Positions 1 to 64,000 are shown, counted from the first letter of the stretch. The stretch is 64,000 nucleotides of DNA from Candidatus Heimdallarchaeum aukensis (GCA_021513695.1 CP084166.1:1120001-1184000), one strand, 5' to 3'. Numbers and translations are program-made. Notes: generated from the letters alone by a model not told the origin.

Positions 1-559
1 TAAACGTAGGGCAAAGTTACAGTCAATCTATGACAAGCAAGGATTAACCACCTGGGGAAGAAAAATGTTTCAACTCCAGTTAGAACGAATGTGTAAAATC
101 ACCAACTATTTCCATAAAGCAAGTAGAAAAATAGTAGACTATTGTTCAGAAAAAAACATTGATACGATAGTTATAGGTTACAACCCCCGATGGAAACAAG
201 AAGTGATTATGGGTAAAAAGAATAATCAAACCTTTGTTTTTATACCCTTCAAATCGCTAATTGACAAAATCACTTACAAAGCAGAAGAAAAAGGAATAAA
301 AGTTCTTCCTACCGAAGAGTCCTACACCTCTGTCTACAGTTTCTTGGATAATGAAGAGATAGCTTTCCACCTCCATTATGCTGGTAAAAGAATCCATCGT
401 GGACTATTTATCAGTACCAGAGGATTAAAAATTAATGCTGATATCAACTCTGCAGGTAATATCGGTCGCAAAGTATTCCCCACGTTATTCTCTGTTATGT
501 CTAACTACGGGATAGTCTGGGGTGCAGTGGTTCACCCCGTCCGTTGGAAAATAAGTTAG
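1..559 (+). CDS. tnpB: TnpB (IS200/IS605 OrfB family) C-terminal fragment, truncated by window start; copy of 9850..10728
   Basis: Nucleotide and protein near-identity to 10171..10728. RuvC-II E (TEESYTS) and RuvC-III D (ADINSAGNIGRK) motifs are present. The reading frame continues upstream of position 1. Confidence 0.8.
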   Translation, partial: KRRAKLQSIYDKQGLTTWGRKMFQLQLERMCKITNYFHKASRKIVDYCSEKNIDTIVIGYNPRWKQEVIMGKKNNQTFVFIPFKSLIDKITYKAEEKGIKVLPTEESYTSVYSFLDNEEIAFHLHYAGKRIHRGLFISTRGLKINADINSAGNIGRKVFPTLFSVMSNYGIVWGAVVHPVRWKIS

Positions 560-682
560 TTAGTTGAGTTAGTTAGTCCAGCTCTTACGCTGTTCTTTCT
601 TTCTCTTTATTTTTCGACCGACTAAACTTACTCTTTCTTCCGATTTTTAATCAAAATCGGAATTTGGGAAAAGGTAAACCAT
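1..682 (+). mobile_element. Right part of IS1341-like (solo tnpB) element, copy 1; right end at ~682
   Basis: Homology with copy 2 extends ~120 nt past the tnpB stop and ends at ...GGTAAACCAT (682) in both copies. The conserved subterminal hairpin CCGATTTT-TAATC-AAAATCGG is at 640..660. Confidence 0.7.
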
Positions 683-687
683 AAGGA

Positions 688-1677
688 TTAAGGTATAAGT
701 CCCCAGAAAAAGGCTTCCAAAAGTTTTGTTTTGAACTCTTTAGTTGTAGAGTAACAGGAAGAGAAGAAAGCTACATTATCGAGTATATCTTGCAAATTGC
801 TGAAAAATGCACCATATTCTACACTTAGCTTTTCAATATCGACGTTATAACGAATCAATACACCTATTTTCTTCAAGTTCTTTTTCTTAAGCAATGAATC
901 CTTGAGTGATTGATATTTCTCTTTCATGATGTCTAGCATCAACAAGAGAACTTCTTGTTCATTAGCAATATCGCTATCAATCTCTTCTAAAGGAATAATT
1001 GAAAACTGGAAAGTTTTAGTTTTTATTATTCCTACCTCATCTTCAAATTTAACAAAGGTAAAAGGTAATGTTAAGAGCAAAGAGGCGAATGAGTTCTTTA
1101 TCTTTTCAACTTCTTTCTTTGAGTAAAGTAGAGCTATTTTTTTAACTTTAGTTTTAAATAATCCTTTACTAATAAGTTCTTTTAGTTCTTGAGTAAGAAG
1201 ATTTGCTTGTGAAACACTTAACAACTCTCTTACAATCCTTTCATATTCGTTAACAATACTTGTCAATAGTTTTTCATCTACTTGATCAATAGATTTAATG
1301 TTATGAAACTTATAAATGAGCAATTTAGCAAACTCTTCTCTAAAATCATCTATTTTGCTTACTATTTCAGGAACAAGACACAATAACAATCCTATGGTTT
1401 TCTTTTTCATTCTTTTATCTTGCATCGTAGGATCGTCAACTAGGAAAGAAAACGCATATTGAACAAATCCTTCAGAGAAGGCAAAAGGGAATGGTCCATA
1501 CAGTTCAGAAGATATTTCATCAATGTCAACTACACCTTGAAAAACAAGTGAATAGGTCATAGCTCCAGAGAACTCAAACTTATCTATTATCTCTTCTTCA
1601 AATTGAGTCTCTTCAGATGTTACCATTTGAGTTAATGCTGGACCTATATCTTCAAGTTTAAACAATGCTATAAGCAT
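688..1677 (-). CDS. hypothetical protein (329 aa), no recognisable domain
   Basis: Long ORF with coding-like composition; no motif recognised. Confidence 0.5.
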   Translation of the reverse strand: MLIALFKLEDIGPALTQMVTSEETQFEEEIIDKFEFSGAMTYSLVFQGVVDIDEISSELYGPFPFAFSEGFVQYAFSFLVDDPTMQDKRMKKKTIGLLLCLVPEIVSKIDDFREEFAKLLIYKFHNIKSIDQVDEKLLTSIVNEYERIVRELLSVSQANLLTQELKELISKGLFKTKVKKIALLYSKKEVEKIKNSFASLLLTLPFTFVKFEDEVGIIKTKTFQFSIIPLEEIDSDIANEQEVLLLMLDIMKEKYQSLKDSLLKKKNLKKIGVLIRYNVDIEKLSVEYGAFFSNLQDILDNVAFFSSCYSTTKEFKTKLLEAFFWGLIP

Positions 1678-1759
1678 AATTATAACTATTTAAAAAAGAA
1701 TATTAAAACTTTACATATGCTTGACCTGTCTGTTTACTCAATAGACCTAGGTTACACTT

Positions 1760-1935
1760 TTGGGCACTAGAGAAACACAGAGGTGATTCATAAGTTTTTT
1801 TCCAGGAGTAGGGAGGTTAAGAGACTAGTGAAGGAGACTAAAATTGTAGTAAGAGCGGTAGAAGGAGAGGTCGGGGGAGCAGTAGGTTAGTCCTAGTCTT
1901 TTCGCTCACGGATGATCATTTACCCTCGTAACCCA
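1760..1935. ncRNA. candidate structured ncRNA (GC-rich island in an AT-rich intergenic region), identity unknown
   Basis: Local GC near 50% against a ~30% background. Long-range complementary segments: AAGAGACTAG at 1816..1825 with CTAGTCTTTT at 1893..1902, and CACTAGAG at 1766..1773 with CTAGTG at 1824..1829. No ORF. Confidence 0.3.
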
Positions 1936-2045
1936 CTTTCTATTTGTTTGTTACCAACGTAGGTAGAGTAAATAGTTCAAAGAAATAAGGCTTTTATTAA
2001 ATAGAGAATCTTTTAGACTATTCTCTATGTAAAAAAAAAAGAAAA

Positions 2046-4817
2046 TTAATTCTTTTTTCTCTTTAGGACTGCTAAGCTAAAGAATGAAAGAATAGTAATA
2101 GTAATAAGAGGATGAAAACTTAAAATCATTGTATTATCATTCGAGGTCGTATTTTCATCTTGGGATTCAACAACTTCAAAAGAATAATAGTTTCCATTAT
2201 TATCTGCAATGGCTTCATTTGGATTAGCAGCAATGTCTACAGCTTTGATATAATATTCTACATAATCTCCAGCGTCTAGAGGACTTAACGTTTTAGTATA
2301 GAGATATCCATCGGAAGAACTCATTGATTTAGCATCCCAAGCTCCACCATTAATTCTTATATAGAGTGTAACTGAAGCGATACCAACATTATCTGTAACC
2401 TCTGCAGAAATTTTTACATAATCTTGAGATGTTGGATTTGAAGGGCTATGAAATACATTTTGGATTGTAGGTTTTTGAGTATCTGGTTCTAATACGGTAA
2501 AAGAGTAATATAGACCATCGTTGTCGTAGGTAATTGTGTTGGAATTTTCTGAATTATCAGCACAAGTAATATAATAATCTATTTTCTCATTTGCTAAAAA
2601 TGATCCTATGTTTTTTGTAAATTTGTTCTGAATTTGAGAATCCACTTCCATTTGTGCTTCATTCCAGGCTGAACCATCAACCCGATAGTACAAAGTAACT
2701 GAAGCTATTCCTGAAGCATCTTCTAAATAAGCTAGAATAGTAACATTTTGACCTTCAAAAGGATCAGCTGGACTATGAGTTATTTCTACAAGCTCAGGAG
2801 GAGTAGAATCTGGTAAAAGTTCAAAGATAGATAGACCAAAAGTTTTCGAACCTACATATACCATTGAATTATTTACAAAAATTGTATCACATTGAGCATA
2901 TCCACCATATTCCCAACCTAAGGAATTGGAACTAGCAATCTTTTCAAGATTTGAAGGGTCAACAGTGACATTAAAGACTTCTAAACCATATCTGAAAGAA
3001 GTTACATAGAGTAGGCCATTTTTATAATAGAAATTAGACGGATAATAATCTGTAAATTCTTTTAGCTTCATTATACTAGTTATATTTGATATATCAAACA
3101 CTTTGAATGATGACCCACATGCAAGATAAAGGTAGTTTCCAACTATTTTAAAGTTAAGAGTATTCTCATTATCGGAGAAATATGATAACACTTGAGGATT
3201 ATATAAATCAGAAACGTTTACGAAAACTAATTCATTGTAATCGTAATACCTGCTTCCAAGAACAACTATATCCCCATATTTATCTATGTCAGTTAAAATC
3301 GCAGAAGATACGCTTATTGAAGAGATTTCGTATGGGGTAGTTGGTTCTGTCATGTTAACAATAAGCAGTTTACCATCTTCGTCAGATACTAAGAATCCAA
3401 TGCCATTTTCAACTACGATATCTTTAATTCTTTTGTGTGTTCCTACAAATTGTCCTATTTTATTTGGACTAAGAGGGTCTGTGATATTCAAAATATCTAT
3501 TCCATCCCAAGATTTTGCAATATAGGCTCTATCATCCTCAACCTCTAGTGCAAAAATCTCTCGATACATACCTTCATTAGTTAAGTATTGAGAAATTATT
3601 TTTGGAGATGAGGGATTTATAACATCAATAAATGTGATATCACCTTCTCCATTTGCGACAACAACATTTGATTTATAAGTAGAAATATCAGTAATCCAAC
3701 CCCATTGGGTAGTAATATCTAAGAGCTCTGGATTGTATATATCGGTAACATTAACTGTTATCAATCCTCCTCCCCCTCCAGCGATGTATGCAAATTGTTG
3801 ATTATATACAATAAGGTCATTAATTCTATTGTATTTAACATTACAACTTGAAATTAAAGTAGGATTCGAAAGAACAGATACATTAAACAATCTCATATCC
3901 ATGTAAGTACAAGTAACATAAAGAATCTGATTTTCAAGGTAAAGCCCCGTCATTCCTGCATAAGGTTCAGAATACTCTCCGATCTTTACGGGATTAGATG
4001 GATTTGTACAATCTAGAATAATGAGATGATCTTGTCTGTCTGCAATATATACGATATCATTATCCGCAATGACATCACAAGCATAACAATTATAAGTTGC
4101 TAATAAAGCTGGTGATGAGGGATTTGAGACATCAAAAATTTTCACGCCTAAATTTTGATCCGCGGCAAATATAGTTGAACCTTCACCTGTGATACTTTGA
4201 GGAAATTCAAAATTACTTGTCATTGCAAGAAATTCAGGATATTGGGGATCAGAAATATCATAAACACAAAGACCTTTGTTAACATCAGTTATATATGCAT
4301 ATGAATCATTTAGATATATAGAAGTGGGTCTTTGTAAACTCGATTCAGAAGCAATGAGTTGTGGATTAGCTAAATCAGTTGACATATCTAGTACAATCAA
4401 TCCCTTTCCATCAACAACTAAGTAAGCATAAGGATAGTCAATCTTTACATCTAAGACACGACCATCAAAATCTAATTCATTAGAGATCGTAGGGTGAATT
4501 TCATTTTCAATATTGAAAATAGTTAATCCCCTTGCATCATTAGCAGCATAGATGTAGTTTCCATATTGTTCAATTGAAATTGTTGTACCTTTGTAATAAG
4601 TAGATAAGTGATTTAGTTCCCGTTTAGGTGCATTTTTTTGTTTTTCAATGTCTTGAAGTTTTATCGTTGTTTTATCTTGTTCCATGCTTGCTCCATCCGT
4701 CAATTTAACTAATTTGGAAGTTTCATCCAACAAATTATTATTTAAATTAGATCCAATAACAAAAATGAAGCTTAAAGCAATTAATTTATAGATTTGGTTC
4801 TTTTTTATAGTTTTCAT
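2046..4817 (-). CDS. LVIVD-repeat beta-propeller surface protein with signal peptide, Ig/PKD-like C-terminal domains and a C-terminal TM anchor
   Basis: N-terminal signal (MKTIKKNQIYKLIALSFIFVIG). Repeated xYxxVxD / GGGGGLITVNVTD motifs typical of LVIVD repeats. Duplicated ASVTLYYRVDG / ASVTLYIRING modules. C-terminus is a Thr/Ser-rich linker, then a TM helix and KRKKN. Confidence 0.7.
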   Translation of the reverse strand: MKTIKKNQIYKLIALSFIFVIGSNLNNNLLDETSKLVKLTDGASMEQDKTTIKLQDIEKQKNAPKRELNHLSTYYKGTTISIEQYGNYIYAANDARGLTIFNIENEIHPTISNELDFDGRVLDVKIDYPYAYLVVDGKGLIVLDMSTDLANPQLIASESSLQRPTSIYLNDSYAYITDVNKGLCVYDISDPQYPEFLAMTSNFEFPQSITGEGSTIFAADQNLGVKIFDVSNPSSPALLATYNCYACDVIADNDIVYIADRQDHLIILDCTNPSNPVKIGEYSEPYAGMTGLYLENQILYVTCTYMDMRLFNVSVLSNPTLISSCNVKYNRINDLIVYNQQFAYIAGGGGGLITVNVTDIYNPELLDITTQWGWITDISTYKSNVVVANGEGDITFIDVINPSSPKIISQYLTNEGMYREIFALEVEDDRAYIAKSWDGIDILNITDPLSPNKIGQFVGTHKRIKDIVVENGIGFLVSDEDGKLLIVNMTEPTTPYEISSISVSSAILTDIDKYGDIVVLGSRYYDYNELVFVNVSDLYNPQVLSYFSDNENTLNFKIVGNYLYLACGSSFKVFDISNITSIMKLKEFTDYYPSNFYYKNGLLYVTSFRYGLEVFNVTVDPSNLEKIASSNSLGWEYGGYAQCDTIFVNNSMVYVGSKTFGLSIFELLPDSTPPELVEITHSPADPFEGQNVTILAYLEDASGIASVTLYYRVDGSAWNEAQMEVDSQIQNKFTKNIGSFLANEKIDYYITCADNSENSNTITYDNDGLYYSFTVLEPDTQKPTIQNVFHSPSNPTSQDYVKISAEVTDNVGIASVTLYIRINGGAWDAKSMSSSDGYLYTKTLSPLDAGDYVEYYIKAVDIAANPNEAIADNNGNYYSFEVVESQDENTTSNDNTMILSFHPLITITILSFFSLAVLKRKKN

Positions 4818-5006
4818 TTATAAAGCACCATTCGTGTACTATTCTATGTTAAATAAATTAGATTATAAAAATATTATGGAAAACTAAATAGTTAAAATGT
4901 TCTATATTTTTTTCTTCATTTGAATATGTTATTATTTTCTTCCACATGTTTCTGTTGGTTAAAATTGCCTTTATAAAAAAGAAAATGAGTGAATATTTAT
5001 CATAAA

Positions 5007-6029
5007 CTATTTTTTCTTTTTCATCAAAATCCATGAAGTCAATGAAAGTAGTATTAGAGAGAAAATAGCACCAATGAACGGAAATGAAGCACTCTCTGCT
5101 AAATTTTCTGGATTTTGAAGTGCATAAATATCATATTCAATTAATGAAATATATGAAGTTAATCCAAAAGCTGGTAACAATGGTGACAAAGAAGCAATTT
5201 TCGCTCCTGTTTCGCTCACAATCTGACTTATTACATTTGCATCAAATTGTGGTTGAACAACAATAGTTTTCACATTTTCTTCTTTCATCTCATTTATTAC
5301 ATTCTGTATATGCTCGGGACTGGGCTCTGTTTCATGTTGTTCTTCAATTATTGCAACTCTTTCAATACCTAAAAGATCAAAAAGATACATAAAAGAGGGG
5401 TGATGTACAACAACTTTCATTCCTTCAACTTCAGGTCTGTATTCATCATTTATTCTTTTTATTAAGTCATCAAGATCATACAGATAGTTATCTCTATTAG
5501 AGAGGTATTTTTCTTCATTTTCAGGGTCTAAGGAAATAATTGTTGTAGTAATATTTTTCACAAAACTTTTTGCATATATTGGACTCATCCATACATGAGG
5601 ATTAAGAAAACTCTCATCTGCTGCAGGATCCTCTCTCATTATACTCTCATTAGCCAATGTAATAACTACCAAATTAGGATTATCTTCTAATATTGAATCC
5701 ATAGCTGAAGAAAGCCAAGATTCTAGTCCTTCTATCCCTAAACGTATGAGAACATCTGCTTCTGAAAGCAATTCTCGTTCTTGAGTAGTCATTTCATATG
5801 TATGAGGATCTTCAAGACCAGAAACAATAGAGATAGGAGTGAACAAACCTTTCCCAATTTCATAAGCCCAATTTTGTACTATACCTATAGTTGTAACGAC
5901 GTTTAAAGTGTCATTAGGGTCAAATTCTTGTTTTTGCAGTGCTAAAGCGAGATTCCTCTCAGTATTAAGATTTGCGAACATTAACGCTGTGAAGAATAAG
6001 AGAAAAGCCATCATTCTTTTTTTATTCAT
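5007..6029 (-). CDS. znuA: metal (Mn/Zn) ABC transporter substrate-binding protein, ZnuA/TroA family, with C-terminal TM anchor
   Basis: TroA/ZnuA-like fold signatures (DPHTYEMT, HVWMSP, VVHHPSFMYL). N-terminal signal and C-terminal hydrophobic segment plus KKKK. Divergent to the dtxR-znuBC genes. Confidence 0.75.
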   Translation of the reverse strand: MNKKRMMAFLLFFTALMFANLNTERNLALALQKQEFDPNDTLNVVTTIGIVQNWAYEIGKGLFTPISIVSGLEDPHTYEMTTQERELLSEADVLIRLGIEGLESWLSSAMDSILEDNPNLVVITLANESIMREDPAADESFLNPHVWMSPIYAKSFVKNITTTIISLDPENEEKYLSNRDNYLYDLDDLIKRINDEYRPEVEGMKVVVHHPSFMYLFDLLGIERVAIIEEQHETEPSPEHIQNVINEMKEENVKTIVVQPQFDANVISQIVSETGAKIASLSPLLPAFGLTSYISLIEYDIYALQNPENLAESASFPFIGAIFSLILLSLTSWILMKKKK

Positions 6030-6117
6030 TTGTTTTACCTCCGATTTACGACTCTTCGTAAATATTTCAATAAAACAAAATTTATAAACTTTACTTTATT
6101 TCAATTTATTAGAAAAG

Positions 6118-6573
6118 GTGAAAAGCTTGATCTTAGAAGATGATCAACAGATAGATATTTCTATCAATGAAAAAATAATTCTAGATTTTCTCTATCGCTG
6201 GATTCGTCCTATTCGCGTAGGAGACCTGAAAGATTATTTGAATGTTAAACATTCTACACTTAATTCACAGCTTCAAAATTTAGAAGAAAAACAACTGATT
6301 AGATGGAAAAGATATGGTAGTGTAGAACTTACAGAAAAGGGAAAGAAGTATTCATCTCATTTAACTCGTCATCACAGGATTTTAGAACTATTTCTTGTTG
6401 AAACTCTTTCCATTTCTATATCTGAAGCACATGAGATTAGTACAGAGATAACTCCTGTGGCTAGTTGTAAGTTTATTCAACACATAGTCCAACGATTTGG
6501 TGAACAAGAAAAATGTCCTTGTGGGAATGAAATCCCCAAGATTGAGGGTAAATGTTCAATTGGAGGGGTCTAA
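6118..6573 (+). CDS. DtxR/MntR-family metal-dependent transcriptional repressor
   Basis: wHTH region plus the LTRHHRILELFLVE helix typical of DtxR/MntR. Sits immediately upstream of the metal ABC permease. Confidence 0.8.
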   Translation: MKSLILEDDQQIDISINEKIILDFLYRWIRPIRVGDLKDYLNVKHSTLNSQLQNLEEKQLIRWKRYGSVELTEKGKKYSSHLTRHHRILELFLVETLSISISEAHEISTEITPVASCKFIQHIVQRFGEQEKCPCGNEIPKIEGKCSIGGV

Positions 6574-7596
6574 ATGGGTTCGTTTCTAGATTTTTTCTAT
6601 GCATTAGCAAATTATAGTTGGATGCAAAGGGCCTTTTATACTGCTTTGATAGTAGGAATTGTTGGTGGAATTATTGGAGTTTTTATTTTGTTGAAGGGAA
6701 TGGTATTTCTAGGTCAAGCAATTGCTCATACGGCTTTTGCTGGTGCAGCTCTTGCTATTTTATTAGGGATAGAACCTTTATACATAATAATTATTTTTGG
6801 AGTTATTGCTGCATTGGGTGTAGGGTACGTTAATGAGAAGAAAATTATGAAGGAAGATATAATCATCGGTGTAATTTTCACTTTTTTCATGGCATTAGCT
6901 ATAATATTCATCACTCTAAATAAGCAATATAGTACTGATGTCAATGCTATTTTGTTTGGAAACATCTTATTGGTTTCAAAGCTTAATTTTGTCGTCTTAA
7001 TTATAACTTTAGGAATAGTTGGGGTGTTGATTCTTGGATTAAAGAAAGAGTATTATCTTATAACATTCAATTCTGATATAGCTACAGTTTCTGGAATACC
7101 TGTAAAATTATTAGAATATCTTTTACTTATATTACTTGCATTAACAATAGATGTATCTCTTAAAGCTATTGGAGCGATTTTAGTTTTTGCCATGATTGTT
7201 ACTCCAGCTGCAGCAGCTTATCAATGGACTTTCAAGATTAACAAAATGCTACTGCTATCGTCATTGATCGGAGTGATTTCTAGCATAGGAGGGTTGTTCC
7301 TTTCCTATCTCTTAAATCTGTCAAGTGGTGCAACTATAGTAAGCTTATCTACCTTGATTTTTCTCTTTTCTTTCATAATGTCACCAAAACGTATCAAAAC
7401 AGGTTTTACTACAGCTGAATGTAAATTCTGTAGACATGTGATTAATGGAGAAAGTTACTGTTTAGATGAACCAGAGTGTAGAGCTTTAGATATTCCTCAT
7501 TACCATGATGATAAGGGAATAATTATTTTGAAAAAGGACATTAAACCTCTCTCCACTCCAACAAAACATAAACATGACAAAGAGGAGGAGAAATAG
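6574..7596 (+). CDS. znuB: metal ABC transporter permease (ABC-3/ZnuB family) with Cys/His-rich C-terminal tail
   Basis: Polytopic membrane protein with ABC-3 family similarity. C-terminal ~70 aa carry CKFCRHV...CLDEPECRALDIPHYHDD...KHKHDKEEEK. Confidence 0.8.
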   Translation: MGSFLDFFYALANYSWMQRAFYTALIVGIVGGIIGVFILLKGMVFLGQAIAHTAFAGAALAILLGIEPLYIIIIFGVIAALGVGYVNEKKIMKEDIIIGVIFTFFMALAIIFITLNKQYSTDVNAILFGNILLVSKLNFVVLIITLGIVGVLILGLKKEYYLITFNSDIATVSGIPVKLLEYLLLILLALTIDVSLKAIGAILVFAMIVTPAAAAYQWTFKINKMLLLSSLIGVISSIGGLFLSYLLNLSSGATIVSLSTLIFLFSFIMSPKRIKTGFTTAECKFCRHVINGESYCLDEPECRALDIPHYHDDKGIIILKKDIKPLSTPTKHKHDKEEEK

Positions 7597-8367
7597 ATGC
7601 AGCTCAAACAAGAATCTAATAACTTAACTTCAAATAGAGATCACTCAGATGTAATTGTATGTCTCAAAGATGTTTCTGTTGCTTATGGGAAGAACATAGC
7701 TTTATACAAAATTAACTTAGATATAGAAAAAGGAGAATTTATTGGAATTGTTGGCCCTAATGGAAGCGGGAAAACTACCTTACTCAAAACTGTTCTTGGG
7801 TTAATTAAACCTATTCAAGGAAATATACGCCTTTTCAATCAAAACATAGATGGAAAGATACCCAGAGAGATTAAGAATAAAATAAGCTATATTCCTCAAT
7901 TTACACCCTTTGATAAGAACTTTCCTGCTTTAGTTGAAGATGTTGTTATGATGGGAAGATATAACAAAATAGGTATGTTCAGGGTTCCTTCTAAAGAAGA
8001 TAGAGAGAGAGTAAAACACGCTTTAGAGCTTGTAAAAATGGATAACATGGCACATAGACCTATAGGACATTTAAGTGGAGGTCAACAACAGAAGGTAATG
8101 ATTGCACAAGCTCTTGCTACTTCTCCATCCATACTCCTACTTGATGAACCAACATCAGCATTGGACTTTAAAATGACTAAAAACGTGATGGACATACTTA
8201 CCCAACTTAATAAGACATATGGAATTACAATAGTAACAATTCACCATAATTTAAGAATAATTAAAGAATATACAAAACGAGTAATAGCAATCAACAAAAC
8301 TCTTGTTTATGATGGATCACCCAATGACTCCCAATTTGATGAGATAATTGATGAAATGTACATCTAA
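7597..8367 (+). CDS. znuC: metal ABC transporter ATP-binding protein (ZnuC-like)
   Basis: Walker A GPNGSGKTT, ABC signature LSGGQQQKV, Walker B LLLDEPTSALD. Confidence 0.85.
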   Translation: MQLKQESNNLTSNRDHSDVIVCLKDVSVAYGKNIALYKINLDIEKGEFIGIVGPNGSGKTTLLKTVLGLIKPIQGNIRLFNQNIDGKIPREIKNKISYIPQFTPFDKNFPALVEDVVMMGRYNKIGMFRVPSKEDRERVKHALELVKMDNMAHRPIGHLSGGQQQKVMIAQALATSPSILLLDEPTSALDFKMTKNVMDILTQLNKTYGITIVTIHHNLRIIKEYTKRVIAINKTLVYDGSPNDSQFDEIIDEMYI

Positions 8368-8572
8368 CCTTTTTTTATTTTATTTTTTTCAAAAATATTT
8401 ATATTCCACCTTCTAATAGTTATCAAATCAGTAAAATATATGCAAAAAATGATTGCAATGGATAGTGGATTTGTTGCTTTATTAGTTATTATCGTCATTA
8501 GTGGATCATTGTTAATTTATGATCTATTTAAATTCGTAATTACAATAAAAAAAGAGATCGCGAGAAGAAAAA

Positions 8573-9349
8573 ATGTCCCAGAAAAAAACTGAATTCCTTG
8601 AACCTGTTTTATCTAATGATTTAATAGTCACATTAAACGCTGCAATTGGTGAGCGAATGCTAATTTTAGCAGGCAGCTGTACAGCTTTTTTTGATGGAAG
8701 AATAAAGTCTACTTTAGAATTAGGAGAGAGGATATTAATAATTAAAAAAGACCTATCCATATTAATGCATGGAGTTTCAGGGGTAAAACCTTTAAATTGG
8801 CAAAAGCCAAATCAAGGGCCAATTTCATTTCTAAAAGAGAAAAATGAATTAGTTATGTACACAAAAAGGAAAAAAACAGAAGAAGAGTTATGGATTAGAT
8901 TTCGTTCTATTGATTTTGTTATTTTATGGTCAGGTAGCGATTTTTCTTCTTTAGAGATTTATGGGGATGAATCTGACCTTGTTCAATATCTCGTAAAACA
9001 TCCCTCAATAATTGAAAAGGATTTGCAAATTCTTTCTACAGAATACCCAACTGATGTAGGATTTGTTGACATTAAAGCTCTTGATAGCAAGAAAAGACTG
9101 ATTATTATTGAAGTAAAAAAACGTAACGCTACACCTTCAGATGCTTTTCAGTTAAAAAGATATAAGGACTATTTTGAAAATATCGAAAATAAAAAAATTA
9201 GAGCTATACTTGTTGCTCCTTCTTTCCCTGACAAAGTAAAAAAATATTTAGAGATAAATAACTTAGAATTTCAAGAAGTAGATTGGAAAAACATCTTTCC
9301 CACTATTTCTAGAGAAAAAAATATGAAAATTGATGATTTCTTTTTCTGA
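8573..9349 (+). CDS. nucS: endonuclease NucS/EndoMS (mismatch-specific RecB-like nuclease)
   Basis: Collinear similarity to archaeal NucS: GERILIIKKDLSILMHG, NWQKPNQG, GFVDIKALD...IIIEVKKRNA...QLKRYKDYF, AILVAPSF (RecB-like D-E-K nuclease core). Confidence 0.85.
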   Translation: MSQKKTEFLEPVLSNDLIVTLNAAIGERMLILAGSCTAFFDGRIKSTLELGERILIIKKDLSILMHGVSGVKPLNWQKPNQGPISFLKEKNELVMYTKRKKTEEELWIRFRSIDFVILWSGSDFSSLEIYGDESDLVQYLVKHPSIIEKDLQILSTEYPTDVGFVDIKALDSKKRLIIIEVKKRNATPSDAFQLKRYKDYFENIENKKIRAILVAPSFPDKVKKYLEINNLEFQEVDWKNIFPTISREKNMKIDDFFF

Positions 9350-10845
9350 AATTATGAAGTTATAGAAAAAGTTGAAAAAAGAAGAAAGAAAGGGAGAGGA
9401 AAGAAAGCGGAGGAGAGAGGAAAGGAGGGAAAATGAGGAGTTTAAATAGTGAAAAAAAGTAAAAATGAATGAATGAGAAAATGAGGAAAAAGGTGTGGCG
9501 AACTGAGGAAATATGGGGGAAAGAATCGATCACTCTAAAGCAGTTGGCACACCAGGTAAAAAACTTGTATAATCAAGCAAATTACATTATTAAGTATCAG
9601 TTAAGAAAAAGTAAATATTTCACGAGAGAGTTCGAACTGATGAATATTTTAAGGTATCACCCGACCTACACAGCACTACCTGGTCATACGGCACAACAGA
9701 CGATAAAGTTTCTATGTTTAGCGTGGAAAGGGTATTTTAGGTCTTTAGAAGAATGCAAAAAAGAACCAGAAAAGTTTAATGGTAAACCCCGTCCTCCAAA
9801 ATAGAAGAAGAAAGATGGACTTGCTATAATCTATTTTACTAACTCTCAAGTGAAAATTAAAGAAGAAAAAGAGCAAGAAAAAGAAAAATTTTTTATCTCT
9901 TTCCCTAAACGTGTAGGACTAAAGATAGTTACAAGACTGTGTCCTTCAACGAAAGTGAAGTTTGCCCGTCTTATACCTATGGGAACGAAATTTAAATTAG
10001 AGATAGTTTACGAGAAAGAGATAGAAGAACGAAAAAAACGACATGCAGAAAGAGTTCTAGCTCTTGATCTGGGAGTGAATAACCTTGTAGGCGGGTTAAC
10101 CACTATTCCTGGTGAAAAAGGTTTTCTGATAAATGGTAGACCCATTAAAGCTGTTAATCAGTGGTTTAATAAACGTAGGGCAAAATTACAGTCAATCTAT
10201 GACAAGCAAGGATTAAACACCTGGGGAAGAAAAATGCTTACTCTCCAGTTAGAACGAATGTGTAAAATAGCTGACTATTTCCATAAAGCAAGTAGGAAGA
10301 TAATAGACTACTGTTTAGAAAAAAACATTGATACGATAGTTATAGGTTACAACCCCAGATGGAAACAGAAAGTGAATATGGGAAAGAAAAATAACCAAAC
10401 CTTTGTTTTTATCCCCTTTAAATCCCTCATTGATAAAATCACTTACAAAGCAGAAGAAAAAGGGATAAAAGTTATTCCTACCGAAGAGTCCTACACCTCT
10501 GTCTGCAGTTTCTTAGATAATGAAGAGATAGCTTTTCACCCCCATTATGCTGGCAAAAGAACTCACCGTGGACTGTTCATCAGTACCAGAGGATTAAAAA
10601 TTAATGCTGATATCAACTCTGCAGGTAATATCGGTCGCAAAGTATTCCCCACGTTATTCTCTGTTATGTTTAACTACGGGATAGTCTGGGCTGCAGTGGT
10701 TCACCCCGTCCGTTGGAAAATAAGTTAGCAAGTTAAGTTAGTCCAGCTCTTATGCTGTTCTTTCTCTTTCTTTTTTTCCACCGACTAAACTTCCTCCTCC
10801 TTCCGATTTTTAATCTAAATCGGAATTTAGGAAAAAGTAAACCAT
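9350..10845 (+). mobile_element. IS200/IS605-family (IS1341-like) element carrying only tnpB; copy 2 (complete)
   Basis: TnpB N- and C-terminal regions are present. GA-rich leader at 9380..9460. The 3' ~120 nt beyond the tnpB stop are conserved with copy 1, including a subterminal hairpin at 10803..10823. Homology ends at 10845. No tnpA. The left boundary is not determinable from one copy. Confidence 0.7.
9469..10728 (+). pseudogene. tnpB: tnpB interrupted by a single in-frame TAG (9802..9804); N-part 9469..9804 and RuvC part 9850..10728 are in the same frame
   Basis: Both ORFs are in frame 1 and separated only by a TAG. The N-part has the typical TnpB helical N-terminus ending GKPRPPK. The C-part has RuvC-I D (LALDLGVNN), RuvC-II E (TEESYTS) and RuvC-III D (ADINSAGNI). 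The zinc-finger cysteines are degenerate. Confidence 0.75.
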
Positions 10846-10860
10846 GATTTTTTTTAAGAA

Positions 10861-11172
10861 TCATTCTGTTATACATTCTGCTTCAGGAATAATTATCCAA
10901 GCAATAACATATGCTATAAATAATGATGTCCCACTAGCAAAAAAAAGCAATATTGCCAGCAATCTAACCAATGAAACATCCATATTAGAATAGATCGCAA
11001 GTCCAGAACACACTCCGCCTAGTACTTTATTGTTAGCACATCTAAATAATTTATTTGATTGAGGGTAATAAGTCGAAGATGGAACGGTTTGCTCTTCTTC
11101 AAATTGGCGCCCACATTTTTGACAAAACAATGACCCCGGGGGGTTATCTGTACCACATTGTTCACAAATCAC
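10861..11172 (-). CDS. zinc-ribbon / PspC-domain membrane protein
   Basis: N-terminal CxxC...CxxC (CEQCG...CQKCG), PspC-like motif LGGVCSGLAIY...VRL, then a TM helix. Confidence 0.6.
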   Translation of the reverse strand: MICEQCGTDNPPGSLFCQKCGRQFEEEQTVPSSTYYPQSNKLFRCANNKVLGGVCSGLAIYSNMDVSLVRLLAILLFFASGTSLFIAYVIAWIIIPEAECITE

Positions 11173-11377
11173 ACAATCACCACTATCTAATGAATTTCTA
11201 GAGATATAAATCTATTCAAATAAAACAGGATAAATTCTTTTCAAACTTAAAATTAAGCATTTTTTAGCTAGTATATGAAATTGAAATTAATTATTTTTGT
11301 AGCAAGTTTTTGCTTATTATTATAAGCCTCTAATTAACAAATAGTAAAATTTTAAATAAAAGTGATAATTCTGTCAT

Positions 11378-12394
11378 TTGATGTCTGATATTCCTTTTAT
11401 TATTATTAACCCCCAAGCTCGTTCTGGTAAAATAGGTAAAAAACTTGAAGAGATAAAGAAAAAGTTCAAACAATATCTTGGGGAATTTGAGTATGAGTTA
11501 ACACAAGGTCCTTTAGATGAAATAAGAATAGCAACAGAAGCTATAGAAAAAGGATTTAAGAAAATACTTGTTTGTGGCGGAGATGGTACAGCAACAAACA
11601 CTGGAGATGCAATCATAAATTCAGGAAATAAAGATGTGGTTCTAGGTTTAATAAGTGCAGGAAGCATGTGTGACTGGCATAAAACCCATTCAATTCCCTT
11701 TAATATGGATGAAAGTTTACAAATTATCGCAGAAGGACATTACGAATCTTTTCCTGCTATGAAATGCATAGGAGACAAAACTTACTACTCTTTTGACATG
11801 GCTGATGGTGGTTTCACTGGCGCAGCAGCTGCAGCAGCACATCATGAAGTGAAATGGATCAAGAATGGAGACATAAAATACTTATGGTTAGCTCTTAAAT
11901 ATGTTCTAGTATCAAAAAACACTAAAGCCAAAATTACTATTGACGACAGAGAACCAATAGAAATAAATGATTTCACAAATCTTATCGTTGCCTTTGGAGA
12001 TGAAATTGTAGGATTTAAAGTTCTTCCTGGAAATGACTATTTCTCAAGAGTTAACAAAGATTTAGGTGTTTTTGTTCTTCACAAACTCAAAGGGTTTAGA
12101 AGAATTATTATGCTAATTAGGGCATTAAGCGCAAAGCATGTAGGTAAAAAAGGTGTTTGGTTAACAAGAGGAAGAAAAGTAGTCATAGAAACCGAGAGAC
12201 CTATTCCCTGGGAAGCAGAAGGAGAGATATTTAACGAAAAATCTCACACAGTAACAATTGAATATGTAGAAGATGCTCTGAAACTATTCGTTCCAAAGAA
12301 CAGAACTTACAATGATAAAATAGACGAAAATATCTACAATGAGCCTTTTGAAAATTCATTCAAAAAAAGAAAAGTAGAAATTTATAAAAAATAA
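11378..12394 (+). CDS. diacylglycerol kinase catalytic-domain family lipid kinase (YegS/sphingosine-kinase-like)
   Basis: DAGK_cat motif ILVCGGDGT plus a conserved C-terminal beta-sandwich region. Confidence 0.65.
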   Translation: MMSDIPFIIINPQARSGKIGKKLEEIKKKFKQYLGEFEYELTQGPLDEIRIATEAIEKGFKKILVCGGDGTATNTGDAIINSGNKDVVLGLISAGSMCDWHKTHSIPFNMDESLQIIAEGHYESFPAMKCIGDKTYYSFDMADGGFTGAAAAAAHHEVKWIKNGDIKYLWLALKYVLVSKNTKAKITIDDREPIEINDFTNLIVAFGDEIVGFKVLPGNDYFSRVNKDLGVFVLHKLKGFRRIIMLIRALSAKHVGKKGVWLTRGRKVVIETERPIPWEAEGEIFNEKSHTVTIEYVEDALKLFVPKNRTYNDKIDENIYNEPFENSFKKRKVEIYKK

Positions 12395-12396
12395 TT

Positions 12397-14352
12397 CTAC
12401 TTTTTATTTTCTAACTTTTTTGACCAAGTATCTTTTAATGTAATTATTCTGTTGAAAACTAAATTGTCTTTTGTCGTATCATTATCAATAATGAAATAGC
12501 CCAGTCTTTCGAATTGATATCTTGACCCGATTTCTGCTTTTGCGAGGAATGATTCAACAAAACCCTTGACGATTCTTAATGAATCAGGGTTTATGTAATC
12601 AGTGAAATCTTTTCCTTCCTCTACATCTAAAGGATTTTCTTTCATGAATAATCTATCATATAACCTTATTTCAGCTGGAATAGCATTCTTCTCAGATATC
12701 CAATGGATACTTACTTTTACTTCTGGGTCGTCTTTAGTAGAATTTGATTTTGAATCTGGGTCATAAGAACAGTGTAACTCTTTGATTTTGCCTGTTTTTT
12801 CATCTTTTATTACTTTCTCACATTTTATTGTATAGCTGTATTTTAACTTAACTTTTCGTCCAGGTGCGAGTCTGTAGAAATCTTCAGGAGGTTCTTCTTC
12901 AAAGTCGCTATTATCGATATAGATTACTTTACTGAAAGTTATCGTTCTTTTACCCATTTCTTTGTTTCGAGTATGGTTATCAACTTCGATTTTTTCTTCT
13001 TTATCTTCTGGATAATTAGTTATTATAACTTTTAAGGGTTCAATTACACTCATAACTCTTGGACATCGTTCTTCTAGATCTTCTCTTATGTAATGTTCTA
13101 AAATTGATAAATCAACTATTCTTTCTCTTTTGGATACACCTATACCATCGGTGAACTTCTTTATTGCTTCAGGAGTAACTCCTCGTCTTCTGAAGGCAGC
13201 TATCGTAGGCATACGGGGGTCATCCCAACCATCAACATATCCTTCATTTACTAAGCGTAGCAATTTTCTTTTACTCATCACAGTATAAGAAAGATTTAAT
13301 CTGGCAAACTCTATTTGCTGTGGATGAAAGATTGGATTACCTTCTTCATCTTCTAATTGATCAAGAAACCAATCGTACAATTCTCTATGTACCTCAAATT
13401 CCAAGGTACAAATAGAATGAGTTATTCCTTCAATAGAGTCTTCTAAACCATGAGCCCAATCATATAATGGATATATACACCATTTATCCCCAGTGTTATG
13501 GTGAGTTTTATGTAATATTCTGTAAATTATAGGATCCCTCATTAAGAGGTTAGGGTGTGACATATCAATTTTAGCTCGTAAGACTTTTTCTCCATCAGCG
13601 AACTCTCCGTTCTTCATTCTTTCAAATAAATCGAGATTTTCTTCTATGCTTCTATTTCTATATGGGCTCTCTTTTCCTGGTTCTGTTACTGTCCCTCTTA
13701 ATTTCCTTATTTCCTCAACACTCAAATCGTCAACATACGCTTTCCCTTTTTTAATTAGTTGAACTGCATACCCATATAATTGGTCAAAATAATCAGAAGC
13801 AAAGAAGAGTCTATCTTCCCAATCAGCTCCTAGCCATTTAACATCCTCAATAATTGATTTCACGTATTCTTCCTCTTCAGTAATAGGATTAGTGTCATCA
13901 AACCTGAGGTTGAATTTACCATTATACTCTTTTGCTATCCCATAATTGAGGTTAACAGAAACAGCATGTCCAATATGTAGGTACCCATTTGGTTCTGGAG
14001 GAAAACGAGTATGAACTCTTCCATTATATTTACCCGTTTTCATATCTTCGTTTATTATTTTACGGATGAAATCAACTTCTTTTGTCTCTTTTACTTCTTC
14101 TTTTTCTTCCGAAAGTAGCTCAGGGTATTTGCGTTGAATAAGTTGCTTAGTTTCATCTAGAGGTTGTGCATTGAGTTTTTCTATCATTTTATGTGCAATT
14201 TCCTTCAATTCTTTTGCACGACCTCGAAACTCTGGATGGTTTGACATTAATTTACCCATCACAGCGCTAAGTTTCGCGTTGCCAAATTCTAGAATATTCT
14301 CTAGTACATATTTTTCAATGATGTCTTCTTCGGAATTCATTGTGACATACAT
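12397..14352 (-). CDS. glnS: glutaminyl-tRNA synthetase, bacterial/eukaryotic type, with N-terminal YqeY/GatB-like extension
   Basis: Collinear strong similarity to E. coli GlnRS: [17 protein letters not shown] (HIGH), [41 protein letters not shown] (KMSKS), [11 protein letters not shown]-terminal anticodon-binding beta-barrels ([17 protein letters not shown]). About 110 aa of N-terminal extension. Confidence 0.85.
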
Positions 14353-14513
14353 TAAATTTTCATCAAATTAAAATCTTTAGTCTTTAGTTAAAAGAGAGTT
14401 AAACATAAAGGTGTTTAAATTACTTTTTCCTCCTTAGGAAGTTTTGACTTAGATATCACTATTTTGCAAAAAAAAGAATGAATTATTACAAGTTAAACAA
14501 GAAACACTTCGTA

Positions 14514-15713
14514 CTACCCTATTAGTGGTTGAGGAGCATGAGTTAATTGTTTTACTTTTGATTGTTCAATCGCATAAGTATTTTCTGAACCCAAAGTCAT
14601 CCTATTTGGAAAGATCAATTTGGGTTCAACTGCGAGAACATTTCCTTCTTGAATCACATAGTCAGACCTTTTAATTATAACTGGCAAATCATTTAACTCT
14701 AAACCAACTCCATGAGCAAGAAAGGGTATTTGTCCTCCTAACATCATTGTTTTATCTAATCCTAGTTCTTTAGCGAATTCATAGGACGCCATATAAATTT
14801 CAGAAACTTTCTTTCCTACTTTTAATAACTCTGCTACCTTTTTCTCACACAGCCAAGACTGATAGTATAATTCTTTGATAGAATCAGATGGATTACCAAA
14901 AACATAGCATCTTGTTTCATCAGCAATGTAGCCTTTATAGGTTGCAGAAATGTCAACGAGCACTATTTCATCTTGTTTTATCTTTTTCTTACTAGGTCCC
15001 CAAGGATTTGATTGATGTAGCCCTGGGCCAGCAGTTGCAGTTAATGTATAGCTAGAAATACCTGTGTTAATTCCTGATAGAACAATTCCATTTCCACCTG
15101 CTTCTGTATAAAAATCTCTGCTTCGTACTGAAGCTTGAGCTCCATTTTTCCTCATTTCGGCATATAATAATCCACTTGCTTCTATCTCTGTCATCCCAGG
15201 TTTTATTATTTCTAGGACTTTTGAATGAACTTCATCTAAAATTTTAGCAGCTTTAGCAATCTGATTGATTTCATTTTTAGACTTTGATGCACGTAATTCT
15301 CGTAATACTCTACCAATAGATGTAGTCTTTTTCTCAGGAAATAGTTTTGCTAATTTTTGAAATAGATCATAGGGTAAAACATCTCCTTCCAGACCGATTA
15401 ATCCTTCTTTTCCAAGCTCAAACTCTTTTTTTTCTAAATGGTTAATTATCTCATTTGTTCTTCGAATTGGGACAATATTCTCGATAATTGTTTCTTCTTT
15501 TATTCTATCTAGCACCCTTCTAGCAAAAAGTATACTCTCTCCTTCTTGGGGAATGAATAACAGACAGGATTGTCCTGTTCCTGAATAATAATAGAGATCT
15601 GACTTATATTGAATGATAGAAAAGTCAATATCTAGTTCAGCCAATTTTTTTTGCAAACGTTGAATCCTTTCTTCAAACTCTTCTTTTGGAATATCATCTT
15701 TTTCTAAAATCAT
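14514..15713 (-). CDS. M24-family Xaa-Pro aminopeptidase/prolidase (creatinase-N + M24 domains)
   Basis: M24 metal-ligand motifs (DISATYKGYIADETR, FLAHGVGLELND, AVEP). Confidence 0.7.
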   Translation of the reverse strand: MILEKDDIPKEEFEERIQRLQKKLAELDIDFSIIQYKSDLYYYSGTGQSCLLFIPQEGESILFARRVLDRIKEETIIENIVPIRRTNEIINHLEKKEFELGKEGLIGLEGDVLPYDLFQKLAKLFPEKKTTSIGRVLRELRASKSKNEINQIAKAAKILDEVHSKVLEIIKPGMTEIEASGLLYAEMRKNGAQASVRSRDFYTEAGGNGIVLSGINTGISSYTLTATAGPGLHQSNPWGPSKKKIKQDEIVLVDISATYKGYIADETRCYVFGNPSDSIKELYYQSWLCEKKVAELLKVGKKVSEIYMASYEFAKELGLDKTMMLGGQIPFLAHGVGLELNDLPVIIKRSDYVIQEGNVLAVEPKLIFPNRMTLGSENTYAIEQSKVKQLTHAPQPLIG

Positions 15714-15765
15714 TAAGTTTCAAAAAAAAATGTATGTTAAAATACTTTCGAAAGGTATTTTGTTC

Positions 15766-16425
15766 TTAAACTATCTTTACCCATCTGGGTTCATACTCAT
15801 ATTTTGCAAATTTCACTCTTATTAGCTGAGTTGGACCTTTTTCTAGGTCATCTTCTCTTCTTGTTTCAACCATCATATCGGCAATACTATGAAGAGAACG
15901 CTCTATTTGCTCATCCATTACGCCTTTGTCCAATACTAGTAAAGCACATTGGTTTCTAAGTCTAATTCTAGCTGCAACAGTTTGGATAAAATTAATCACT
16001 TGCATGGGATCATTATAGAGCATTAATAGAGAAAATTGATCAAAAACTATTCTTAACTTATCACTCTGTTGAGAACGCTCGTTAATACTTACAGAAATTG
16101 ACAACAGATCATTTGCTTTCTCAACAATTATGGTATTAGGCGTTTTCTCTTTGGGTAGGGCCCTAAATGAAAAAACATCAATAAAATTTAATCTTCCTTT
16201 CTCTATATGTTCGTCTATGTTATCTATACGCTTTTTTAGAATATTGAGTGTATCAAGAGCAGAGTTAGCATATAATACTAAAAGAACAGAATCACCATTA
16301 TTCAATCCATCTTCTATGAATCTGTACATCATTTCTCTTTTAGACGTACCAGATTCTCCTGTCATTAAAATGAGTGAGGAATCTATGGATCGTGTTAAGA
16401 TATCTATTCTTGTTTTAACTGACAT
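15766..16425 (-). CDS. KaiC-like RecA-superfamily ATPase, single domain
   Basis: P-loop-like MTGESGTSKREM and KaiC/RadA-like fold length (~220 aa). Confidence 0.55.
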   Translation of the reverse strand: MSVKTRIDILTRSIDSSLILMTGESGTSKREMMYRFIEDGLNNGDSVLLVLYANSALDTLNILKKRIDNIDEHIEKGRLNFIDVFSFRALPKEKTPNTIIVEKANDLLSISVSINERSQQSDKLRIVFDQFSLLMLYNDPMQVINFIQTVAARIRLRNQCALLVLDKGVMDEQIERSLHSIADMMVETRREDDLEKGPTQLIRVKFAKYEYEPRWVKIV

Positions 16426-16442
16426 ACATACTAACCCTCTAT

Positions 16443-17177
16443 TTATTTGCTCATAGCTTTATAAGCTTCTTGACAGAATGTTAATGCTTCTGAAATGAGA
16501 TTACTTTTATCTACGTTTTGAGAACCTAAACGTAGTTTGAAACAAGTATGTACTACTTCAGAAGGTAAGTTATCAGCATACTTTTCTTTGATAAGGTCTT
16601 GAACATTGCTTCTATAGAATTCTGTTTCACCATTATAATACATAAAAGCACAAGCGCAGCCTAAAACAGCATCTACAGTCATATAAATTGCTTGATATTC
16701 ATCTTCTGGAGGATATAACACTAGATCTTTCATTTGGTTATAAAATTCTGTTCCCATTGCTCTTGCTGATTCTTTTATTGCATCTTCAGTAACCTTTAAA
16801 GCTGAAAATGGGTTTTTTCCAATCAGTTCTCTTCCTTTTTGGGCTAAAAGGATTTGAGTAGCAGGTAACGATGAAATTGAAGAAGCTTCTAAAACTTTAA
16901 CATCAATTAATGAAGCAAATAATGGGTCTTCCAAATATTTAGTAATTATTTTACCCAATTTACTAATTGTTTTTTCCCACTTATTTTTTGTTGCAAATTT
17001 TTCATCAATTATTACTAAAAAGTCACAGTCGGATTCTCCTGCGATGTGTACGTTGTCAACTACACTTCCAACTAGAAGAAGACTTTTTACTTCTTTCTCA
17101 AGTTGCTCTTTTATATCCTTAGAAAACTCATCGATCAAACTTTGATATTCATCTCTTGTAAAGCCCATTTCTTTCAC
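16443..17177 (-). CDS. nucleotidyltransferase (Pol-beta superfamily minimal NTase) with helical C-terminal domain
   Basis: GS...DhD motif: LVGSVVDNVHIAGESDCDFLVIID. Confidence 0.6.
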   Translation of the reverse strand: MKEMGFTRDEYQSLIDEFSKDIKEQLEKEVKSLLLVGSVVDNVHIAGESDCDFLVIIDEKFATKNKWEKTISKLGKIITKYLEDPLFASLIDVKVLEASSISSLPATQILLAQKGRELIGKNPFSALKVTEDAIKESARAMGTEFYNQMKDLVLYPPEDEYQAIYMTVDAVLGCACAFMYYNGETEFYRSNVQDLIKEKYADNLPSEVVHTCFKLRLGSQNVDKSNLISEALTFCQEAYKAMSK

Positions 17178-17418
17178 CTTTTTATTTATGCGAACATGTT
17201 TTTATATACTATAAATAATTTACTGATTATAATAATTTTTTCTGTTTTACCGTAAAAATAGAGAAAAAAAGTATAATGACGAAGGAATAATAGGCAAAAA
17301 CAGTTTTTTCTCAATACTGGAAGCAAAAAACAAATAACCCCCACAATTTAGCATATCATATTAGGGAAAACGCTTAATTATATTATGATAAAATTAATTA
17401 ATATACAGCTTTTTCTAT

Positions 17419-20346
17419 GTGATTACTATGGGCAAAAAGAAGAAGTCTATTCAAATCAACCAAGAGATTATTTATGGACACACGCTTACCCCAGACGAAG
17501 TTGCTCTTAAATTAGGGACAGATCTTAAATTTGGGTTAAAAGAAAAAGATATCGAAAAAAGGCAAGATATGTTTGGAAAAAATGTTATTCCTCCTGTTAA
17601 AGGAAACATTTGGGATGTTTACTTAGCTCCTCTTTTTAATTGGTTGATTAATATTTACTTAATCGTTGCCGCAATTTTAGCCATTTTAGCAATTTGGGTT
17701 CCTGGTCAATGGTCCCAGATAGGTTTTTGGATGATTATTATATTATTTAATGTTGCATTCACCATTTTTCAGCAAGTTAGAGCACAGTTTAAGCTTGATG
17801 CTTTACACAAGTTAACAGCTCCTACCTCTGTTGTAATTAGAGATGCTATTCCTGATACCGTAGAAGCTGCAGAACTTGTCCCTGGGGACTTAATAGAACT
17901 AGATCAAGGAGATAGGGTACCTGCAGATGCTAGAATAATTCAAGCAAATAATTGTTTAGTTAATGAATCAGCACTAACTGGCGAATCTATTGCTGTTGAA
18001 AAAACAAACAACACAAAAATTACTTTACCTATGGATACACCTATCGGTCAAAGAAGCAATATGCTTTTTACTGGTACATATATAGAGAGTGGGAGAGCTG
18101 TAGCTGTTGTAACCAATACTGGTATATTCACTGAACTTGGAAAACTATCAAAAGAGCTTGAGAATATAAGTACAAACGAGATTCCAATTAGAGCTAAGGT
18201 TAATAGATTAGCAATGTGGTTAGGAATAGCTGTAGTTTCATATTTGATTATCTCTGTTATTTACAAAGTCATTTATCATCTAAAAAGAGGAACGTTAGAA
18301 AACATTGATATCTTTCTTCAAGATATCGTTTCTTCTCTTACAACTTCAATGGCAATAATGCCAATTACCATCCCTCTTCTAACTACACTTATTTTAATTA
18401 CAGGAGTTCTCTCAATGGCTAAAAAAAGAGTAATCATAAGAAATTTGTCAGCAGTGGAGACTCTTGGTAGAAGTTCTGTTTTATGCACTGACAAAACGGG
18501 AACTATTACAGCTAATCAGATGACTATTCAGAGGATTTGGGATACATCTTTATTTTATGGTGTTTCGGGTTCAGGCTATAGTATTCAAGGAGCAATTTTC
18601 CCAATTGGCGAAGAGAAAGAAGTAAAAATCGAAGAATATATGATTCCAGATTATTCAAGACCTTTTACAAAAGGTTCTCCTCTACAAGATATTCTAATTG
18701 GAGGTTTCTTAAATAATAATGCTCACTTAGTTGTTGAAGAAGTGTTTGAACCTTTTCATCAAACTTCTTGGAAAACAACAGGAGATCCTACTGATGGAGC
18801 TTTTCTTGCATTATTCAACAAGTCAGGATTAAGAGAAGAGGAAGTTAAAAAGGAATTCGGTTTTCTTAAGGAATTCAATTTTGATTCCACAATTAAAAGG
18901 ATGAGTAAACTTTACGAAATAGAAGAAGGTTATATTCTATTCTGTAAAGGTGCAACAGAAACTATCTTACCCTTATGTAATAGTATAGGTTCATCTTCAG
19001 GCTCTACTCCTTTGACTGAAGAAAAAAGGAAAGAGATTATAGAAAATGTTAACTACTTTGCATCTCAAGGTTATAGGGTAATTTCACTAGCTTTACGGAT
19101 TTTGCCCAAAGGAGAGCTAATTCCTGATGAAAGAGAAGAAGTAGAAAAAGATCTGGTTTACAATGGTTTTGTTGCCATGCTTGACCCTCCCAGATATGGT
19201 GTTAAAGAAGCAGTGGAAGAATGTTATAATGCTCAGATAACTCCAATTATGATCACTGGTGATTCTCTCTTAACTGCTAAAGCAATAGGTAAAGAAGTAG
19301 GAATAATAAAAGAGGGACAATTGGCAGTAGAAGGAAATAAAATTTCAGAACTATCAGATGAAGAATTCTTTAACACAAGAATTTTTGCTAGAGTTTCTCC
19401 TCAACATAAACAGGAGATTGTTGCAAAGTACCAGAGTAAAGATAAAATCGTTAGTATGACAGGAGATGGAGTAAACGATGCTTTAGCTTTGACTAATGCA
19501 GATGTAGGAATATGTATGGGCATTGCAGGAACAGATGTGGCTAAACAAGCTTCTGATGTTGTTATTGCAGACGATAGTTTTACAAGTACGGTTTTAGGAA
19601 TAAGAGAAGGAAGAGGGTTATTCGAAAAAATAAGAGTAATGATCTTTTTCTACATTTCATTAAATGTCGCCGAAGCTCTAGTTTACTTTACTAGTTCGTT
19701 TATCCCTGGCTTTCATTTATTAAATGACTATCAAAGAGTAATTATTTTTTCAACTGCCCACGCTATTCCCCCTCTTGCTTTCATAGTTGATTCGATAGCA
19801 AGCGATATCATGAATTATCCACCAAAAGATAACGAAGATATATTCAACAAAAGATATGTCATTGCGTTAGCTTCTCTGGCTACTACACTTGCTCTATCCT
19901 CTGGATTAATTTATATCTTGGCTTATACTGGAATTATTCCTGTATTCTCTTTTAATCAAGCAATACCTCTGGCTGAAGATACCCTAAACGCTGCGCAATC
20001 TTGGGAACAAGCAAAAGCTAGAACCATGTTTGTAATGGTTTTAGTTATTAGCGAAAGTTTAGTTGTTTTATCTCTACGAAGATTCAACAAGAGTTTAATA
20101 AAATCATTAAAAGAAGATTGGAAAAACATAGTTATGATTTTAGTCTTTGTAGTTCCTATCGGTCATATTTTAACTATGTACATCTTACCTTTCCAGAATT
20201 TCCTTAAAAACGCCATTGGGTTCAACTTAGAATATCTTCCTTTGTCAATTATAGATTGGTTAATTTTGATACCGGCTATTCTTTTTCCAATAATTGCTCT
20301 AGAGACAACAAAATGGCTAGTTAGAAAAAGGAAAAAATATTTCTGA
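17419..20346 (+). CDS. P-type cation-transporting ATPase (P2-type, Ca2+/Mg2+-like)
   Basis: Phosphorylation site CTDKTGTIT, TGES, hinge MTGDGVNDALAL, 10 predicted TM helices. Confidence 0.9.
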   Translation: MITMGKKKKSIQINQEIIYGHTLTPDEVALKLGTDLKFGLKEKDIEKRQDMFGKNVIPPVKGNIWDVYLAPLFNWLINIYLIVAAILAILAIWVPGQWSQIGFWMIIILFNVAFTIFQQVRAQFKLDALHKLTAPTSVVIRDAIPDTVEAAELVPGDLIELDQGDRVPADARIIQANNCLVNESALTGESIAVEKTNNTKITLPMDTPIGQRSNMLFTGTYIESGRAVAVVTNTGIFTELGKLSKELENISTNEIPIRAKVNRLAMWLGIAVVSYLIISVIYKVIYHLKRGTLENIDIFLQDIVSSLTTSMAIMPITIPLLTTLILITGVLSMAKKRVIIRNLSAVETLGRSSVLCTDKTGTITANQMTIQRIWDTSLFYGVSGSGYSIQGAIFPIGEEKEVKIEEYMIPDYSRPFTKGSPLQDILIGGFLNNNAHLVVEEVFEPFHQTSWKTTGDPTDGAFLALFNKSGLREEEVKKEFGFLKEFNFDSTIKRMSKLYEIEEGYILFCKGATETILPLCNSIGSSSGSTPLTEEKRKEIIENVNYFASQGYRVISLALRILPKGELIPDEREEVEKDLVYNGFVAMLDPPRYGVKEAVEECYNAQITPIMITGDSLLTAKAIGKEVGIIKEGQLAVEGNKISELSDEEFFNTRIFARVSPQHKQEIVAKYQSKDKIVSMTGDGVNDALALTNADVGICMGIAGTDVAKQASDVVIADDSFTSTVLGIREGRGLFEKIRVMIFFYISLNVAEALVYFTSSFIPGFHLLNDYQRVIIFSTAHAIPPLAFIVDSIASDIMNYPPKDNEDIFNKRYVIALASLATTLALSSGLIYILAYTGIIPVFSFNQAIPLAEDTLNAAQSWEQAKARTMFVMVLVISESLVVLSLRRFNKSLIKSLKEDWKNIVMILVFVVPIGHILTMYILPFQNFLKNAIGFNLEYLPLSIIDWLILIPAILFPIIALETTKWLVRKRKKYF

Positions 20347-20413
20347 AAACCATTTAAATTCATTTTTTCTTTTTTTCTGCGTAAATGTTATTAAGGGAGA
20401 AGTTGAAAAACGA

Positions 20414-20794
20414 ATGAAAATGATTGGAGTAAATTATCATATTAAAATGATAATACCTAATAAAGGAGAAATAAATGCAGAATTAATAAGAATCAAAGCT
20501 CCTCAGTTAACTGAGCAGTTGGTTAGAATACTTCCCTTGAACACAAGAGCCATCAGGAGAGAAAATATTTTCTTAATTCCTATAAACCAGACTTTTGGTA
20601 TTGAAAAACCAATGAAAAAAGTAAAGAAGGGAGATCTAGTTTATGACCCAAAATCTCAAGCAATATTAGTTATTTTGGAAGATTCAGAACTAGACTTCAG
20701 AGTAGCACAAATAGGAATAGTTGTTAAAAACCTTGATTTAATTCAAGAGATAAAAACAACCGTGGGAGTAAGAATTGAAAGCCTTAGCCAATAA
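20414..20794 (+). CDS. hypothetical protein (126 aa)
   Basis: ORF with coding-like composition only. Confidence 0.4.
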   Translation: MKMIGVNYHIKMIIPNKGEINAELIRIKAPQLTEQLVRILPLNTRAIRRENIFLIPINQTFGIEKPMKKVKKGDLVYDPKSQAILVILEDSELDFRVAQIGIVVKNLDLIQEIKTTVGVRIESLSQ

Positions 20795-20830
20795 TAAATT
20801 AGATTGACCTTGTAATCAAATTTTATTTGC

Positions 20831-21031
20831 TTATTTTTCATCTTCAACTATAATTCTTTGAAGAAAAATGTTACACTCCTTACAAACTAAAAAATCAAAA
20901 GTTTCTTTTTCTTTATAGTAAATTTGGAAATGCATTGGTTTGTTACATTTTCCGCACTTTACTTCTGTCTCTTGCTCTTCAATTAGAATCAATTCATTTA
21001 CATCCACTCTCGGAGAAACATATTTCTGCAT
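20831..21031 (-). CDS. small zinc-ribbon protein
   Basis: CGKCNKP...CKECN double CxxC in 66 aa. Confidence 0.45.
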   Translation of the reverse strand: MQKYVSPRVDVNELILIEEQETEVKCGKCNKPMHFQIYYKEKETFDFLVCKECNIFLQRIIVEDEK

Positions 21032-21152
21032 TAGACAACAACCCTTAGATTCTCAATGAAAAAATGTATATTTATTAATAAAGCTTTTTAAACAAAATAT
21101 AGTAAAAATGGATTCTAAAAGAATCCTTTAGTTTGCTTTGATTTTTAGTTGT

Positions 21153-21440
21153 TTAGCTTCTTCGGAGTGTAATGTCGATAGTACTTACAGTCTTTACTCC
21201 AGTGTCAGTTTCTATCTCTTCAGAGCCTATTTTGATGTCATCAATTTTGATTTGTTCAGCTAGGAATTTGCGAGTACTAATTTCTGCTACATCTACAGCT
21301 TTGCTTATTGAACGACCACGAGCTTTGAGAATACATTCATCAGCTCCTTTGTTAAAGATAGTCACTACCACTAGACAGTAAGACATTGTTCCTTTTCTAC
21401 CGATGTAAATTACTTGTTGATCTTGTTGTTCTTCAGACAT
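21153..21440 (-). CDS. albA: Alba (Sso10b) DNA/RNA-binding chromatin protein
   Basis: VIYIGRKGTMSYCLVVVTIFNKGADECILKARGRSISKAVDVAEI closely matches the Alba consensus (IRIGKKPVMNYV...GADEV.IKARGRAISRAVDVAEI). Confidence 0.85.
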   Translation of the reverse strand: MSEEQQDQQVIYIGRKGTMSYCLVVVTIFNKGADECILKARGRSISKAVDVAEISTRKFLAEQIKIDDIKIGSEEIETDTGVKTVSTIDITLRRS

Positions 21441-21541
21441 GTTTATCCATCCTCGTTAATTGGTTTTAATGATTTTTTCAAATTGATATTTATAAAGTTT
21501 ATTAACTGGTAAACATTGAGACTAAAGAGAAAAAAAAATAC

Positions 21542-22093
21542 TTAAGGCTTATATCTATCAAATAAGAAAAAGTGCAGTTTTCCTTTCATTTTTGTGGCTA
21601 AAACAAAGTTTTTTCTTACTGTGGTTGCAAGCCGTCCAGCTCTAACTAATTCAATTGGATTAATAGAGCCTTCTTTCTTTATAATTTGAACAAGATAAGG
21701 AGAGTGTTCTAATCCTGGGCCTTTAGTATAAACAGCAAAGTCAGTACCAAACTTCAATCCAGGTTTAACAACATAACCTTTTTCTCTTAAATGGTTGTAA
21801 ACCTCCATTTTCTGGTCAAAATTGATGTGATTTTCGCGACATCGTTTAAGAAACTGCTCTTTATCCAAAAGATTACCCTCTTCATCAAAGATCTCAATTA
21901 TCTTCTTTTCTTGGAGATAAAAAGCTTCAAAGTAAGACAACTCTAAAGGGTCTCTAAATTCATCACCGATATTAGGCTTTCTGACACCTATGGGCTTACC
22001 ATAAAAACCATTATTGTATAGCCAAGTTCCTTTTTCTAAGTCCCATACGACTACTCGGTTGCCAATAAATTGAGCTTTAATTAGTTCATTCAT
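21542..22093 (-). CDS. endA: tRNA-splicing endonuclease EndA (likely start at MNELIKAQ; the track ORF extends to 22153)
   Basis: Catalytic domain YVVKPGLKFGTDFAVY, HSPYLV and VRAGRLATTVRK align with the M. jannaschii EndA motifs (YIVKTGLKYGADFRLY, HSVYLV, VRVAHSVRK). Confidence 0.8.
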   Translation of the reverse strand: MNELIKAQFIGNRVVVWDLEKGTWLYNNGFYGKPIGVRKPNIGDEFRDPLELSYFEAFYLQEKKIIEIFDEEGNLLDKEQFLKRCRENHINFDQKMEVYNHLREKGYVVKPGLKFGTDFAVYTKGPGLEHSPYLVQIIKKEGSINPIELVRAGRLATTVRKNFVLATKMKGKLHFFLFDRYKP

Positions 22094-22188
22094 TCTTGTT
22101 ACTAGTGATATAACCATTTTTATTTTTATGTTTTTTAGTGAAAAAAACCACAAAAAATAAAGATAATGACGATTTTATTTAATTATAG

Positions 22189-23382
22189 ATGACCAATACT
22201 AACGATTTTCCCTTATCTATTGAGAAATATGTCCAACAATGCATTTACTGTGGATATTGTTCTGTATGCCCAACATATAAAGAAATAGGTTGGGAGAGTA
22301 ATCATCCCCGAGGAATTCTTAAACAGATTGAAAAATACATCAATGAGGATACAAGTAGAGAAGAACAAAAAACTTTGTTTCAAGCAGTTTTTGATTGTAC
22401 TTTGTGTGGAGCGTGTCAAAATATTTGTTTGTCTGACATCCCGATCATAGATATTTGGATACAGATGAGAAAAGAAGCATTTGATAAAGGTCTTTGGAAA
22501 CAAGAATTAGTTCAAGTAACAGAATTTGTTAAAACAACCCATAATATATATGGATTAGAACCAGAGGACAGATTAAAATGGACAGAATATGTGAATATTA
22601 ACCTTAATCGAAGAGTGAAAAAGAATAAACCAGTCCTATTCTTTTTTGGTTGCCAAGCTTCTTATTCAGGAAAAATGATGAAAATAGCAGAAAGTGCAGT
22701 AAAAGTCCTTCGTAAAGCAAAAGTCGATTTCACAGTACTAGGAGAAGATGAATGGTGTTGTGGTTCACCCATATTCCTGGGAGGAGGATTTGATCTAGGA
22801 AAATCTTTAGCGAAACACAATCTAGAAGAAATAAAAAAACTAGGTATAAAGACACTTGTAACTGCATGTTCAGGATGTTATAGAACTTTCAAAAACGTTT
22901 ATCCAAATATCTTAGGTGAAGAATGGAACATAGAAGTACTTCATTTCTCAGAACTTATTTCCAAATTGATAAAAGAAGGGAAAATAGAGTTTAAAAAGGA
23001 ATTATCAGAAAAAATTACTTACAAAGACCCATGTGAGTTAGTAAGGCATACTGGAGTAATTCAAGCTCCAAGAGATGTAATTTTAAACATCAAAAACGTT
23101 CGCTATGAAGAGTTAATCTCCAATAAAGAAAATGCACTTTGTTGTGGGGGAGGAGGTTTACTAAAAATCAATAATCGTCCTTTAGTTGAGCAAGTAAATG
23201 ATAGATTAATGGACGAAATTGCTTATTCTGAAGCAGATATTGTGGTAAACAATTGCCCTCTTTGTCTAGACACAATTAGCCTAGGTGTGAAGAAGAAAAA
23301 CCTGAATGTAGAAGTCATAGATATGACAGAACTTGTAGCGCGAGCTATGGGAATAAAGGAGAAGGAGGAGGATAAGGATTAA
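22189..23382 (+). CDS. (Fe-S)-binding protein: 2x[4Fe-4S] ferredoxin-like N-domain plus two CCG domains (HdrD/GlcF/LutA-like)
   Basis: CIYCGYCSVCP and CTLCGACQNIC cluster motifs. Two Cys-rich CCG repeats (CCGSP...; CCGGGG...CPLC). Confidence 0.75.
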   Translation: MTNTNDFPLSIEKYVQQCIYCGYCSVCPTYKEIGWESNHPRGILKQIEKYINEDTSREEQKTLFQAVFDCTLCGACQNICLSDIPIIDIWIQMRKEAFDKGLWKQELVQVTEFVKTTHNIYGLEPEDRLKWTEYVNINLNRRVKKNKPVLFFFGCQASYSGKMMKIAESAVKVLRKAKVDFTVLGEDEWCCGSPIFLGGGFDLGKSLAKHNLEEIKKLGIKTLVTACSGCYRTFKNVYPNILGEEWNIEVLHFSELISKLIKEGKIEFKKELSEKITYKDPCELVRHTGVIQAPRDVILNIKNVRYEELISNKENALCCGGGGLLKINNRPLVEQVNDRLMDEIAYSEADIVVNNCPLCLDTISLGVKKKNLNVEVIDMTELVARAMGIKEKEEDKD

Positions 23383-23539
23383 AGACAATGAAAGAGCGCA
23401 ATTTAGAAGATTCTTTAAAAAGAGATTCGAAGAAGGAGAACATATTTTAGAACTTTATACAAGAGATTTTGCTAAAGTTCCAAATTTAGTAAAAAAACTA
23501 GTTATTGCTAAACCAGAAGCAGTAATATTAGTAGAAACA

Positions 23540-24781
23540 GTGGAAGACATTAAGAAAGCATTTGAGATAGCAAATAAAACAAAAATACCTCTTATCCCTC
23601 GCGCAGGAGCTACTTCAGGACATGGAGGAACACTAGTTTATAAAAAAGGAATAATAGTCGATCTAACAAAACTTAACAGGATAATAGATATAGAGTTGAT
23701 GGATCAATCAGTAACAGTAGAACCAGCAGTAACTTTCCACGACCTAGAAAAAGCTCTAACAATGCAAAGTTTAGCTCTTTGCTCCTATCCATCAAGTATC
23801 TACTCAGGAACAATAGGAGGGTGGATAGCACAAGGAGGAGAAGGTATAGGGAGTTTGAAATATGGAAGCATTATAGACCTATTACTGGGTTTAGAAGTAG
23901 TTTTACCCAATGGAAGTGTAAAATACTACACTGAGAAAGAAGATTTTGAAATGTTTGTAGGAGCACAAGGAACAACGGGAATAATAACAAAAATAAAAAT
24001 GAAGTTTAGATTTGATATACCTCTAAAACATATAGCTTTTACATTTGATAACTTCACAGACATGCTAAAAGGGTTATCAAGATGTAGAGAAGTAGAACCA
24101 TTTTCAGTTTGGTTCCTAAATAAACATAAAGTAGATTACCTAAATAAAACACTAGGATATATCTTACCTTCACGTCATCTAGTAATTGTTTCAAAAGAGA
24201 TAAGCTATGATGAAGAAGAAAAAGAGTTCAGAGAAAAAATATACAAGATAGTAAGAGAAGAAAAAGGACAGCTAATTTCAGATTATTATATTCAAGGAAT
24301 TTGGAAAGCAAGATTCAAAATCTTTTCAATATTAAAAGAAATGGACAACTATATTTTGGGAGAAGTAAGCATACCCTTAGATTACGGAGCAGCGTATATA
24401 GAGAATCTACCAAAGAAAATAGATAGAAAAATATTGATAGAAGGAACAATGGTCTCTTTTTCCACTGTATCAATAATCTTGAATTTGGTGCTAAAAACAG
24501 ACCAATCAAAAATTAAACAATATAAAAAATTCTTGAAAGTCTATAAATGGATACTAAAAGCAATAAAAATAGGTGGATTCCCCTCAGCAACAGGGTTGTG
24601 GTTCGGAGGATATTACCACACTATTTATGGAAAAGAAAGAGAAGAGAAATTATTGAAATTTAAGAAAGAAGTAGATAAAAACAATATTTGCAATCCGGAT
24701 AAAGTATGGTCGCCTAAAGTAAAACAATTACCCTTAATCTCTTTGAAAACAGCGATAAAAATTATTGGTGGATTATTTTGA
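23540..24781 (+). CDS. FAD-linked oxidase (GlcD / D-lactate dehydrogenase-like); true N-terminus probably upstream of the called GTG
   Basis: FAD_binding_4 motif PRAGATSGHGG. The same frame is open from 23357 and encodes a typical FAD-domain N-terminus (ELYTRDFAKVPNLVKKLVIAKPEAVILVETVEDIKK) with no ATG/GTG/TTG. Confidence 0.7.
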   Translation: MEDIKKAFEIANKTKIPLIPRAGATSGHGGTLVYKKGIIVDLTKLNRIIDIELMDQSVTVEPAVTFHDLEKALTMQSLALCSYPSSIYSGTIGGWIAQGGEGIGSLKYGSIIDLLLGLEVVLPNGSVKYYTEKEDFEMFVGAQGTTGIITKIKMKFRFDIPLKHIAFTFDNFTDMLKGLSRCREVEPFSVWFLNKHKVDYLNKTLGYILPSRHLVIVSKEISYDEEEKEFREKIYKIVREEKGQLISDYYIQGIWKARFKIFSILKEMDNYILGEVSIPLDYGAAYIENLPKKIDRKILIEGTMVSFSTVSIILNLVLKTDQSKIKQYKKFLKVYKWILKAIKIGGFPSATGLWFGGYYHTIYGKEREEKLLKFKKEVDKNNICNPDKVWSPKVKQLPLISLKTAIKIIGGLF

Positions 24782-25212
24782 AAATAAAGGAATACTTTTT
24801 TCCTGAAGATTTACTGTATGATATAAGTAAACCAGGACACATTTGGATAAGGAAAATAGAAGAAAATAAAATAGAGATAGGAATAGACGATTATGCAGCT
24901 AAACGTGCAGGAGAAATAGAGTTTATTAGAACAATGAAAGTTGGAAAACAAATTACAAAAGGGGGAACAATAGGAACATACGAAACAGGAAAATGGATAG
25001 GACAAATAAAAAGTCCAGTATCAGGAAAAATAGTAGAGAAAAATGAACTACTAAAAAAGCAACCAGAGTTGGTAAATAAAGCACCCTATAGTGCATGGAT
25101 AGTGAGAATAGAAGGAGCAAAAATAGAAGAAGAACTAAAAGAAAATGAGTTGATAGTAGAAGCAGGAGAAAAACTGAAAGAGCACATATTATTTAGAATC
25201 TCAAAAGAATAA
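24778..25212 (+). CDS. GcvH-like lipoyl-domain protein (glycine cleavage H protein family)
   Basis: Aligns to the GcvH core. The lipoyl-lysine position is conserved (YETGKW for ESVKA), followed by SPVSGKIVEKNELL...PELVNKAPY..WIVRI. TTG start overlaps the upstream stop by 4 nt. Confidence 0.65.
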   Translation: MKIKEYFFPEDLLYDISKPGHIWIRKIEENKIEIGIDDYAAKRAGEIEFIRTMKVGKQITKGGTIGTYETGKWIGQIKSPVSGKIVEKNELLKKQPELVNKAPYSAWIVRIEGAKIEEELKENELIVEAGEKLKEHILFRISKE

Positions 25213-25245
25213 AGAAAAAAAAAGAAAATTCCTGGAAAAGAACAA

Positions 25246-26067
25246 TTAAAGTAAAATTCCTAAAAGGAAGAAAAGAATAATTATTAAACCAAGAACTAAA
25301 CAAACAAAAGCAAAACTGTATTTTTTAGCAACACGAAGAAGTAATTCAATGGTTAAGAAGCCAATTATAGCTGTAACCAAAATAGCTAAACTTATCTCCC
25401 ACCATTTGAAGAGAAGAACAGGTTCGTGAGTGATAAGTGACCAAGATAAGTTGAGTGTAAAACCTCCAAGAACAGCAGGAATGCTCATAATAAAACTGCC
25501 TTTAAGAGCTTCCTCTTTATCCACACCAAGAAAAAGCAACCCACCAACAGTGGTACCAGAACGACTGATACCAGGAATAATAGTAAAACCCTGCAATAAA
25601 CCAACAATAAGCATACGTTTCTTACTCAGTTCAGCGATAGTAACACCTTCTTTCTCAACCTTACGTGAAAAATAAAGAACAAAAGCTGTAACTAAAAGAG
25701 CAAGACCAATAATTAAGGTAATGTACTCGCCAAAAACAGGATTCTCACCTAAATAGGATAATAAAAGATAACAAGGAATACCAGTGATAGCTGTACCAAA
25801 AGTAGTAACTAAAATAAACCAACGCCATTGAACAACCTCAGGAGAACGAACGCGAAAATCAATAAAAAAGAAAAGCTCCTTGTAATATTTTAAAACAACA
25901 GCAATAAGAGTACCTAAATGAAGCCACAAAGAAAGAGAAATAGCTTCTTGAGAACCAATATGCAAAAAAGAAACAAGTAAAGTAACAGATTGACCTTCAG
26001 AACTGACAGGTAACCACTCCAATAAACCTTGAAGGACAGCAAAAAGAAGTAAAAACCAGAAGAGCAT
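25246..26067 (-). CDS. uppP: undecaprenyl-diphosphatase UppP (BacA)
   Basis: Polytopic membrane protein with the GISRSG motif and a Gly/Thr-rich region (SRSGTTVGGLLFLG). Confidence 0.8.
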   Translation of the reverse strand: MLFWFLLLFAVLQGLLEWLPVSSEGQSVTLLVSFLHIGSQEAISLSLWLHLGTLIAVVLKYYKELFFFIDFRVRSPEVVQWRWFILVTTFGTAITGIPCYLLLSYLGENPVFGEYITLIIGLALLVTAFVLYFSRKVEKEGVTIAELSKKRMLIVGLLQGFTIIPGISRSGTTVGGLLFLGVDKEEALKGSFIMSIPAVLGGFTLNLSWSLITHEPVLLFKWWEISLAILVTAIIGFLTIELLLRVAKKYSFAFVCLVLGLIIILFFLLGILL

Positions 26068-26208
26068 GAGGTAAAAAAAAGAGAGACAGATAAAAATATA
26101 TCTATTAAATAAGAAAAGATGAAAAAGGAAAATAGCAAAATATAATAAAAAAAAGTAATCATTTAGTACAAAAAAAGAAAAAGTCTAGAATGAAAAAAAA
26201 GGGAGGGG

Positions 26209-27114
26209 TTAAAAAACAAAGCTAGGCAGGAGAGAAATAATAAATAAAAGAGTAAATATCATGTGCAACTGTGCAGTGTGAACATCGATAATAGAAAAAA
26301 TCTTTTCATTTTCATTTTTAAGAGCAATGATGTTCTTTAACGCAAGTGGAAAAGTCAAAAAAGTCAAAAGAGACCAATAATCAACTATGTCCAACAACAA
26401 ATAAACAAAAACAAGAATAAAAGGTAAGACAACTAATAAAACATACTCAAAGAAAGCAAAGCGTTTACCAAATAAAATAGAGAGAGATTTCATACCAAAA
26501 CCAGCATCGATTTCAAGATCACGGTAGTTATTGCCCTGTAGAACAGCCAAAATAAGCAAAGCTTGAGGAAGAGATAAGAAGAGAGATAACCAAGAAAAGA
26601 AACCTGATTGAACAATAAAAGTACCAAGAGTTATGCCAATACCAAAAGTAAAAAATATAGCAAACTCACCAAGACCACGATATTTTAACTCAAAAGGAGC
26701 TAAACCATAGAAAAAAGCAAGAATAACACCTAACAAACCTAAATATAAAACCCAAAAAATCCTGGTAAGATAGAAAATATACAAACCAACAAAAATACCA
26801 ACTAAAAAAGAAAAAAATCCAACCCAAAAAACATGTTTTGGAATAAGTAAACCCCTAACAAGAATCCTACCTTGGGTGTGAATATTAGAAACATCAATGC
26901 CTTTCTTGAAATCAACATATTCGGAAACAAGATTAGCACCTAAATGTAAAAGAAAAATACCAATGAAAGTTAAAAAAGCAAGAAACCAATTAATGTAACT
27001 AATTTCGTACCAGGAAATAATAAGACCAAGTGTAACAGTAAATAAACTAAGAGTAAAAGAAAAAGGACGAGAAACAATAAACCATAATTTAAATCTGGAA
27101 AGAAAAGTTAACAT
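26209..27114 (-). CDS. UbiA-family aromatic/polyprenyl prenyltransferase (MenA-like)
   Basis: Asp-rich motifs NLVSEYVDFKKGID and NNYRDLEIDAGFG within a 8-9 TM protein. Confidence 0.6.
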   Translation of the reverse strand: MLTFLSRFKLWFIVSRPFSFTLSLFTVTLGLIISWYEISYINWFLAFLTFIGIFLLHLGANLVSEYVDFKKGIDVSNIHTQGRILVRGLLIPKHVFWVGFFSFLVGIFVGLYIFYLTRIFWVLYLGLLGVILAFFYGLAPFELKYRGLGEFAIFFTFGIGITLGTFIVQSGFFSWLSLFLSLPQALLILAVLQGNNYRDLEIDAGFGMKSLSILFGKRFAFFEYVLLVVLPFILVFVYLLLDIVDYWSLLTFLTFPLALKNIIALKNENEKIFSIIDVHTAQLHMIFTLLFIISLLPSFVF

Positions 27115-27495
27115 CTGAAATCACAACTAAAAAAAAACATTTGACCGATTAAAAAAAGATTGTTGTTAAAATAAAAAAAGGAAATGATATAGGAAGAAGA
27201 AGAGTAGAAAAGAAGGAAAATTAAAAGGAAATAATAAATAAATACAAAACAAACTGTGAAAAAAAAAGAGCAAAAAGGAAAACAAACCAATGAAACGATA
27301 GAAATACATAAGAATTTTAGCCCAGGAAGCTTCAGGAAAAATCTTTTCTACGCATTAAGAGATTAAAATCAATTTTAATCCTACCAAATCGATGAGAAAT
27401 AATAGGATATAAGAATTCTACAAAAATATAAGTAAAAAGGATAAGAATAGAAAAACCTAGACAAAGCAAATAGATTAAACTCTTAAGAAAACAGA

Positions 27496-27570
27496 TTGGT
27501 AGTCCCCAGGAGATTTGAACTCCTGCCCCCGGATCCAGAGTCCGGGATCCTTGCCACTAGACTAGGGGAC
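27496..27570 (-). tRNA. tRNA-Gln (anticodon CTG), CCA encoded
   Basis: Cloverleaf with A1:U72, 7-bp acceptor stem, anticodon stem CCGGA/TCCGG and loop CUCUGGA. T-arm AGGAG-TTCAAAT-CTCCT. 3' end GGGGACT-A-CCA. Confidence 0.9.
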
Positions 27571-27606
27571 TCTAAATTACAAGCGGTAACAAAGGATTGG
27601 AAAAGA

Positions 27607-27681
27607 TGGTAGTCCCCAGGAGATTCGAACTCCTGCCACCGGATTCAAAGTCCGGAATCCTTGCCGCTAGACTAGGGGACT
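27607..27681 (-). tRNA. tRNA-Gln (anticodon TTG), CCA encoded
   Basis: Same scaffold as the neighbour, with anticodon loop CUUUGAA, T-loop TTCGAAT and D-loop AGCGGCAA. A1:U72. Confidence 0.9.
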
Positions 27682-27751
27682 TTTTATCTTAACTATTAGT
27701 CTTCTGTCGATTCTTTTTTTTAATTGTGTTTTAAACTTTTCTTTATCTACT

Positions 27752-29266
27752 ATGCTTTATAAACTATTAAATTTTTTTGATTTTTTTCGACTTTTTTCTT
27801 TTTTTCTTTCTCTCATTCTTTTTCCTTATCAAAAAATAAATAAGAGTAAACTTACATTTTATATTATTATGCTTATAAAAACTGGTATTAATGAGCTTGA
27901 CCAGATGATTGATGGTGGTTTACGTACCCATTATTGTTATTCTATCAAGGGTTCTGCTGGTGCTGGTAAGACTGTTTTATCTATTTTTCTTGCTTGGGGT
28001 GCTCTCAATCAGGACATCCCTGTTGTTTTTATTAGTACTGAGATTGAACCTGATCGTATTATTCATTATTTTCACTCTTTTGGTCTTCCTGTTGAGGACT
28101 ACATTGACCGAGGGTTATTAGTCATTGATAAGATGTCTTTGAAGTCTTCTGGTGAGGAGATTATCCAGACTAACAGTTTTGATTTATCAGGTATTATTTT
28201 ACGTGTTACTAAGAAGATTGAGCGTATTCGAGCTAAGTTGGTTATTTTTGATTCTCTTTCTGCTTTTATTGCTGACTTTGAGTATAAAGACACTGCCCGT
28301 AGTAAGTATATTGATTTTATTAAGCGCATTACTAGTTTAGATACTTCTTTAATTATTACTATTGAGTGTGACCCTATTACTAGCAGTTCTCAGATTGACT
28401 ATTTAGTTGACGGTGTTATTGCTTTAAAGACCGAATTAATCAACAATCAGCTAATCAAGAAGATTTCTGTTCCTAAATTAAGAGAAGCCAAGCCTTTAGT
28501 TTATGAAAACCGTTATACTATTACTCAGAAAGGTTTTAGGATTTTCAAATCTGAGAGCGAGCCTTTGTTTACCGTTGATCGTTCTACTGGTATTAAGGTT
28601 TTGGACAATCTTTTAGGTGGAGGTATTGCTCGAGGTTCTGTTGTTTTAGTTGAGATCAATGGTGAGATTAATTATTTTCCTTTCTTCTTGACTCTTCTTT
28701 ACAATTATTTAACTCTAAACCATGGTGTTATCATTCATTCCAATGTTCAGATGAATGTTAATCGTATTTTGGAGGAGTTTGAGCGAGGTCAGTGTGACAT
28801 TTCTGACTACTTACGTGATGGTAATATTGTCTTTTTGGATAAGTACAATCGTTCTGTCACTGCTGTTGAAGCTAAAGAGATTCGTGATATGATTAACTTA
28901 GATGACATGTTAGCTATTACTGTTGAGATGATGCAGGCTTTTGGTTCTGACACTGAAGTTGTTGTTTTTGGTGATCTTACTGATGATGTTAACATTTTGA
29001 ATGAGCGTGATTTCTTAAAATTGTTTGCTCTTCAGTCTTACAACATTAAGGAGCATAATGCTATTTCCTTTTCTTTTATCAATTACAATGCTGTTGACAA
29101 AAAAATTCTCGCTCGTTTACGTACCACCTCTGATGTTATCATTCGTTTATCGCGTGAAAATTATTCTAACTACATTGAATGTTTGAAGAGCACTACTGGT
29201 GCTACATTTCTTGCTAAGAATATTGAATTTAAAAAAAGTTATCCTATGATTGAAATTGTTGAGTGA
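27752..29266 (+). CDS. KaiC-like tandem RecA-superfamily ATPase (N-domain with Walker A, degenerate C-domain); true start possibly at 27869 (MLIKTGINELDQ)
   Basis: GINELDQMIDGGL...IKGSAGAGKT (Walker A) in domain 1. Domain 2 (GIKVLDNLLGGGIARGSVVLVEINGE) lacks a P-loop. The first ~39 codons of the ORF are low-complexity and hydrophobic. Confidence 0.7.
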   Translation: MLYKLLNFFDFFRLFSFFLSLILFPYQKINKSKLTFYIIMLIKTGINELDQMIDGGLRTHYCYSIKGSAGAGKTVLSIFLAWGALNQDIPVVFISTEIEPDRIIHYFHSFGLPVEDYIDRGLLVIDKMSLKSSGEEIIQTNSFDLSGIILRVTKKIERIRAKLVIFDSLSAFIADFEYKDTARSKYIDFIKRITSLDTSLIITIECDPITSSSQIDYLVDGVIALKTELINNQLIKKISVPKLREAKPLVYENRYTITQKGFRIFKSESEPLFTVDRSTGIKVLDNLLGGGIARGSVVLVEINGEINYFPFFLTLLYNYLTLNHGVIIHSNVQMNVNRILEEFERGQCDISDYLRDGNIVFLDKYNRSVTAVEAKEIRDMINLDDMLAITVEMMQAFGSDTEVVVFGDLTDDVNILNERDFLKLFALQSYNIKEHNAISFSFINYNAVDKKILARLRTTSDVIIRLSRENYSNYIECLKSTTGATFLAKNIEFKKSYPMIEIVE

Positions 29267-29275
29267 GGAAGTATT

Positions 29276-29524
29276 ATGCACAAGATTTTATACTTCAAGA
29301 GCAAAACTTGTAACTGGTGTCCTTTTGTCGAATCGATTTTAAAGAAGATTGTTTCTGAAAAATCTACTTTAGAGTTAGAAGTTATTGATATTGAAGAAAA
29401 TTATGAAATCGCTGAAAAGTATAATATTATCGCTGTTCCTACTATTATTCTTCCTAACTCTACTAAAATTGTTGGTGCTACCGATGAAACTTTTCTACGC
29501 CAGCAGTTATCATTTTTTTTGTGA
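29276..29524 (+). CDS. thioredoxin/glutaredoxin-like small redox protein (CNWC active site)
   Basis: 82 aa with a CxxC (CNWCP) at the start of helix 1 and a cis-Pro-like AVPT motif. Confidence 0.6.
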   Translation: MHKILYFKSKTCNWCPFVESILKKIVSEKSTLELEVIDIEENYEIAEKYNIIAVPTIILPNSTKIVGATDETFLRQQLSFFL

Positions 29525-29641
29525 TTGGTGAGAACTGCTTTCTTTTTGTTCTTTTTTTTGGTAAATTGTTTTTTTCGTTCTTTAATTCTACTTTCATCTC
29601 TATAAGAAAACTCTTTAAATTCTTTTCTTTTTTGTAAATTA

Positions 29642-32266
29642 ATGACTTGGTCCTTAAATGATTCAAAGCTTATCTATGGTGTTGATCAAAACGATCTTTA
29701 TTTTTTAGATATTAATGATCAAGGTGAACTTTTACTTAAGCTTAAGGATCAATCTATTTCTTTTAATGAAATCATCAATCTTGTTAAGTCTCAGTTTAAC
29801 TCTTCTTCTCTCTCTTCTGTTCCTTCATTTACTCTTCGCATTCCTCAATTAATAACTGAACAAATTTCCAAACTTAACACTTGTTTCCAGTCTGCTATTC
29901 ATCAATATCAATATTCTGGCAATTTTCAAGGCATCTATCCTATTAAAGTTAATTCTTTGAGTTATGTTCTTGAAACTATTAAAGCGAACAGTCCTTCCTA
30001 TGCTTTTGAAGCTGGAACTGTTAATGAATTAGATGTTTTGCTTTCTCTTCTTCGTGATGATAAAACTCGTATGATAATGTGTAACGGTGTTAAAGATTCA
30101 GACTATATAGATAAGATTAGAGGAGCTCTTAACGATGGTTATTCTATTGTTATTAGTTTGGAGTCATGCTCTGAGTCTACTACCATTCTTGATTTAATAG
30201 ACCATGATTTACTTAAACTTGCTTTGAGAATCAAACCCTATCCCACTGTTAAATCTCATTGGGGAAGTTCTTCTGGTCGCGATTCTAAATTTGGTTTATC
30301 TATTCATGAATTTAAGCGCATTATTAATTTGTTAGAAAAAAGAGGAGTAAAGGATAAAGTTATTGCTATTCACGCTCATCCTGGTTCTCAGATTATTGAT
30401 ATTGATGGTTTAAGGTTCTTTGTTCTGTATCTTTCAAACAGGTATTTAGAACTTAAGCGTCTTGGTTTCACCAACCTTAACAATATAGACTTTGGTGGAG
30501 GTATACCTATTAATTATGATAATAGGTTACCCTCTGACATTTTAGATAATTATGTTAAAACGCTTGTATTAACTCTAAAAGAGACTATCACCGATTCTGA
30601 CGTTCAACCTAATATTTGGATTGAAGCAGGAAGGTTTCTTACTGCTCCCTCTTCCTTAATTATTGTTGAAACTATTGCTCTTTACTCTATTTTCCCCTCT
30701 GAAGAGAGTTTAAATGACCATAAGGCTATGATTAGCTCAATGCTTGAAAAAATCACTCATCCTTCTTCGATACTTAATTTATTTTCTCATTGGACTGAAT
30801 TACAATCTCCTACAATCGACTCAAATGTTAACGAAATCTTGAAGACTGAAATTTTGATGAAACACTTAAAATTAGCTATCAGAGAAAAAATGATGAATTT
30901 TGATGATGAGCAAAAGTTCAACAGGATTTTTGATTTAGATTTGGATGAGATATTCTATGAGATTTATTCCCCTGAACATATCTTAATCGGTAATTTCAGT
31001 GTTTTCAATACTATTATTGATTGGTTACTTGTTGGTCAATATTTTCCTATTCTTCCTATAGACAATCTTGATCATCAACCTGTTTCTTTAGCTAGATTGG
31101 TGGATAAAACATGTGATTCTGATGGTGAGATATCTATTTACCATCCTGTCTTTAATGAAGAAAAGATTTTGTATACCAAGGATGGTTTTCCATTAACAGT
31201 CAAAGACAAGAAATTTAATCTCATGGGCTTTCCTATTGGTTGTTTGCCTACTAATTTCCCATATTATTTAGTTATTGCTTTAACAGGTGCCTACCAAGAT
31301 AACATTAAGATGCATCACAATCTAATTGAGCCATTAAGTAGTATTATTATCAAGCATGAGAATGGGCAGTGGACTATTACTAGCAGTTCTCAGATTGACT
31401 ATTTAGTTGACGGTGTTATTGCTTTAAAGACCGAATTAATCAACAATCAGCTAATCAAGAAGATTTCTGTTCCTAAATTAAGAGAAGCCAAGCCTTTAGT
31501 TTATGAAAACCGTTATACTATTACTCAGAAAGGTTTTAGGATTTTCAAATCTGAGAGCGAGCCTTTGTTTACCGTTGATCGTTCTACTGGTATTAAGGTT
31601 TTGGACAATCTTTTAGGTGGAGGTATTGCTCGAGGTTCTGTTGTTTTAGTTGAGATCAATGGTGAGATTAATTATTTTCCTTTCTTCTTGACTCTTCTTT
31701 ACAATTATTTAACTCTAAACCATGGTGTTATCATTCATTCCAATGTTCAGATGAATGTTAATCGTATTTTGGAGGAGTTTGAGCGAGGTCAGTGTGACAT
31801 TTCTGACTACTTACGTGATGGTAATATTGTCTTTTTGGATAAGTACAATCGTTCTGTCACTGCTGTTGAAGCTAAAGAGATTCGTGATATGATTAACTTA
31901 GATGACATGTTAGCTATTACTGTTGAGATGATGCAGGCTTTTGGTTCTGACACTGAAGTTGTTGTTTTTGGTGATCTTACTGATGATGTTAACATTTTGA
32001 ATGAGCGTGATTTCTTAAAATTGTTTGCTCTTCAGTCTTACAACATTAAGGAGCATAATGCTATTTCCTTTTCTTTTATCAATTACAATGCTGTTGACAA
32101 AAAAATTCTCGCTCGTTTACGTACCACCTCTGATGTTATCATTCGTTTATCGCGTGAAAATTATTCTAACTACATTGAATGTTTGAAGAGCACTACTGGT
32201 GCTACATTTCTTGCTAAGAATATTGAATTTAAAAAAAGTTATCCTATGATTGAAATTGTTGAGTGA
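29642..32266 (+). CDS. chimeric ORF: biosynthetic arginine decarboxylase (SpeA-like) residues 1..~579 fused in frame to the C-terminal half of the KaiC-like ATPase; a product of the tandem duplication
   Basis: The N-part is identical to 32644..34375 (SpeA). The C-part is identical to 28374..29266 (KaiC-like C-domain). The junction is at 31373/31374. Confidence 0.6.
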   Translation: MTWSLNDSKLIYGVDQNDLYFLDINDQGELLLKLKDQSISFNEIINLVKSQFNSSSLSSVPSFTLRIPQLITEQISKLNTCFQSAIHQYQYSGNFQGIYPIKVNSLSYVLETIKANSPSYAFEAGTVNELDVLLSLLRDDKTRMIMCNGVKDSDYIDKIRGALNDGYSIVISLESCSESTTILDLIDHDLLKLALRIKPYPTVKSHWGSSSGRDSKFGLSIHEFKRIINLLEKRGVKDKVIAIHAHPGSQIIDIDGLRFFVLYLSNRYLELKRLGFTNLNNIDFGGGIPINYDNRLPSDILDNYVKTLVLTLKETITDSDVQPNIWIEAGRFLTAPSSLIIVETIALYSIFPSEESLNDHKAMISSMLEKITHPSSILNLFSHWTELQSPTIDSNVNEILKTEILMKHLKLAIREKMMNFDDEQKFNRIFDLDLDEIFYEIYSPEHILIGNFSVFNTIIDWLLVGQYFPILPIDNLDHQPVSLARLVDKTCDSDGEISIYHPVFNEEKILYTKDGFPLTVKDKKFNLMGFPIGCLPTNFPYYLVIALTGAYQDNIKMHHNLIEPLSSIIIKHENGQWTITSSSQIDYLVDGVIALKTELINNQLIKKISVPKLREAKPLVYENRYTITQKGFRIFKSESEPLFTVDRSTGIKVLDNLLGGGIARGSVVLVEINGEINYFPFFLTLLYNYLTLNHGVIIHSNVQMNVNRILEEFERGQCDISDYLRDGNIVFLDKYNRSVTAVEAKEIRDMINLDDMLAITVEMMQAFGSDTEVVVFGDLTDDVNILNERDFLKLFALQSYNIKEHNAISFSFINYNAVDKKILARLRTTSDVIIRLSRENYSNYIECLKSTTGATFLAKNIEFKKSYPMIEIVE

Positions 32267-32275
32267 GGAAGTATT

Positions 32276-32524
32276 ATGCACAAGATTTTATACTTCAAGA
32301 GCAAAACTTGTAACTGGTGTCCTTTTGTCGAATCGATTTTAAAGAAGATTGTTTCTGAAAAATCTACTTTAGAGTTAGAAGTTATTGATATTGAAGAAAA
32401 TTATGAAATCGCTGAAAAGTATAATATTATCGCTGTTCCTACTATTATTCTTCCTAACTCTACTAAAATTGTTGGTGCTACCGATGAAACTTTTCTACGC
32501 CAGCAGTTATCATTTTTTTTGTGA
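32276..32524 (+). CDS. thioredoxin-like protein, duplicate copy
   Basis: Identical to 29276..29524. Confidence 0.6.
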   Translation: MHKILYFKSKTCNWCPFVESILKKIVSEKSTLELEVIDIEENYEIAEKYNIIAVPTIILPNSTKIVGATDETFLRQQLSFFL

Positions 32525-32643
32525 TTGGTGAGAACTGCTTTCTTTTTTTTGTTCTTTTTTTGGTAAATTGTTTTTTTCGTTCTTTAATTCTACTTTCATC
32601 TCTATAAGAAAACTCTTTAAATTCTTTTCTTTTTTGTAAATTA

Positions 32644-34401
32644 ATGACTTGGTCCTTAAATGATTCAAAGCTTATCTATGGTGTTGATCAAAACGATCTT
32701 TATTTTTTAGATATTAATGATCAAGGTGAACTTTTACTTAAGCTTAAGGATCAATCTATTTCTTTTAATGAAATCATCAATCTTGTTAAGTCTCAGTTTA
32801 ACTCTTCTTCTCTCTCTTCTGTTCCTTCATTTACTCTTCGCATTCCTCAATTAATAACTGAACAAATTTCCAAACTTAACACTTGTTTCCAGTCTGCTAT
32901 TCATCAATATCAATATTCTGGCAATTTTCAAGGCATCTATCCTATTAAAGTTAATTCTTTGAGTTATGTTCTTGAAACTATTAAAGCGAACAGTCCTTCC
33001 TATGCTTTTGAAGCTGGAACTGTTAATGAATTAGATGTTTTGCTTTCTCTTCTTCGTGATGATAAAACTCGTATGATAATGTGTAACGGTGTTAAAGATT
33101 CAGACTATATAGATAAGATTAGAGGAGCTCTTAACGATGGTTATTCTATTGTTATTAGTTTGGAGTCATGCTCTGAGTCTACTACCATTCTTGATTTAAT
33201 AGACCATGATTTACTTAAACTTGCTTTGAGAATCAAACCCTATCCCACTGTTAAATCTCATTGGGGAAGTTCTTCTGGTCGCGATTCTAAATTTGGTTTA
33301 TCTATTCATGAATTTAAGCGCATTATTAATTTGTTAGAAAAAAGAGGAGTAAAGGATAAAGTTATTGCTATTCACGCTCATCCTGGTTCTCAGATTATTG
33401 ATATTGATGGTTTAAGGTTCTTTGTTCTGTATCTTTCAAACAGGTATTTAGAACTTAAGCGTCTTGGTTTCACCAACCTTAACAATATAGACTTTGGTGG
33501 AGGTATACCTATTAATTATGATAATAGGTTACCCTCTGACATTTTAGATAATTATGTTAAAACGCTTGTATTAACTCTAAAAGAGACTATCACCGATTCT
33601 GACGTTCAACCTAATATTTGGATTGAAGCAGGAAGGTTTCTTACTGCTCCCTCTTCCTTAATTATTGTTGAAACTATTGCTCTTTACTCTATTTTCCCCT
33701 CTGAAGAGAGTTTAAATGACCATAAGGCTATGATTAGCTCAATGCTTGAAAAAATCACTCATCCTTCTTCGATACTTAATTTATTTTCTCATTGGACTGA
33801 ATTACAATCTCCTACAATCGACTCAAATGTTAACGAAATCTTGAAGACTGAAATTTTGATGAAACACTTAAAATTAGCTATCAGAGAAAAAATGATGAAT
33901 TTTGATGATGAGCAAAAGTTCAACAGGATTTTTGATTTAGATTTGGATGAGATATTCTATGAGATTTATTCCCCTGAACATATCTTAATCGGTAATTTCA
34001 GTGTTTTCAATACTATTATTGATTGGTTACTTGTTGGTCAATATTTTCCTATTCTTCCTATAGACAATCTTGATCATCAACCTGTTTCTTTAGCTAGATT
34101 GGTGGATAAAACATGTGATTCTGATGGTGAGATATCTATTTACCATCCTGTCTTTAATGAAGAAAAGATTTTGTATACCAAGGATGGTTTTCCATTAACA
34201 GTCAAAGACAAGAAATTTAATCTCATGGGCTTTCCTATTGGTTGTTTGCCTACTAATTTCCCATATTATTTAGTTATTGCTTTAACAGGTGCCTACCAAG
34301 ATAACATTAAGATGCATCACAATCTAATTGAGCCATTAAGTAGTATTATTATCAAGCATGAGAATGGGCAGTGGAATGTTTTATATTATAGAGATAAATA
34401 A
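32644..34401 (+). CDS. speA: biosynthetic arginine decarboxylase (SpeA; PLP-dependent fold-III decarboxylase)
   Basis: YPIKVN, HAHPGSQI and DFGGG motifs characteristic of SpeA. About 585 aa. Confidence 0.8.
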   Translation: MTWSLNDSKLIYGVDQNDLYFLDINDQGELLLKLKDQSISFNEIINLVKSQFNSSSLSSVPSFTLRIPQLITEQISKLNTCFQSAIHQYQYSGNFQGIYPIKVNSLSYVLETIKANSPSYAFEAGTVNELDVLLSLLRDDKTRMIMCNGVKDSDYIDKIRGALNDGYSIVISLESCSESTTILDLIDHDLLKLALRIKPYPTVKSHWGSSSGRDSKFGLSIHEFKRIINLLEKRGVKDKVIAIHAHPGSQIIDIDGLRFFVLYLSNRYLELKRLGFTNLNNIDFGGGIPINYDNRLPSDILDNYVKTLVLTLKETITDSDVQPNIWIEAGRFLTAPSSLIIVETIALYSIFPSEESLNDHKAMISSMLEKITHPSSILNLFSHWTELQSPTIDSNVNEILKTEILMKHLKLAIREKMMNFDDEQKFNRIFDLDLDEIFYEIYSPEHILIGNFSVFNTIIDWLLVGQYFPILPIDNLDHQPVSLARLVDKTCDSDGEISIYHPVFNEEKILYTKDGFPLTVKDKKFNLMGFPIGCLPTNFPYYLVIALTGAYQDNIKMHHNLIEPLSSIIIKHENGQWNVLYYRDK

Positions 34402-34462
34402 AACAGATAATTTTATAAACAGTTGTTTTTCATTATCATTCGACCATTTAAAAGAGGACCAT

Positions 34463-34816
34463 TTAATGAGCATGCGAGAATCTATTGTTAAAACGTTAAA
34501 AGAAATAAAAGATGAATATAGAGAAGTTGAGACTACAGACAAAATTTTAGATCTAATCAGTTTAGTTGGTATTGTACTCTTCTTTGTAAGTGCGTTAGTA
34601 ATGAGTTTGAACAATAAAATTAATCCTATCAACATTGCTTTCTCTATCTATCCATTAGCTATTGCTGGTACTGCTACTGCTATACGAATGAAACTTAAAA
34701 AGATAACCAATGAAGAAGAAGCCTCTAGAGTTTTTAGAGAATACATAACAATTGTTAGTTTATTAACAGTATTAGTATTAATTGTGATTTTATTTACTGT
34801 AATAATTTATGTTTAA
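34463..34816 (+). CDS. small membrane protein (2-3 TM); the track ORF starts at 34358 but overlaps the speA end, so a later start is used
   Basis: Hydrophobic helices in the C-terminal two-thirds. Confidence 0.4.
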   Translation, partial: LMSMRESIVKTLKEIKDEYREVETTDKILDLISLVGIVLFFVSALVMSLNNKINPINIAFSIYPLAIAGTATAIRMKLKKITNEEEASRVFREYITIVSLLTVLVLIVILFTVIIYV

Positions 34817-34870
34817 TTCACTTCTTTTTTTAAAAAGTACCACAAATTTTTTTATATACAATATGGTTAT

Positions 34871-36283
34871 TTGTGGACAATGAGTTACAATATTGAAAAG
34901 CAATATACTAGAGTTATTAAATATGGTATGAGTTTAGGTGTGAGGAGAGTATTTGAAACCGTTGTTTTTGCAGTTACTATCTTTAGTATGACTTTTATTT
35001 ACCTTTATGTACTTTTTACTGAAAATGTTTCAGCTATTGGAAAATACATTTTCTTTCCTATTGGAATATTTTTAGAGATTGTGCTTATTTTAGCATACAT
35101 TGAAAACCATTATAGCATAGAGATTTTTGGTGAGATTGTTACAAAATTTTTCACTATCCTTAGCATTTTATCTCTTTTAATGATAGTTATTTATTCTTCT
35201 ATTCCCGCACTCTATACTACCAGAACACTTGATGGAGTAAACACTTCTCTTTTAGTTATTTACTTTATTTTAGTTGTTGTTGAAACGGGCTATTTTTTGT
35301 ATTCTGTTCCTAGAGGCGAGTTATCTGAGTCTTTTGGAATGGAGAAGCAGTTTTCTATTTTGGAAAAGAAACTAAAAAGCATTGACTTAGATTCCTTACC
35401 TGTTGAAAAGGCAATTAAAAAAGGAATTGAGACTTTAAAGAAGAAAGTTTCTGAGAATGGTGTCTGGGGTTCTTTAAATCCCCTTTATGAGACTGCAATG
35501 GTACTAGATTTTTTCCATTCCCAGAATTATGAAATAGATTCATCTTGGACTATTAAGACTTCTCAAGGCAAAAAAATTGTTTCTCTAAAGAATTCATTTG
35601 ACTATATCTCCACGATCGTTGACATGCTTGAAGAATCTGAAATTTCTTACGAACAATTGTACATTCTATATGTTGTTAGCTTATTTGACCCTTCAACTCT
35701 TGACCCTCACCTTAATTTGATTGAAAACTTCAAAAATGAATTAAAAGAGGAAACTGAATGGGATTTTATTAATTCTCTTAATCAATTTTCTCCAAACATC
35801 AGATCAAGAAGTAGTCCTAACCATTTTGTTTTCGCTTATATTGCTGATGTAATTGGAGATATAGAGTTATTAGATCGAATTTCTATGTTATTTACAAAAA
35901 GCATAGACATTATAATCAAAAGAGGTTATTCTCGATTTTCTACATCAAAAACAGGAAGAACACCTATGGAAATGTTTGCTCGATTAATGTTGACCTTATA
36001 TCACATTAGAAGAATGCCACCTAAAAGGCAAGAATTTCTAAAAGCTGTTCAGCAAACTCAATTTATCGAAGGAAGCTGGGAAGATGATATAGGAACAACA
36101 GGCTATGTTATGCAATCCTTAATTCCAAGCGAAACAATTGAATCCATGCCCTTAAAGAAAGGTACTCTATACTTGCTTGCGATGCAAGATAAGGAAGGAA
36201 TGTGGAACGGTAGTATTGAGGAGACAATAATTGCTCTTAAAACACTTATTCAAGTCAGGAAATTCATTGAAGAACAAGTCTAA
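34871..36283 (+). CDS. membrane-anchored protein with possible prenyltransferase/terpene-cyclase-like (alpha-alpha toroid) repeats
   Basis: About 4 N-terminal TM helices, then a soluble domain with repeated aromatic-Gly motifs (ENGVWGSL, EGSWEDDIGTTGY, KEGMWNGS). The domain call is weak. Confidence 0.4.
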   Translation: MWTMSYNIEKQYTRVIKYGMSLGVRRVFETVVFAVTIFSMTFIYLYVLFTENVSAIGKYIFFPIGIFLEIVLILAYIENHYSIEIFGEIVTKFFTILSILSLLMIVIYSSIPALYTTRTLDGVNTSLLVIYFILVVVETGYFLYSVPRGELSESFGMEKQFSILEKKLKSIDLDSLPVEKAIKKGIETLKKKVSENGVWGSLNPLYETAMVLDFFHSQNYEIDSSWTIKTSQGKKIVSLKNSFDYISTIVDMLEESEISYEQLYILYVVSLFDPSTLDPHLNLIENFKNELKEETEWDFINSLNQFSPNIRSRSSPNHFVFAYIADVIGDIELLDRISMLFTKSIDIIIKRGYSRFSTSKTGRTPMEMFARLMLTLYHIRRMPPKRQEFLKAVQQTQFIEGSWEDDIGTTGYVMQSLIPSETIESMPLKKGTLYLLAMQDKEGMWNGSIEETIIALKTLIQVRKFIEEQV

Positions 36284-36354
36284 TTTTTTCTTACTCTTTT
36301 CTTACTACATTTCATATTCACAATTCTTTTAAGAATAAATAAAAAATACAATAT

Positions 36355-37155
36355 ATGGCAGATATTATTCACATTTTACTATACATTCAAACAGCAACAG
36401 TAATATTATGTTTATTATATGGTTCTATTATAGACATCTTTAAACGCGAGATTTCTGATATTCCGTGGATTGTTATGGTTGTAGAGGGGATCATTACTTC
36501 CATTCTTATGATTATTTTTTATGAGGACAAAAAAGAGATCTGGAGAATTATAGGAATAAACTTCTCTCTCGCATTAATTATAGGAATAATTATTTATTAT
36601 ACTGGGATCATGGGAGGAGCTGATGCTAAAGCTATAATGGCTTTATCTGTAAATACTGCTATTTTTCCTTTTGATTTTCCATTAACAAAACTAACTGTTT
36701 ATCTTTTCTTACCTCCTGTATTCAATATCTTTTTCAACTGGTTACTTGCGATAATTATTTTTTATCCTATTCCTTTAGCAATTTACAATGTGATTCTGAA
36801 AATTAAAGGAGTAAAACTATTCAATGAAACTCATGCAAATTTCTTTGATAAAATTCTCTCTTTAATCTCAGGTTATGTAATTCAAGTTGAAAAAGCCAAA
36901 GATAGAGTAGATATTGTTTATTCTGAAGTTTATAATCAAAAGAATGAACGTTGGGAAGTTAAACATTTTATGAAGGTAGAAGAACAGGAAGAAGAAGACA
37001 AATTCAAGCGTGAAGTTGAAGAATGGATTGATAAAACTAATAAAAAATACATCTGGGTTAAAGTTCTTCCTCCTGGAATAGTGTTCTTGCTAATAGGTTA
37101 CATCGTTTCATTATTTATTGGGAATCCTTTATTCGCTTTATTTACTATTCTTTGA
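36355..37155 (+). CDS. A24-family aspartic peptidase (archaeal prepilin/preflagellin peptidase, PibD/FlaK-like)
   Basis: Polytopic protein with the second catalytic motif GGADAK (consensus GG[AG]DxK) and an N-terminal Asp region (IDIFKREISD). Confidence 0.65.
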   Translation: MADIIHILLYIQTATVILCLLYGSIIDIFKREISDIPWIVMVVEGIITSILMIIFYEDKKEIWRIIGINFSLALIIGIIIYYTGIMGGADAKAIMALSVNTAIFPFDFPLTKLTVYLFLPPVFNIFFNWLLAIIIFYPIPLAIYNVILKIKGVKLFNETHANFFDKILSLISGYVIQVEKAKDRVDIVYSEVYNQKNERWEVKHFMKVEEQEEEDKFKREVEEWIDKTNKKYIWVKVLPPGIVFLLIGYIVSLFIGNPLFALFTIL

Positions 37156-37177
37156 TTCTCTTTTCTTTCTTTTTGTT

Positions 37178-37813
37178 TTATATTCCTTGATTATGTTTAT
37201 CAAACATACTTGCTTCTGTTAAATTTAGTGCAATTGCTAACTCAGCTACTATCCCATCCAAGAAGGATAAAGCTGCACTTTCAAACATTGTTCCTTCTGG
37301 AGTTAAAGTACTATCTAGTCCTATTTCTCTTCTTGCAAGATCGGTTTTTGTACGCCCAATTAATTTGACTGTTACATCTCCTAATCTTCCTATCACACTT
37401 AAAGGATAACTTGTTATAACAATCACGAATGGATTCCAAATTAAGTATGTTTCCAAAACTGCTTTTACAATTGGAGTTGTTCCTGACCCACTTATAACCA
37501 CTATCGTTTCTCCTTCTTTCACTCTTGGAACAGACCGTGAGTTAGTTATAAATCTTGATTCTGCGCCTAAATGTTCTAAACGGGTTTGAAACATCTGTCC
37601 TACCATTGCAGAACGTCCACTAGCCAAAATGAATATTCTTCTTTCATTTTTGATATCATCAAGCAGTCTATCTCTAACTGCTGTCACATACTCATGATGT
37701 TTCCTCATGTGTTCTACATTTTTCTTTAGATTATCGATCATTAATTCTATCGCTCTAAAAATGATTAGATCTTTATTTTCAGTTAATGACTCTTTATTCT
37801 TGGATTCATCCAT
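37178..37813 (-). CDS. SIS-domain sugar-phosphate isomerase, likely 6-phospho-3-hexuloisomerase (PHI)-like
   Basis: SIS motifs RIFILASGRSAMVGQMFQTRLEHLG and VISGSGTT. Length ~211 aa. Confidence 0.65.
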   Translation of the reverse strand: MDESKNKESLTENKDLIIFRAIELMIDNLKKNVEHMRKHHEYVTAVRDRLLDDIKNERRIFILASGRSAMVGQMFQTRLEHLGAESRFITNSRSVPRVKEGETIVVISGSGTTPIVKAVLETYLIWNPFVIVITSYPLSVIGRLGDVTVKLIGRTKTDLARREIGLDSTLTPEGTMFESAALSFLDGIVAELAIALNLTEASMFDKHNQGI

Positions 37814-38076
37814 TATTTTTTCGCTCCTTATTGCGAAATAATGAAATAGCTACAGTTTTTTTTTTACTGTAGAATTTATTTCTAAGCTAAAAGAACTACA
37901 ACTATTTTTAAATTAAATGGTTTAAACTAGAATTTTTATCAAACAAGGTACTGTTTGAAGCCCAAAAATCTCTTTTTTTCAGCAACTATTCCTTGCATAA
38001 TAATGCAAATATCAATACGAAAACTTTTTTTCCTAAAAAAAACAATGGAGAGATATAAGCTATAGGGACGAATCAT

Positions 38077-41004
38077 ATGTTGAAGAAGTTTAACAAAATT
38101 AAAAACTCCAAAAATCGTCCTGCATTTATAGCTGGATTTACTATATTATTTTGGTTAATTATTATTGCATCAAATATTAATCAAGTTTTACATCTTTCTC
38201 AACATTTAACCGATGAAGGCGATTTTTCTTCTTCAGCTAGTTCTGAATCAAGAATAGCTTCCAACATTATTGCAAAATATCAAGAAGATAATTCAACCTT
38301 TTTTCTTATCATTCGAAATAGAAATGGAAGTTCAATTTTAACAGAAGAAATGTACAAAAAAACTGCAGAAATAGAGAAAAATATAACAAGTAACAGGTTG
38401 ATTGGGCCTTATTTATCTTCATCAACACCTTATTCTTCTATTTTTGATACTACAGATAACTTACTGCGAAGTGTATTAAGTTTACAATGGTATTCTACCA
38501 AATTCATTATCTCTTCTTCTGCAATTATGTGGGGAGGAATAGAATATTTCTGTGATAATTGGCTAAAATACTACAATGATTCAGCAAACCTTACAAGTTC
38601 CGTAGAAAATGCAGACTATTTTACAAAACAGTTCTTAGAAGAATATATTTCAGATATTAACAGTTCAATTTTCTTGCCAATAATGAACTCTTTTATATCC
38701 AATTTCTCTGCTTTATTTCTTAAAAACTTGAAATTTGAGGAAAACATTCCGTCGAATGTATCAGAAGCGATATCTTTTTCTTCATCTTTAATTAGTAGTA
38801 ATAAAACATTTTTTTCTCAGATTGCAACTGATTCAAGGTTCTTGGACACTTTAGTTTTTCTTTCAAGTTCTTTTAATATTAATAGATGGAATGAATCTTA
38901 CTATTTGTACCTAAAAACTAGCGAATTCTTGTTTAATTCTACTAAAAAGCCAGATGTTGATTTTATTAATGAAGTATATTCTAATGGTTCTTTAACTGGT
39001 TTTGTTAACGCAAAAAACAAGTACTTGATTCCATTATTACGACTAGAAAAAACAATACCACCTATTTCTGAAGATATGATTATTTCTTTGCTAACCTTGT
39101 ATACTAACTATAATAAGACAAGAGAACCTGATACTATGATTATTTTGTTTAATACTGCTTTATCTTATAAAACAGTAAATGGTTACGATTTATATAAAGA
39201 AATTATTCGTATTCTTCCTCTATTACAAAAAGAAAATCCTTCTTTAGAAATTGAAGTTACAGGTTTTGATCTTTTCATTATTGAGTTAACTGAAGATTCA
39301 GAAAATCAAGCTAAAAAAATGGATATTATTGTTATTGTATTCTTGATTGTGATACTAGTTTTGGCATATCGTTCTCCTATCTTACCACTCATTCAGATTC
39401 TTGCTATTGGAATTGCCATGGTTGTTTCTCGCTCAATATTCATTTTAATAAGTAAAACTGTTTATCCTCTCTCTAGTACAAGTTTAATACTTATGAGCAT
39501 TAATTTATTAGGGGCCACAACAGATTACAGCGTTTTTCTTATTGGAGATTATTTGTTAATGTATGAAAAAATCAAAGATAAGAAAAAATCAATTAAAGAA
39601 ACTCTAGAGAGAACAGCGAAGAGTATAGTTATTTCTTCAATTTCTCTTGCTATCGGCTTTGGTTCATTAATTTTTTCTCGCATTCCATCAATTAGAGGAA
39701 TGGGAATAGGAGGAGCTATTGGCTTTCTTTCAGGAATGGTAGTTTCCTTGACAGTTGTTCCTTCTTGTTTATTTCTCATAAAACAGGAATTTCTAACTAA
39801 GTGGAAATTTAAGAAAAAAATTTTACCTAAGTTTGACTTATTCGGTAAATCTCAGAAACTTGTTCTAAAACACCCTACTCGAGTGTTCTTTGCTTTCACA
39901 ATTATTTCTGCTTTATGCTTTGGTTTATTTTTTATAACTCCATTAGATTATTCGCAATTGAGCACAGCTCCTGATAGATATATTTCAAAACAAGGGTTCA
40001 ATTTAATTTCAGAGCATTTAGGTGAAGATAAACTTAATCAAATTGTTATTTTATATAAAACACCTGAAAATGAGTCTTTCATGTTTAAGAACAATTCTCT
40101 TAATATTGATGCTATAAAAAAGGTAGAAAAAACAATAGCAGAACTGATGAAAAATACAAACTTTACATATATTTACGGAGTTAGTCACCCTTTAGGTAAA
40201 CCCTTTTCAGAAAGTTTAGAAAATACTTCTTATTTCCTTTACCAAGAAATTCTTTTATTAACTACTAAATTTATTCTACCTGATAGTCGCTATGCTTTAG
40301 TTACTTGTGGTTCTCCTTTCAAAGAAGAGGATATAAAGCTAGATCAACAAGTTTCTATAATTCGAGATACAATAAAAGAATTGATTGATACCCCACAATT
40401 CGAAGATTGGGAGATTTTAGTAACAGGATTTCCAGTTACTTTAGTAGATGGAAAAAGAATAATTCAAGAAGACTTTTTACTTATTTCCTTAATGATTCTA
40501 GTTAGCTCTTTCATCTTGTTAGTCTTCTTCATGAAAGATGTCTTTATGGCTTTTAGGATATTATTAACTATAGTCATTAGTCTTGGATTGAATCTTGGTT
40601 TATTTGCTATTTTTTCTCACATTTTCTTTGGAGGAAGTATATTATTTATGGTGCCTTTGTTCCTTTTTTCAGTTTTAATATCATTAGGGTTAGATTTTGA
40701 TATTCTATTTCTGGGTATATTTAATAGGCTACTTAAGAAGACCGGAGAATTAGAATCAAGTATTTTTAACTCTGTCAAACAAACGATGTCAAACATTTCT
40801 ATTGCTGGAATAATTATGATGGCAACTTACTTCTCGTTAATATTCACGAACTCAATCCAAATGATACAAATTGGTTTAGGATTAAGCATAGGCATTTTTA
40901 TTGATGTTTTTATTTCTCGATTATTTATTGTTCCCTCTGCGGTAATTCTGACTTCAAAGTTTGAACAAAAATTAAAGTTCTGGAGGAAAAAAGATGAAAA
41001 CTAA
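38077..41004 (+). CDS. MMPL/RND-superfamily membrane exporter
   Basis: 975 aa. Two blocks of about 6 TM each, separated by large extracytoplasmic domains (MMPL topology). Conserved ...LGATTDYSVFL... in TM region 1. Confidence 0.7.
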   Translation: MLKKFNKIKNSKNRPAFIAGFTILFWLIIIASNINQVLHLSQHLTDEGDFSSSASSESRIASNIIAKYQEDNSTFFLIIRNRNGSSILTEEMYKKTAEIEKNITSNRLIGPYLSSSTPYSSIFDTTDNLLRSVLSLQWYSTKFIISSSAIMWGGIEYFCDNWLKYYNDSANLTSSVENADYFTKQFLEEYISDINSSIFLPIMNSFISNFSALFLKNLKFEENIPSNVSEAISFSSSLISSNKTFFSQIATDSRFLDTLVFLSSSFNINRWNESYYLYLKTSEFLFNSTKKPDVDFINEVYSNGSLTGFVNAKNKYLIPLLRLEKTIPPISEDMIISLLTLYTNYNKTREPDTMIILFNTALSYKTVNGYDLYKEIIRILPLLQKENPSLEIEVTGFDLFIIELTEDSENQAKKMDIIVIVFLIVILVLAYRSPILPLIQILAIGIAMVVSRSIFILISKTVYPLSSTSLILMSINLLGATTDYSVFLIGDYLLMYEKIKDKKKSIKETLERTAKSIVISSISLAIGFGSLIFSRIPSIRGMGIGGAIGFLSGMVVSLTVVPSCLFLIKQEFLTKWKFKKKILPKFDLFGKSQKLVLKHPTRVFFAFTIISALCFGLFFITPLDYSQLSTAPDRYISKQGFNLISEHLGEDKLNQIVILYKTPENESFMFKNNSLNIDAIKKVEKTIAELMKNTNFTYIYGVSHPLGKPFSESLENTSYFLYQEILLLTTKFILPDSRYALVTCGSPFKEEDIKLDQQVSIIRDTIKELIDTPQFEDWEILVTGFPVTLVDGKRIIQEDFLLISLMILVSSFILLVFFMKDVFMAFRILLTIVISLGLNLGLFAIFSHIFFGGSILFMVPLFLFSVLISLGLDFDILFLGIFNRLLKKTGELESSIFNSVKQTMSNISIAGIIMMATYFSLIFTNSIQMIQIGLGLSIGIFIDVFISRLFIVPSAVILTSKFEQKLKFWRKKDEN

Positions 41005-42601
41005 GATTATTCACTTATTTCTGATACTTTTATTTGTAACAACTTGTATTCCTGTTATCACTAAAGCTTCTAGTGAAATTGATTTCAGAGAGTTAGAGTT
41101 TTCATCTAAAGGCTATGATATAACTTATGAAATTCTAGAAGGAAAGAATATAGGAACTTTGTTCAGTGATATTGGTTTCAACCTATCAGGCTCATTGTCT
41201 GGTTCAGAATTTCATGTTTTGCTTAAGAATCGAAGAAATGAGTTAAGAGACATTTATTCGATGGAATCTAATTCAGTTTTTCAACAAAACACTTCAATTT
41301 TTATTTTCGATAATTACATACAGTTAAAAAACAATTTAGAATTTAGTTCTGAATTATCAAAACTTCTCTCTCAGATAAAAATTGGAAAAAATTATCTAGA
41401 ACCGACAGAAGATAAAGAAATTTCCGCTATTCTTCCCTATAACTCTACAATCCCAATACCTAGAATTTTTACGCAAGTTACGTTTCCAAATTTCAATTCC
41501 ATAATCAGTAGTAATAACTTTTTTGACTTTCTTCCAATTATTTTAGGAAACGAATATGAAAGATATGAGGCAGAGTTTTCTTTTCTTCAACTAACTGGAA
41601 ATTTCACAGTAAATGTTTATAACAAATTACTAGACTATTTTACAGTCTCAATAAGAAAAAGTGATTCCAGTTTAATCATTAAAAGCTCTTGGAATAAAAA
41701 CAATGGTCTTCTCCAATCCCTGTCTATACAGTTCAAACATGGAGATATAACTAATCTTTTCAGTATAGAGTACAAAAATTTTAAAGAAATTCAAAGCCCT
41801 GAAGGTAGCGATATTATCTCTTTTTTTATTACGAATAGCACAGCCGATTTAGACTTTTATAATGGACCAAATACTAAGAGAAGCCAACTAGAAAACGCTA
41901 CAAGTTTAATTAATGAAATCAATAATACAGAAGCTTTTCAATATCTAATTCAAAATAATGGAGGATTATCACTTTCTTGGACTTGGCAGGTGTTAGATCC
42001 CTTAACAGAAGAATATGTTGAACCCTCAATACTTCAAGAGACAACATTTCTTTCTCAAATGCAACCTGTTATTATTCCAGATTGGGATATGAATAAAGGG
42101 ATTATTTTGTTTGTAGAAAGTATAGGTAAAAGTTTGTATGAACAAGTTCAAGATTTTAGAATCAAGATTGGTAACAGAACAGAATATTCATTATCAATAA
42201 ACAAATTTAATATTCAATTACAAGAGTTTGAGCAATTCTATTACTTATTAGTTGATTTTGACATAAGTTATCAGAGAAAGGAAATCAGCTTTTTAGCAAG
42301 TAGGGTTCAGATTCAAAAATGGAATTTATCATACTATTTCTGGTTAAGTTATTCTAAATTGGGGATATTAAGCGCCTTTTCTATATCTTGCCAAGAAATT
42401 AACCATTTTTATTTTGAACCTTTTGACATAGAAAGAGAAACACATTATAAGTGGAATTACAAAATAGAAAGTATACAAAAAGCTGACATTATTCCTACCT
42501 TTACTACAATTACAACGAAAACTCCAATCTCAAAAATTGTCTTTGTTACTTTATTTGTACTTACAGTTATTAGAAAAATAAAAAAGAAAGAGTTGAAGTA
42601 A
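40994..42601 (+). CDS. secreted/surface protein with signal peptide and C-terminal TM anchor + basic tail
   Basis: N-terminal signal (MKTKIIHLFLILLFVTTCIPV). C-terminus TTITTKTPISKIVFVTLFVLTVIRKIKKKELK. Overlaps the MMPL gene by 11 nt. Confidence 0.6.
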   Translation: MKTKIIHLFLILLFVTTCIPVITKASSEIDFRELEFSSKGYDITYEILEGKNIGTLFSDIGFNLSGSLSGSEFHVLLKNRRNELRDIYSMESNSVFQQNTSIFIFDNYIQLKNNLEFSSELSKLLSQIKIGKNYLEPTEDKEISAILPYNSTIPIPRIFTQVTFPNFNSIISSNNFFDFLPIILGNEYERYEAEFSFLQLTGNFTVNVYNKLLDYFTVSIRKSDSSLIIKSSWNKNNGLLQSLSIQFKHGDITNLFSIEYKNFKEIQSPEGSDIISFFITNSTADLDFYNGPNTKRSQLENATSLINEINNTEAFQYLIQNNGGLSLSWTWQVLDPLTEEYVEPSILQETTFLSQMQPVIIPDWDMNKGIILFVESIGKSLYEQVQDFRIKIGNRTEYSLSINKFNIQLQEFEQFYYLLVDFDISYQRKEISFLASRVQIQKWNLSYYFWLSYSKLGILSAFSISCQEINHFYFEPFDIERETHYKWNYKIESIQKADIIPTFTTITTKTPISKIVFVTLFVLTVIRKIKKKELK

Positions 42602-44359
42602 TTGCTGAAACATAAAAATAAGTTTATTTTGGATACAAACTTTATTATTAGTGCTTTTGAGAAAAACCCTTCCACAATTAACATTTTTATAAAGAAGATA
42701 AGAAGTCTCAATATTCAATTATTAATTACGAATCACATTATCAAAGAAGTTAGATGGTATTTACGTAGAAGAATAATAAATGAAATTACCATCAAAGAAG
42801 TCTCCACTAAAGAGATTAGGAAATTACTTTCTGAAATAGAAAAAAAGGGTATTTCACCACCACATTTTCCTGACTTATCAAACATAGTTTTAGCTAGAAA
42901 ATTGGAAGGTACAGTTGTAACAAGTGATCTTCAACTAGTAAAAACTTGCGAAGAATTGGGAGTACCAGTTCATATGTCATCTTCATTTGTGTTTTTTTTG
43001 AAAGAAAAGGTAAATAATTTTGAAGATAAGAAATTCTTCAACGAACTCTATGATATTATTCTTTCTGATGAGATTATGCACAGTGTGGAGCAGAGTGAGA
43101 CATATAATCCTGTCTATAGAATAAAAGAAATTCAATTACATGCGATTAAAGTTTTACAAAAACTACCTAAAATATCTCCTAATAAAACACAAGAAATGTT
43201 CTTTTTAAAAGAAGAGAATGAACTGTTGGACTTAATTAATGAAATTGAATTTGAGATGCCAAATTATATAACCCAAATTCAAGATGGTAAGGACTTAGAA
43301 ACTCTAGAGGTAGAACTGAAAGATATTTACAATCAAATTAATGACATTGTTTGGCAATTACAACTTCAGCTCAAAACGAGAAAGAGTCTTATTTTATCTG
43401 CATCTATAAGAATTAAAGCTAGAATACTTTTTGCTCTGAGTATTGTAGAATTTACTTTATTAAACTTTGAAAAATTAGAAAATACTTTGAATATTCTTTC
43501 AGAGATAGTATCCAGTTCACCAGACATGGTTTCAGATCTGTTTATGGATTTACAATTTCTCAGGATGGTTTTTCTTTTTGTCACCCAAAATTATAACAGA
43601 CTAACAGGATACTTTTCAGACAATTTTCTTTTATTGTGTGAAATTGAAAAAAGAAAAGATTTGACAAAGCTCACTAGAACAATAATTTTCGCTTGTACAA
43701 TTTTAGAAAGCAGGATAATAGATAAAAATGCTTCTTTAGAAGGTAAAAAAGAAATCTCTCTTTTATTCCAATTAGGCTATATTTTATTACAAAAAAGAAA
43801 TATTGAGAATGCTCTCCTTATCTTATTACAAACTCATTATTTAGCTCTACAAATTAAGGATGAAGAATTGATCCGAAATTCTCTAGAACTCATGATTGTT
43901 ATTCATTACATCTCCAATGAAAATATAAGTACTGAAATAGAACAAGGAATATTAGAATTAAAAAAAATTAATCCGTTTAATGTTCCTGTTTTTTCTATAA
44001 AAGAAGAATTAGATCTAAATATTTTTACTAATACAGAGTTTAAACAAATTGATGATTTTCCAAGCTTATTAAAAGAGTGGTTCTATATCTACGATTATTT
44101 GATAAAAGAAGAAGGACAAACAAAAACTGCAATATTTGTTATAAGTCCTTATTTTTCTCCTAAAACAGTTTTTATTACAACTCAACGTTTGCCAATGTAT
44201 GAACTTAGACCAGGAAGACAAATAAAAATAATAAAAGGAATGCTAAAAATTCGTAAATGCAGTTATAATTACGAGAAAAGAGAAGTTGATTTAGTTATTG
44301 AAATTAAAGAACCATTATTCTCTTTGAGAGATCCATGGGGAATGAAGATTATTAGGTAA
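42602..44359 (+). CDS. PIN-domain protein (N-terminal ~130 aa) with a long alpha-helical C-terminal region
   Basis: PIN acidic residues are in the right spacing (ILDTNFIIS ... EVRW ... VVTSDLQLV). Starts directly at the upstream stop. Confidence 0.5.
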   Translation: MLKHKNKFILDTNFIISAFEKNPSTINIFIKKIRSLNIQLLITNHIIKEVRWYLRRRIINEITIKEVSTKEIRKLLSEIEKKGISPPHFPDLSNIVLARKLEGTVVTSDLQLVKTCEELGVPVHMSSSFVFFLKEKVNNFEDKKFFNELYDIILSDEIMHSVEQSETYNPVYRIKEIQLHAIKVLQKLPKISPNKTQEMFFLKEENELLDLINEIEFEMPNYITQIQDGKDLETLEVELKDIYNQINDIVWQLQLQLKTRKSLILSASIRIKARILFALSIVEFTLLNFEKLENTLNILSEIVSSSPDMVSDLFMDLQFLRMVFLFVTQNYNRLTGYFSDNFLLLCEIEKRKDLTKLTRTIIFACTILESRIIDKNASLEGKKEISLLFQLGYILLQKRNIENALLILLQTHYLALQIKDEELIRNSLELMIVIHYISNENISTEIEQGILELKKINPFNVPVFSIKEELDLNIFTNTEFKQIDDFPSLLKEWFYIYDYLIKEEGQTKTAIFVISPYFSPKTVFITTQRLPMYELRPGRQIKIIKGMLKIRKCSYNYEKREVDLVIEIKEPLFSLRDPWGMKIIR

Positions 44360-45296
44360 GCTCTTCTTTCCACTCTTCTATAATGCCTATAATTTCTTCA
44401 ACGTCAATAGGTTTTCTTCTCATTTTTTCTATTAATTGACTCATTTTATGTCTCATAAAAGGTGATAGGGCGCCTGCTTCCATTAAAGCATCTCTTGCTT
44501 TATCAAAAGCTTTTATTATTTGTTCTTTATCTCTTGATACTGTTACGATAGTCTTAAGATTATCAAAAACTTTCTTGGGTTCAACACTCTCCCAATCTTC
44601 TTCAATCTTTGTCGCTTGAACTAATGAGGAAGTAACTAGAGCGTATCCTTCACCTATTTGTTTAATTAAACCCTTCTTTTCAAGGTTAAACATAAGCTGA
44701 TCTATTTTTCTTTTTTCTACTCCAAGTTCATTTGCCAGTGTTTCTGCGTTTTTTGGCAGATTTGAATTAGATAGAACTCCAAGAATTCTTTGAGATACAG
44801 TACCATTCTTCTTACAATATTGAACAAGAGAGGTTAAGGCATTAACAAATTTGTCATCAGTAGGTTTCGAATAGTAAGTTACTAATTCTTCTAGTAATCT
44901 GTCAATTTCTTCTGTCTCTATATGTACAGGAGTAAAACTTTCTTCTTCTTTTGGTTTAGTAAAAGTTTCTTTTTTCAATCTATCAATTTCTATTTCTAAA
45001 TCCCTTATTTTTAATTTAAGTTCATTTTCTCTTTCATTTCGAGCTTGAGCATCTTGTTCTTTCCAATATCGCTCTTCTTCCATTCTCTTGGAATATCTTT
45101 CTATTTCTTCATCTTTCTGCTGAATAACTTGTTTAAGTTTAGCTATCTCTGCATTTAAATTTTCTATCATATTTGATTGATGGGAGATGCGTTGTTGTAA
45201 TTGAGACATGTATTGTTCTTGAGCTTGCATTTGCAATTTCATGCGTCTAACATCATTATCACCTTCACCGTTTTCCCCATATGGAGTTCTTACCAC
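44352..45296 (-). CDS. coiled-coil protein with C-terminal TrmB/MarR-like winged-helix domain
   Basis: About 150 aa of heptad-rich N-terminus, then SQRILGVLSNSNLPKNAETLANELGVEKRKIDQLMFNLEKKGLIKQ. Confidence 0.5.
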   Translation of the reverse strand: MVRTPYGENGEGDNDVRRMKLQMQAQEQYMSQLQQRISHQSNMIENLNAEIAKLKQVIQQKDEEIERYSKRMEEERYWKEQDAQARNERENELKLKIRDLEIEIDRLKKETFTKPKEEESFTPVHIETEEIDRLLEELVTYYSKPTDDKFVNALTSLVQYCKKNGTVSQRILGVLSNSNLPKNAETLANELGVEKRKIDQLMFNLEKKGLIKQIGEGYALVTSSLVQATKIEEDWESVEPKKVFDNLKTIVTVSRDKEQIIKAFDKARDALMEAGALSPFMRHKMSQLIEKMRRKPIDVEEIIGIIEEWKEELT

Positions 45297-45364
45297 AAAA
45301 AGTCACCTCAATTATAAGCAATATTCTCTCTCACAATTAAAAAATTTTAGATTTGGAGAAAATA

Positions 45365-46009
45365 TTAACCCAATATTTCTAACAATATGATTTCAAATAT
45401 TTTCTTACATCTTGAAACATTTGAATAGGGCCATTTCTTGTCTTCAGTATTAAGAACATAGTCTGCTAAAGCCATTACTGAGCCTACCCCATAACCTAGT
45501 TCTTTTTTATTTCGTGCTAGAAAATTATCAAAATTCCTTAAATATTCATCTTCCTTCGCTTTAGAACTATTTTCTCCTTCTTTTCTATCAGGATTATCTA
45601 AACGTCCAAATCTGGTTCTCAAAGAAGCATGGAATGCAATAAGGAAGACATTTGTTTCTCCAAAATGTTTTTTCAAAACTTCAATTTCAGAAACTGCTCG
45701 GATCCCAGAGACAAAAACTGCTTTAATTTCTTCATCTAAATTGTCAATCTTCTCAATCAATCGTTCGGTAAAATAACTATCAGATATCTTCTTACAATCA
45801 TCTGTAACCTTCTTAATATTTTCTGGGATAAAATCATAACCTCGTTTTTTCACTTCTTCCAAGACTACTGTTCCAGTTTCAAACAGAGGAATATTGTACT
45901 TTTCTCCAAAAATTTTAGCATAAGTTGTTTTTCCTGCTAATGGAAGAGATGTGAGAACTATAACTTTCATACTCTCAATTTCATGTGGTATAAAATAAAT
46001 TTTTCTCAA
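45365..46009 (-). CDS. P-loop NTPase / nucleotide kinase-like protein (UPF0200 / dephospho-CoA-kinase-like)
   Basis: Walker A SLPLAGKTT at the N-terminus. About 214 aa. Confidence 0.5.
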   Translation of the reverse strand: MRKIYFIPHEIESMKVIVLTSLPLAGKTTYAKIFGEKYNIPLFETGTVVLEEVKKRGYDFIPENIKKVTDDCKKISDSYFTERLIEKIDNLDEEIKAVFVSGIRAVSEIEVLKKHFGETNVFLIAFHASLRTRFGRLDNPDRKEGENSSKAKEDEYLRNFDNFLARNKKELGYGVGSVMALADYVLNTEDKKWPYSNVSRCKKIFEIILLEILG

Positions 46010-46023
46010 TAAAAATAAAATAA

Positions 46024-46092
46024 ACGGTCAGAGAGCTCCAGTGGTTCATAGTAAGCCATAGCTTAACTCCCCCGGTCTATGAGGCTCTGACC
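46024..46092. other. long imperfect hairpin in a divergent intergenic region (possible small RNA or regulatory structure)
   Basis: GGTCAGAG(AG)CTC at 46026..46038 pairs with GAG(G)CTCTGACC at 46081..46092, enclosing ~42 nt. Local GC is higher than the surroundings. Confidence 0.3.
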
Positions 46093-46199
46093 TAAGTTAA
46101 CTTCTTCATTTTTATTTAAAAATTAAGTGATTAAATATAGAAAAAAATCACCTAATACTTTGTCAAAAAAGAAATAAATCTAAATCTTTTCATATCCTT

Positions 46200-46460
46200 A
46201 TGGAAAACCAAAAAGGCAAAATTCCTATATTTCAAGTTGATGCTTTCACTGATAAAGCCTTTCAAGGCAATCCTGCAGCTGTTTGTATCTTAGAAGAAAA
46301 ATACTCTTTTTCTGATTCTTTACTACAAAAAATAGCTCAAGAAATGAATCTTTCTGAAACAGCTTTTATTTACGTGAAAGATCTAGATCAAATTACTAAC
46401 CAAAGTGAGTTCAGGTTACGTTGGTTTACCCCAAATAAAGAAGTCAAAATGTGTGGACAT
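46200..46460 (+). pseudogene. phzF-family (phenazine-biosynthesis-like isomerase) gene, 5' part, interrupted by IS insertion after ...KMCGH
   Basis: IPIFQVDAFTDKAFQGNPAAVC...AFIY...RWFTP..EVKMCGH, then PhzF homology stops. It resumes at 48326 with (H)ATLASAAVLF. Confidence 0.75.
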
Positions 46461-48325
46461 GATTTACTTTTTTACGTAAAGTTTTTCACACTCTGTCTTG
46501 CAAGAGAGAAAACTAAAGGAAGTTTAATCTCTTGAACTCAACCAAGCCATACAATGCCATGAAGGGGTTGAGACAGACATCATACACGAATCGTGGGAAT
46601 CATAAAGAAGAATAGAAAGTTTTTCTTTCTTTTCTTCACTCCACGAGAGACAAAAAAGAAAGAAAGAAAGAAAGAATTACTCCTATAATAGAGAAGGAGT
46701 TACTTTCCTTTTTGTCTACTGGGACTGCAACCAATGGCTGAGCCCTCGGCAAACAGTGAAATGGGAAGAACTGAACCTTTGACCAGTGAGGTAATCAGTG
46801 ATAGTTGTTCCTCGAGGACGAAAAAGAGCACCAAGGAACTTACGAGCGATATTCATTGCCCCTGTGAGGTCAGAGTGGAAAGTGTAGTTACAGGAAGAAC
46901 AATGAACTAAACCTCTAACGGGACGGATAACTTTTCTCCCACAACGAGCACAGTAAGAAGATGTCCCTCTTTCTCCTATTGTTAATATTCGGTGAGGTTC
47001 AAAACCTCGAAGTATCAATGCTCGACGAAGAAGAGCAAGAACAAGAGAAAAGTTCCACTGATGAAGTTTCCTGCGAAACTTACGAGTACTTTTACCTTTT
47101 CCTTTCTCCTCGCGAACATGTTTAGGGTAACCTACAACGACGAAAAGGTCATACATTCGCGCATAGGTCTCTATCGTCTGCACAACCTCACTTATAAATT
47201 GGTGAATATATGCTCGTTTAACGTTTCTATATCTTCTTCGGAGGAGACTAAGAAAACGATAAACTTGATGTTTTTTACCCGACTGGTCATTTAAAGCTGC
47301 TTTCCTCTGAAGACGGGAAAGTTTGAGTTTATATCTATGATTGACTCTATTCCACTGTTTGGTATACCAAAATTTTATCTCTTTACTTGTTAATTTCTTT
47401 TTAGGGGTTAGTAACACTCCTGTAGCAGGAATGTTTATACCTAGATCTATTCCCAGCACAGCTGGGGGAAGAGAAGAAGAACTTTTTTCTTTAGTAGGAT
47501 AAAAAGAAGGAGGAGGAAGAACTCTTAGTTGGAAATACACCCACCATTCAAGTGTAGAACGTTTATATCTTAGTTCTAAACTTTTTATTCGTCCTTTCTT
47601 TAATTCCTTCTGGTGGAAAGTGCTCATCTCTAAAGGTAACCATAGTTTCTGATGATAAGGTGTGTTTCTTTTCCATGTATCTAACGAGTCTCTTATCCCC
47701 ACCCACCAACGAGTGAGAGTGTTATTCTTCTCTTTAGGTAGATGGACGAGAACGAACCTCTTTGCATTAATTAGTTGTCTTCTTGCTCTCTTTATGGGTG
47801 GACGAGTATTATTAGGTCTATACCCTTGTTCATATAACTGTACGGCTATATCTCTACACTCTTGAAATTCGTTGTGGGAACAATAAGGGAACATTTTCTT
47901 CAGATCGTGAGGGACATTCTTTCTTCTCTCTTCTTCTTTAACTTTGGAAGTAGTTAGCGTCAGTTCATCTAGTTTTCCTCTATGCACTCTTATTTTCCCT
48001 TTTTTAGTTTTAGTACATATTTTTCTTCTGTTATGATGTATAATTCTCACATATTTTTCTATTATCCTCGTATCTCTTCCCGTTATTCTCCTTAACCTTT
48101 CCTTCTTCCTCGTCGTCAATACCTCCTTCTTTATTCTCACTTTCAAGGTTTTGACGACGTCCTCCACCATCTTTCTCTTTTCTCCTTCTTTCCTCTTTTT
48201 TTGTTTCTTCTTCTCTTTTTTTTATTATACTTTTTTCCCTATAAAAACCCCTCTCCTTCCTCTCCTCTCTTCTCTTTTTTTTTTATTTTGCTGTCAACAA
48301 CTGTAAACTACGTAAAAAATAGACG
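46461..48325 (-). mobile_element. IS200/IS605-family (IS1341-like, solo tnpB) element inserted into phzF-like gene; no target duplication
   Basis: The original target reconstructs as GGACATG|CAACCC. The element is bounded by ATTTACTTTTTTACGTAAAG... at the left and ...AACTACGTAAAAAATAGACG at the right (short imperfect inverted ends around ACGT). Subterminal hairpins are at 46540..46568 (CTCAACC...GGTTGAG) and 46495..46506 (CTCTTGCAAGAG). Confidence 0.75.
46716..48170 (-). CDS. tnpB: TnpB (RNA-guided RuvC-like nuclease, IS605 OrfB family), second unrelated family with intact zinc finger
   Basis: RuvC-I LGIDLGINIPATG, zinc finger CARCGRKV...CSSCNYTFHSD, RuvC-III DLTGAMNIARK. 484 aa. Confidence 0.8.
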   Translation of the reverse strand: MVEDVVKTLKVRIKKEVLTTRKKERLRRITGRDTRIIEKYVRIIHHNRRKICTKTKKGKIRVHRGKLDELTLTTSKVKEEERRKNVPHDLKKMFPYCSHNEFQECRDIAVQLYEQGYRPNNTRPPIKRARRQLINAKRFVLVHLPKEKNNTLTRWWVGIRDSLDTWKRNTPYHQKLWLPLEMSTFHQKELKKGRIKSLELRYKRSTLEWWVYFQLRVLPPPSFYPTKEKSSSSLPPAVLGIDLGINIPATGVLLTPKKKLTSKEIKFWYTKQWNRVNHRYKLKLSRLQRKAALNDQSGKKHQVYRFLSLLRRRYRNVKRAYIHQFISEVVQTIETYARMYDLFVVVGYPKHVREEKGKGKSTRKFRRKLHQWNFSLVLALLRRALILRGFEPHRILTIGERGTSSYCARCGRKVIRPVRGLVHCSSCNYTFHSDLTGAMNIARKFLGALFRPRGTTITDYLTGQRFSSSHFTVCRGLSHWLQSQ

Positions 48326-48934
48326 CATGCAACCCTTGCTTCAGCAGCAGTCTTATTTAATGAGTTTAAGATTACAACTAACATCATTGAATTTGAAACT
48401 TTAAGTGGTTCTTTACTTGTATCAAAGAAAGATAATGATTTTTATTTGGATTTCCCCATTTCTAGTTTGTTCAAAGATGAAGAGAATTATCAAGAACTCA
48501 TTTCTGCTTTAGGAATCGAAGAAGCATTAAACATCGAATATTGTGAAACTTTAGACTATCTTATAGTTGAAGTGGAAAACGATCAAATTGTAGAAGATCT
48601 AGCCCCTAATTTTCAAAGAATGTTAGACAGTCATTTACCTAAGAATGTTGGATTAGTAATTGTTACTTCTAAATCTACTTCTAACAAAGATTTTGACTTT
48701 GTTTCTCGTTGCTTTGCTCCTTGGTTTGCTATCAATGAAGACCCTGTAACTGGTTCTGCTCATACTATTTTGTATCCTTACTGGTCAAAAAGGCTAATGA
48801 AAAAAGAACTTATTGCTTACCAATGTTCTCCACGAGGAGGAATTCTTCATCTTCAACCTTCAACTTCTCCTGATAGACTTTATATAGTAGGAAAAGCAAC
48901 TGTTGTTTTACATGGTCATCTATTTCTTGATTAA
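48326..48934 (+). pseudogene. phzF-family gene, 3' part (resumes in frame 2: HATLASAAVLF...; track ORF 48446..48934 is its distal portion)
   Basis: FDFVSRCFAPWFAINEDPVTGSAHTILYPYWS...SPRGGILHL matches the PhzF C-terminal domain. Confidence 0.75.
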
Positions 48935-49076
48935 TTTTATTTTTTGACCGACCGTTAATTTTATATATCAGTCAATGTCTTGAAAGTATCAGAAAATTAG
49001 AAATCTGAATTACGAGGTTACATTTAAGCTCGGAGAACACACAATACACATTTGATATCAAGGAGTGTAGATTAGA

Positions 49077-49790
49077 TTGTATGAAGAAGAAAAGGAATTA
49101 GTAGAAGTTGATGTCAACGAAGAGGGTATTGAAGAGATATCTGTTGATGAACAAAAACAAGAAGCTGAATCTAAAGAAGAAGTGGAAGAAAAGAAAGAGT
49201 CACAAGATGAGGTTGACGAAATAGAAGAATTGCGAAAATCGCTCAAAGCACTTTTTTCAGATCCTGAAGCATTAATCGAACAATATGTTCAATTATACAA
49301 GGAGCTAAAAGAAACAAAGGAAAAGCGCGATGAATACCTTTACCTTGCTCAAAAAACTCAAGCTAATTTGGAAAACTATAGAAAACAAGTACTCAAAGAT
49401 CAACAATGGGCTAATTTCCACAATAAATCCAAAATCTTGGAGAAGTTTCTTTCCATCTACGATGACCTTGCCAGAACTCAAGCTGAATTCGATAAGAATC
49501 CAGATATCGAACATGTAAAAGAAGCTCTTCGAATGATTTTTGATAACTTCAAGGCTACTTTTGATAATTTAGAAGTTAAAGTGATCTCACCAAAAGAAGG
49601 TGAAAAATTCAATCCTCGTATTCATGAAGCTATTCATGTTTTAGAGTTAGAGGACAAAGAAAACAACTCTATTGTTGAGGTTGTAAGTTTAGGATTTATG
49701 TTACAAGACTTAGTTCTTCGTCCTGCTAAAGTAGTGATTTCAAAAGTAAAAAGCAAACAAAAAGAGGAAAATAAAGATCAAGGTGATTAG
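49077..49790 (+). CDS. grpE: nucleotide exchange factor GrpE
   Basis: Acidic N-terminus, long paired helix, and C-terminal beta domain ([10 protein letters not shown]...[20 protein letters not shown]). Immediately upstream of dnaK. Confidence 0.85.
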
Positions 49791-49792
49791 AA

Positions 49793-51703
49793 ATGTCTGA
49801 AGAAAAGAAAGAAACCAAGAAAGAAATAGTTGTTGGAATTGACTTAGGAACAACAAACTCTGCCATTGCTTATATGGTAGGAAATCAACCTCAGATTATT
49901 CCCAACGCTGAAGGAGGGAGAATCACTCCCAGTGTTGTAGCATTTAATGAGGATGGAACTAGAACTGTTGGTATTCAAGCAAAAAGGCAAGCTGTTGCTC
50001 AAGCTGAAAGAACAGTTATTGAGATTAAAAGAAAGATGGGAACTGATTATAGATTTGAAGTTGATGGAAAGAAATACAGACCAGAAGAAATTAGTGCTAT
50101 GATTCTTTCCAAACTTAAACATGATGCTGAGGAATATTTAGGTCAAAAAATTAACAAAGCAGTTATTACTGTTCCTGCATATTTCAGTGATGCTCAAAGA
50201 CAAGCAACAAAAGATGCAGGAGAAATTGCAGGTCTGGAAGTTTTAAGAATCGTTAATGAACCTACTGCATCTGCCTTAGCATATGGTTTAGATAAAGAAG
50301 AAGCAGAAAAAGTTCTCGTTTTTGACCTTGGAGGAGGAACTTTTGATGTTTCAATATTAGAATTAGATGAAGGTTTATTCCGAGTTATTGCTACAAGTGG
50401 AAACAATCTTCTTGGAGGTTCTGATTGGGATCAAAAGATAATTGACTGGATGATTGAAGAATTTAAGAAAAATGAGGGAATTGATCTTTCTGGAGACCCC
50501 AAGATTGTTCAACGTCTAAAAGATGCTGCTGAACAAGCAAAGATTGAATTAACTTCCAAACTCCAAACAAGAATTAATCTTCCTTACATTACCTTTGACC
50601 CAAAAACTAATACTCCAAAACACTTAGAGATGACACTTACAAGAGCTAAATTTGAGGAAATGACAAGAGACCTTGTTGAAAAATGCCGTGAACCTTCCTT
50701 ACAAGCAATGAAAGACGCAAAGTTAAAACCAGAGGACCTAGATAAGATTATTCTTGTTGGTGGAGCCACTCGTATGCCAATGATACAAAAAATGGTTAAA
50801 GAGCTCTTTGGCAAAGAACCTCACAAAGGAATTAACCCTGATGAGGTAGTTGCTTTAGGAGCTGCTGTTCAAGCAGGAGTCTTAGCTGGAGAGGTAAAAG
50901 ACATCCTTCTACTTGATGTTACACCTTTAACACTAGGTGTTGAAACTTTAGGAGGAGTTATGACTCCATTAATTGAAAGAAATACAACTATACCTGTAAC
51001 AAAGAAAAAAGTTTTCACTACAGCAGTTGACGGGCAACCTAGTGTGGAAATCCATGTTCTTCAAGGAGAACGTACTATGGCCAAAGATAATATCACTCTT
51101 GGTCGATTCCAGCTAGTTGGTATTCCTCCTGCGCCTAGAGGAGTTCCTCAAATTGAAGTTAGCTTTGAAATCGATGCCAATGGTATTCTTAAGGTATCTG
51201 CCAAGGACTTAGGAACTGGAAAAGAGCAATCAATTACAATTCAATCCTCACATCTAACCGAAGAAGAAATCGAACGCATGAGAAAAGACGCAGAAAAATA
51301 CAAAGAAGAGGATCAAAAGCGCAGAGAACTAATTGAAGCAAAGAACAGTGCAGAACAAGCCATATACACCACTGAGAAGACAATCAAAGAAGCTGAAGAC
51401 AAAATAAACGAAGACGAGAAAAACGCTCTTAACTCTAAAATTGAGGAACTAAAGAAAGTCCTTGAGGGAGAAGATCTTGACAAAATAAAGAAAAAGACTG
51501 AAGAATTAATGCAAGAAATGTTCAAGATCTCTCAAAGAATCTATGGCGCTGCAGGTCCTCAAGGAGCACCAGGAGCAGGGCCTACAGGCTTCCCAGGTTA
51601 TGGCGCTCCAGGTGAAGCTGCAGGAACTCAAACTGGTTCAGATATAGATGAAGAAAGTGTAATAGATGTCGACTACGAACCAGTTGACGAAGATGAAAAA
51701 TAA
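49793..51703 (+). CDS. dnaK: molecular chaperone DnaK (Hsp70)
   Basis: [18 protein letters not shown] and VGGATRMP signatures over the full length. Confidence 0.97.
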
Positions 51704-51768
51704 AACTCGGTAAAGGATAAATTTAATATTATTTCTTTTTCTTCTTTCTACCGTTAGGAAGTGACGCT

Positions 51769-52917
51769 ATGTCAGAGAAACGAGATTACTATGAAGTCTT
51801 AGGAGTTAGTCGTGATGCCTCAGAAAGTGAAATAAAAAAAGCTTTTAGAAAAAAAGCTATGCAGTATCATCCTGATCGAAATCCTGATGACCCTAAAGCA
51901 GCTGAAAAGTTCAAAGAAGTTTCTGAAGCTTTTGAAGTCCTTTCTGATCCTGAAAAACGTGCAGCTTATGACAGATTTGGTTTTGCTGGTGTAGACTCAA
52001 GTTTCTCTCATGTAAGTGCGAGTGACTTTTCCTCCTTCAGTGATTTATTTTCTACACTTTTTGGTGAGGATCTTTTTAGTGAATTTTTTGGTGGACATAG
52101 AAGAAGAGCTAGTGGACCCAGAAAGGGTTCAGATTTAGTAATGAATTACTCTATTTCTTTCTACGACGCAATTTTCGGTACAAAAAGAGTTGTTGAAGTT
52201 CCAATAAAGAAAGTTTGTTCCACATGCAATGGTTCAGGAACGAAAAAAGGTTCTTCTCCTAGAATTTGCCCCACTTGTCAAGGTTCTGGTGTGGAGACAC
52301 TAACACAAAGAAGTGGTTTCACAATTTTCCAAAGACAAATTCAATGCCGTCAGTGCAATGGAAAAGGGCAAATTATTGACAACCCTTGTCCTACTTGTAA
52401 AGGAACTGGTCGTTCAAAAGAGAATGAAAAAATTAGATTAGAAATTCCCCCAGGAGTTGATAGTGGATTTAGACTTCGAATAAAAGGAAAAGGAGAAGAA
52501 GGGCATTTAGGAGGGCCTAGAGGAGACTTATATATTAGAATAATAGTTGATGAACATCCCTTCTTCAAACGCAGTGGAGATGATCTTGCCGCTGAAATAG
52601 CTATTCCTTATCCAATTGCTGTTTTAGGAGGAGAAATAACTATACCTACTCCTTATGGACCAGAGAAGGTAAATATCCCCAAGAATACTAAAGATGGAGA
52701 TGTTATTAGACTATCCAGAAAAGGAGTTCAACGAGAAACTAGATATGGAATTAATCGTGGAGACTTTCATGTAGTTGTAAGGATAGACATTCCAAAGAAG
52801 TTAACATCTGAAGAAAAGGAGCTACTTACTAAATTATCTAAAGTAATGAAAATGCCAGAAAAACAGCAAAAACTGTTTAATAAGCTATTTGAAGAGATTG
52901 AGAAAAATAAAAAATAG
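51769..52917 (+). CDS. dnaJ: molecular chaperone DnaJ (type I: J domain, G/F region, 4x CxxCxGxG zinc finger, CTDs)
   Basis: J-domain HPD (YHPDRN). [24 protein letters not shown] and CPTCKGTG repeats. Confidence 0.95.
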
Positions 52918-52980
52918 TTATTCTATAACTTCTTTTTATTTTCAGATACTTTTTTATTATGTAAATGTGATTTATTATAT

Positions 52981-53916
52981 ATGAGTGATGAAGATTTTGT
53001 TCGTTGTCCCAACTGTGGAAATCTTAACATTAAAGGTTCGACAAAATGCCTTTTCTGTGATCAGGAATTAGAAGTTTCAGAAGAAGACAAGGGTAAAGTT
53101 GTTGAAATTTTTTCCTGCCCTAGCTGTTCTACTGATTTACCTGTTGGGGTAAAGTCATGTCCCATTTGTGGATGGAGTGAAGAAGGAATAACAGAGGAAG
53201 AAGAAACCCCAACGGATAGAGGAGAATCGTTAGGTATTCCTCAAGTGGGAGCAAGTGCGCCTCCAACACCTATTGTTCCAGAAATCCCCCAAACTGAGGT
53301 GACAGAAGAAGCGAAAGAAGAAGTTCTTACTCCCAAGATTCCAGAAATATTGGAAGAAGAAGTAAAAGAAGTAGAAGAAAAAATAGTTATTGAAGAAGAG
53401 CTTGTTCTACCAGAAAAAGTATCTGTTAAATTTACAATAGCGTTCATATGTTTATCAATATTAATTTCAATATTCCATTATGGGCTCAGTTTCGTAATAG
53501 CTCTTCCTTCAGTTAAGATTATAGACCCTAATGTCCAAGTTATTCCTCTAGAAGGTGACTTATCAACTTCAGTAAAAATTAATGCTGCAGCTTTTTATTT
53601 ATCTGCAATAATATCTATTGCTACCGGATACATTATTTCGTTGTTCATTAGAAGAAGAATCAAAGAAACAAAGGATATCATTCTATGGTTAGGAATTTTC
53701 ATATTTATCGACATGTTAATTCACATTGCTATTCCTGCTTTAGCTACAATAATATTCTATCCCAGAGAGATATTGTTTATTAATTTAACAGGGGCAACAT
53801 TAGTGTTTTTAGTAACAAATATGGTTCTAATGTTCACCCCATTTATTGTTGGAGGACACTGGTTGTTTACAAAACTTGATAAACTTTATTTCCCTAAAAA
53901 ATATGCACAAAACTAA
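52981..53916 (+). CDS. double zinc-ribbon membrane protein with acidic/Pro-rich linker
   Basis: CPNCG...CLFCD and CPSCS...CPICG. PTPIVPEIPQTEVTEE linker. About 5 TM C-terminal domain. Confidence 0.5.
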   Translation: MSDEDFVRCPNCGNLNIKGSTKCLFCDQELEVSEEDKGKVVEIFSCPSCSTDLPVGVKSCPICGWSEEGITEEEETPTDRGESLGIPQVGASAPPTPIVPEIPQTEVTEEAKEEVLTPKIPEILEEEVKEVEEKIVIEEELVLPEKVSVKFTIAFICLSILISIFHYGLSFVIALPSVKIIDPNVQVIPLEGDLSTSVKINAAAFYLSAIISIATGYIISLFIRRRIKETKDIILWLGIFIFIDMLIHIAIPALATIIFYPREILFINLTGATLVFLVTNMVLMFTPFIVGGHWLFTKLDKLYFPKKYAQN

Positions 53917-53928
53917 AGATGTTACAAA

Positions 53929-54360
53929 ATGTACGGAGAAAAAATAGAAAAATTCTTGAAATATGAACTTGACAACATTAACAAACATTTGCCAAGAAAG
54001 AGGATACCACTCAAGAAAGGGTTGGAAGTAAATACTTATGTAAGTAAAGGTAACGATAAAATTTCAATTGACCCTCGAGAAATACAATTTTTGCAATCCT
54101 TATGTCCAAAGAATAAACTCAATTCTGTCTACTTGCCAATAATTATAGTGAGAAGAAGGGATCTTGGCGAAGGAGCGTATATAATTAGTGGTGAATCTAT
54201 AGAAGAATTTCTAGTTTTGAAAGCTATTAACAAATGGAAGGGCGATTGGGAAGAATTTATCAAAGAAAAAGAAAAGAGACACTATTTTTATCTTTATAAA
54301 CCAGATTTACTAGAAATAAGAAAAAAACTTTCTACATGCACTGTTATTGCTTTTAGTTAA
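53929..54360 (+). CDS. hypothetical protein (143 aa), possibly archaeal UPF0216/DUF61-like
   Basis: Coding-like ORF only; the family call is weak. Confidence 0.35.
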   Translation: MYGEKIEKFLKYELDNINKHLPRKRIPLKKGLEVNTYVSKGNDKISIDPREIQFLQSLCPKNKLNSVYLPIIIVRRRDLGEGAYIISGESIEEFLVLKAINKWKGDWEEFIKEKEKRHYFYLYKPDLLEIRKKLSTCTVIAFS

Positions 54361-54411
54361 ATTATGTGGGGAAACTTTATTTATTTCTATTCTTTTTTTT
54401 CTTGATAAAAA

Positions 54412-55596
54412 ATGAATTCTTACTCAATTTCTAAAGAAACTTACAAAAAAAGAATGGAAAAAATTAGAAGTTGGCTTGAAAAAGAGAAACTATCAGCAAT
54501 GATTTTCTTTAACCCTATTTCTATTTATTATTTAACAGGATATCGTTTTATTCCTACAGAGAGACCTATTTCTTTTATTTTTCCCACTGCTGATGAACCC
54601 TGGTTTTTCATCCCAAGGTTAGAAGTTGAACACATTAGAGAGAAGATACCTTGGATAACTTACGAGTACTATTTCGAATATCCAGATTTAAAACATCCTG
54701 CCAAAATATTTGTAGAATTATTAAAAAGAAAGAAACTCTTTACTGATCCTATTGCCCTTGAATCCTCTAATTTTTCAGCACATTGGGGATATAAAGGTCC
54801 GTTAATCACAGATTTATTAAAAGACGATGTTGAAACCAAACTTTTTCCTTATCTTATTATGGAAATGAGAAAAATTAAAGATGAAGAAGAACTCAAACTT
54901 ATTCGCGAATCTGCGAAATGGGGAAATCTTGCCCACAAATTATTACAAGAATATACTGAAATAGGAAAAGATGAAGTTGAAGTTAGCTTAAAAGCTTCTT
55001 GGGATGCAACAAAAGAAATGTTAGGAAAACTAAAAGATTTCATTCCACATAATGCGCTATCAGCTTATGCTGGATATAGAGGTCAAATCGGTGAATGGAG
55101 TGCAATTCCTCATTCTGTACTACAAAAAACAAAGTTTAAGGAAGGTCAAACACTTGTGACAGGAGCTTCAGCCAATGTTTCAGGATATTTGTCTGAACTT
55201 GAAAGAACAATGTTTGTTGGGAAGCCTAACGACAAACAACGTAAATATTTCCAAATAATGAAAAAAGCTCAAGATGCAGCTTTAGAAACATTTTCTCCAG
55301 GAATCCCTTGTAGCGAAGTAGACAAAGCGGCTAGAAAAGTTTTCAAAGATGAAGGGGTTTTTCATTTAGTTCAACACCATACTGGTCATGCTATAGGATT
55401 GGAAGGTCACGAACCTCCTTTTCTTGATATTGGGATAGAAGAAATTATCAAGCCAAGAATGGTTTTCACATGTGAACCAGGAATCTACGAATACAAGTTT
55501 GCAGGCTTTCGTCATTCTGACACAGTTATTATTCATGAAGATGGAGCAGAAAGAATCACTCTATATCCCAGAGATATTGAAGATTTAATTATCTGA
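54412..55596 (+). CDS. M24-family Xaa-Pro aminopeptidase (second paralog)
   Basis: HHTGHAIGLEGHEPP and FTCEPGIY metal-ligand motifs; creatinase-like N-domain. Confidence 0.7.
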   Translation: MNSYSISKETYKKRMEKIRSWLEKEKLSAMIFFNPISIYYLTGYRFIPTERPISFIFPTADEPWFFIPRLEVEHIREKIPWITYEYYFEYPDLKHPAKIFVELLKRKKLFTDPIALESSNFSAHWGYKGPLITDLLKDDVETKLFPYLIMEMRKIKDEEELKLIRESAKWGNLAHKLLQEYTEIGKDEVEVSLKASWDATKEMLGKLKDFIPHNALSAYAGYRGQIGEWSAIPHSVLQKTKFKEGQTLVTGASANVSGYLSELERTMFVGKPNDKQRKYFQIMKKAQDAALETFSPGIPCSEVDKAARKVFKDEGVFHLVQHHTGHAIGLEGHEPPFLDIGIEEIIKPRMVFTCEPGIYEYKFAGFRHSDTVIIHEDGAERITLYPRDIEDLII

Positions 55597-56520
55597 CGCT
55601 TTTTTTCTGGTTAATATAACCTTTTTTCCATTTTCTTTAATGAATATTGTGTCTTCTGCTTGAGCTACAGGTTTATTAGTTATCTCTTTTAAAACAGAAT
55701 ATCCGTGTAAAACATGTTGTTCTGTTAACTCTTCTAAAGCTTTTTCTATTTGTCTTTTACTAAATTTACTAACTAACCATCGAGGAGAAAAAGGTAATCC
55801 ATAAAAGTTATTTTTTATGTAAACAAACACTTCTCTGGCTTGAGAACTTGGAGTGTTTCTTAACTGTGAATAATGGATAAATATAGTGTCTAGATCATCG
55901 TCAATTACTATTCCTTTTCCAGTTGTTGAAAATGGTTCTATTGCATAGGCATTATTCTTGTGAAAAACATCTTTAGGTTTCCACAATTTTTTATTTTTTC
56001 CATAATTAGGAACAGATAATCCATCATGAAGAGAGTAGTGTCCAAGAGAGTGACCTGATAAGTTTGTTATAGGTTTGAATCCTTCTTTTTTGATTATTTT
56101 TTCAACAACTGCACCCACTTCGTAAACATTTACTTTATCGTTTATCTTCTTTAAAGCTGCAAAAAGTGCGTGTTCAGCAGATGTTTTTAACTTTTCAAAT
56201 TTAGGGTCAAAAATCTTCATTCTTGCTGCATCAGTTATAAAACCATCAAAGGCCACACCTAGATCTATTTTAACAATCGAGTTATCAGGTATTTCACTAA
56301 TATCATCTATTATAGGCGAATAATGTGCAGCAATTTCATTAATAGAAATATTTACTGGAAAAGCGGGTATTGCTCCTTGTTTTCTGATAAAATTCTCTGT
56401 TTTTTCAGCTATTTCTAGTAAAGATCGTCCAGGCTCGCACAAACTCAAAGCTAGTTCCATAGCTTTTACATGTATTTGTCCACTTAGTTTGTATTTTTTT
56501 TCTACTTGCATTTTAATCAT
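55585..56520 (-). CDS. map: methionine aminopeptidase (M24A; archaeal type-2-like MetAP)
   Basis: AAHYSP, DLGVAFDGFITDAA, LSGHSLGHYSLHDG and YAIEPF motifs. Confidence 0.7.
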   Translation of the reverse strand: MIKMQVEKKYKLSGQIHVKAMELALSLCEPGRSLLEIAEKTENFIRKQGAIPAFPVNISINEIAAHYSPIIDDISEIPDNSIVKIDLGVAFDGFITDAARMKIFDPKFEKLKTSAEHALFAALKKINDKVNVYEVGAVVEKIIKKEGFKPITNLSGHSLGHYSLHDGLSVPNYGKNKKLWKPKDVFHKNNAYAIEPFSTTGKGIVIDDDLDTIFIHYSQLRNTPSSQAREVFVYIKNNFYGLPFSPRWLVSKFSKRQIEKALEELTEQHVLHGYSVLKEITNKPVAQAEDTIFIKENGKKVILTRKKASDN

Positions 56521-56716
56521 TTCGTTAATATAATCAAGAAGGTATTCTGTTTTTTATTTGTTTTCTTAATACAGAAAAAGAGAAAAAGTAGATTTATGAG
56601 GACTAAATTTCATTTTTTTAAAAAAAAGGAGACTTTGAAAAGTAACGATAATATTAAAATAGAATAAATGATAAAGTAACAAGTAACTAAACCTTACTTA
56701 TTTAGGAGAAAAAAAT

Positions 56717-58471
56717 ATGCCACTTGAAACAAAAAATAACTATTTCAAACCTGTTGAACCAAAAAAATACATTGGACAGCAAGAAATCATTAAGAGTTTC
56801 AATGAACTTATAAGCAAGTTTAAAGTTGGAGAAACAGAGAAAAGGTCTGTTCTAATCATAGGAAATAATGGTACTGGAAAATCTTCGCTTCTTTTCAAAT
56901 TATCAGATTATATTAGTGGAAGAAGAGACATAAAAACAATTTACAACATTAAGCCAATAAAAGAACAAGTTGAAGGATTCTTTAGAAATTGGTTAAATGA
57001 CATCGATAAGCTTACTCCTAGCTGGGGAGGTATTTTTGAAAAGATCCCTGAACTTCCTCTTCTAAAGGATGATAATAGAATTACTGATGAAAAAGAGTAT
57101 GTAAAAAACTTTACTGATAAGTTCTTCGAAAAGATGAACAAAATCGATAAAAAATTAAAGAGTGAAAAAATAAGGCTTTATTTTTTCATCGATAATACTT
57201 CAATCTTTAGAATGATGAGATATTCTATTTTCTATAAGATTTTTTCACAAATTATTGATGAAATAGCAAAAAAAGGTTTCAATCTTTTCGTTGTAACAAC
57301 TATAGACGAACTTTTCCTTTCAGAAATTGATGTCGAAAAGAAACTTACTTTCAATTCTGAAATCTTCAAACTAGAACCATTAACAGAGGCGGAAGCTCAG
57401 ATTTTCATAAAGGAAAAATCTCCTGAATTGAAATCATCTGATGTTTTAGAGCTTCTTGAAAATAGTGAAAGGACATATTTTGATCTTGTTTTAGCTATAT
57501 ACTTCATAGAGAAGAAGCTATCTGTAACTGATTATGTTGAAAAGAACATCGTAAAACTGCTTGATATATCTGAAGAGGAACATGAAGCTCTCCAAGAAAT
57601 GAGCACCTATTCTGAGAATCTATTTCCTGAAGAAAGACTACTTAAGTTCATTCAAAAGGAAACTTTAGATAATTTAGAAAAAAAAGGTCTAATCGAATAT
57701 TTTGGTGACTATATCCGTTTTACTCAAAATGCTCTTTTAGACGTGGTTAAATTTAATGAAAAATTGTATTCTACATTGACAATAATTATGATCAAACTTG
57801 ATAAAATACATCATGATTTAGAGAGTAACATAATACCGACAGATATTGAGTTTCAAGAATTGAGAAAAATAACTTCACGAATTCACGATGGACTGTCATA
57901 CAATGTTGTTGGAGCAAAAGTTAACCAAATAATTAAACTACTAATTAAGAAAAAAGAGTTCCAAAAAGCTTATGATTTTGCTTTATTAAACATAAACAAT
58001 TTTGACCAACTTCATGATTTTGTAAGAGCAGCTACTATCGCAGAAAAGGTAGGAAGAGATTTAGAAGAAAAACACTACGCCTTTGCTGGAAAATTGTATT
58101 ATAGAGCTGGTATTTTTTACGAGACTATGAAAGAAGATTCAAAAGCTAAACGAGCATTTATTCGTGCAGCTGATCAATTTGAGAAACAATTTTCCTCATT
58201 AGATGCTAAAAACAGTCCTTATTTATTGAGAGCGCATATAAAATCATGTTTAGATTGCTACAGAAAAGCAAAAGATGAAACTAAATTTAGAAGAATCAAA
58301 GAAAAAGCAATCAAAATCTTCCCTGAAGAATCGATACATCATCGTTACATCAGTGAAATTAATTACAAGAAAATAGAAGCCATACAAGCCACTCCAATTA
58401 TAGAAGAACCAAGAGAAGAAGAAAAGAAATCCATAGATATCGACGATTTAGAAAAAGAATTAGAATTTTAG
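56717..58471 (+). CDS. Arch_ATPase-family P-loop NTPase (archaeal ATPase, PF01637-like) with helical C-terminal half
   Basis: N-terminal pattern YIGQQEIIKSFNELISKF...RSVLIIGNNGTGKSSLL typical of the archaeal-ATPase family. About 300 aa of alpha-helical, repeat-like C-terminus. Confidence 0.55.
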   Translation: MPLETKNNYFKPVEPKKYIGQQEIIKSFNELISKFKVGETEKRSVLIIGNNGTGKSSLLFKLSDYISGRRDIKTIYNIKPIKEQVEGFFRNWLNDIDKLTPSWGGIFEKIPELPLLKDDNRITDEKEYVKNFTDKFFEKMNKIDKKLKSEKIRLYFFIDNTSIFRMMRYSIFYKIFSQIIDEIAKKGFNLFVVTTIDELFLSEIDVEKKLTFNSEIFKLEPLTEAEAQIFIKEKSPELKSSDVLELLENSERTYFDLVLAIYFIEKKLSVTDYVEKNIVKLLDISEEEHEALQEMSTYSENLFPEERLLKFIQKETLDNLEKKGLIEYFGDYIRFTQNALLDVVKFNEKLYSTLTIIMIKLDKIHHDLESNIIPTDIEFQELRKITSRIHDGLSYNVVGAKVNQIIKLLIKKKEFQKAYDFALLNINNFDQLHDFVRAATIAEKVGRDLEEKHYAFAGKLYYRAGIFYETMKEDSKAKRAFIRAADQFEKQFSSLDAKNSPYLLRAHIKSCLDCYRKAKDETKFRRIKEKAIKIFPEESIHHRYISEINYKKIEAIQATPIIEEPREEEKKSIDIDDLEKELEF

Positions 58472-58481
58472 GTGAAATAAG

Positions 58482-59921
58482 GTGTCAGAAAAAGAAATTA
58501 GTAAATTCAGTAAAGAAATAGAAAATTTAGAAAATGAAATTTTTGCACTAAATAGTTCTCTAGAAGAACTACAAGCTTTTGATAAATATTATAGCGAGCT
58601 TTTACAAATAATTCAGAATAAACTACTCTCGCTGAATGAAAAGCTTCGAGAATTGCATGATAACTCACATAAAGAATTAACGAATAATGTTGAAACAATC
58701 GAGGAAAAAACAAAGAATCTAACTCAAAAATGGACTGAAACAAATAAAGAAACAGTATCAACAGAGTTAAAGAACATAGGTGAAAAGTTAAACAATCTAA
58801 AGATAAAATTTGTTGAAAGTTTAAATTCAAACAAAAAAACAATTGAAAACTTATCCCAAAAATTTGTAAATGATATTAACAATATTATTAACACACACAT
58901 ACAAGAGTATGAGCGTTTTTCTACTAATCAAGTTAAGACAACAAGAGACAGTTTTACAGACATGAAAAAAGAGTTATCAGAACTACATTTGAACAGCATA
59001 AAAGAATTAGAAAAGAATACAAAAGATATAAGGACTAATTTTGATGCCAATATTAAAATTAATGAAGATATTCTGAAAGAGAGTATTCAACACTTGAGAT
59101 CAGAATATCGTGACAAATTAACTATGAATATGGAAGGAGTTTTTGAAAGTTTTGAGCGAATTAAAGACGAACTAGGTAACATGGTTACAAATACTATCCA
59201 AAAAATCCAGAATGAACTTTCAGGAATTACAGAAACAATGGATAAATACCTTATTCAAGAGATTTCTAAGATTCAAGAAATCTTAGGAGATTATGAAGAA
59301 GGAATGTTAGATGTAAACAATATAGTTATGAGTAACTTCGATGCATCTAAAAATGAACTGTTACAAACTTATGATGATCTTACAGAAAAATACATTTCTA
59401 AATACAAGAATGCGTATGCAGAACTTGAAGAGAATTACATAAAGAATAATGAATCAATATTAGAGGGTTTAGTTTCTAAATCTCAAGAGATGGTTCAGAG
59501 AGCAAAAACTGAATTCAGTCAACAACAAGAAAATATCAGTTCAATTTTAGAACAAACACACGAACAAATTATAAAAGATACATCTTACTTAGAAAGATTA
59601 TCTCAGGAACAGTTCAGCAAAATACAGCAAAGCATAGAAAGTTCATCTACTAAAATAAAAACGACCATAGAATCTTCACAAAATGATGTTAATTCTGCTC
59701 TTTCTGAACAAACTGTATCTACTAAAGAAAAAATCAACGAGTTAATTGCTAATATCAAAAAACAGGTTAAAGATCTACAAGAAAGTTCATTGAAGGCTTT
59801 AGATGAAGAAGCGAAACTTAAGATTACAGAAGCGGATAAAGCACAAAAAGAAAAGATAAAGGTAATTAATCAATTGAAAAAGACTAGTAAAACAATAGAG
59901 AAAATTAAAGAAGAACTTTAG
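58482..59921 (+). CDS. coiled-coil protein (479 aa)
   Basis: Heptad-rich, E/K/N/L-dominated throughout. Starts 11 nt after the upstream stop. Confidence 0.5.
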   Translation: MSEKEISKFSKEIENLENEIFALNSSLEELQAFDKYYSELLQIIQNKLLSLNEKLRELHDNSHKELTNNVETIEEKTKNLTQKWTETNKETVSTELKNIGEKLNNLKIKFVESLNSNKKTIENLSQKFVNDINNIINTHIQEYERFSTNQVKTTRDSFTDMKKELSELHLNSIKELEKNTKDIRTNFDANIKINEDILKESIQHLRSEYRDKLTMNMEGVFESFERIKDELGNMVTNTIQKIQNELSGITETMDKYLIQEISKIQEILGDYEEGMLDVNNIVMSNFDASKNELLQTYDDLTEKYISKYKNAYAELEENYIKNNESILEGLVSKSQEMVQRAKTEFSQQQENISSILEQTHEQIIKDTSYLERLSQEQFSKIQQSIESSSTKIKTTIESSQNDVNSALSEQTVSTKEKINELIANIKKQVKDLQESSLKALDEEAKLKITEADKAQKEKIKVINQLKKTSKTIEKIKEEL

Positions 59922-59933
59922 GAAGTGAAAAAA

Positions 59934-62900
59934 TGGAGTCCACGTTAGAGAAAATGGGTTTATCAAAAGAAGAAATAGAGGTTTACGCAAATATTGTTCA
60001 ATTTGGTTTCAGAACAATTGGGCAAATACAAGTATATACAAAAACAAATACTGAAACTATTGTACAAGCTTTAAATAAATTAGTAGAAAAAGGTTATATT
60101 AAAGAAATAAAACCAAGAAAGCCAGAAGGCACTTCAATATTCATTCCTCTTCCTCCTCAAATTAAACTTACAGAAGATGTGGCAAAGAGATTAGATAACG
60201 AATTATCAGCTCTAAGTAAAGAAGTAAGTGAAGATTGGAATAAAACAATCACTTTATTACGTAAAGAATTACTCTCTTTTCACGAGAATATATCTTCTAA
60301 CATTGGAGAACATAAAAATCATATTTCTGCTGATGCAAACAAATTTCACTCTAATATGAATGAACTTATTGATAAAAAGAGAACAGAGTTAGAAAACGCG
60401 ATTTCAAAAATTAACCAAGAAATAAAAACAATCCTAGAGACTGATGAAGAAAATCTCCAAAAATCTTCAGAAAGAGTAAAAGAAACAATAAATAATAGTT
60501 TTGATACTACTATTCACAAAATAGGTGAATTTCACGATAATTTCAAATCAAAAATTGAAGAAACATACCAAAAACTAGAAGATAAGCATAAAGAAAGAAT
60601 CGAGAAACAAAAAGAGAACATTCAAAATAAGCTTCAAGAGATCTCTGAATTAGCAAAGAGCAATCTTGACAAAAATTTAGCTGTTTTAGATGAAAATCAG
60701 GTAATTGTTAATGAAAAAACTTCTGATGTTTTTTCTGATTTAGCTGAAAAGAGTAACAGTGTTGGAAATAATAGCATTGAATCAACAAAGAAAACAATTA
60801 GCTCGATCATAGAGGAATATAAAGGAAAAATTAACCAATATCAATTAAATGTTAAAGAAATTTTAAGTTCTCTAAACGAAGAACTAACAGCTCTTGAGAA
60901 TTCAACGAATGACAACATTATTCAAACCATTACTCAAGCTAAAGATATCGCTATTTCTGTACTAAATGAGAATGAAAAACAATTCATAAAGTTAGTAGAA
61001 GACACAAAAACAAATGCAGTTCAGAAACTAAGTCAACTTATTTCTGAAACAGGAGAGAAGAATAACAATGCAAAAGAGGAATTAATCTCTGCATTAAAGG
61101 ATTATCTCTCCCAATTTGAAGAGAATAGCAAAAATCTTCTTGACTTACTAAAAAATGGAATAAACGCAGGTTTTGCTAATTTACAAGATGGATTAGAAAA
61201 ATCAATTACTCAACTCAATGAACAGATAACAGCTATGCAAGAAGACATAGAAGAATTTGTTGAGACATATATTGGCTCTTTATTCGAAGATATTGAAAAC
61301 ATTAAACAAACCATACTAACAAAATTAAATACAAATATTGAAAAGTTCTCAAAAGACACAACTGACAAACATAAGAAGAACAAAGAACTGATCGCAAAAA
61401 TAGAAAATGACTTCACTCAAGCTACTACTGATATTATTAAGAAATCAAATGAAATGATAGTAAGTGAAACAGAGAAAATATCTTCTGAAATAAAAGAAAA
61501 CAAAGAAAAACTGAAGGAAGAAAATACCTCTTTCCTTACAATAATTAATGAAAACATAGAGAGTTACAAGGACACACTTTCTGAAACTATGAAACAACTT
61601 TCTGAAAATAAGCAAGAGTTCAATTCATTCTTTGTAGAACACCTGGAAAACTTGAAAACTGAAGTAATAGAAAAAATAGAAGCTAATAAAGATACAAATA
61701 TCGAAAATATACAAAAGAAACTAGATTTAAAGAACGAAGAATATGCTTCAAAAATCAATGATTTTGTAGAAGAATATCTACAAAAGTCTAGAGATATAAG
61801 AGATGAAACACCAAATCTCGTTGAACTAGAATATACAAAGGCTTCTAACAAAATCAATGAACTAAGTTCTACTCTATCAGAACTTATCAGTGCCTTCACT
61901 TCTATGGTTAATGAGATTTATGAAAAAATAGATGAAAAAGCCGCCAACAAGTTATTTGGTAAAGGTGAAGGATTAAACTTCATTGATAGATTAGAAAAGA
62001 TCAAGAATGATAATCAAAACATAGCTGAAAAAGTAAAAACAGATCTTGACACACTTTATCGCACTTTTGAAAGTTCTAAAGAAAAATTAAGTGAAGATAT
62101 TTTTTACAAAATGAATAGACATATTGAATCCTTTACAAGTTATAACGAGGAAAATATTACAAAGTTTAAAGAATTCATGGAAAATACAAAGAAAGAAATT
62201 AAAGAAAGCTTGGATTCTGCAACAGGAGAATTAAAAAATAAGATAAACGTTGAGATGTCAGAATATAAAACAGCTTTTGATACACAAATTAATGATAAAT
62301 TCATAATATTATCTTCGTTAGTTGGTGAAGAAATAGAAAATAAAACAGAGGATTTACTTGAGATTGACACTTTAGAAGACTTTTTCACGAAGGTAAAAGA
62401 TGAAACCAGTACAAAAATTAAAGAATTTGTTAAAATGCTTGATTCATCACTTACTAAACAGGAAAAATCTTCTGATTCTTTGCACAAATCTTTAGTTAAA
62501 AAACTTGATGAATTACAGATACAATCTCTGAAGACACTAAATAAAGCTAAAATAGAGTTAGAAAAAGTAAATGATGAAATTACTACAGAGTCGAACTCTC
62601 TTCTTCAGACAACTGTAGAAAACATGGAACAAGATATTGAAAACACAATTACAGAGAGTAAGGAAAAAGCAAATGAAAAAGTGGCTGAAAAGAAAGAAGA
62701 ACTAACCAAAATTGTCACAGAGAGTATTGATGGTTTAGTAGAATCAAAGAATAGAATTCAAGCTGAAATAGAAAAAAGTAACAATGATGTTTTTGCTAAT
62801 TTAGATGATTCAATTGTTAAAAATATAGAGTCACATTCAGAGCTAGTAGACTCATTATCTAACAAGATGGACAATTCAATGGTAAGTTTACAAGCAGAAC

Positions 62901-64000
62901 TCGATGAAGCAAAGAAAGCTTTGGACACAGAAGTCAGTGATACTTTAGATAAAGCTTCTGAAGATTATAGTACTCATACTAACAAAGTCAACAAGGAAAT
63001 AGAAGAAAAGATCAATGAAAAAATAAACGAATTCAAAGAACAGTTTAGAGAAATCACTGCAGAGATTTCTGTAGATCCTGAGAAGGAATCACCTTTAGAT
63101 GAAACTACTTCAGAAATTATTGCTCAGTTAGAAAAAATAACGAAACAGTATCCTTCTCAAATGAAGAAAGAGAGAGATGAATATGTGGAAAAGATTAAAG
63201 AAACATTGTCTCAATTCCAAGAATCTACTCAAACTAAAATTGATACAATAATATCAAGTGTAAAGAAAGATGTGCAAAATGTTTTCGACTCTTCTTCTGA
63301 GTTCCTTGGTAAAAGTATCAATGAAATAGAACAAAGTTTTGAAAAAGAAGTAAACGATTATACTTTAGCGGTAAATTACGATGTTAATACACTTGTAAGT
63401 TCATCTGACAGCAATTCAGGAGCTCTGGTTACCAATATTCAAAGTACAAGAGACTCATTAATTGATACAATTGACGTAACAAACAAATCCATCGCTTCGA
63501 ATTTGGATACAATCGAAAAATCAACTAATGATGCTCTAGCTGTTTTTCTCTCATCTACTTTAGAACAATTGAAAGAGATTTCTCAAGGAACAGAGGAGAT
63601 TCTCAATCAAAAAGACGCTTATCTAAAAACAGTAGATGAATTTAGAGACAAATTCATTGAAACAAATACAAGTATTATTGACAAGGTTGAAAAAGATGTT
63701 TCAAAGACCTTAAAGACTATTCCTGAAAAGATCAAGAATGTTTTAGAAGCAACAGCTGATGCAATGGAATTAATGCGTAAGGTTCTATCTTTAGGAGCAG
63801 GAATTGAGCCTAAAGCAATTGAAGAAACCTGGGTAGTTTATGGTAAAGAGCAAGTAGATTCAGCTATAATGTCAATGTTTTCTCGAACAAAACGATCCTT
63901 AACTGCTGTAACACCTTACTTAAATTGGATGGACATCGAAACCTTGGAACAGGATGCTAATATTTCAAGAAAGAGGATTGAAATTATATCTGATATGGGT
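59934..64000 (+). CDS. giant coiled-coil protein with N-terminal TrmB-like winged-helix DNA-binding domain; over 1350 aa within the window, 3' end beyond the window
   Basis: Open frame from ATG 59934 to the window end (not in the ORF track because it has no stop). The N-terminus MESTLEKMGLSKEEIEVYANIVQFGFRTIGQIQVYTKTNTETIVQALNKLVEKGYIKEI matches the TrmB-type HTH. The remainder is continuous coiled-coil-like sequence. Confidence 0.6.

Follow-up and report, generated by a model that had tools for sequence, protein, structure and literature searches.

A conserved three-gene module of Heimdallarchaeia that combines a TrmB/TrmBL2-family protein on a predicted antiparallel hendecad arm with a partner rod and a STAND-type NTPase

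A 64,000-nt stretch of the Candidatus Heimdallarchaeum aukensis genome (GCA_021513695.1, CP084166.1:1120001-1184000; hereafter the window) holds, from position 56717 onwards, three plus-strand genes, g1, g2 and g3, whose products would make up an uncommonly elongated assembly built around a DNA-binding-family protein. The reading that we favour, at a probability that we put close to even but short of it, is that a TrmBL2-family g3 with a folded-back arm, the g2 rod and the g1 NTPase form a structural device that organises or tethers DNA, and not a gene-specific regulator. The overall interpretation given in the initial annotation holds in so far as the three genes are a conserved module for which a structural role is plausible, while its picture of g3 as a winged helix-turn-helix (wHTH) fused to a filament has had to be replaced. 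Literature searches did not find a published description of this architecture.

The first gene, g1 (56717..58471), encodes a STAND-type P-loop NTPase of 584 aa, and the second, g2 (58482..59921), begins with GTG and encodes an all-helical hendecad rod protein of 479 aa. The third, g3, starts with an ATG at 59933 and occupies the window up to its last nucleotide (59933..64000), with 1356 codons inside it. The spacers g1/g2 and g2/g3 are 10 and 11 nt long, and an SD-like GGTGA/GGAAGTGA is present in each. The tight co-directional arrangement described earlier is thus right in its open reading frames, strand and closeness, with the spacers corrected from 11-13 nt and the start of g3 from 59934. 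It had also been noted that g3 runs off the window, and this is indeed so: the overlapping public contig L001 completes the gene, which encodes 1440 aa in full and has its stop at merged coordinate 64255, 255 nt past the window edge, followed by an oligo-T run. A scan for sigma-70 promoters and terminators was uninformative, the host being an archaeon. Elsewhere in the window, high AT skew had suggested another coiled-coil gene at 24-28 kb, a candidate that was rejected because the skew comes from minus-strand membrane-protein genes.

Synteny of g1-g2-g3 has been found in about 15 loci belonging to two clades and two genomic contexts. Gene order, strand and spacers of 0-15 nt are kept in L002, L003, L005/6, L007, L009 and L013-17 as well as in a distant clade (L018-L023), in which the genomic context is different and the GC content is 41-50% in L018 and L019. 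The initial annotation had proposed conservation of this neighbourhood as a check that could go against it, and the outcome supports the view that the three genes are conserved together as a functional module of Heimdallarchaeia. The g3 orthologues are 1256-1489 aa long. Identity among the Heimdallarchaeaceae loci is 47-67% for the housekeeping genes on the flanks and 30-42% for the operon genes, a relation which indicates vertical inheritance of the operon; in the 14 loci of Heimdallarchaeaceae type, wherever the flanks are present, M24 peptidases lie upstream and GAPDH downstream. A word-index search with full-length g3 was swamped by low-complexity candidates and returned two orthologues only, and further loci were obtained via neighbouring genes, pattern scans and an exhaustive g2 search, which yielded only 14 matches among 1.84 billion representative proteins.

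Most genomes have a small wHTH gene upstream of the operon and divergent from it. The 214-aa ORF at 45365..46009 was considered as a homologue of this gene and rejected, being an AAA_17 kinase-like protein instead. The minus-strand ORF at 44352..45296 had been presented as a third coiled-coil::wHTH protein, independent of the operon; it does combine a coiled coil with a wHTH (weak TrmB match, 20.5 bits), but genes of this type adjoin the operon in L002 and L003, being unlinked elsewhere, and the coiled coil is of the heptad type, unlike that of g3.

Both ends of g3 point to the TrmB family. The N-terminal residues 1-74 (59933..60154) form a TrmB-type wHTH that scores 31.9 bits against Pfam PF01978 (TrmB; cut-off 25.6), and a profile of nine g3 orthologues compared with the PDB matched TrmB (3QPH) with E = 1.7e-8 over residues 3-101 and TrmBL2 with E = 0.07. 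The alignment with 3QPH continues from the wHTH, whose charge is roughly neutral (+1), into the following helix, which begins at about residue 78, is about 40 times longer than that of TrmB and is hendecad. At the opposite end, residues 1285-1440 (63785..64000, with 72 codons in the window) constitute a globular PLD-like domain without an HKD motif; it has been matched to the TrmB family via fold comparison only, in a low-confidence AF2 model (pLDDT 56) made for the orthologue P0010 instead of the window protein, and MITD1 is among the fold matches. No sequence relatives of this domain outside its own family were found in Pfam or, by single sequence and by two profiles, in the PDB, and a profile search of 5.8 billion proteins returned family members only. 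In the 13 orthologues measured, the 146-155 residues that follow the arm leave room for no more than the PLD-like sub-domain, which is also the situation in TrmBL2, and the C-terminal sugar-binding sub-domain of TrmB/TrmBL1 is absent. Judged by its sequence and by this low-confidence predicted fold of its C-terminal domain, g3 is a complete TrmB/TrmBL2-family protein, consisting of a wHTH, a hugely expanded helix and a PLD-like C-terminal domain. The earlier description of a wHTH fused to a coiled coil therefore identified the wHTH correctly and left out the rest of the family's domain set.

The helical part of g3 comprises about 1210 residues (75-1284); a hinge occupies its centre (656-695) and the register is further broken near 775-800, 1010-1035 and 1160-1190, so that of the more than 1300 residues of continuous coiled coil first claimed, a long coiled coil remains, which is shorter, interrupted and hendecad. 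Its hydrophobic period of 3.67 corresponds to a hendecad and not a heptad (power 16.7 vs 1.20 +/- 0.26 for shuffles), and every homologue keeps one phase over 470-595 residues, their different lengths notwithstanding; the same signal (power 15) is seen in an S/T/A-rich homologue. Large residues (I, L, F) at positions a, d, e and h make up the hydrophobic core; lysines are over-represented along the edges of the hydrophobic face, as are glutamates in the middle of the polar face, and the net charge of the rods ranges from -64 to -97. There are only 5 prolines in the 1210 residues, and the spectrum is without a 22-residue peak. Membership of the long protein in a known coiled-coil family (SMC, Rad50 or methyl-accepting proteins) was rejected, as nothing beyond sub-threshold noise was found: no such profile in Pfam or NCBIfam reached its curated cut-off for g1-g3, the best SMC scores being 18.4 bits vs 567 for SMC_prok_B (NCBIfam) on g2 and 15.5 vs 40 for SMC_N (Pfam) on g1, with none on g3.

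An 11/3 periodicity is also the hallmark of lipid-surface helices. The hendecad regions could accordingly be helices of the apolipoprotein, perilipin or synuclein kind, and the module a DNA-membrane tether or a membrane or vesicle coat, with a hairpin that opens on lipid. The periodicity of the rods and the placement of lysine and glutamate around the polar face are in keeping with this idea, as are the scores of the Pfam Apolipoprotein A1/A4/E profile (PF01442), which reach 115.6 in g3 (8 overlapping stretches; cut-off 90) and 91.9 in L018, and the ability of PLD-fold domains, such as that of MITD1, to bind membranes. We nevertheless regard it as very unlikely, since so strong a negative charge would be unfavourable on anionic membranes, the large residues at a, d, e and h are those of coiled-coil cores, and the mirror conservation and arm covariation described below point to helix-helix pairing; in addition, proline punctuation, a signal peptide and transmembrane segments are lacking, and the N-terminus is a wHTH.

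The hinge divides the helical part into an N-arm (residues 75-655, 60155..61897), a hendecad helix whose register is unbroken from about 85 to 640, and a C-arm (residues 696-1284, 62018..63784), consisting of hendecad helices. The hinge or apex itself (residues 656-695, 61898..62017) contains a short heptad stretch, glycines (FGKGEG, 675-680) and a jump in the hendecad phase; no cysteines (CxxC) or globular hinge domain were found at this apex, which is a break of about 40 residues. A lysine-rich apex, considered at one stage, was discarded: with a net charge of -2 to +2, the hinge only lacks the strong acidity of the arms. The lengths of the N-arm and C-arm co-vary, being 601/610, 633/627 (three loci), 639/627, 516/520 (four loci) and 623/626-629 (four loci), a covariation that represents three or four independent length classes only. 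The arm deletions of the L009 clade lie at 141-264 and 135-268 columns either side of the hinge. When the conservation profile of the N-arm is reversed, it correlates with that of the C-arm at r = 0.85 unshifted, as against at most 0.43 at shifts of +/-25 residues and -0.05 in the parallel orientation, and an unbiased fold-centre scan has its maximum at the hinge in each clade independently of the other (r = 0.75 and 0.74). Length covariation, hinge-symmetric deletion and mirror conservation together support an antiparallel pairing of the g3 arms. The conserved N-arm motif IHKIGE (60512..60529), 481 residues from the hinge centre, is proposed as the pairing partner of a helix break predicted by AF2 at SDSNSxxLVTNIQST (63404..63448), the most conserved motif of the C-arm, 483 residues from the hinge centre; no other motifs of the arms are as strong as these two.

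Most simply, the antiparallel pairing would be that of an intramolecular hairpin, in which case the rod would measure about 90 nm instead of about 200 nm. The mirror symmetry and the arm covariation are explained equally well by a domain-swapped dimer, antiparallel and extended over about 180 nm, whose two heads lie at opposite ends; the hairpin is preferred because the centre has a conserved helix break and a phase jump, the sole points in its favour. In four proteins with only about 20% identity, the N-arm is exactly 623 residues long. A rod of about 90 nm, of strictly conserved length and with the high negative charge given above, makes a structural role of g3 plausible; it is also hard to square with an ordinary repressor, in agreement with the earlier suggestion that the protein is structural and unlikely to be a transcription factor.

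A second hendecad rod, of about 65 nm if fully extended, is encoded by g2, which is 479-486 aa long in clade 1. Its hydrophobic periodicity is 3.66 (power 10.4 vs 1.2 +/- 0.26 for shuffles), and the phase is constant across residues 23-440 in 6 homologues. A conserved central block (residues 196-295, 59067..59366) bears the motif FESF...DKYL (residues 221-258) exactly at mid-length, and conservation is mirror-symmetric around residue 240 with r = 0.88, a weak test in which a single conserved hump underlies the value. The Pfam Apolipoprotein profile (PF01442) scores 53.9 here, under its cut-off of 90. For the idea that g2 is a duplicate of part of the g3 arm, an hhalign comparison gave 94% probability at 16% identity in several alternative registers, a result indistinguishable from shared periodicity.

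The register of g2 is unbroken through its symmetric centre, as expected of an extended antiparallel dimer, and the symmetry of g3 fits a domain-swapped extended dimer as well. It could thus be envisaged that g2 and g3 are cytoskeleton-like filaments, in which extended antiparallel dimers polymerise into long cables and DNA binding is secondary, the more so as coiled-coil-rich proteins of bacteria and archaea are known to form filaments (discussed in PMC10869688). We give this a low probability, given that the break and phase jump of g3 are conserved at the exact centre in both clades, that domains of a DNA-binding family are kept at both g3 termini and that no polymerisation motif has been identified. 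Such filaments overlap with the DNA-organising device that we favour and are not exclusive of it.

The AF2 model of g1 (pLDDT 81) shows a predicted STAND fold in which the P-loop nucleotide-binding domain, the helical and winged-helix module and the C-terminal repeat are all present, the last being a TPR/alpha-SNAP-like solenoid followed by an acidic tail. The closest Foldseek matches of this model are the STAND-TPR protein 6MFV (7e-9), 8DGC (2.8e-8) and SSO1545 (2FNA, 1.1e-6), followed by Avs3/Avs4, AVAST5, NLRP9 and ORC/Cdc6. The Walker A motif GNNGTGKSS (residues 49-57, 56861..56887) is invariant in the clade 1 alignment and the aspartate of a Walker B-like strand, LYFFIDN (residues 154-160, 57176..57196), is conserved in the alignments. 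These motifs and the fold bear out the P-loop NTPase proposed earlier, although its own Pfam scores remain below threshold (AAA_16 21 bits vs 32.6, nSTAND1 18.9 vs 27.1); homologues of g1, whose orthologues share 37-48% identity, match PF01637 and PF13191/AAA_16 weakly. In two distant-clade loci, L018 and L021, the Walker A lysine is aligned with an arginine, and a catalytic glutamate after Walker B is absent from the alignments of both clades; NTP hydrolysis by g1 may therefore be weak or nil. The solenoid (residues 338-547, 57728..58357), made of paired helices in the AF2 model, has Foldseek matches to Sec17/alpha-SNAP chains with E about 4e-5, and there is a weak match to Pfam SNAP in the L018 orthologue. 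The acidic tail (...DLEKELEF, 58439..58468) is nearly invariant in the clade 1 alignment and missing from the distant-clade proteins.

STAND proteins that sense through TPRs, such as MalT, are classic signal switches. With STAND-TPR proteins among the fold matches of g1 and the full TrmB-family domain set in g3, the module could be imagined as a signal-responsive repressor or activator of a few promoters, in which g1 senses a ligand in the manner of MalT and the rods only scaffold or space the complex; the small divergent wHTH gene by the operon in most genomes, a sign that the locus itself is regulated, would suit such a system. This is quite unlikely in our judgement: an arm of about 90 nm with a conserved length is without precedent in operator binding and would serve no obvious purpose there, the N-arm is kept to the exact residue in four such divergent proteins, the C-terminal domain is without the sugar-binding sub-domain of TrmB/TrmBL1 and resembles that of the chromatin protein TrmBL2, and a dedicated partner rod of 479 aa is conserved alongside g3. 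The matches of g1 to Avs3, Avs4 and AVAST5 invite another interpretation, that of antiviral defence by an Avs-like STAND sensor and coiled-coil effectors akin to Lamassu LmuB or to the ZorA tail, and PADLOC ZorA models do score up to 79 bits on g3 and 32 bits on g2 (LmuB models weakly). These ZorA matches are, however, limited to the coiled-coil tail of the profiles, no PADLOC Avs model matches g1, and no MotA-like membrane domain, ZorB, LmuA/LmuC, nuclease or other effector domain accompanies them; the constant housekeeping flanks of 14 loci and a divergence typical of vertical descent are also unlike a mobile defence island, and we consider a defence function highly improbable.

TrmBL2 forms tetramers and binds DNA in stiff filaments without sequence specificity (PMC4877046), and acts as a roadblock to SMC (PMC11840125). 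In the structural device that we favour, a hendecad coiled coil of about 1200 residues would have taken the place of the short dimerisation helix of a TrmB-type protein in g3, and its halves would pair antiparallel around the hinge, so that the wHTH and the C-terminal domain rejoin as a TrmBL2-like head. This head would form the base of an arm that is stiff, strongly acidic and about 90 nm in length, in a topology like that of SMC/Rad50 arms on a head that is not an ATPase. The heads may bind DNA as TrmBL2 does and the arms may act as spacers or bridges of fixed length, with the apices and the g2 rods linking DNA to other DNA or to another cell structure. The solenoid of g1 is a likely docking surface for helical rods, by conjecture, and g1 could be a nucleotide-dependent switch of assembly or disassembly. 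A bolder version, which we hold to be unlikely, is that Heimdallarchaeia possess a long-arm DNA-organising machine of a class not recognised before and independent of SMC, made of a TrmBL2-derived head with a hendecad hairpin arm, a symmetric rod, and a STAND NTPase that would grip the bundles and drive assembly and disassembly; here the g1 solenoid may act on helical bundles as NSF and SNAP do on SNARE bundles. If true, such a machine could bridge or tether chromatin over 100-200 nm.

Should the proposed architecture hold, an antiparallel arm of the SMC/Rad50 kind would have been placed on a wholly different, DNA-binding and non-ATPase head, a convergent solution for acting on DNA about 100 nm away. 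The module appears to be a vertically inherited core component of the closest archaeal relatives of eukaryotes, a group in which the organisation of chromatin and cell is of direct relevance to eukaryogenesis. The g3 arm, constant in length to the residue at about 20% identity and in register over 470-595 residues, would further represent a natural 'molecular ruler' and an object for coiled-coil structural biology.

Among known systems, exchangeable apolipoproteins and the ZorA tail have an amphipathic 11-residue periodicity in common with g2 and g3 (115.6 bits; ZorA3 79 bits). Their profiles give several overlapping matches, all of them within the repetitive helical parts of the profiles; g3 is without a secretion signal or MotA-like domain, and the likeness lies in composition and periodicity and is not evidence of common descent. 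The stalk of tetrabrachion is a hendecad coiled coil with the same period of 3.67 and the same core. The EG peripheral stalk of A/V-type ATPases, another 11/3 coiled coil, likewise shares the period and the a/d/e/h core with g2 and g3, and hendecads are known to form straight or right-handed bundles (PMC6131620, PMC3293630). The proteins of these two stalks are parallel homo-tetramers or short heterodimers, whereas the register here is unbroken over 470-595 residues in what appears to be an antiparallel hairpin, and there is no sequence kinship. The order of modules in g1 is that of STAND NTPases with TPR sensors (PH0952, 6MFV; SSO1545, 2FNA; Avs3/Avs4; MalT), with Foldseek values of 7e-9 to 2e-5; unlike them, g1 has sub-threshold Pfam scores, an arginine in Walker A in some lineages, neither a catalytic glutamate nor an effector domain, and a C-terminal solenoid that is also alpha-SNAP/Sec17-like.

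As compared with the sugar-responsive regulator TrmB (3QPH, 2F5T), g3 has an enormously lengthened helix and no C-terminal beta-barrel sub-domain for sugar binding. TrmBL2, the chromatin protein of Thermococcales (5BOX/5BPD/5BPI/5BQT), has about 264 aa and a dimerisation helix of about 30 residues, in place of which g3, with its 1256-1489 aa, would carry a hendecad hairpin of about 1200 residues; the C-terminal domains of the two proteins are without detectable sequence similarity, and g3 always stands beside two dedicated partner genes. With the arms of SMC, Rad50 and MukB, g3 would share, if its topology is as proposed, termini that meet at the same end of a long coiled coil, antiparallel and reversing at its centre, together with co-varying arm lengths and conserved discontinuities part-way along, comparable to the SMC 'joint' and 'elbow'. 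In contrast to these proteins, g3 lacks an ABC ATPase head, a P-loop, a globular hinge, a zinc hook and a kleisin partner; its coiled coil is hendecad as against an interrupted heptad, its arm would measure about 90 nm as against about 50 nm, and the NTPase of the system is a separate STAND protein.

The genes g1 (P-loop NTPase), g2 (helical rod protein) and g3 (giant TrmB-type protein) at the 3' end of the window form a conserved triad in which a STAND NTPase and a hendecad rod accompany a protein that resembles TrmBL2 and carries an SMC-like antiparallel arm. By the ORF list and by direct translation, all three lie on the plus strand, g1 at 56717..58471 (584 aa), g2 at 58482..59921 (479 aa, GTG start) and g3 from an ATG at 59933, with its frame open to 64000 after 1356 codons. 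The co-directional, tightly spaced arrangement described in the initial annotation is thereby confirmed, with corrections: the spacers, put at 11-13 nt, measure 10 and 11 nt, each with a Shine-Dalgarno-like purine motif, and g3 starts one base before the proposed 59934. As had been stated, g3 runs off the window; extension of the window frame with L001, an overlapping public contig (Logan, SRR15988958), brings the stop 255 nt beyond the window end, for a full length of 1440 aa, and an oligo-T run follows. The overlap is identical save for a 1-nt deletion in L001 (GG to G, window about 63947, L001 6913), whose frameshift splits the g3 call there into a truncated protein of 1364 aa and a small ORF; the continuous g3 frame is that of the window, not the frameshifted one of L001. 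The interpretation first attached to the operon, a DNA-tethered structural or segregation apparatus, is partly supported by what follows.

Homologues of the triad are rare. Only a handful of g1 homologues occur among 5.8 billion proteins, all those with a named source coming from Heimdallarchaeaceae or Heimdallarchaeota MAGs, and g2, run exhaustively with HMMER over 1.84 billion representative proteins, returned only 14 matches. Context look-ups and collection scans show that gene order, strand and tiny spacers are kept in L002, L003, L005/L006, L007, L009 and L013-L017, while L008 and L010 carry g1 on contigs that stop before the remaining genes. Across these loci, the Heimdallarchaeaceae-type clade 1, g1 shares 37-42% identity with its window counterpart, g2 30-40% and g3 30-37%, and the flanking housekeeping genes (two M24 peptidases and DUF61) share 47-67%; GAPDH lies downstream of the operon in every contig long enough. 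The identity pattern, the housekeeping flanks and the downstream GAPDH indicate vertical inheritance at a stable chromosomal site and not a mobile island. Weak g2 matches led to a further clade of far greater divergence (L018-L023, with one member annotated Kariarchaeaceae), which has the same triad (g1 557-562 aa, g2 428-479 aa, g3 1473-1477 aa) in genomic neighbourhoods that differ from those of clade 1; GC is 41-50% in L018 and L019, the two of these loci measured, and S, T and A abound in the L018 protein. Three-gene synteny, whose absence from other genomes had been named at the outset as refuting the proposal, is thus clearly found, since the triad is kept in both clades.

Several features of the surroundings may be recorded separately. 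In most related genomes a small gene of 135-153 aa, winged-helix-like by look and probably a local regulator, lies divergently upstream of g1 (L002 9401-9808, L003 1740-2156, L007 3942-4388, L008 767-1198, L009 9346-9780, L010 5648-6082, L013 3249-3668, L015 3213-3671 and L016 3227-3658); Pfam gave no match for the L009 copy, and tblastn found nothing in the window or in L005/L006. The genes for a zinc-ribbon membrane protein, DUF61, a creatinase-like M24 and an M24 protein form a block at window 52981-56520 that has the opposite orientation and position in L002 (2934-6470), which suggests that inversion or rearrangement took place locally between lineages, and GrpE-DnaK-DnaJ adjoins this block in the window and in L005. 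At 42602-45296 a convergent pair encodes a 585-aa PIN-domain protein (+) and a 314-aa heptad coiled-coil and winged-helix protein (-); with 42-45% identity the pair recurs in L002 and L003, and in no other fetched locus. The latter gene had been described as independent of the operon, which holds in the window, where the pair is 11 kb away, but not in L002 and L003, where it directly adjoins the operon. Further upstream, a perfect tandem duplication of about 3.0 kb (28374-34375, with 28374-31373 repeated at 31374-34375) matches exactly over 1174 and 1821 nt, the two copies differing once, by 2 nt in a homopolymer, and is either a very recent event or an assembly artefact. Its junction creates a chimeric ORF (29642..32266), by eye a putative biosynthetic arginine decarboxylase in its N-terminal part, whose C-terminal 290 aa or so are identical to ORF 27752..29266, putatively KaiC/RecA-like, also by eye. 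Within 46200-48934, a TnpB/Cas12f-like ORF on the minus strand (46716..48170; Pfam Cas12f1-like_TNB, 32.9 bits) splits a PhzF-family gene into pieces at 46200..46535 (profile positions 1-76) and 48446..48934 (115-281); the gene is interrupted by an IS element.

The helical regions of g2 and g3 are built on hendecads and not on heptads. Fourier analysis of the hydrophobic pattern gives a single sharp peak at 3.66-3.67 residues, that is 11/3. Its power is 10.4 in g2, while in g3 it reaches 11.4 over the entire rod and 16.7 within residues 85-640, against 1.2 +/- 0.26 (maximum 2.5) in composition-preserving shuffles; a period of 3.5 does not rise above background. In g3 the phase holds steady from about residue 85 to 640, and in g2 from 23 to 440. 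Every orthologue likewise keeps its phase constant although its segments differ in length by about 33 to 120 residues, so that the 11-residue register has survived insertion and deletion; the compositionally unrelated L018 protein gives the same 11/3 signal (power 15). Core positions a, d, e and h are occupied by I, L and F, with glutamate at the centre of the polar face and lysine flanking the hydrophobic face. Because of this periodicity g3 matches Pfam Apolipoprotein above threshold (115.6 bits) and PADLOC gives matches to the ZorA tail, both of which we read as likeness in periodicity and not homology. The g3 arms are also strongly acidic, with a net charge of -64 to -97 per chain, which speaks against any binding of DNA or membranes along the rod; a lipid-associated amphipathic helix or a DNA-membrane tether, to which the apolipoprotein match might point, is quite unlikely.

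In g2, which is 479-486 aa long in clade 1, the hendecad register is unbroken, and a conserved central block (residues 196-295) holds a core motif at exact mid-length, with 220 residues before it and 221 after; the 463-aa g2 of L021 has 214 and 211. This suggests a two-fold symmetric rod, for example an antiparallel dimer extended to about 65 nm, though the symmetry test is weak in that it rests on one conserved hump. Rods of this kind could also recall a cytoskeleton-like filament, an unlikely reading that overlaps with a DNA-organising one.

The g3 rod has a single conserved glycine-containing break, the hinge FGKGEG (residues 675-680), at mid-length, where the hendecad phase also jumps and the pattern is briefly heptad. 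The N-arm, counted from where the winged helix ends up to the hinge, and the C-arm, counted from there on to the C-terminal domain, are of similar length in the window (601 and 610 residues), in L002, L003 and L014 (633 and 627), in L005 (639 and 627), in the four loci of the L009 clade (516 and 520) and in four distant-clade loci with about 20% mutual identity (623 and 626-629). Roughly 230 residues are gone from the L009 clade as two blocks, 141-264 and 135-268 alignment columns either side of the hinge. Smoothed conservation of the N-arm read backwards and the C-arm read forwards from the hinge correlates at r = 0.85, a value that drops to at most 0.43 when the profiles are shifted by +/-25 residues and to -0.05 when the arms are set parallel. 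Unbiased fold-centre scans peak at the hinge, once over residues 300 to 1100 with the L009 clade left out (r = 0.75 at 710, hinge 707) and again, independently, for the distant clade (r = 0.74 at 705, hinge 704). IHKIGE and SDSNSxxLVTNIQ, the best conserved motifs of the arms, are 481 and 483 residues away from the hinge centre, and AF2 predicts a helix break at SDSNS. Arm lengths, paired deletions, mirror conservation and motif distances thus show that residues equidistant from the centre evolve together, as predicted for an antiparallel, two-stranded arm. A domain-swapped extended antiparallel g3 dimer fits the same data; the simplest reading is an intramolecular hairpin. At 0.15 nm per residue, a hairpin of about 600 residues would be about 90 nm long and would return the C-terminal domain to the winged helix, in a TrmBL2-like manner.

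The TrmB-type winged helix recognised in the initial annotation is borne out: the g3 N-terminus passes the Pfam TrmB threshold, and the family profile matches TrmB 3QPH in the PDB (E = 1.7e-8) from the winged helix into the next helix. A conserved globular domain makes up the last 146-155 residues, and no sequence match outside its own family was found for it. Two independent fold searches on a low-confidence AF2 model of an orthologue's C-terminus (pLDDT 56) agree, Foldseek ranking TrmBL2 first (5BQT, 5.8e-9), then TrmB 2F5T, then PLD-fold proteins; neither an HKD motif nor a sugar-binding sub-domain is present. With the N-terminal domain assigned by sequence threshold, the C-terminal one by fold, and the domain order kept, g3 qualifies as a TrmB-family member, but a radically new variant.

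For g1, profile matches of the P-loop region to AAA_16 and nSTAND1 are all sub-threshold. A good AF2 model built from nine sequences (pLDDT 81) has as its top PDB match the STAND-TPR protein PH0952 (6MFV, 7e-9), others being Avs3, Avs4, the archaeal ATPase SSO1545 (2FNA), NLRP9, AVAST5 and ORC/Cdc6; antiviral defence, which the Avs3, Avs4 and AVAST5 matches would bring to mind, is a very improbable role. For the C-terminal solenoid (residues 338-547), fold comparison further gives Sec17/alpha-SNAP chains, and the L018 orthologue has a weak Pfam SNAP match. Walker A reads GNNGTGKSS, its lysine being replaced by arginine in two distant-clade lineages, and Walker B, hhhhD, lacks a following catalytic glutamate. 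Following a disordered linker, an acidic C-terminal peptide (58439-58468, residues 575-584; (I/L)E(D/N)(L/I)EKEL(E/D)F, DLEKELEF in the window) is nearly invariant in all clade-1 proteins and missing from the distant clade, and could be a TPR-domain ligand or an autoinhibitory tail.

A structural role in organising or tethering DNA is our tentative reading; an unusual transcription regulator seems unlikely. The g3 head would bind DNA, its arms would be spacers or bridges of fixed length, higher-order links might run through g2 and the g3 apex, and the TPR/SNAP-like solenoid of g1 may dock on helical bundles and switch the assembly. The operon is a real, conserved and structurally extraordinary module in Heimdallarchaeia, and in the full-text literature searched, which covers part of the journals, neither a TrmB protein whose coiled coil is expanded nor Asgard hendecad giants nor the g1-g2-g3 operon were found described. 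TrmBL2 consists of a winged helix, a dimerisation helix plus a C-terminal domain (PMC4877046), a layout that the g3 end domains reproduce around a helix expanded about 40-fold. Although g3 has none of the features that define SMC and Rad50, namely the ABC head, the hinge domain or zinc hook, and kleisin, it has its arm topology in common with them.
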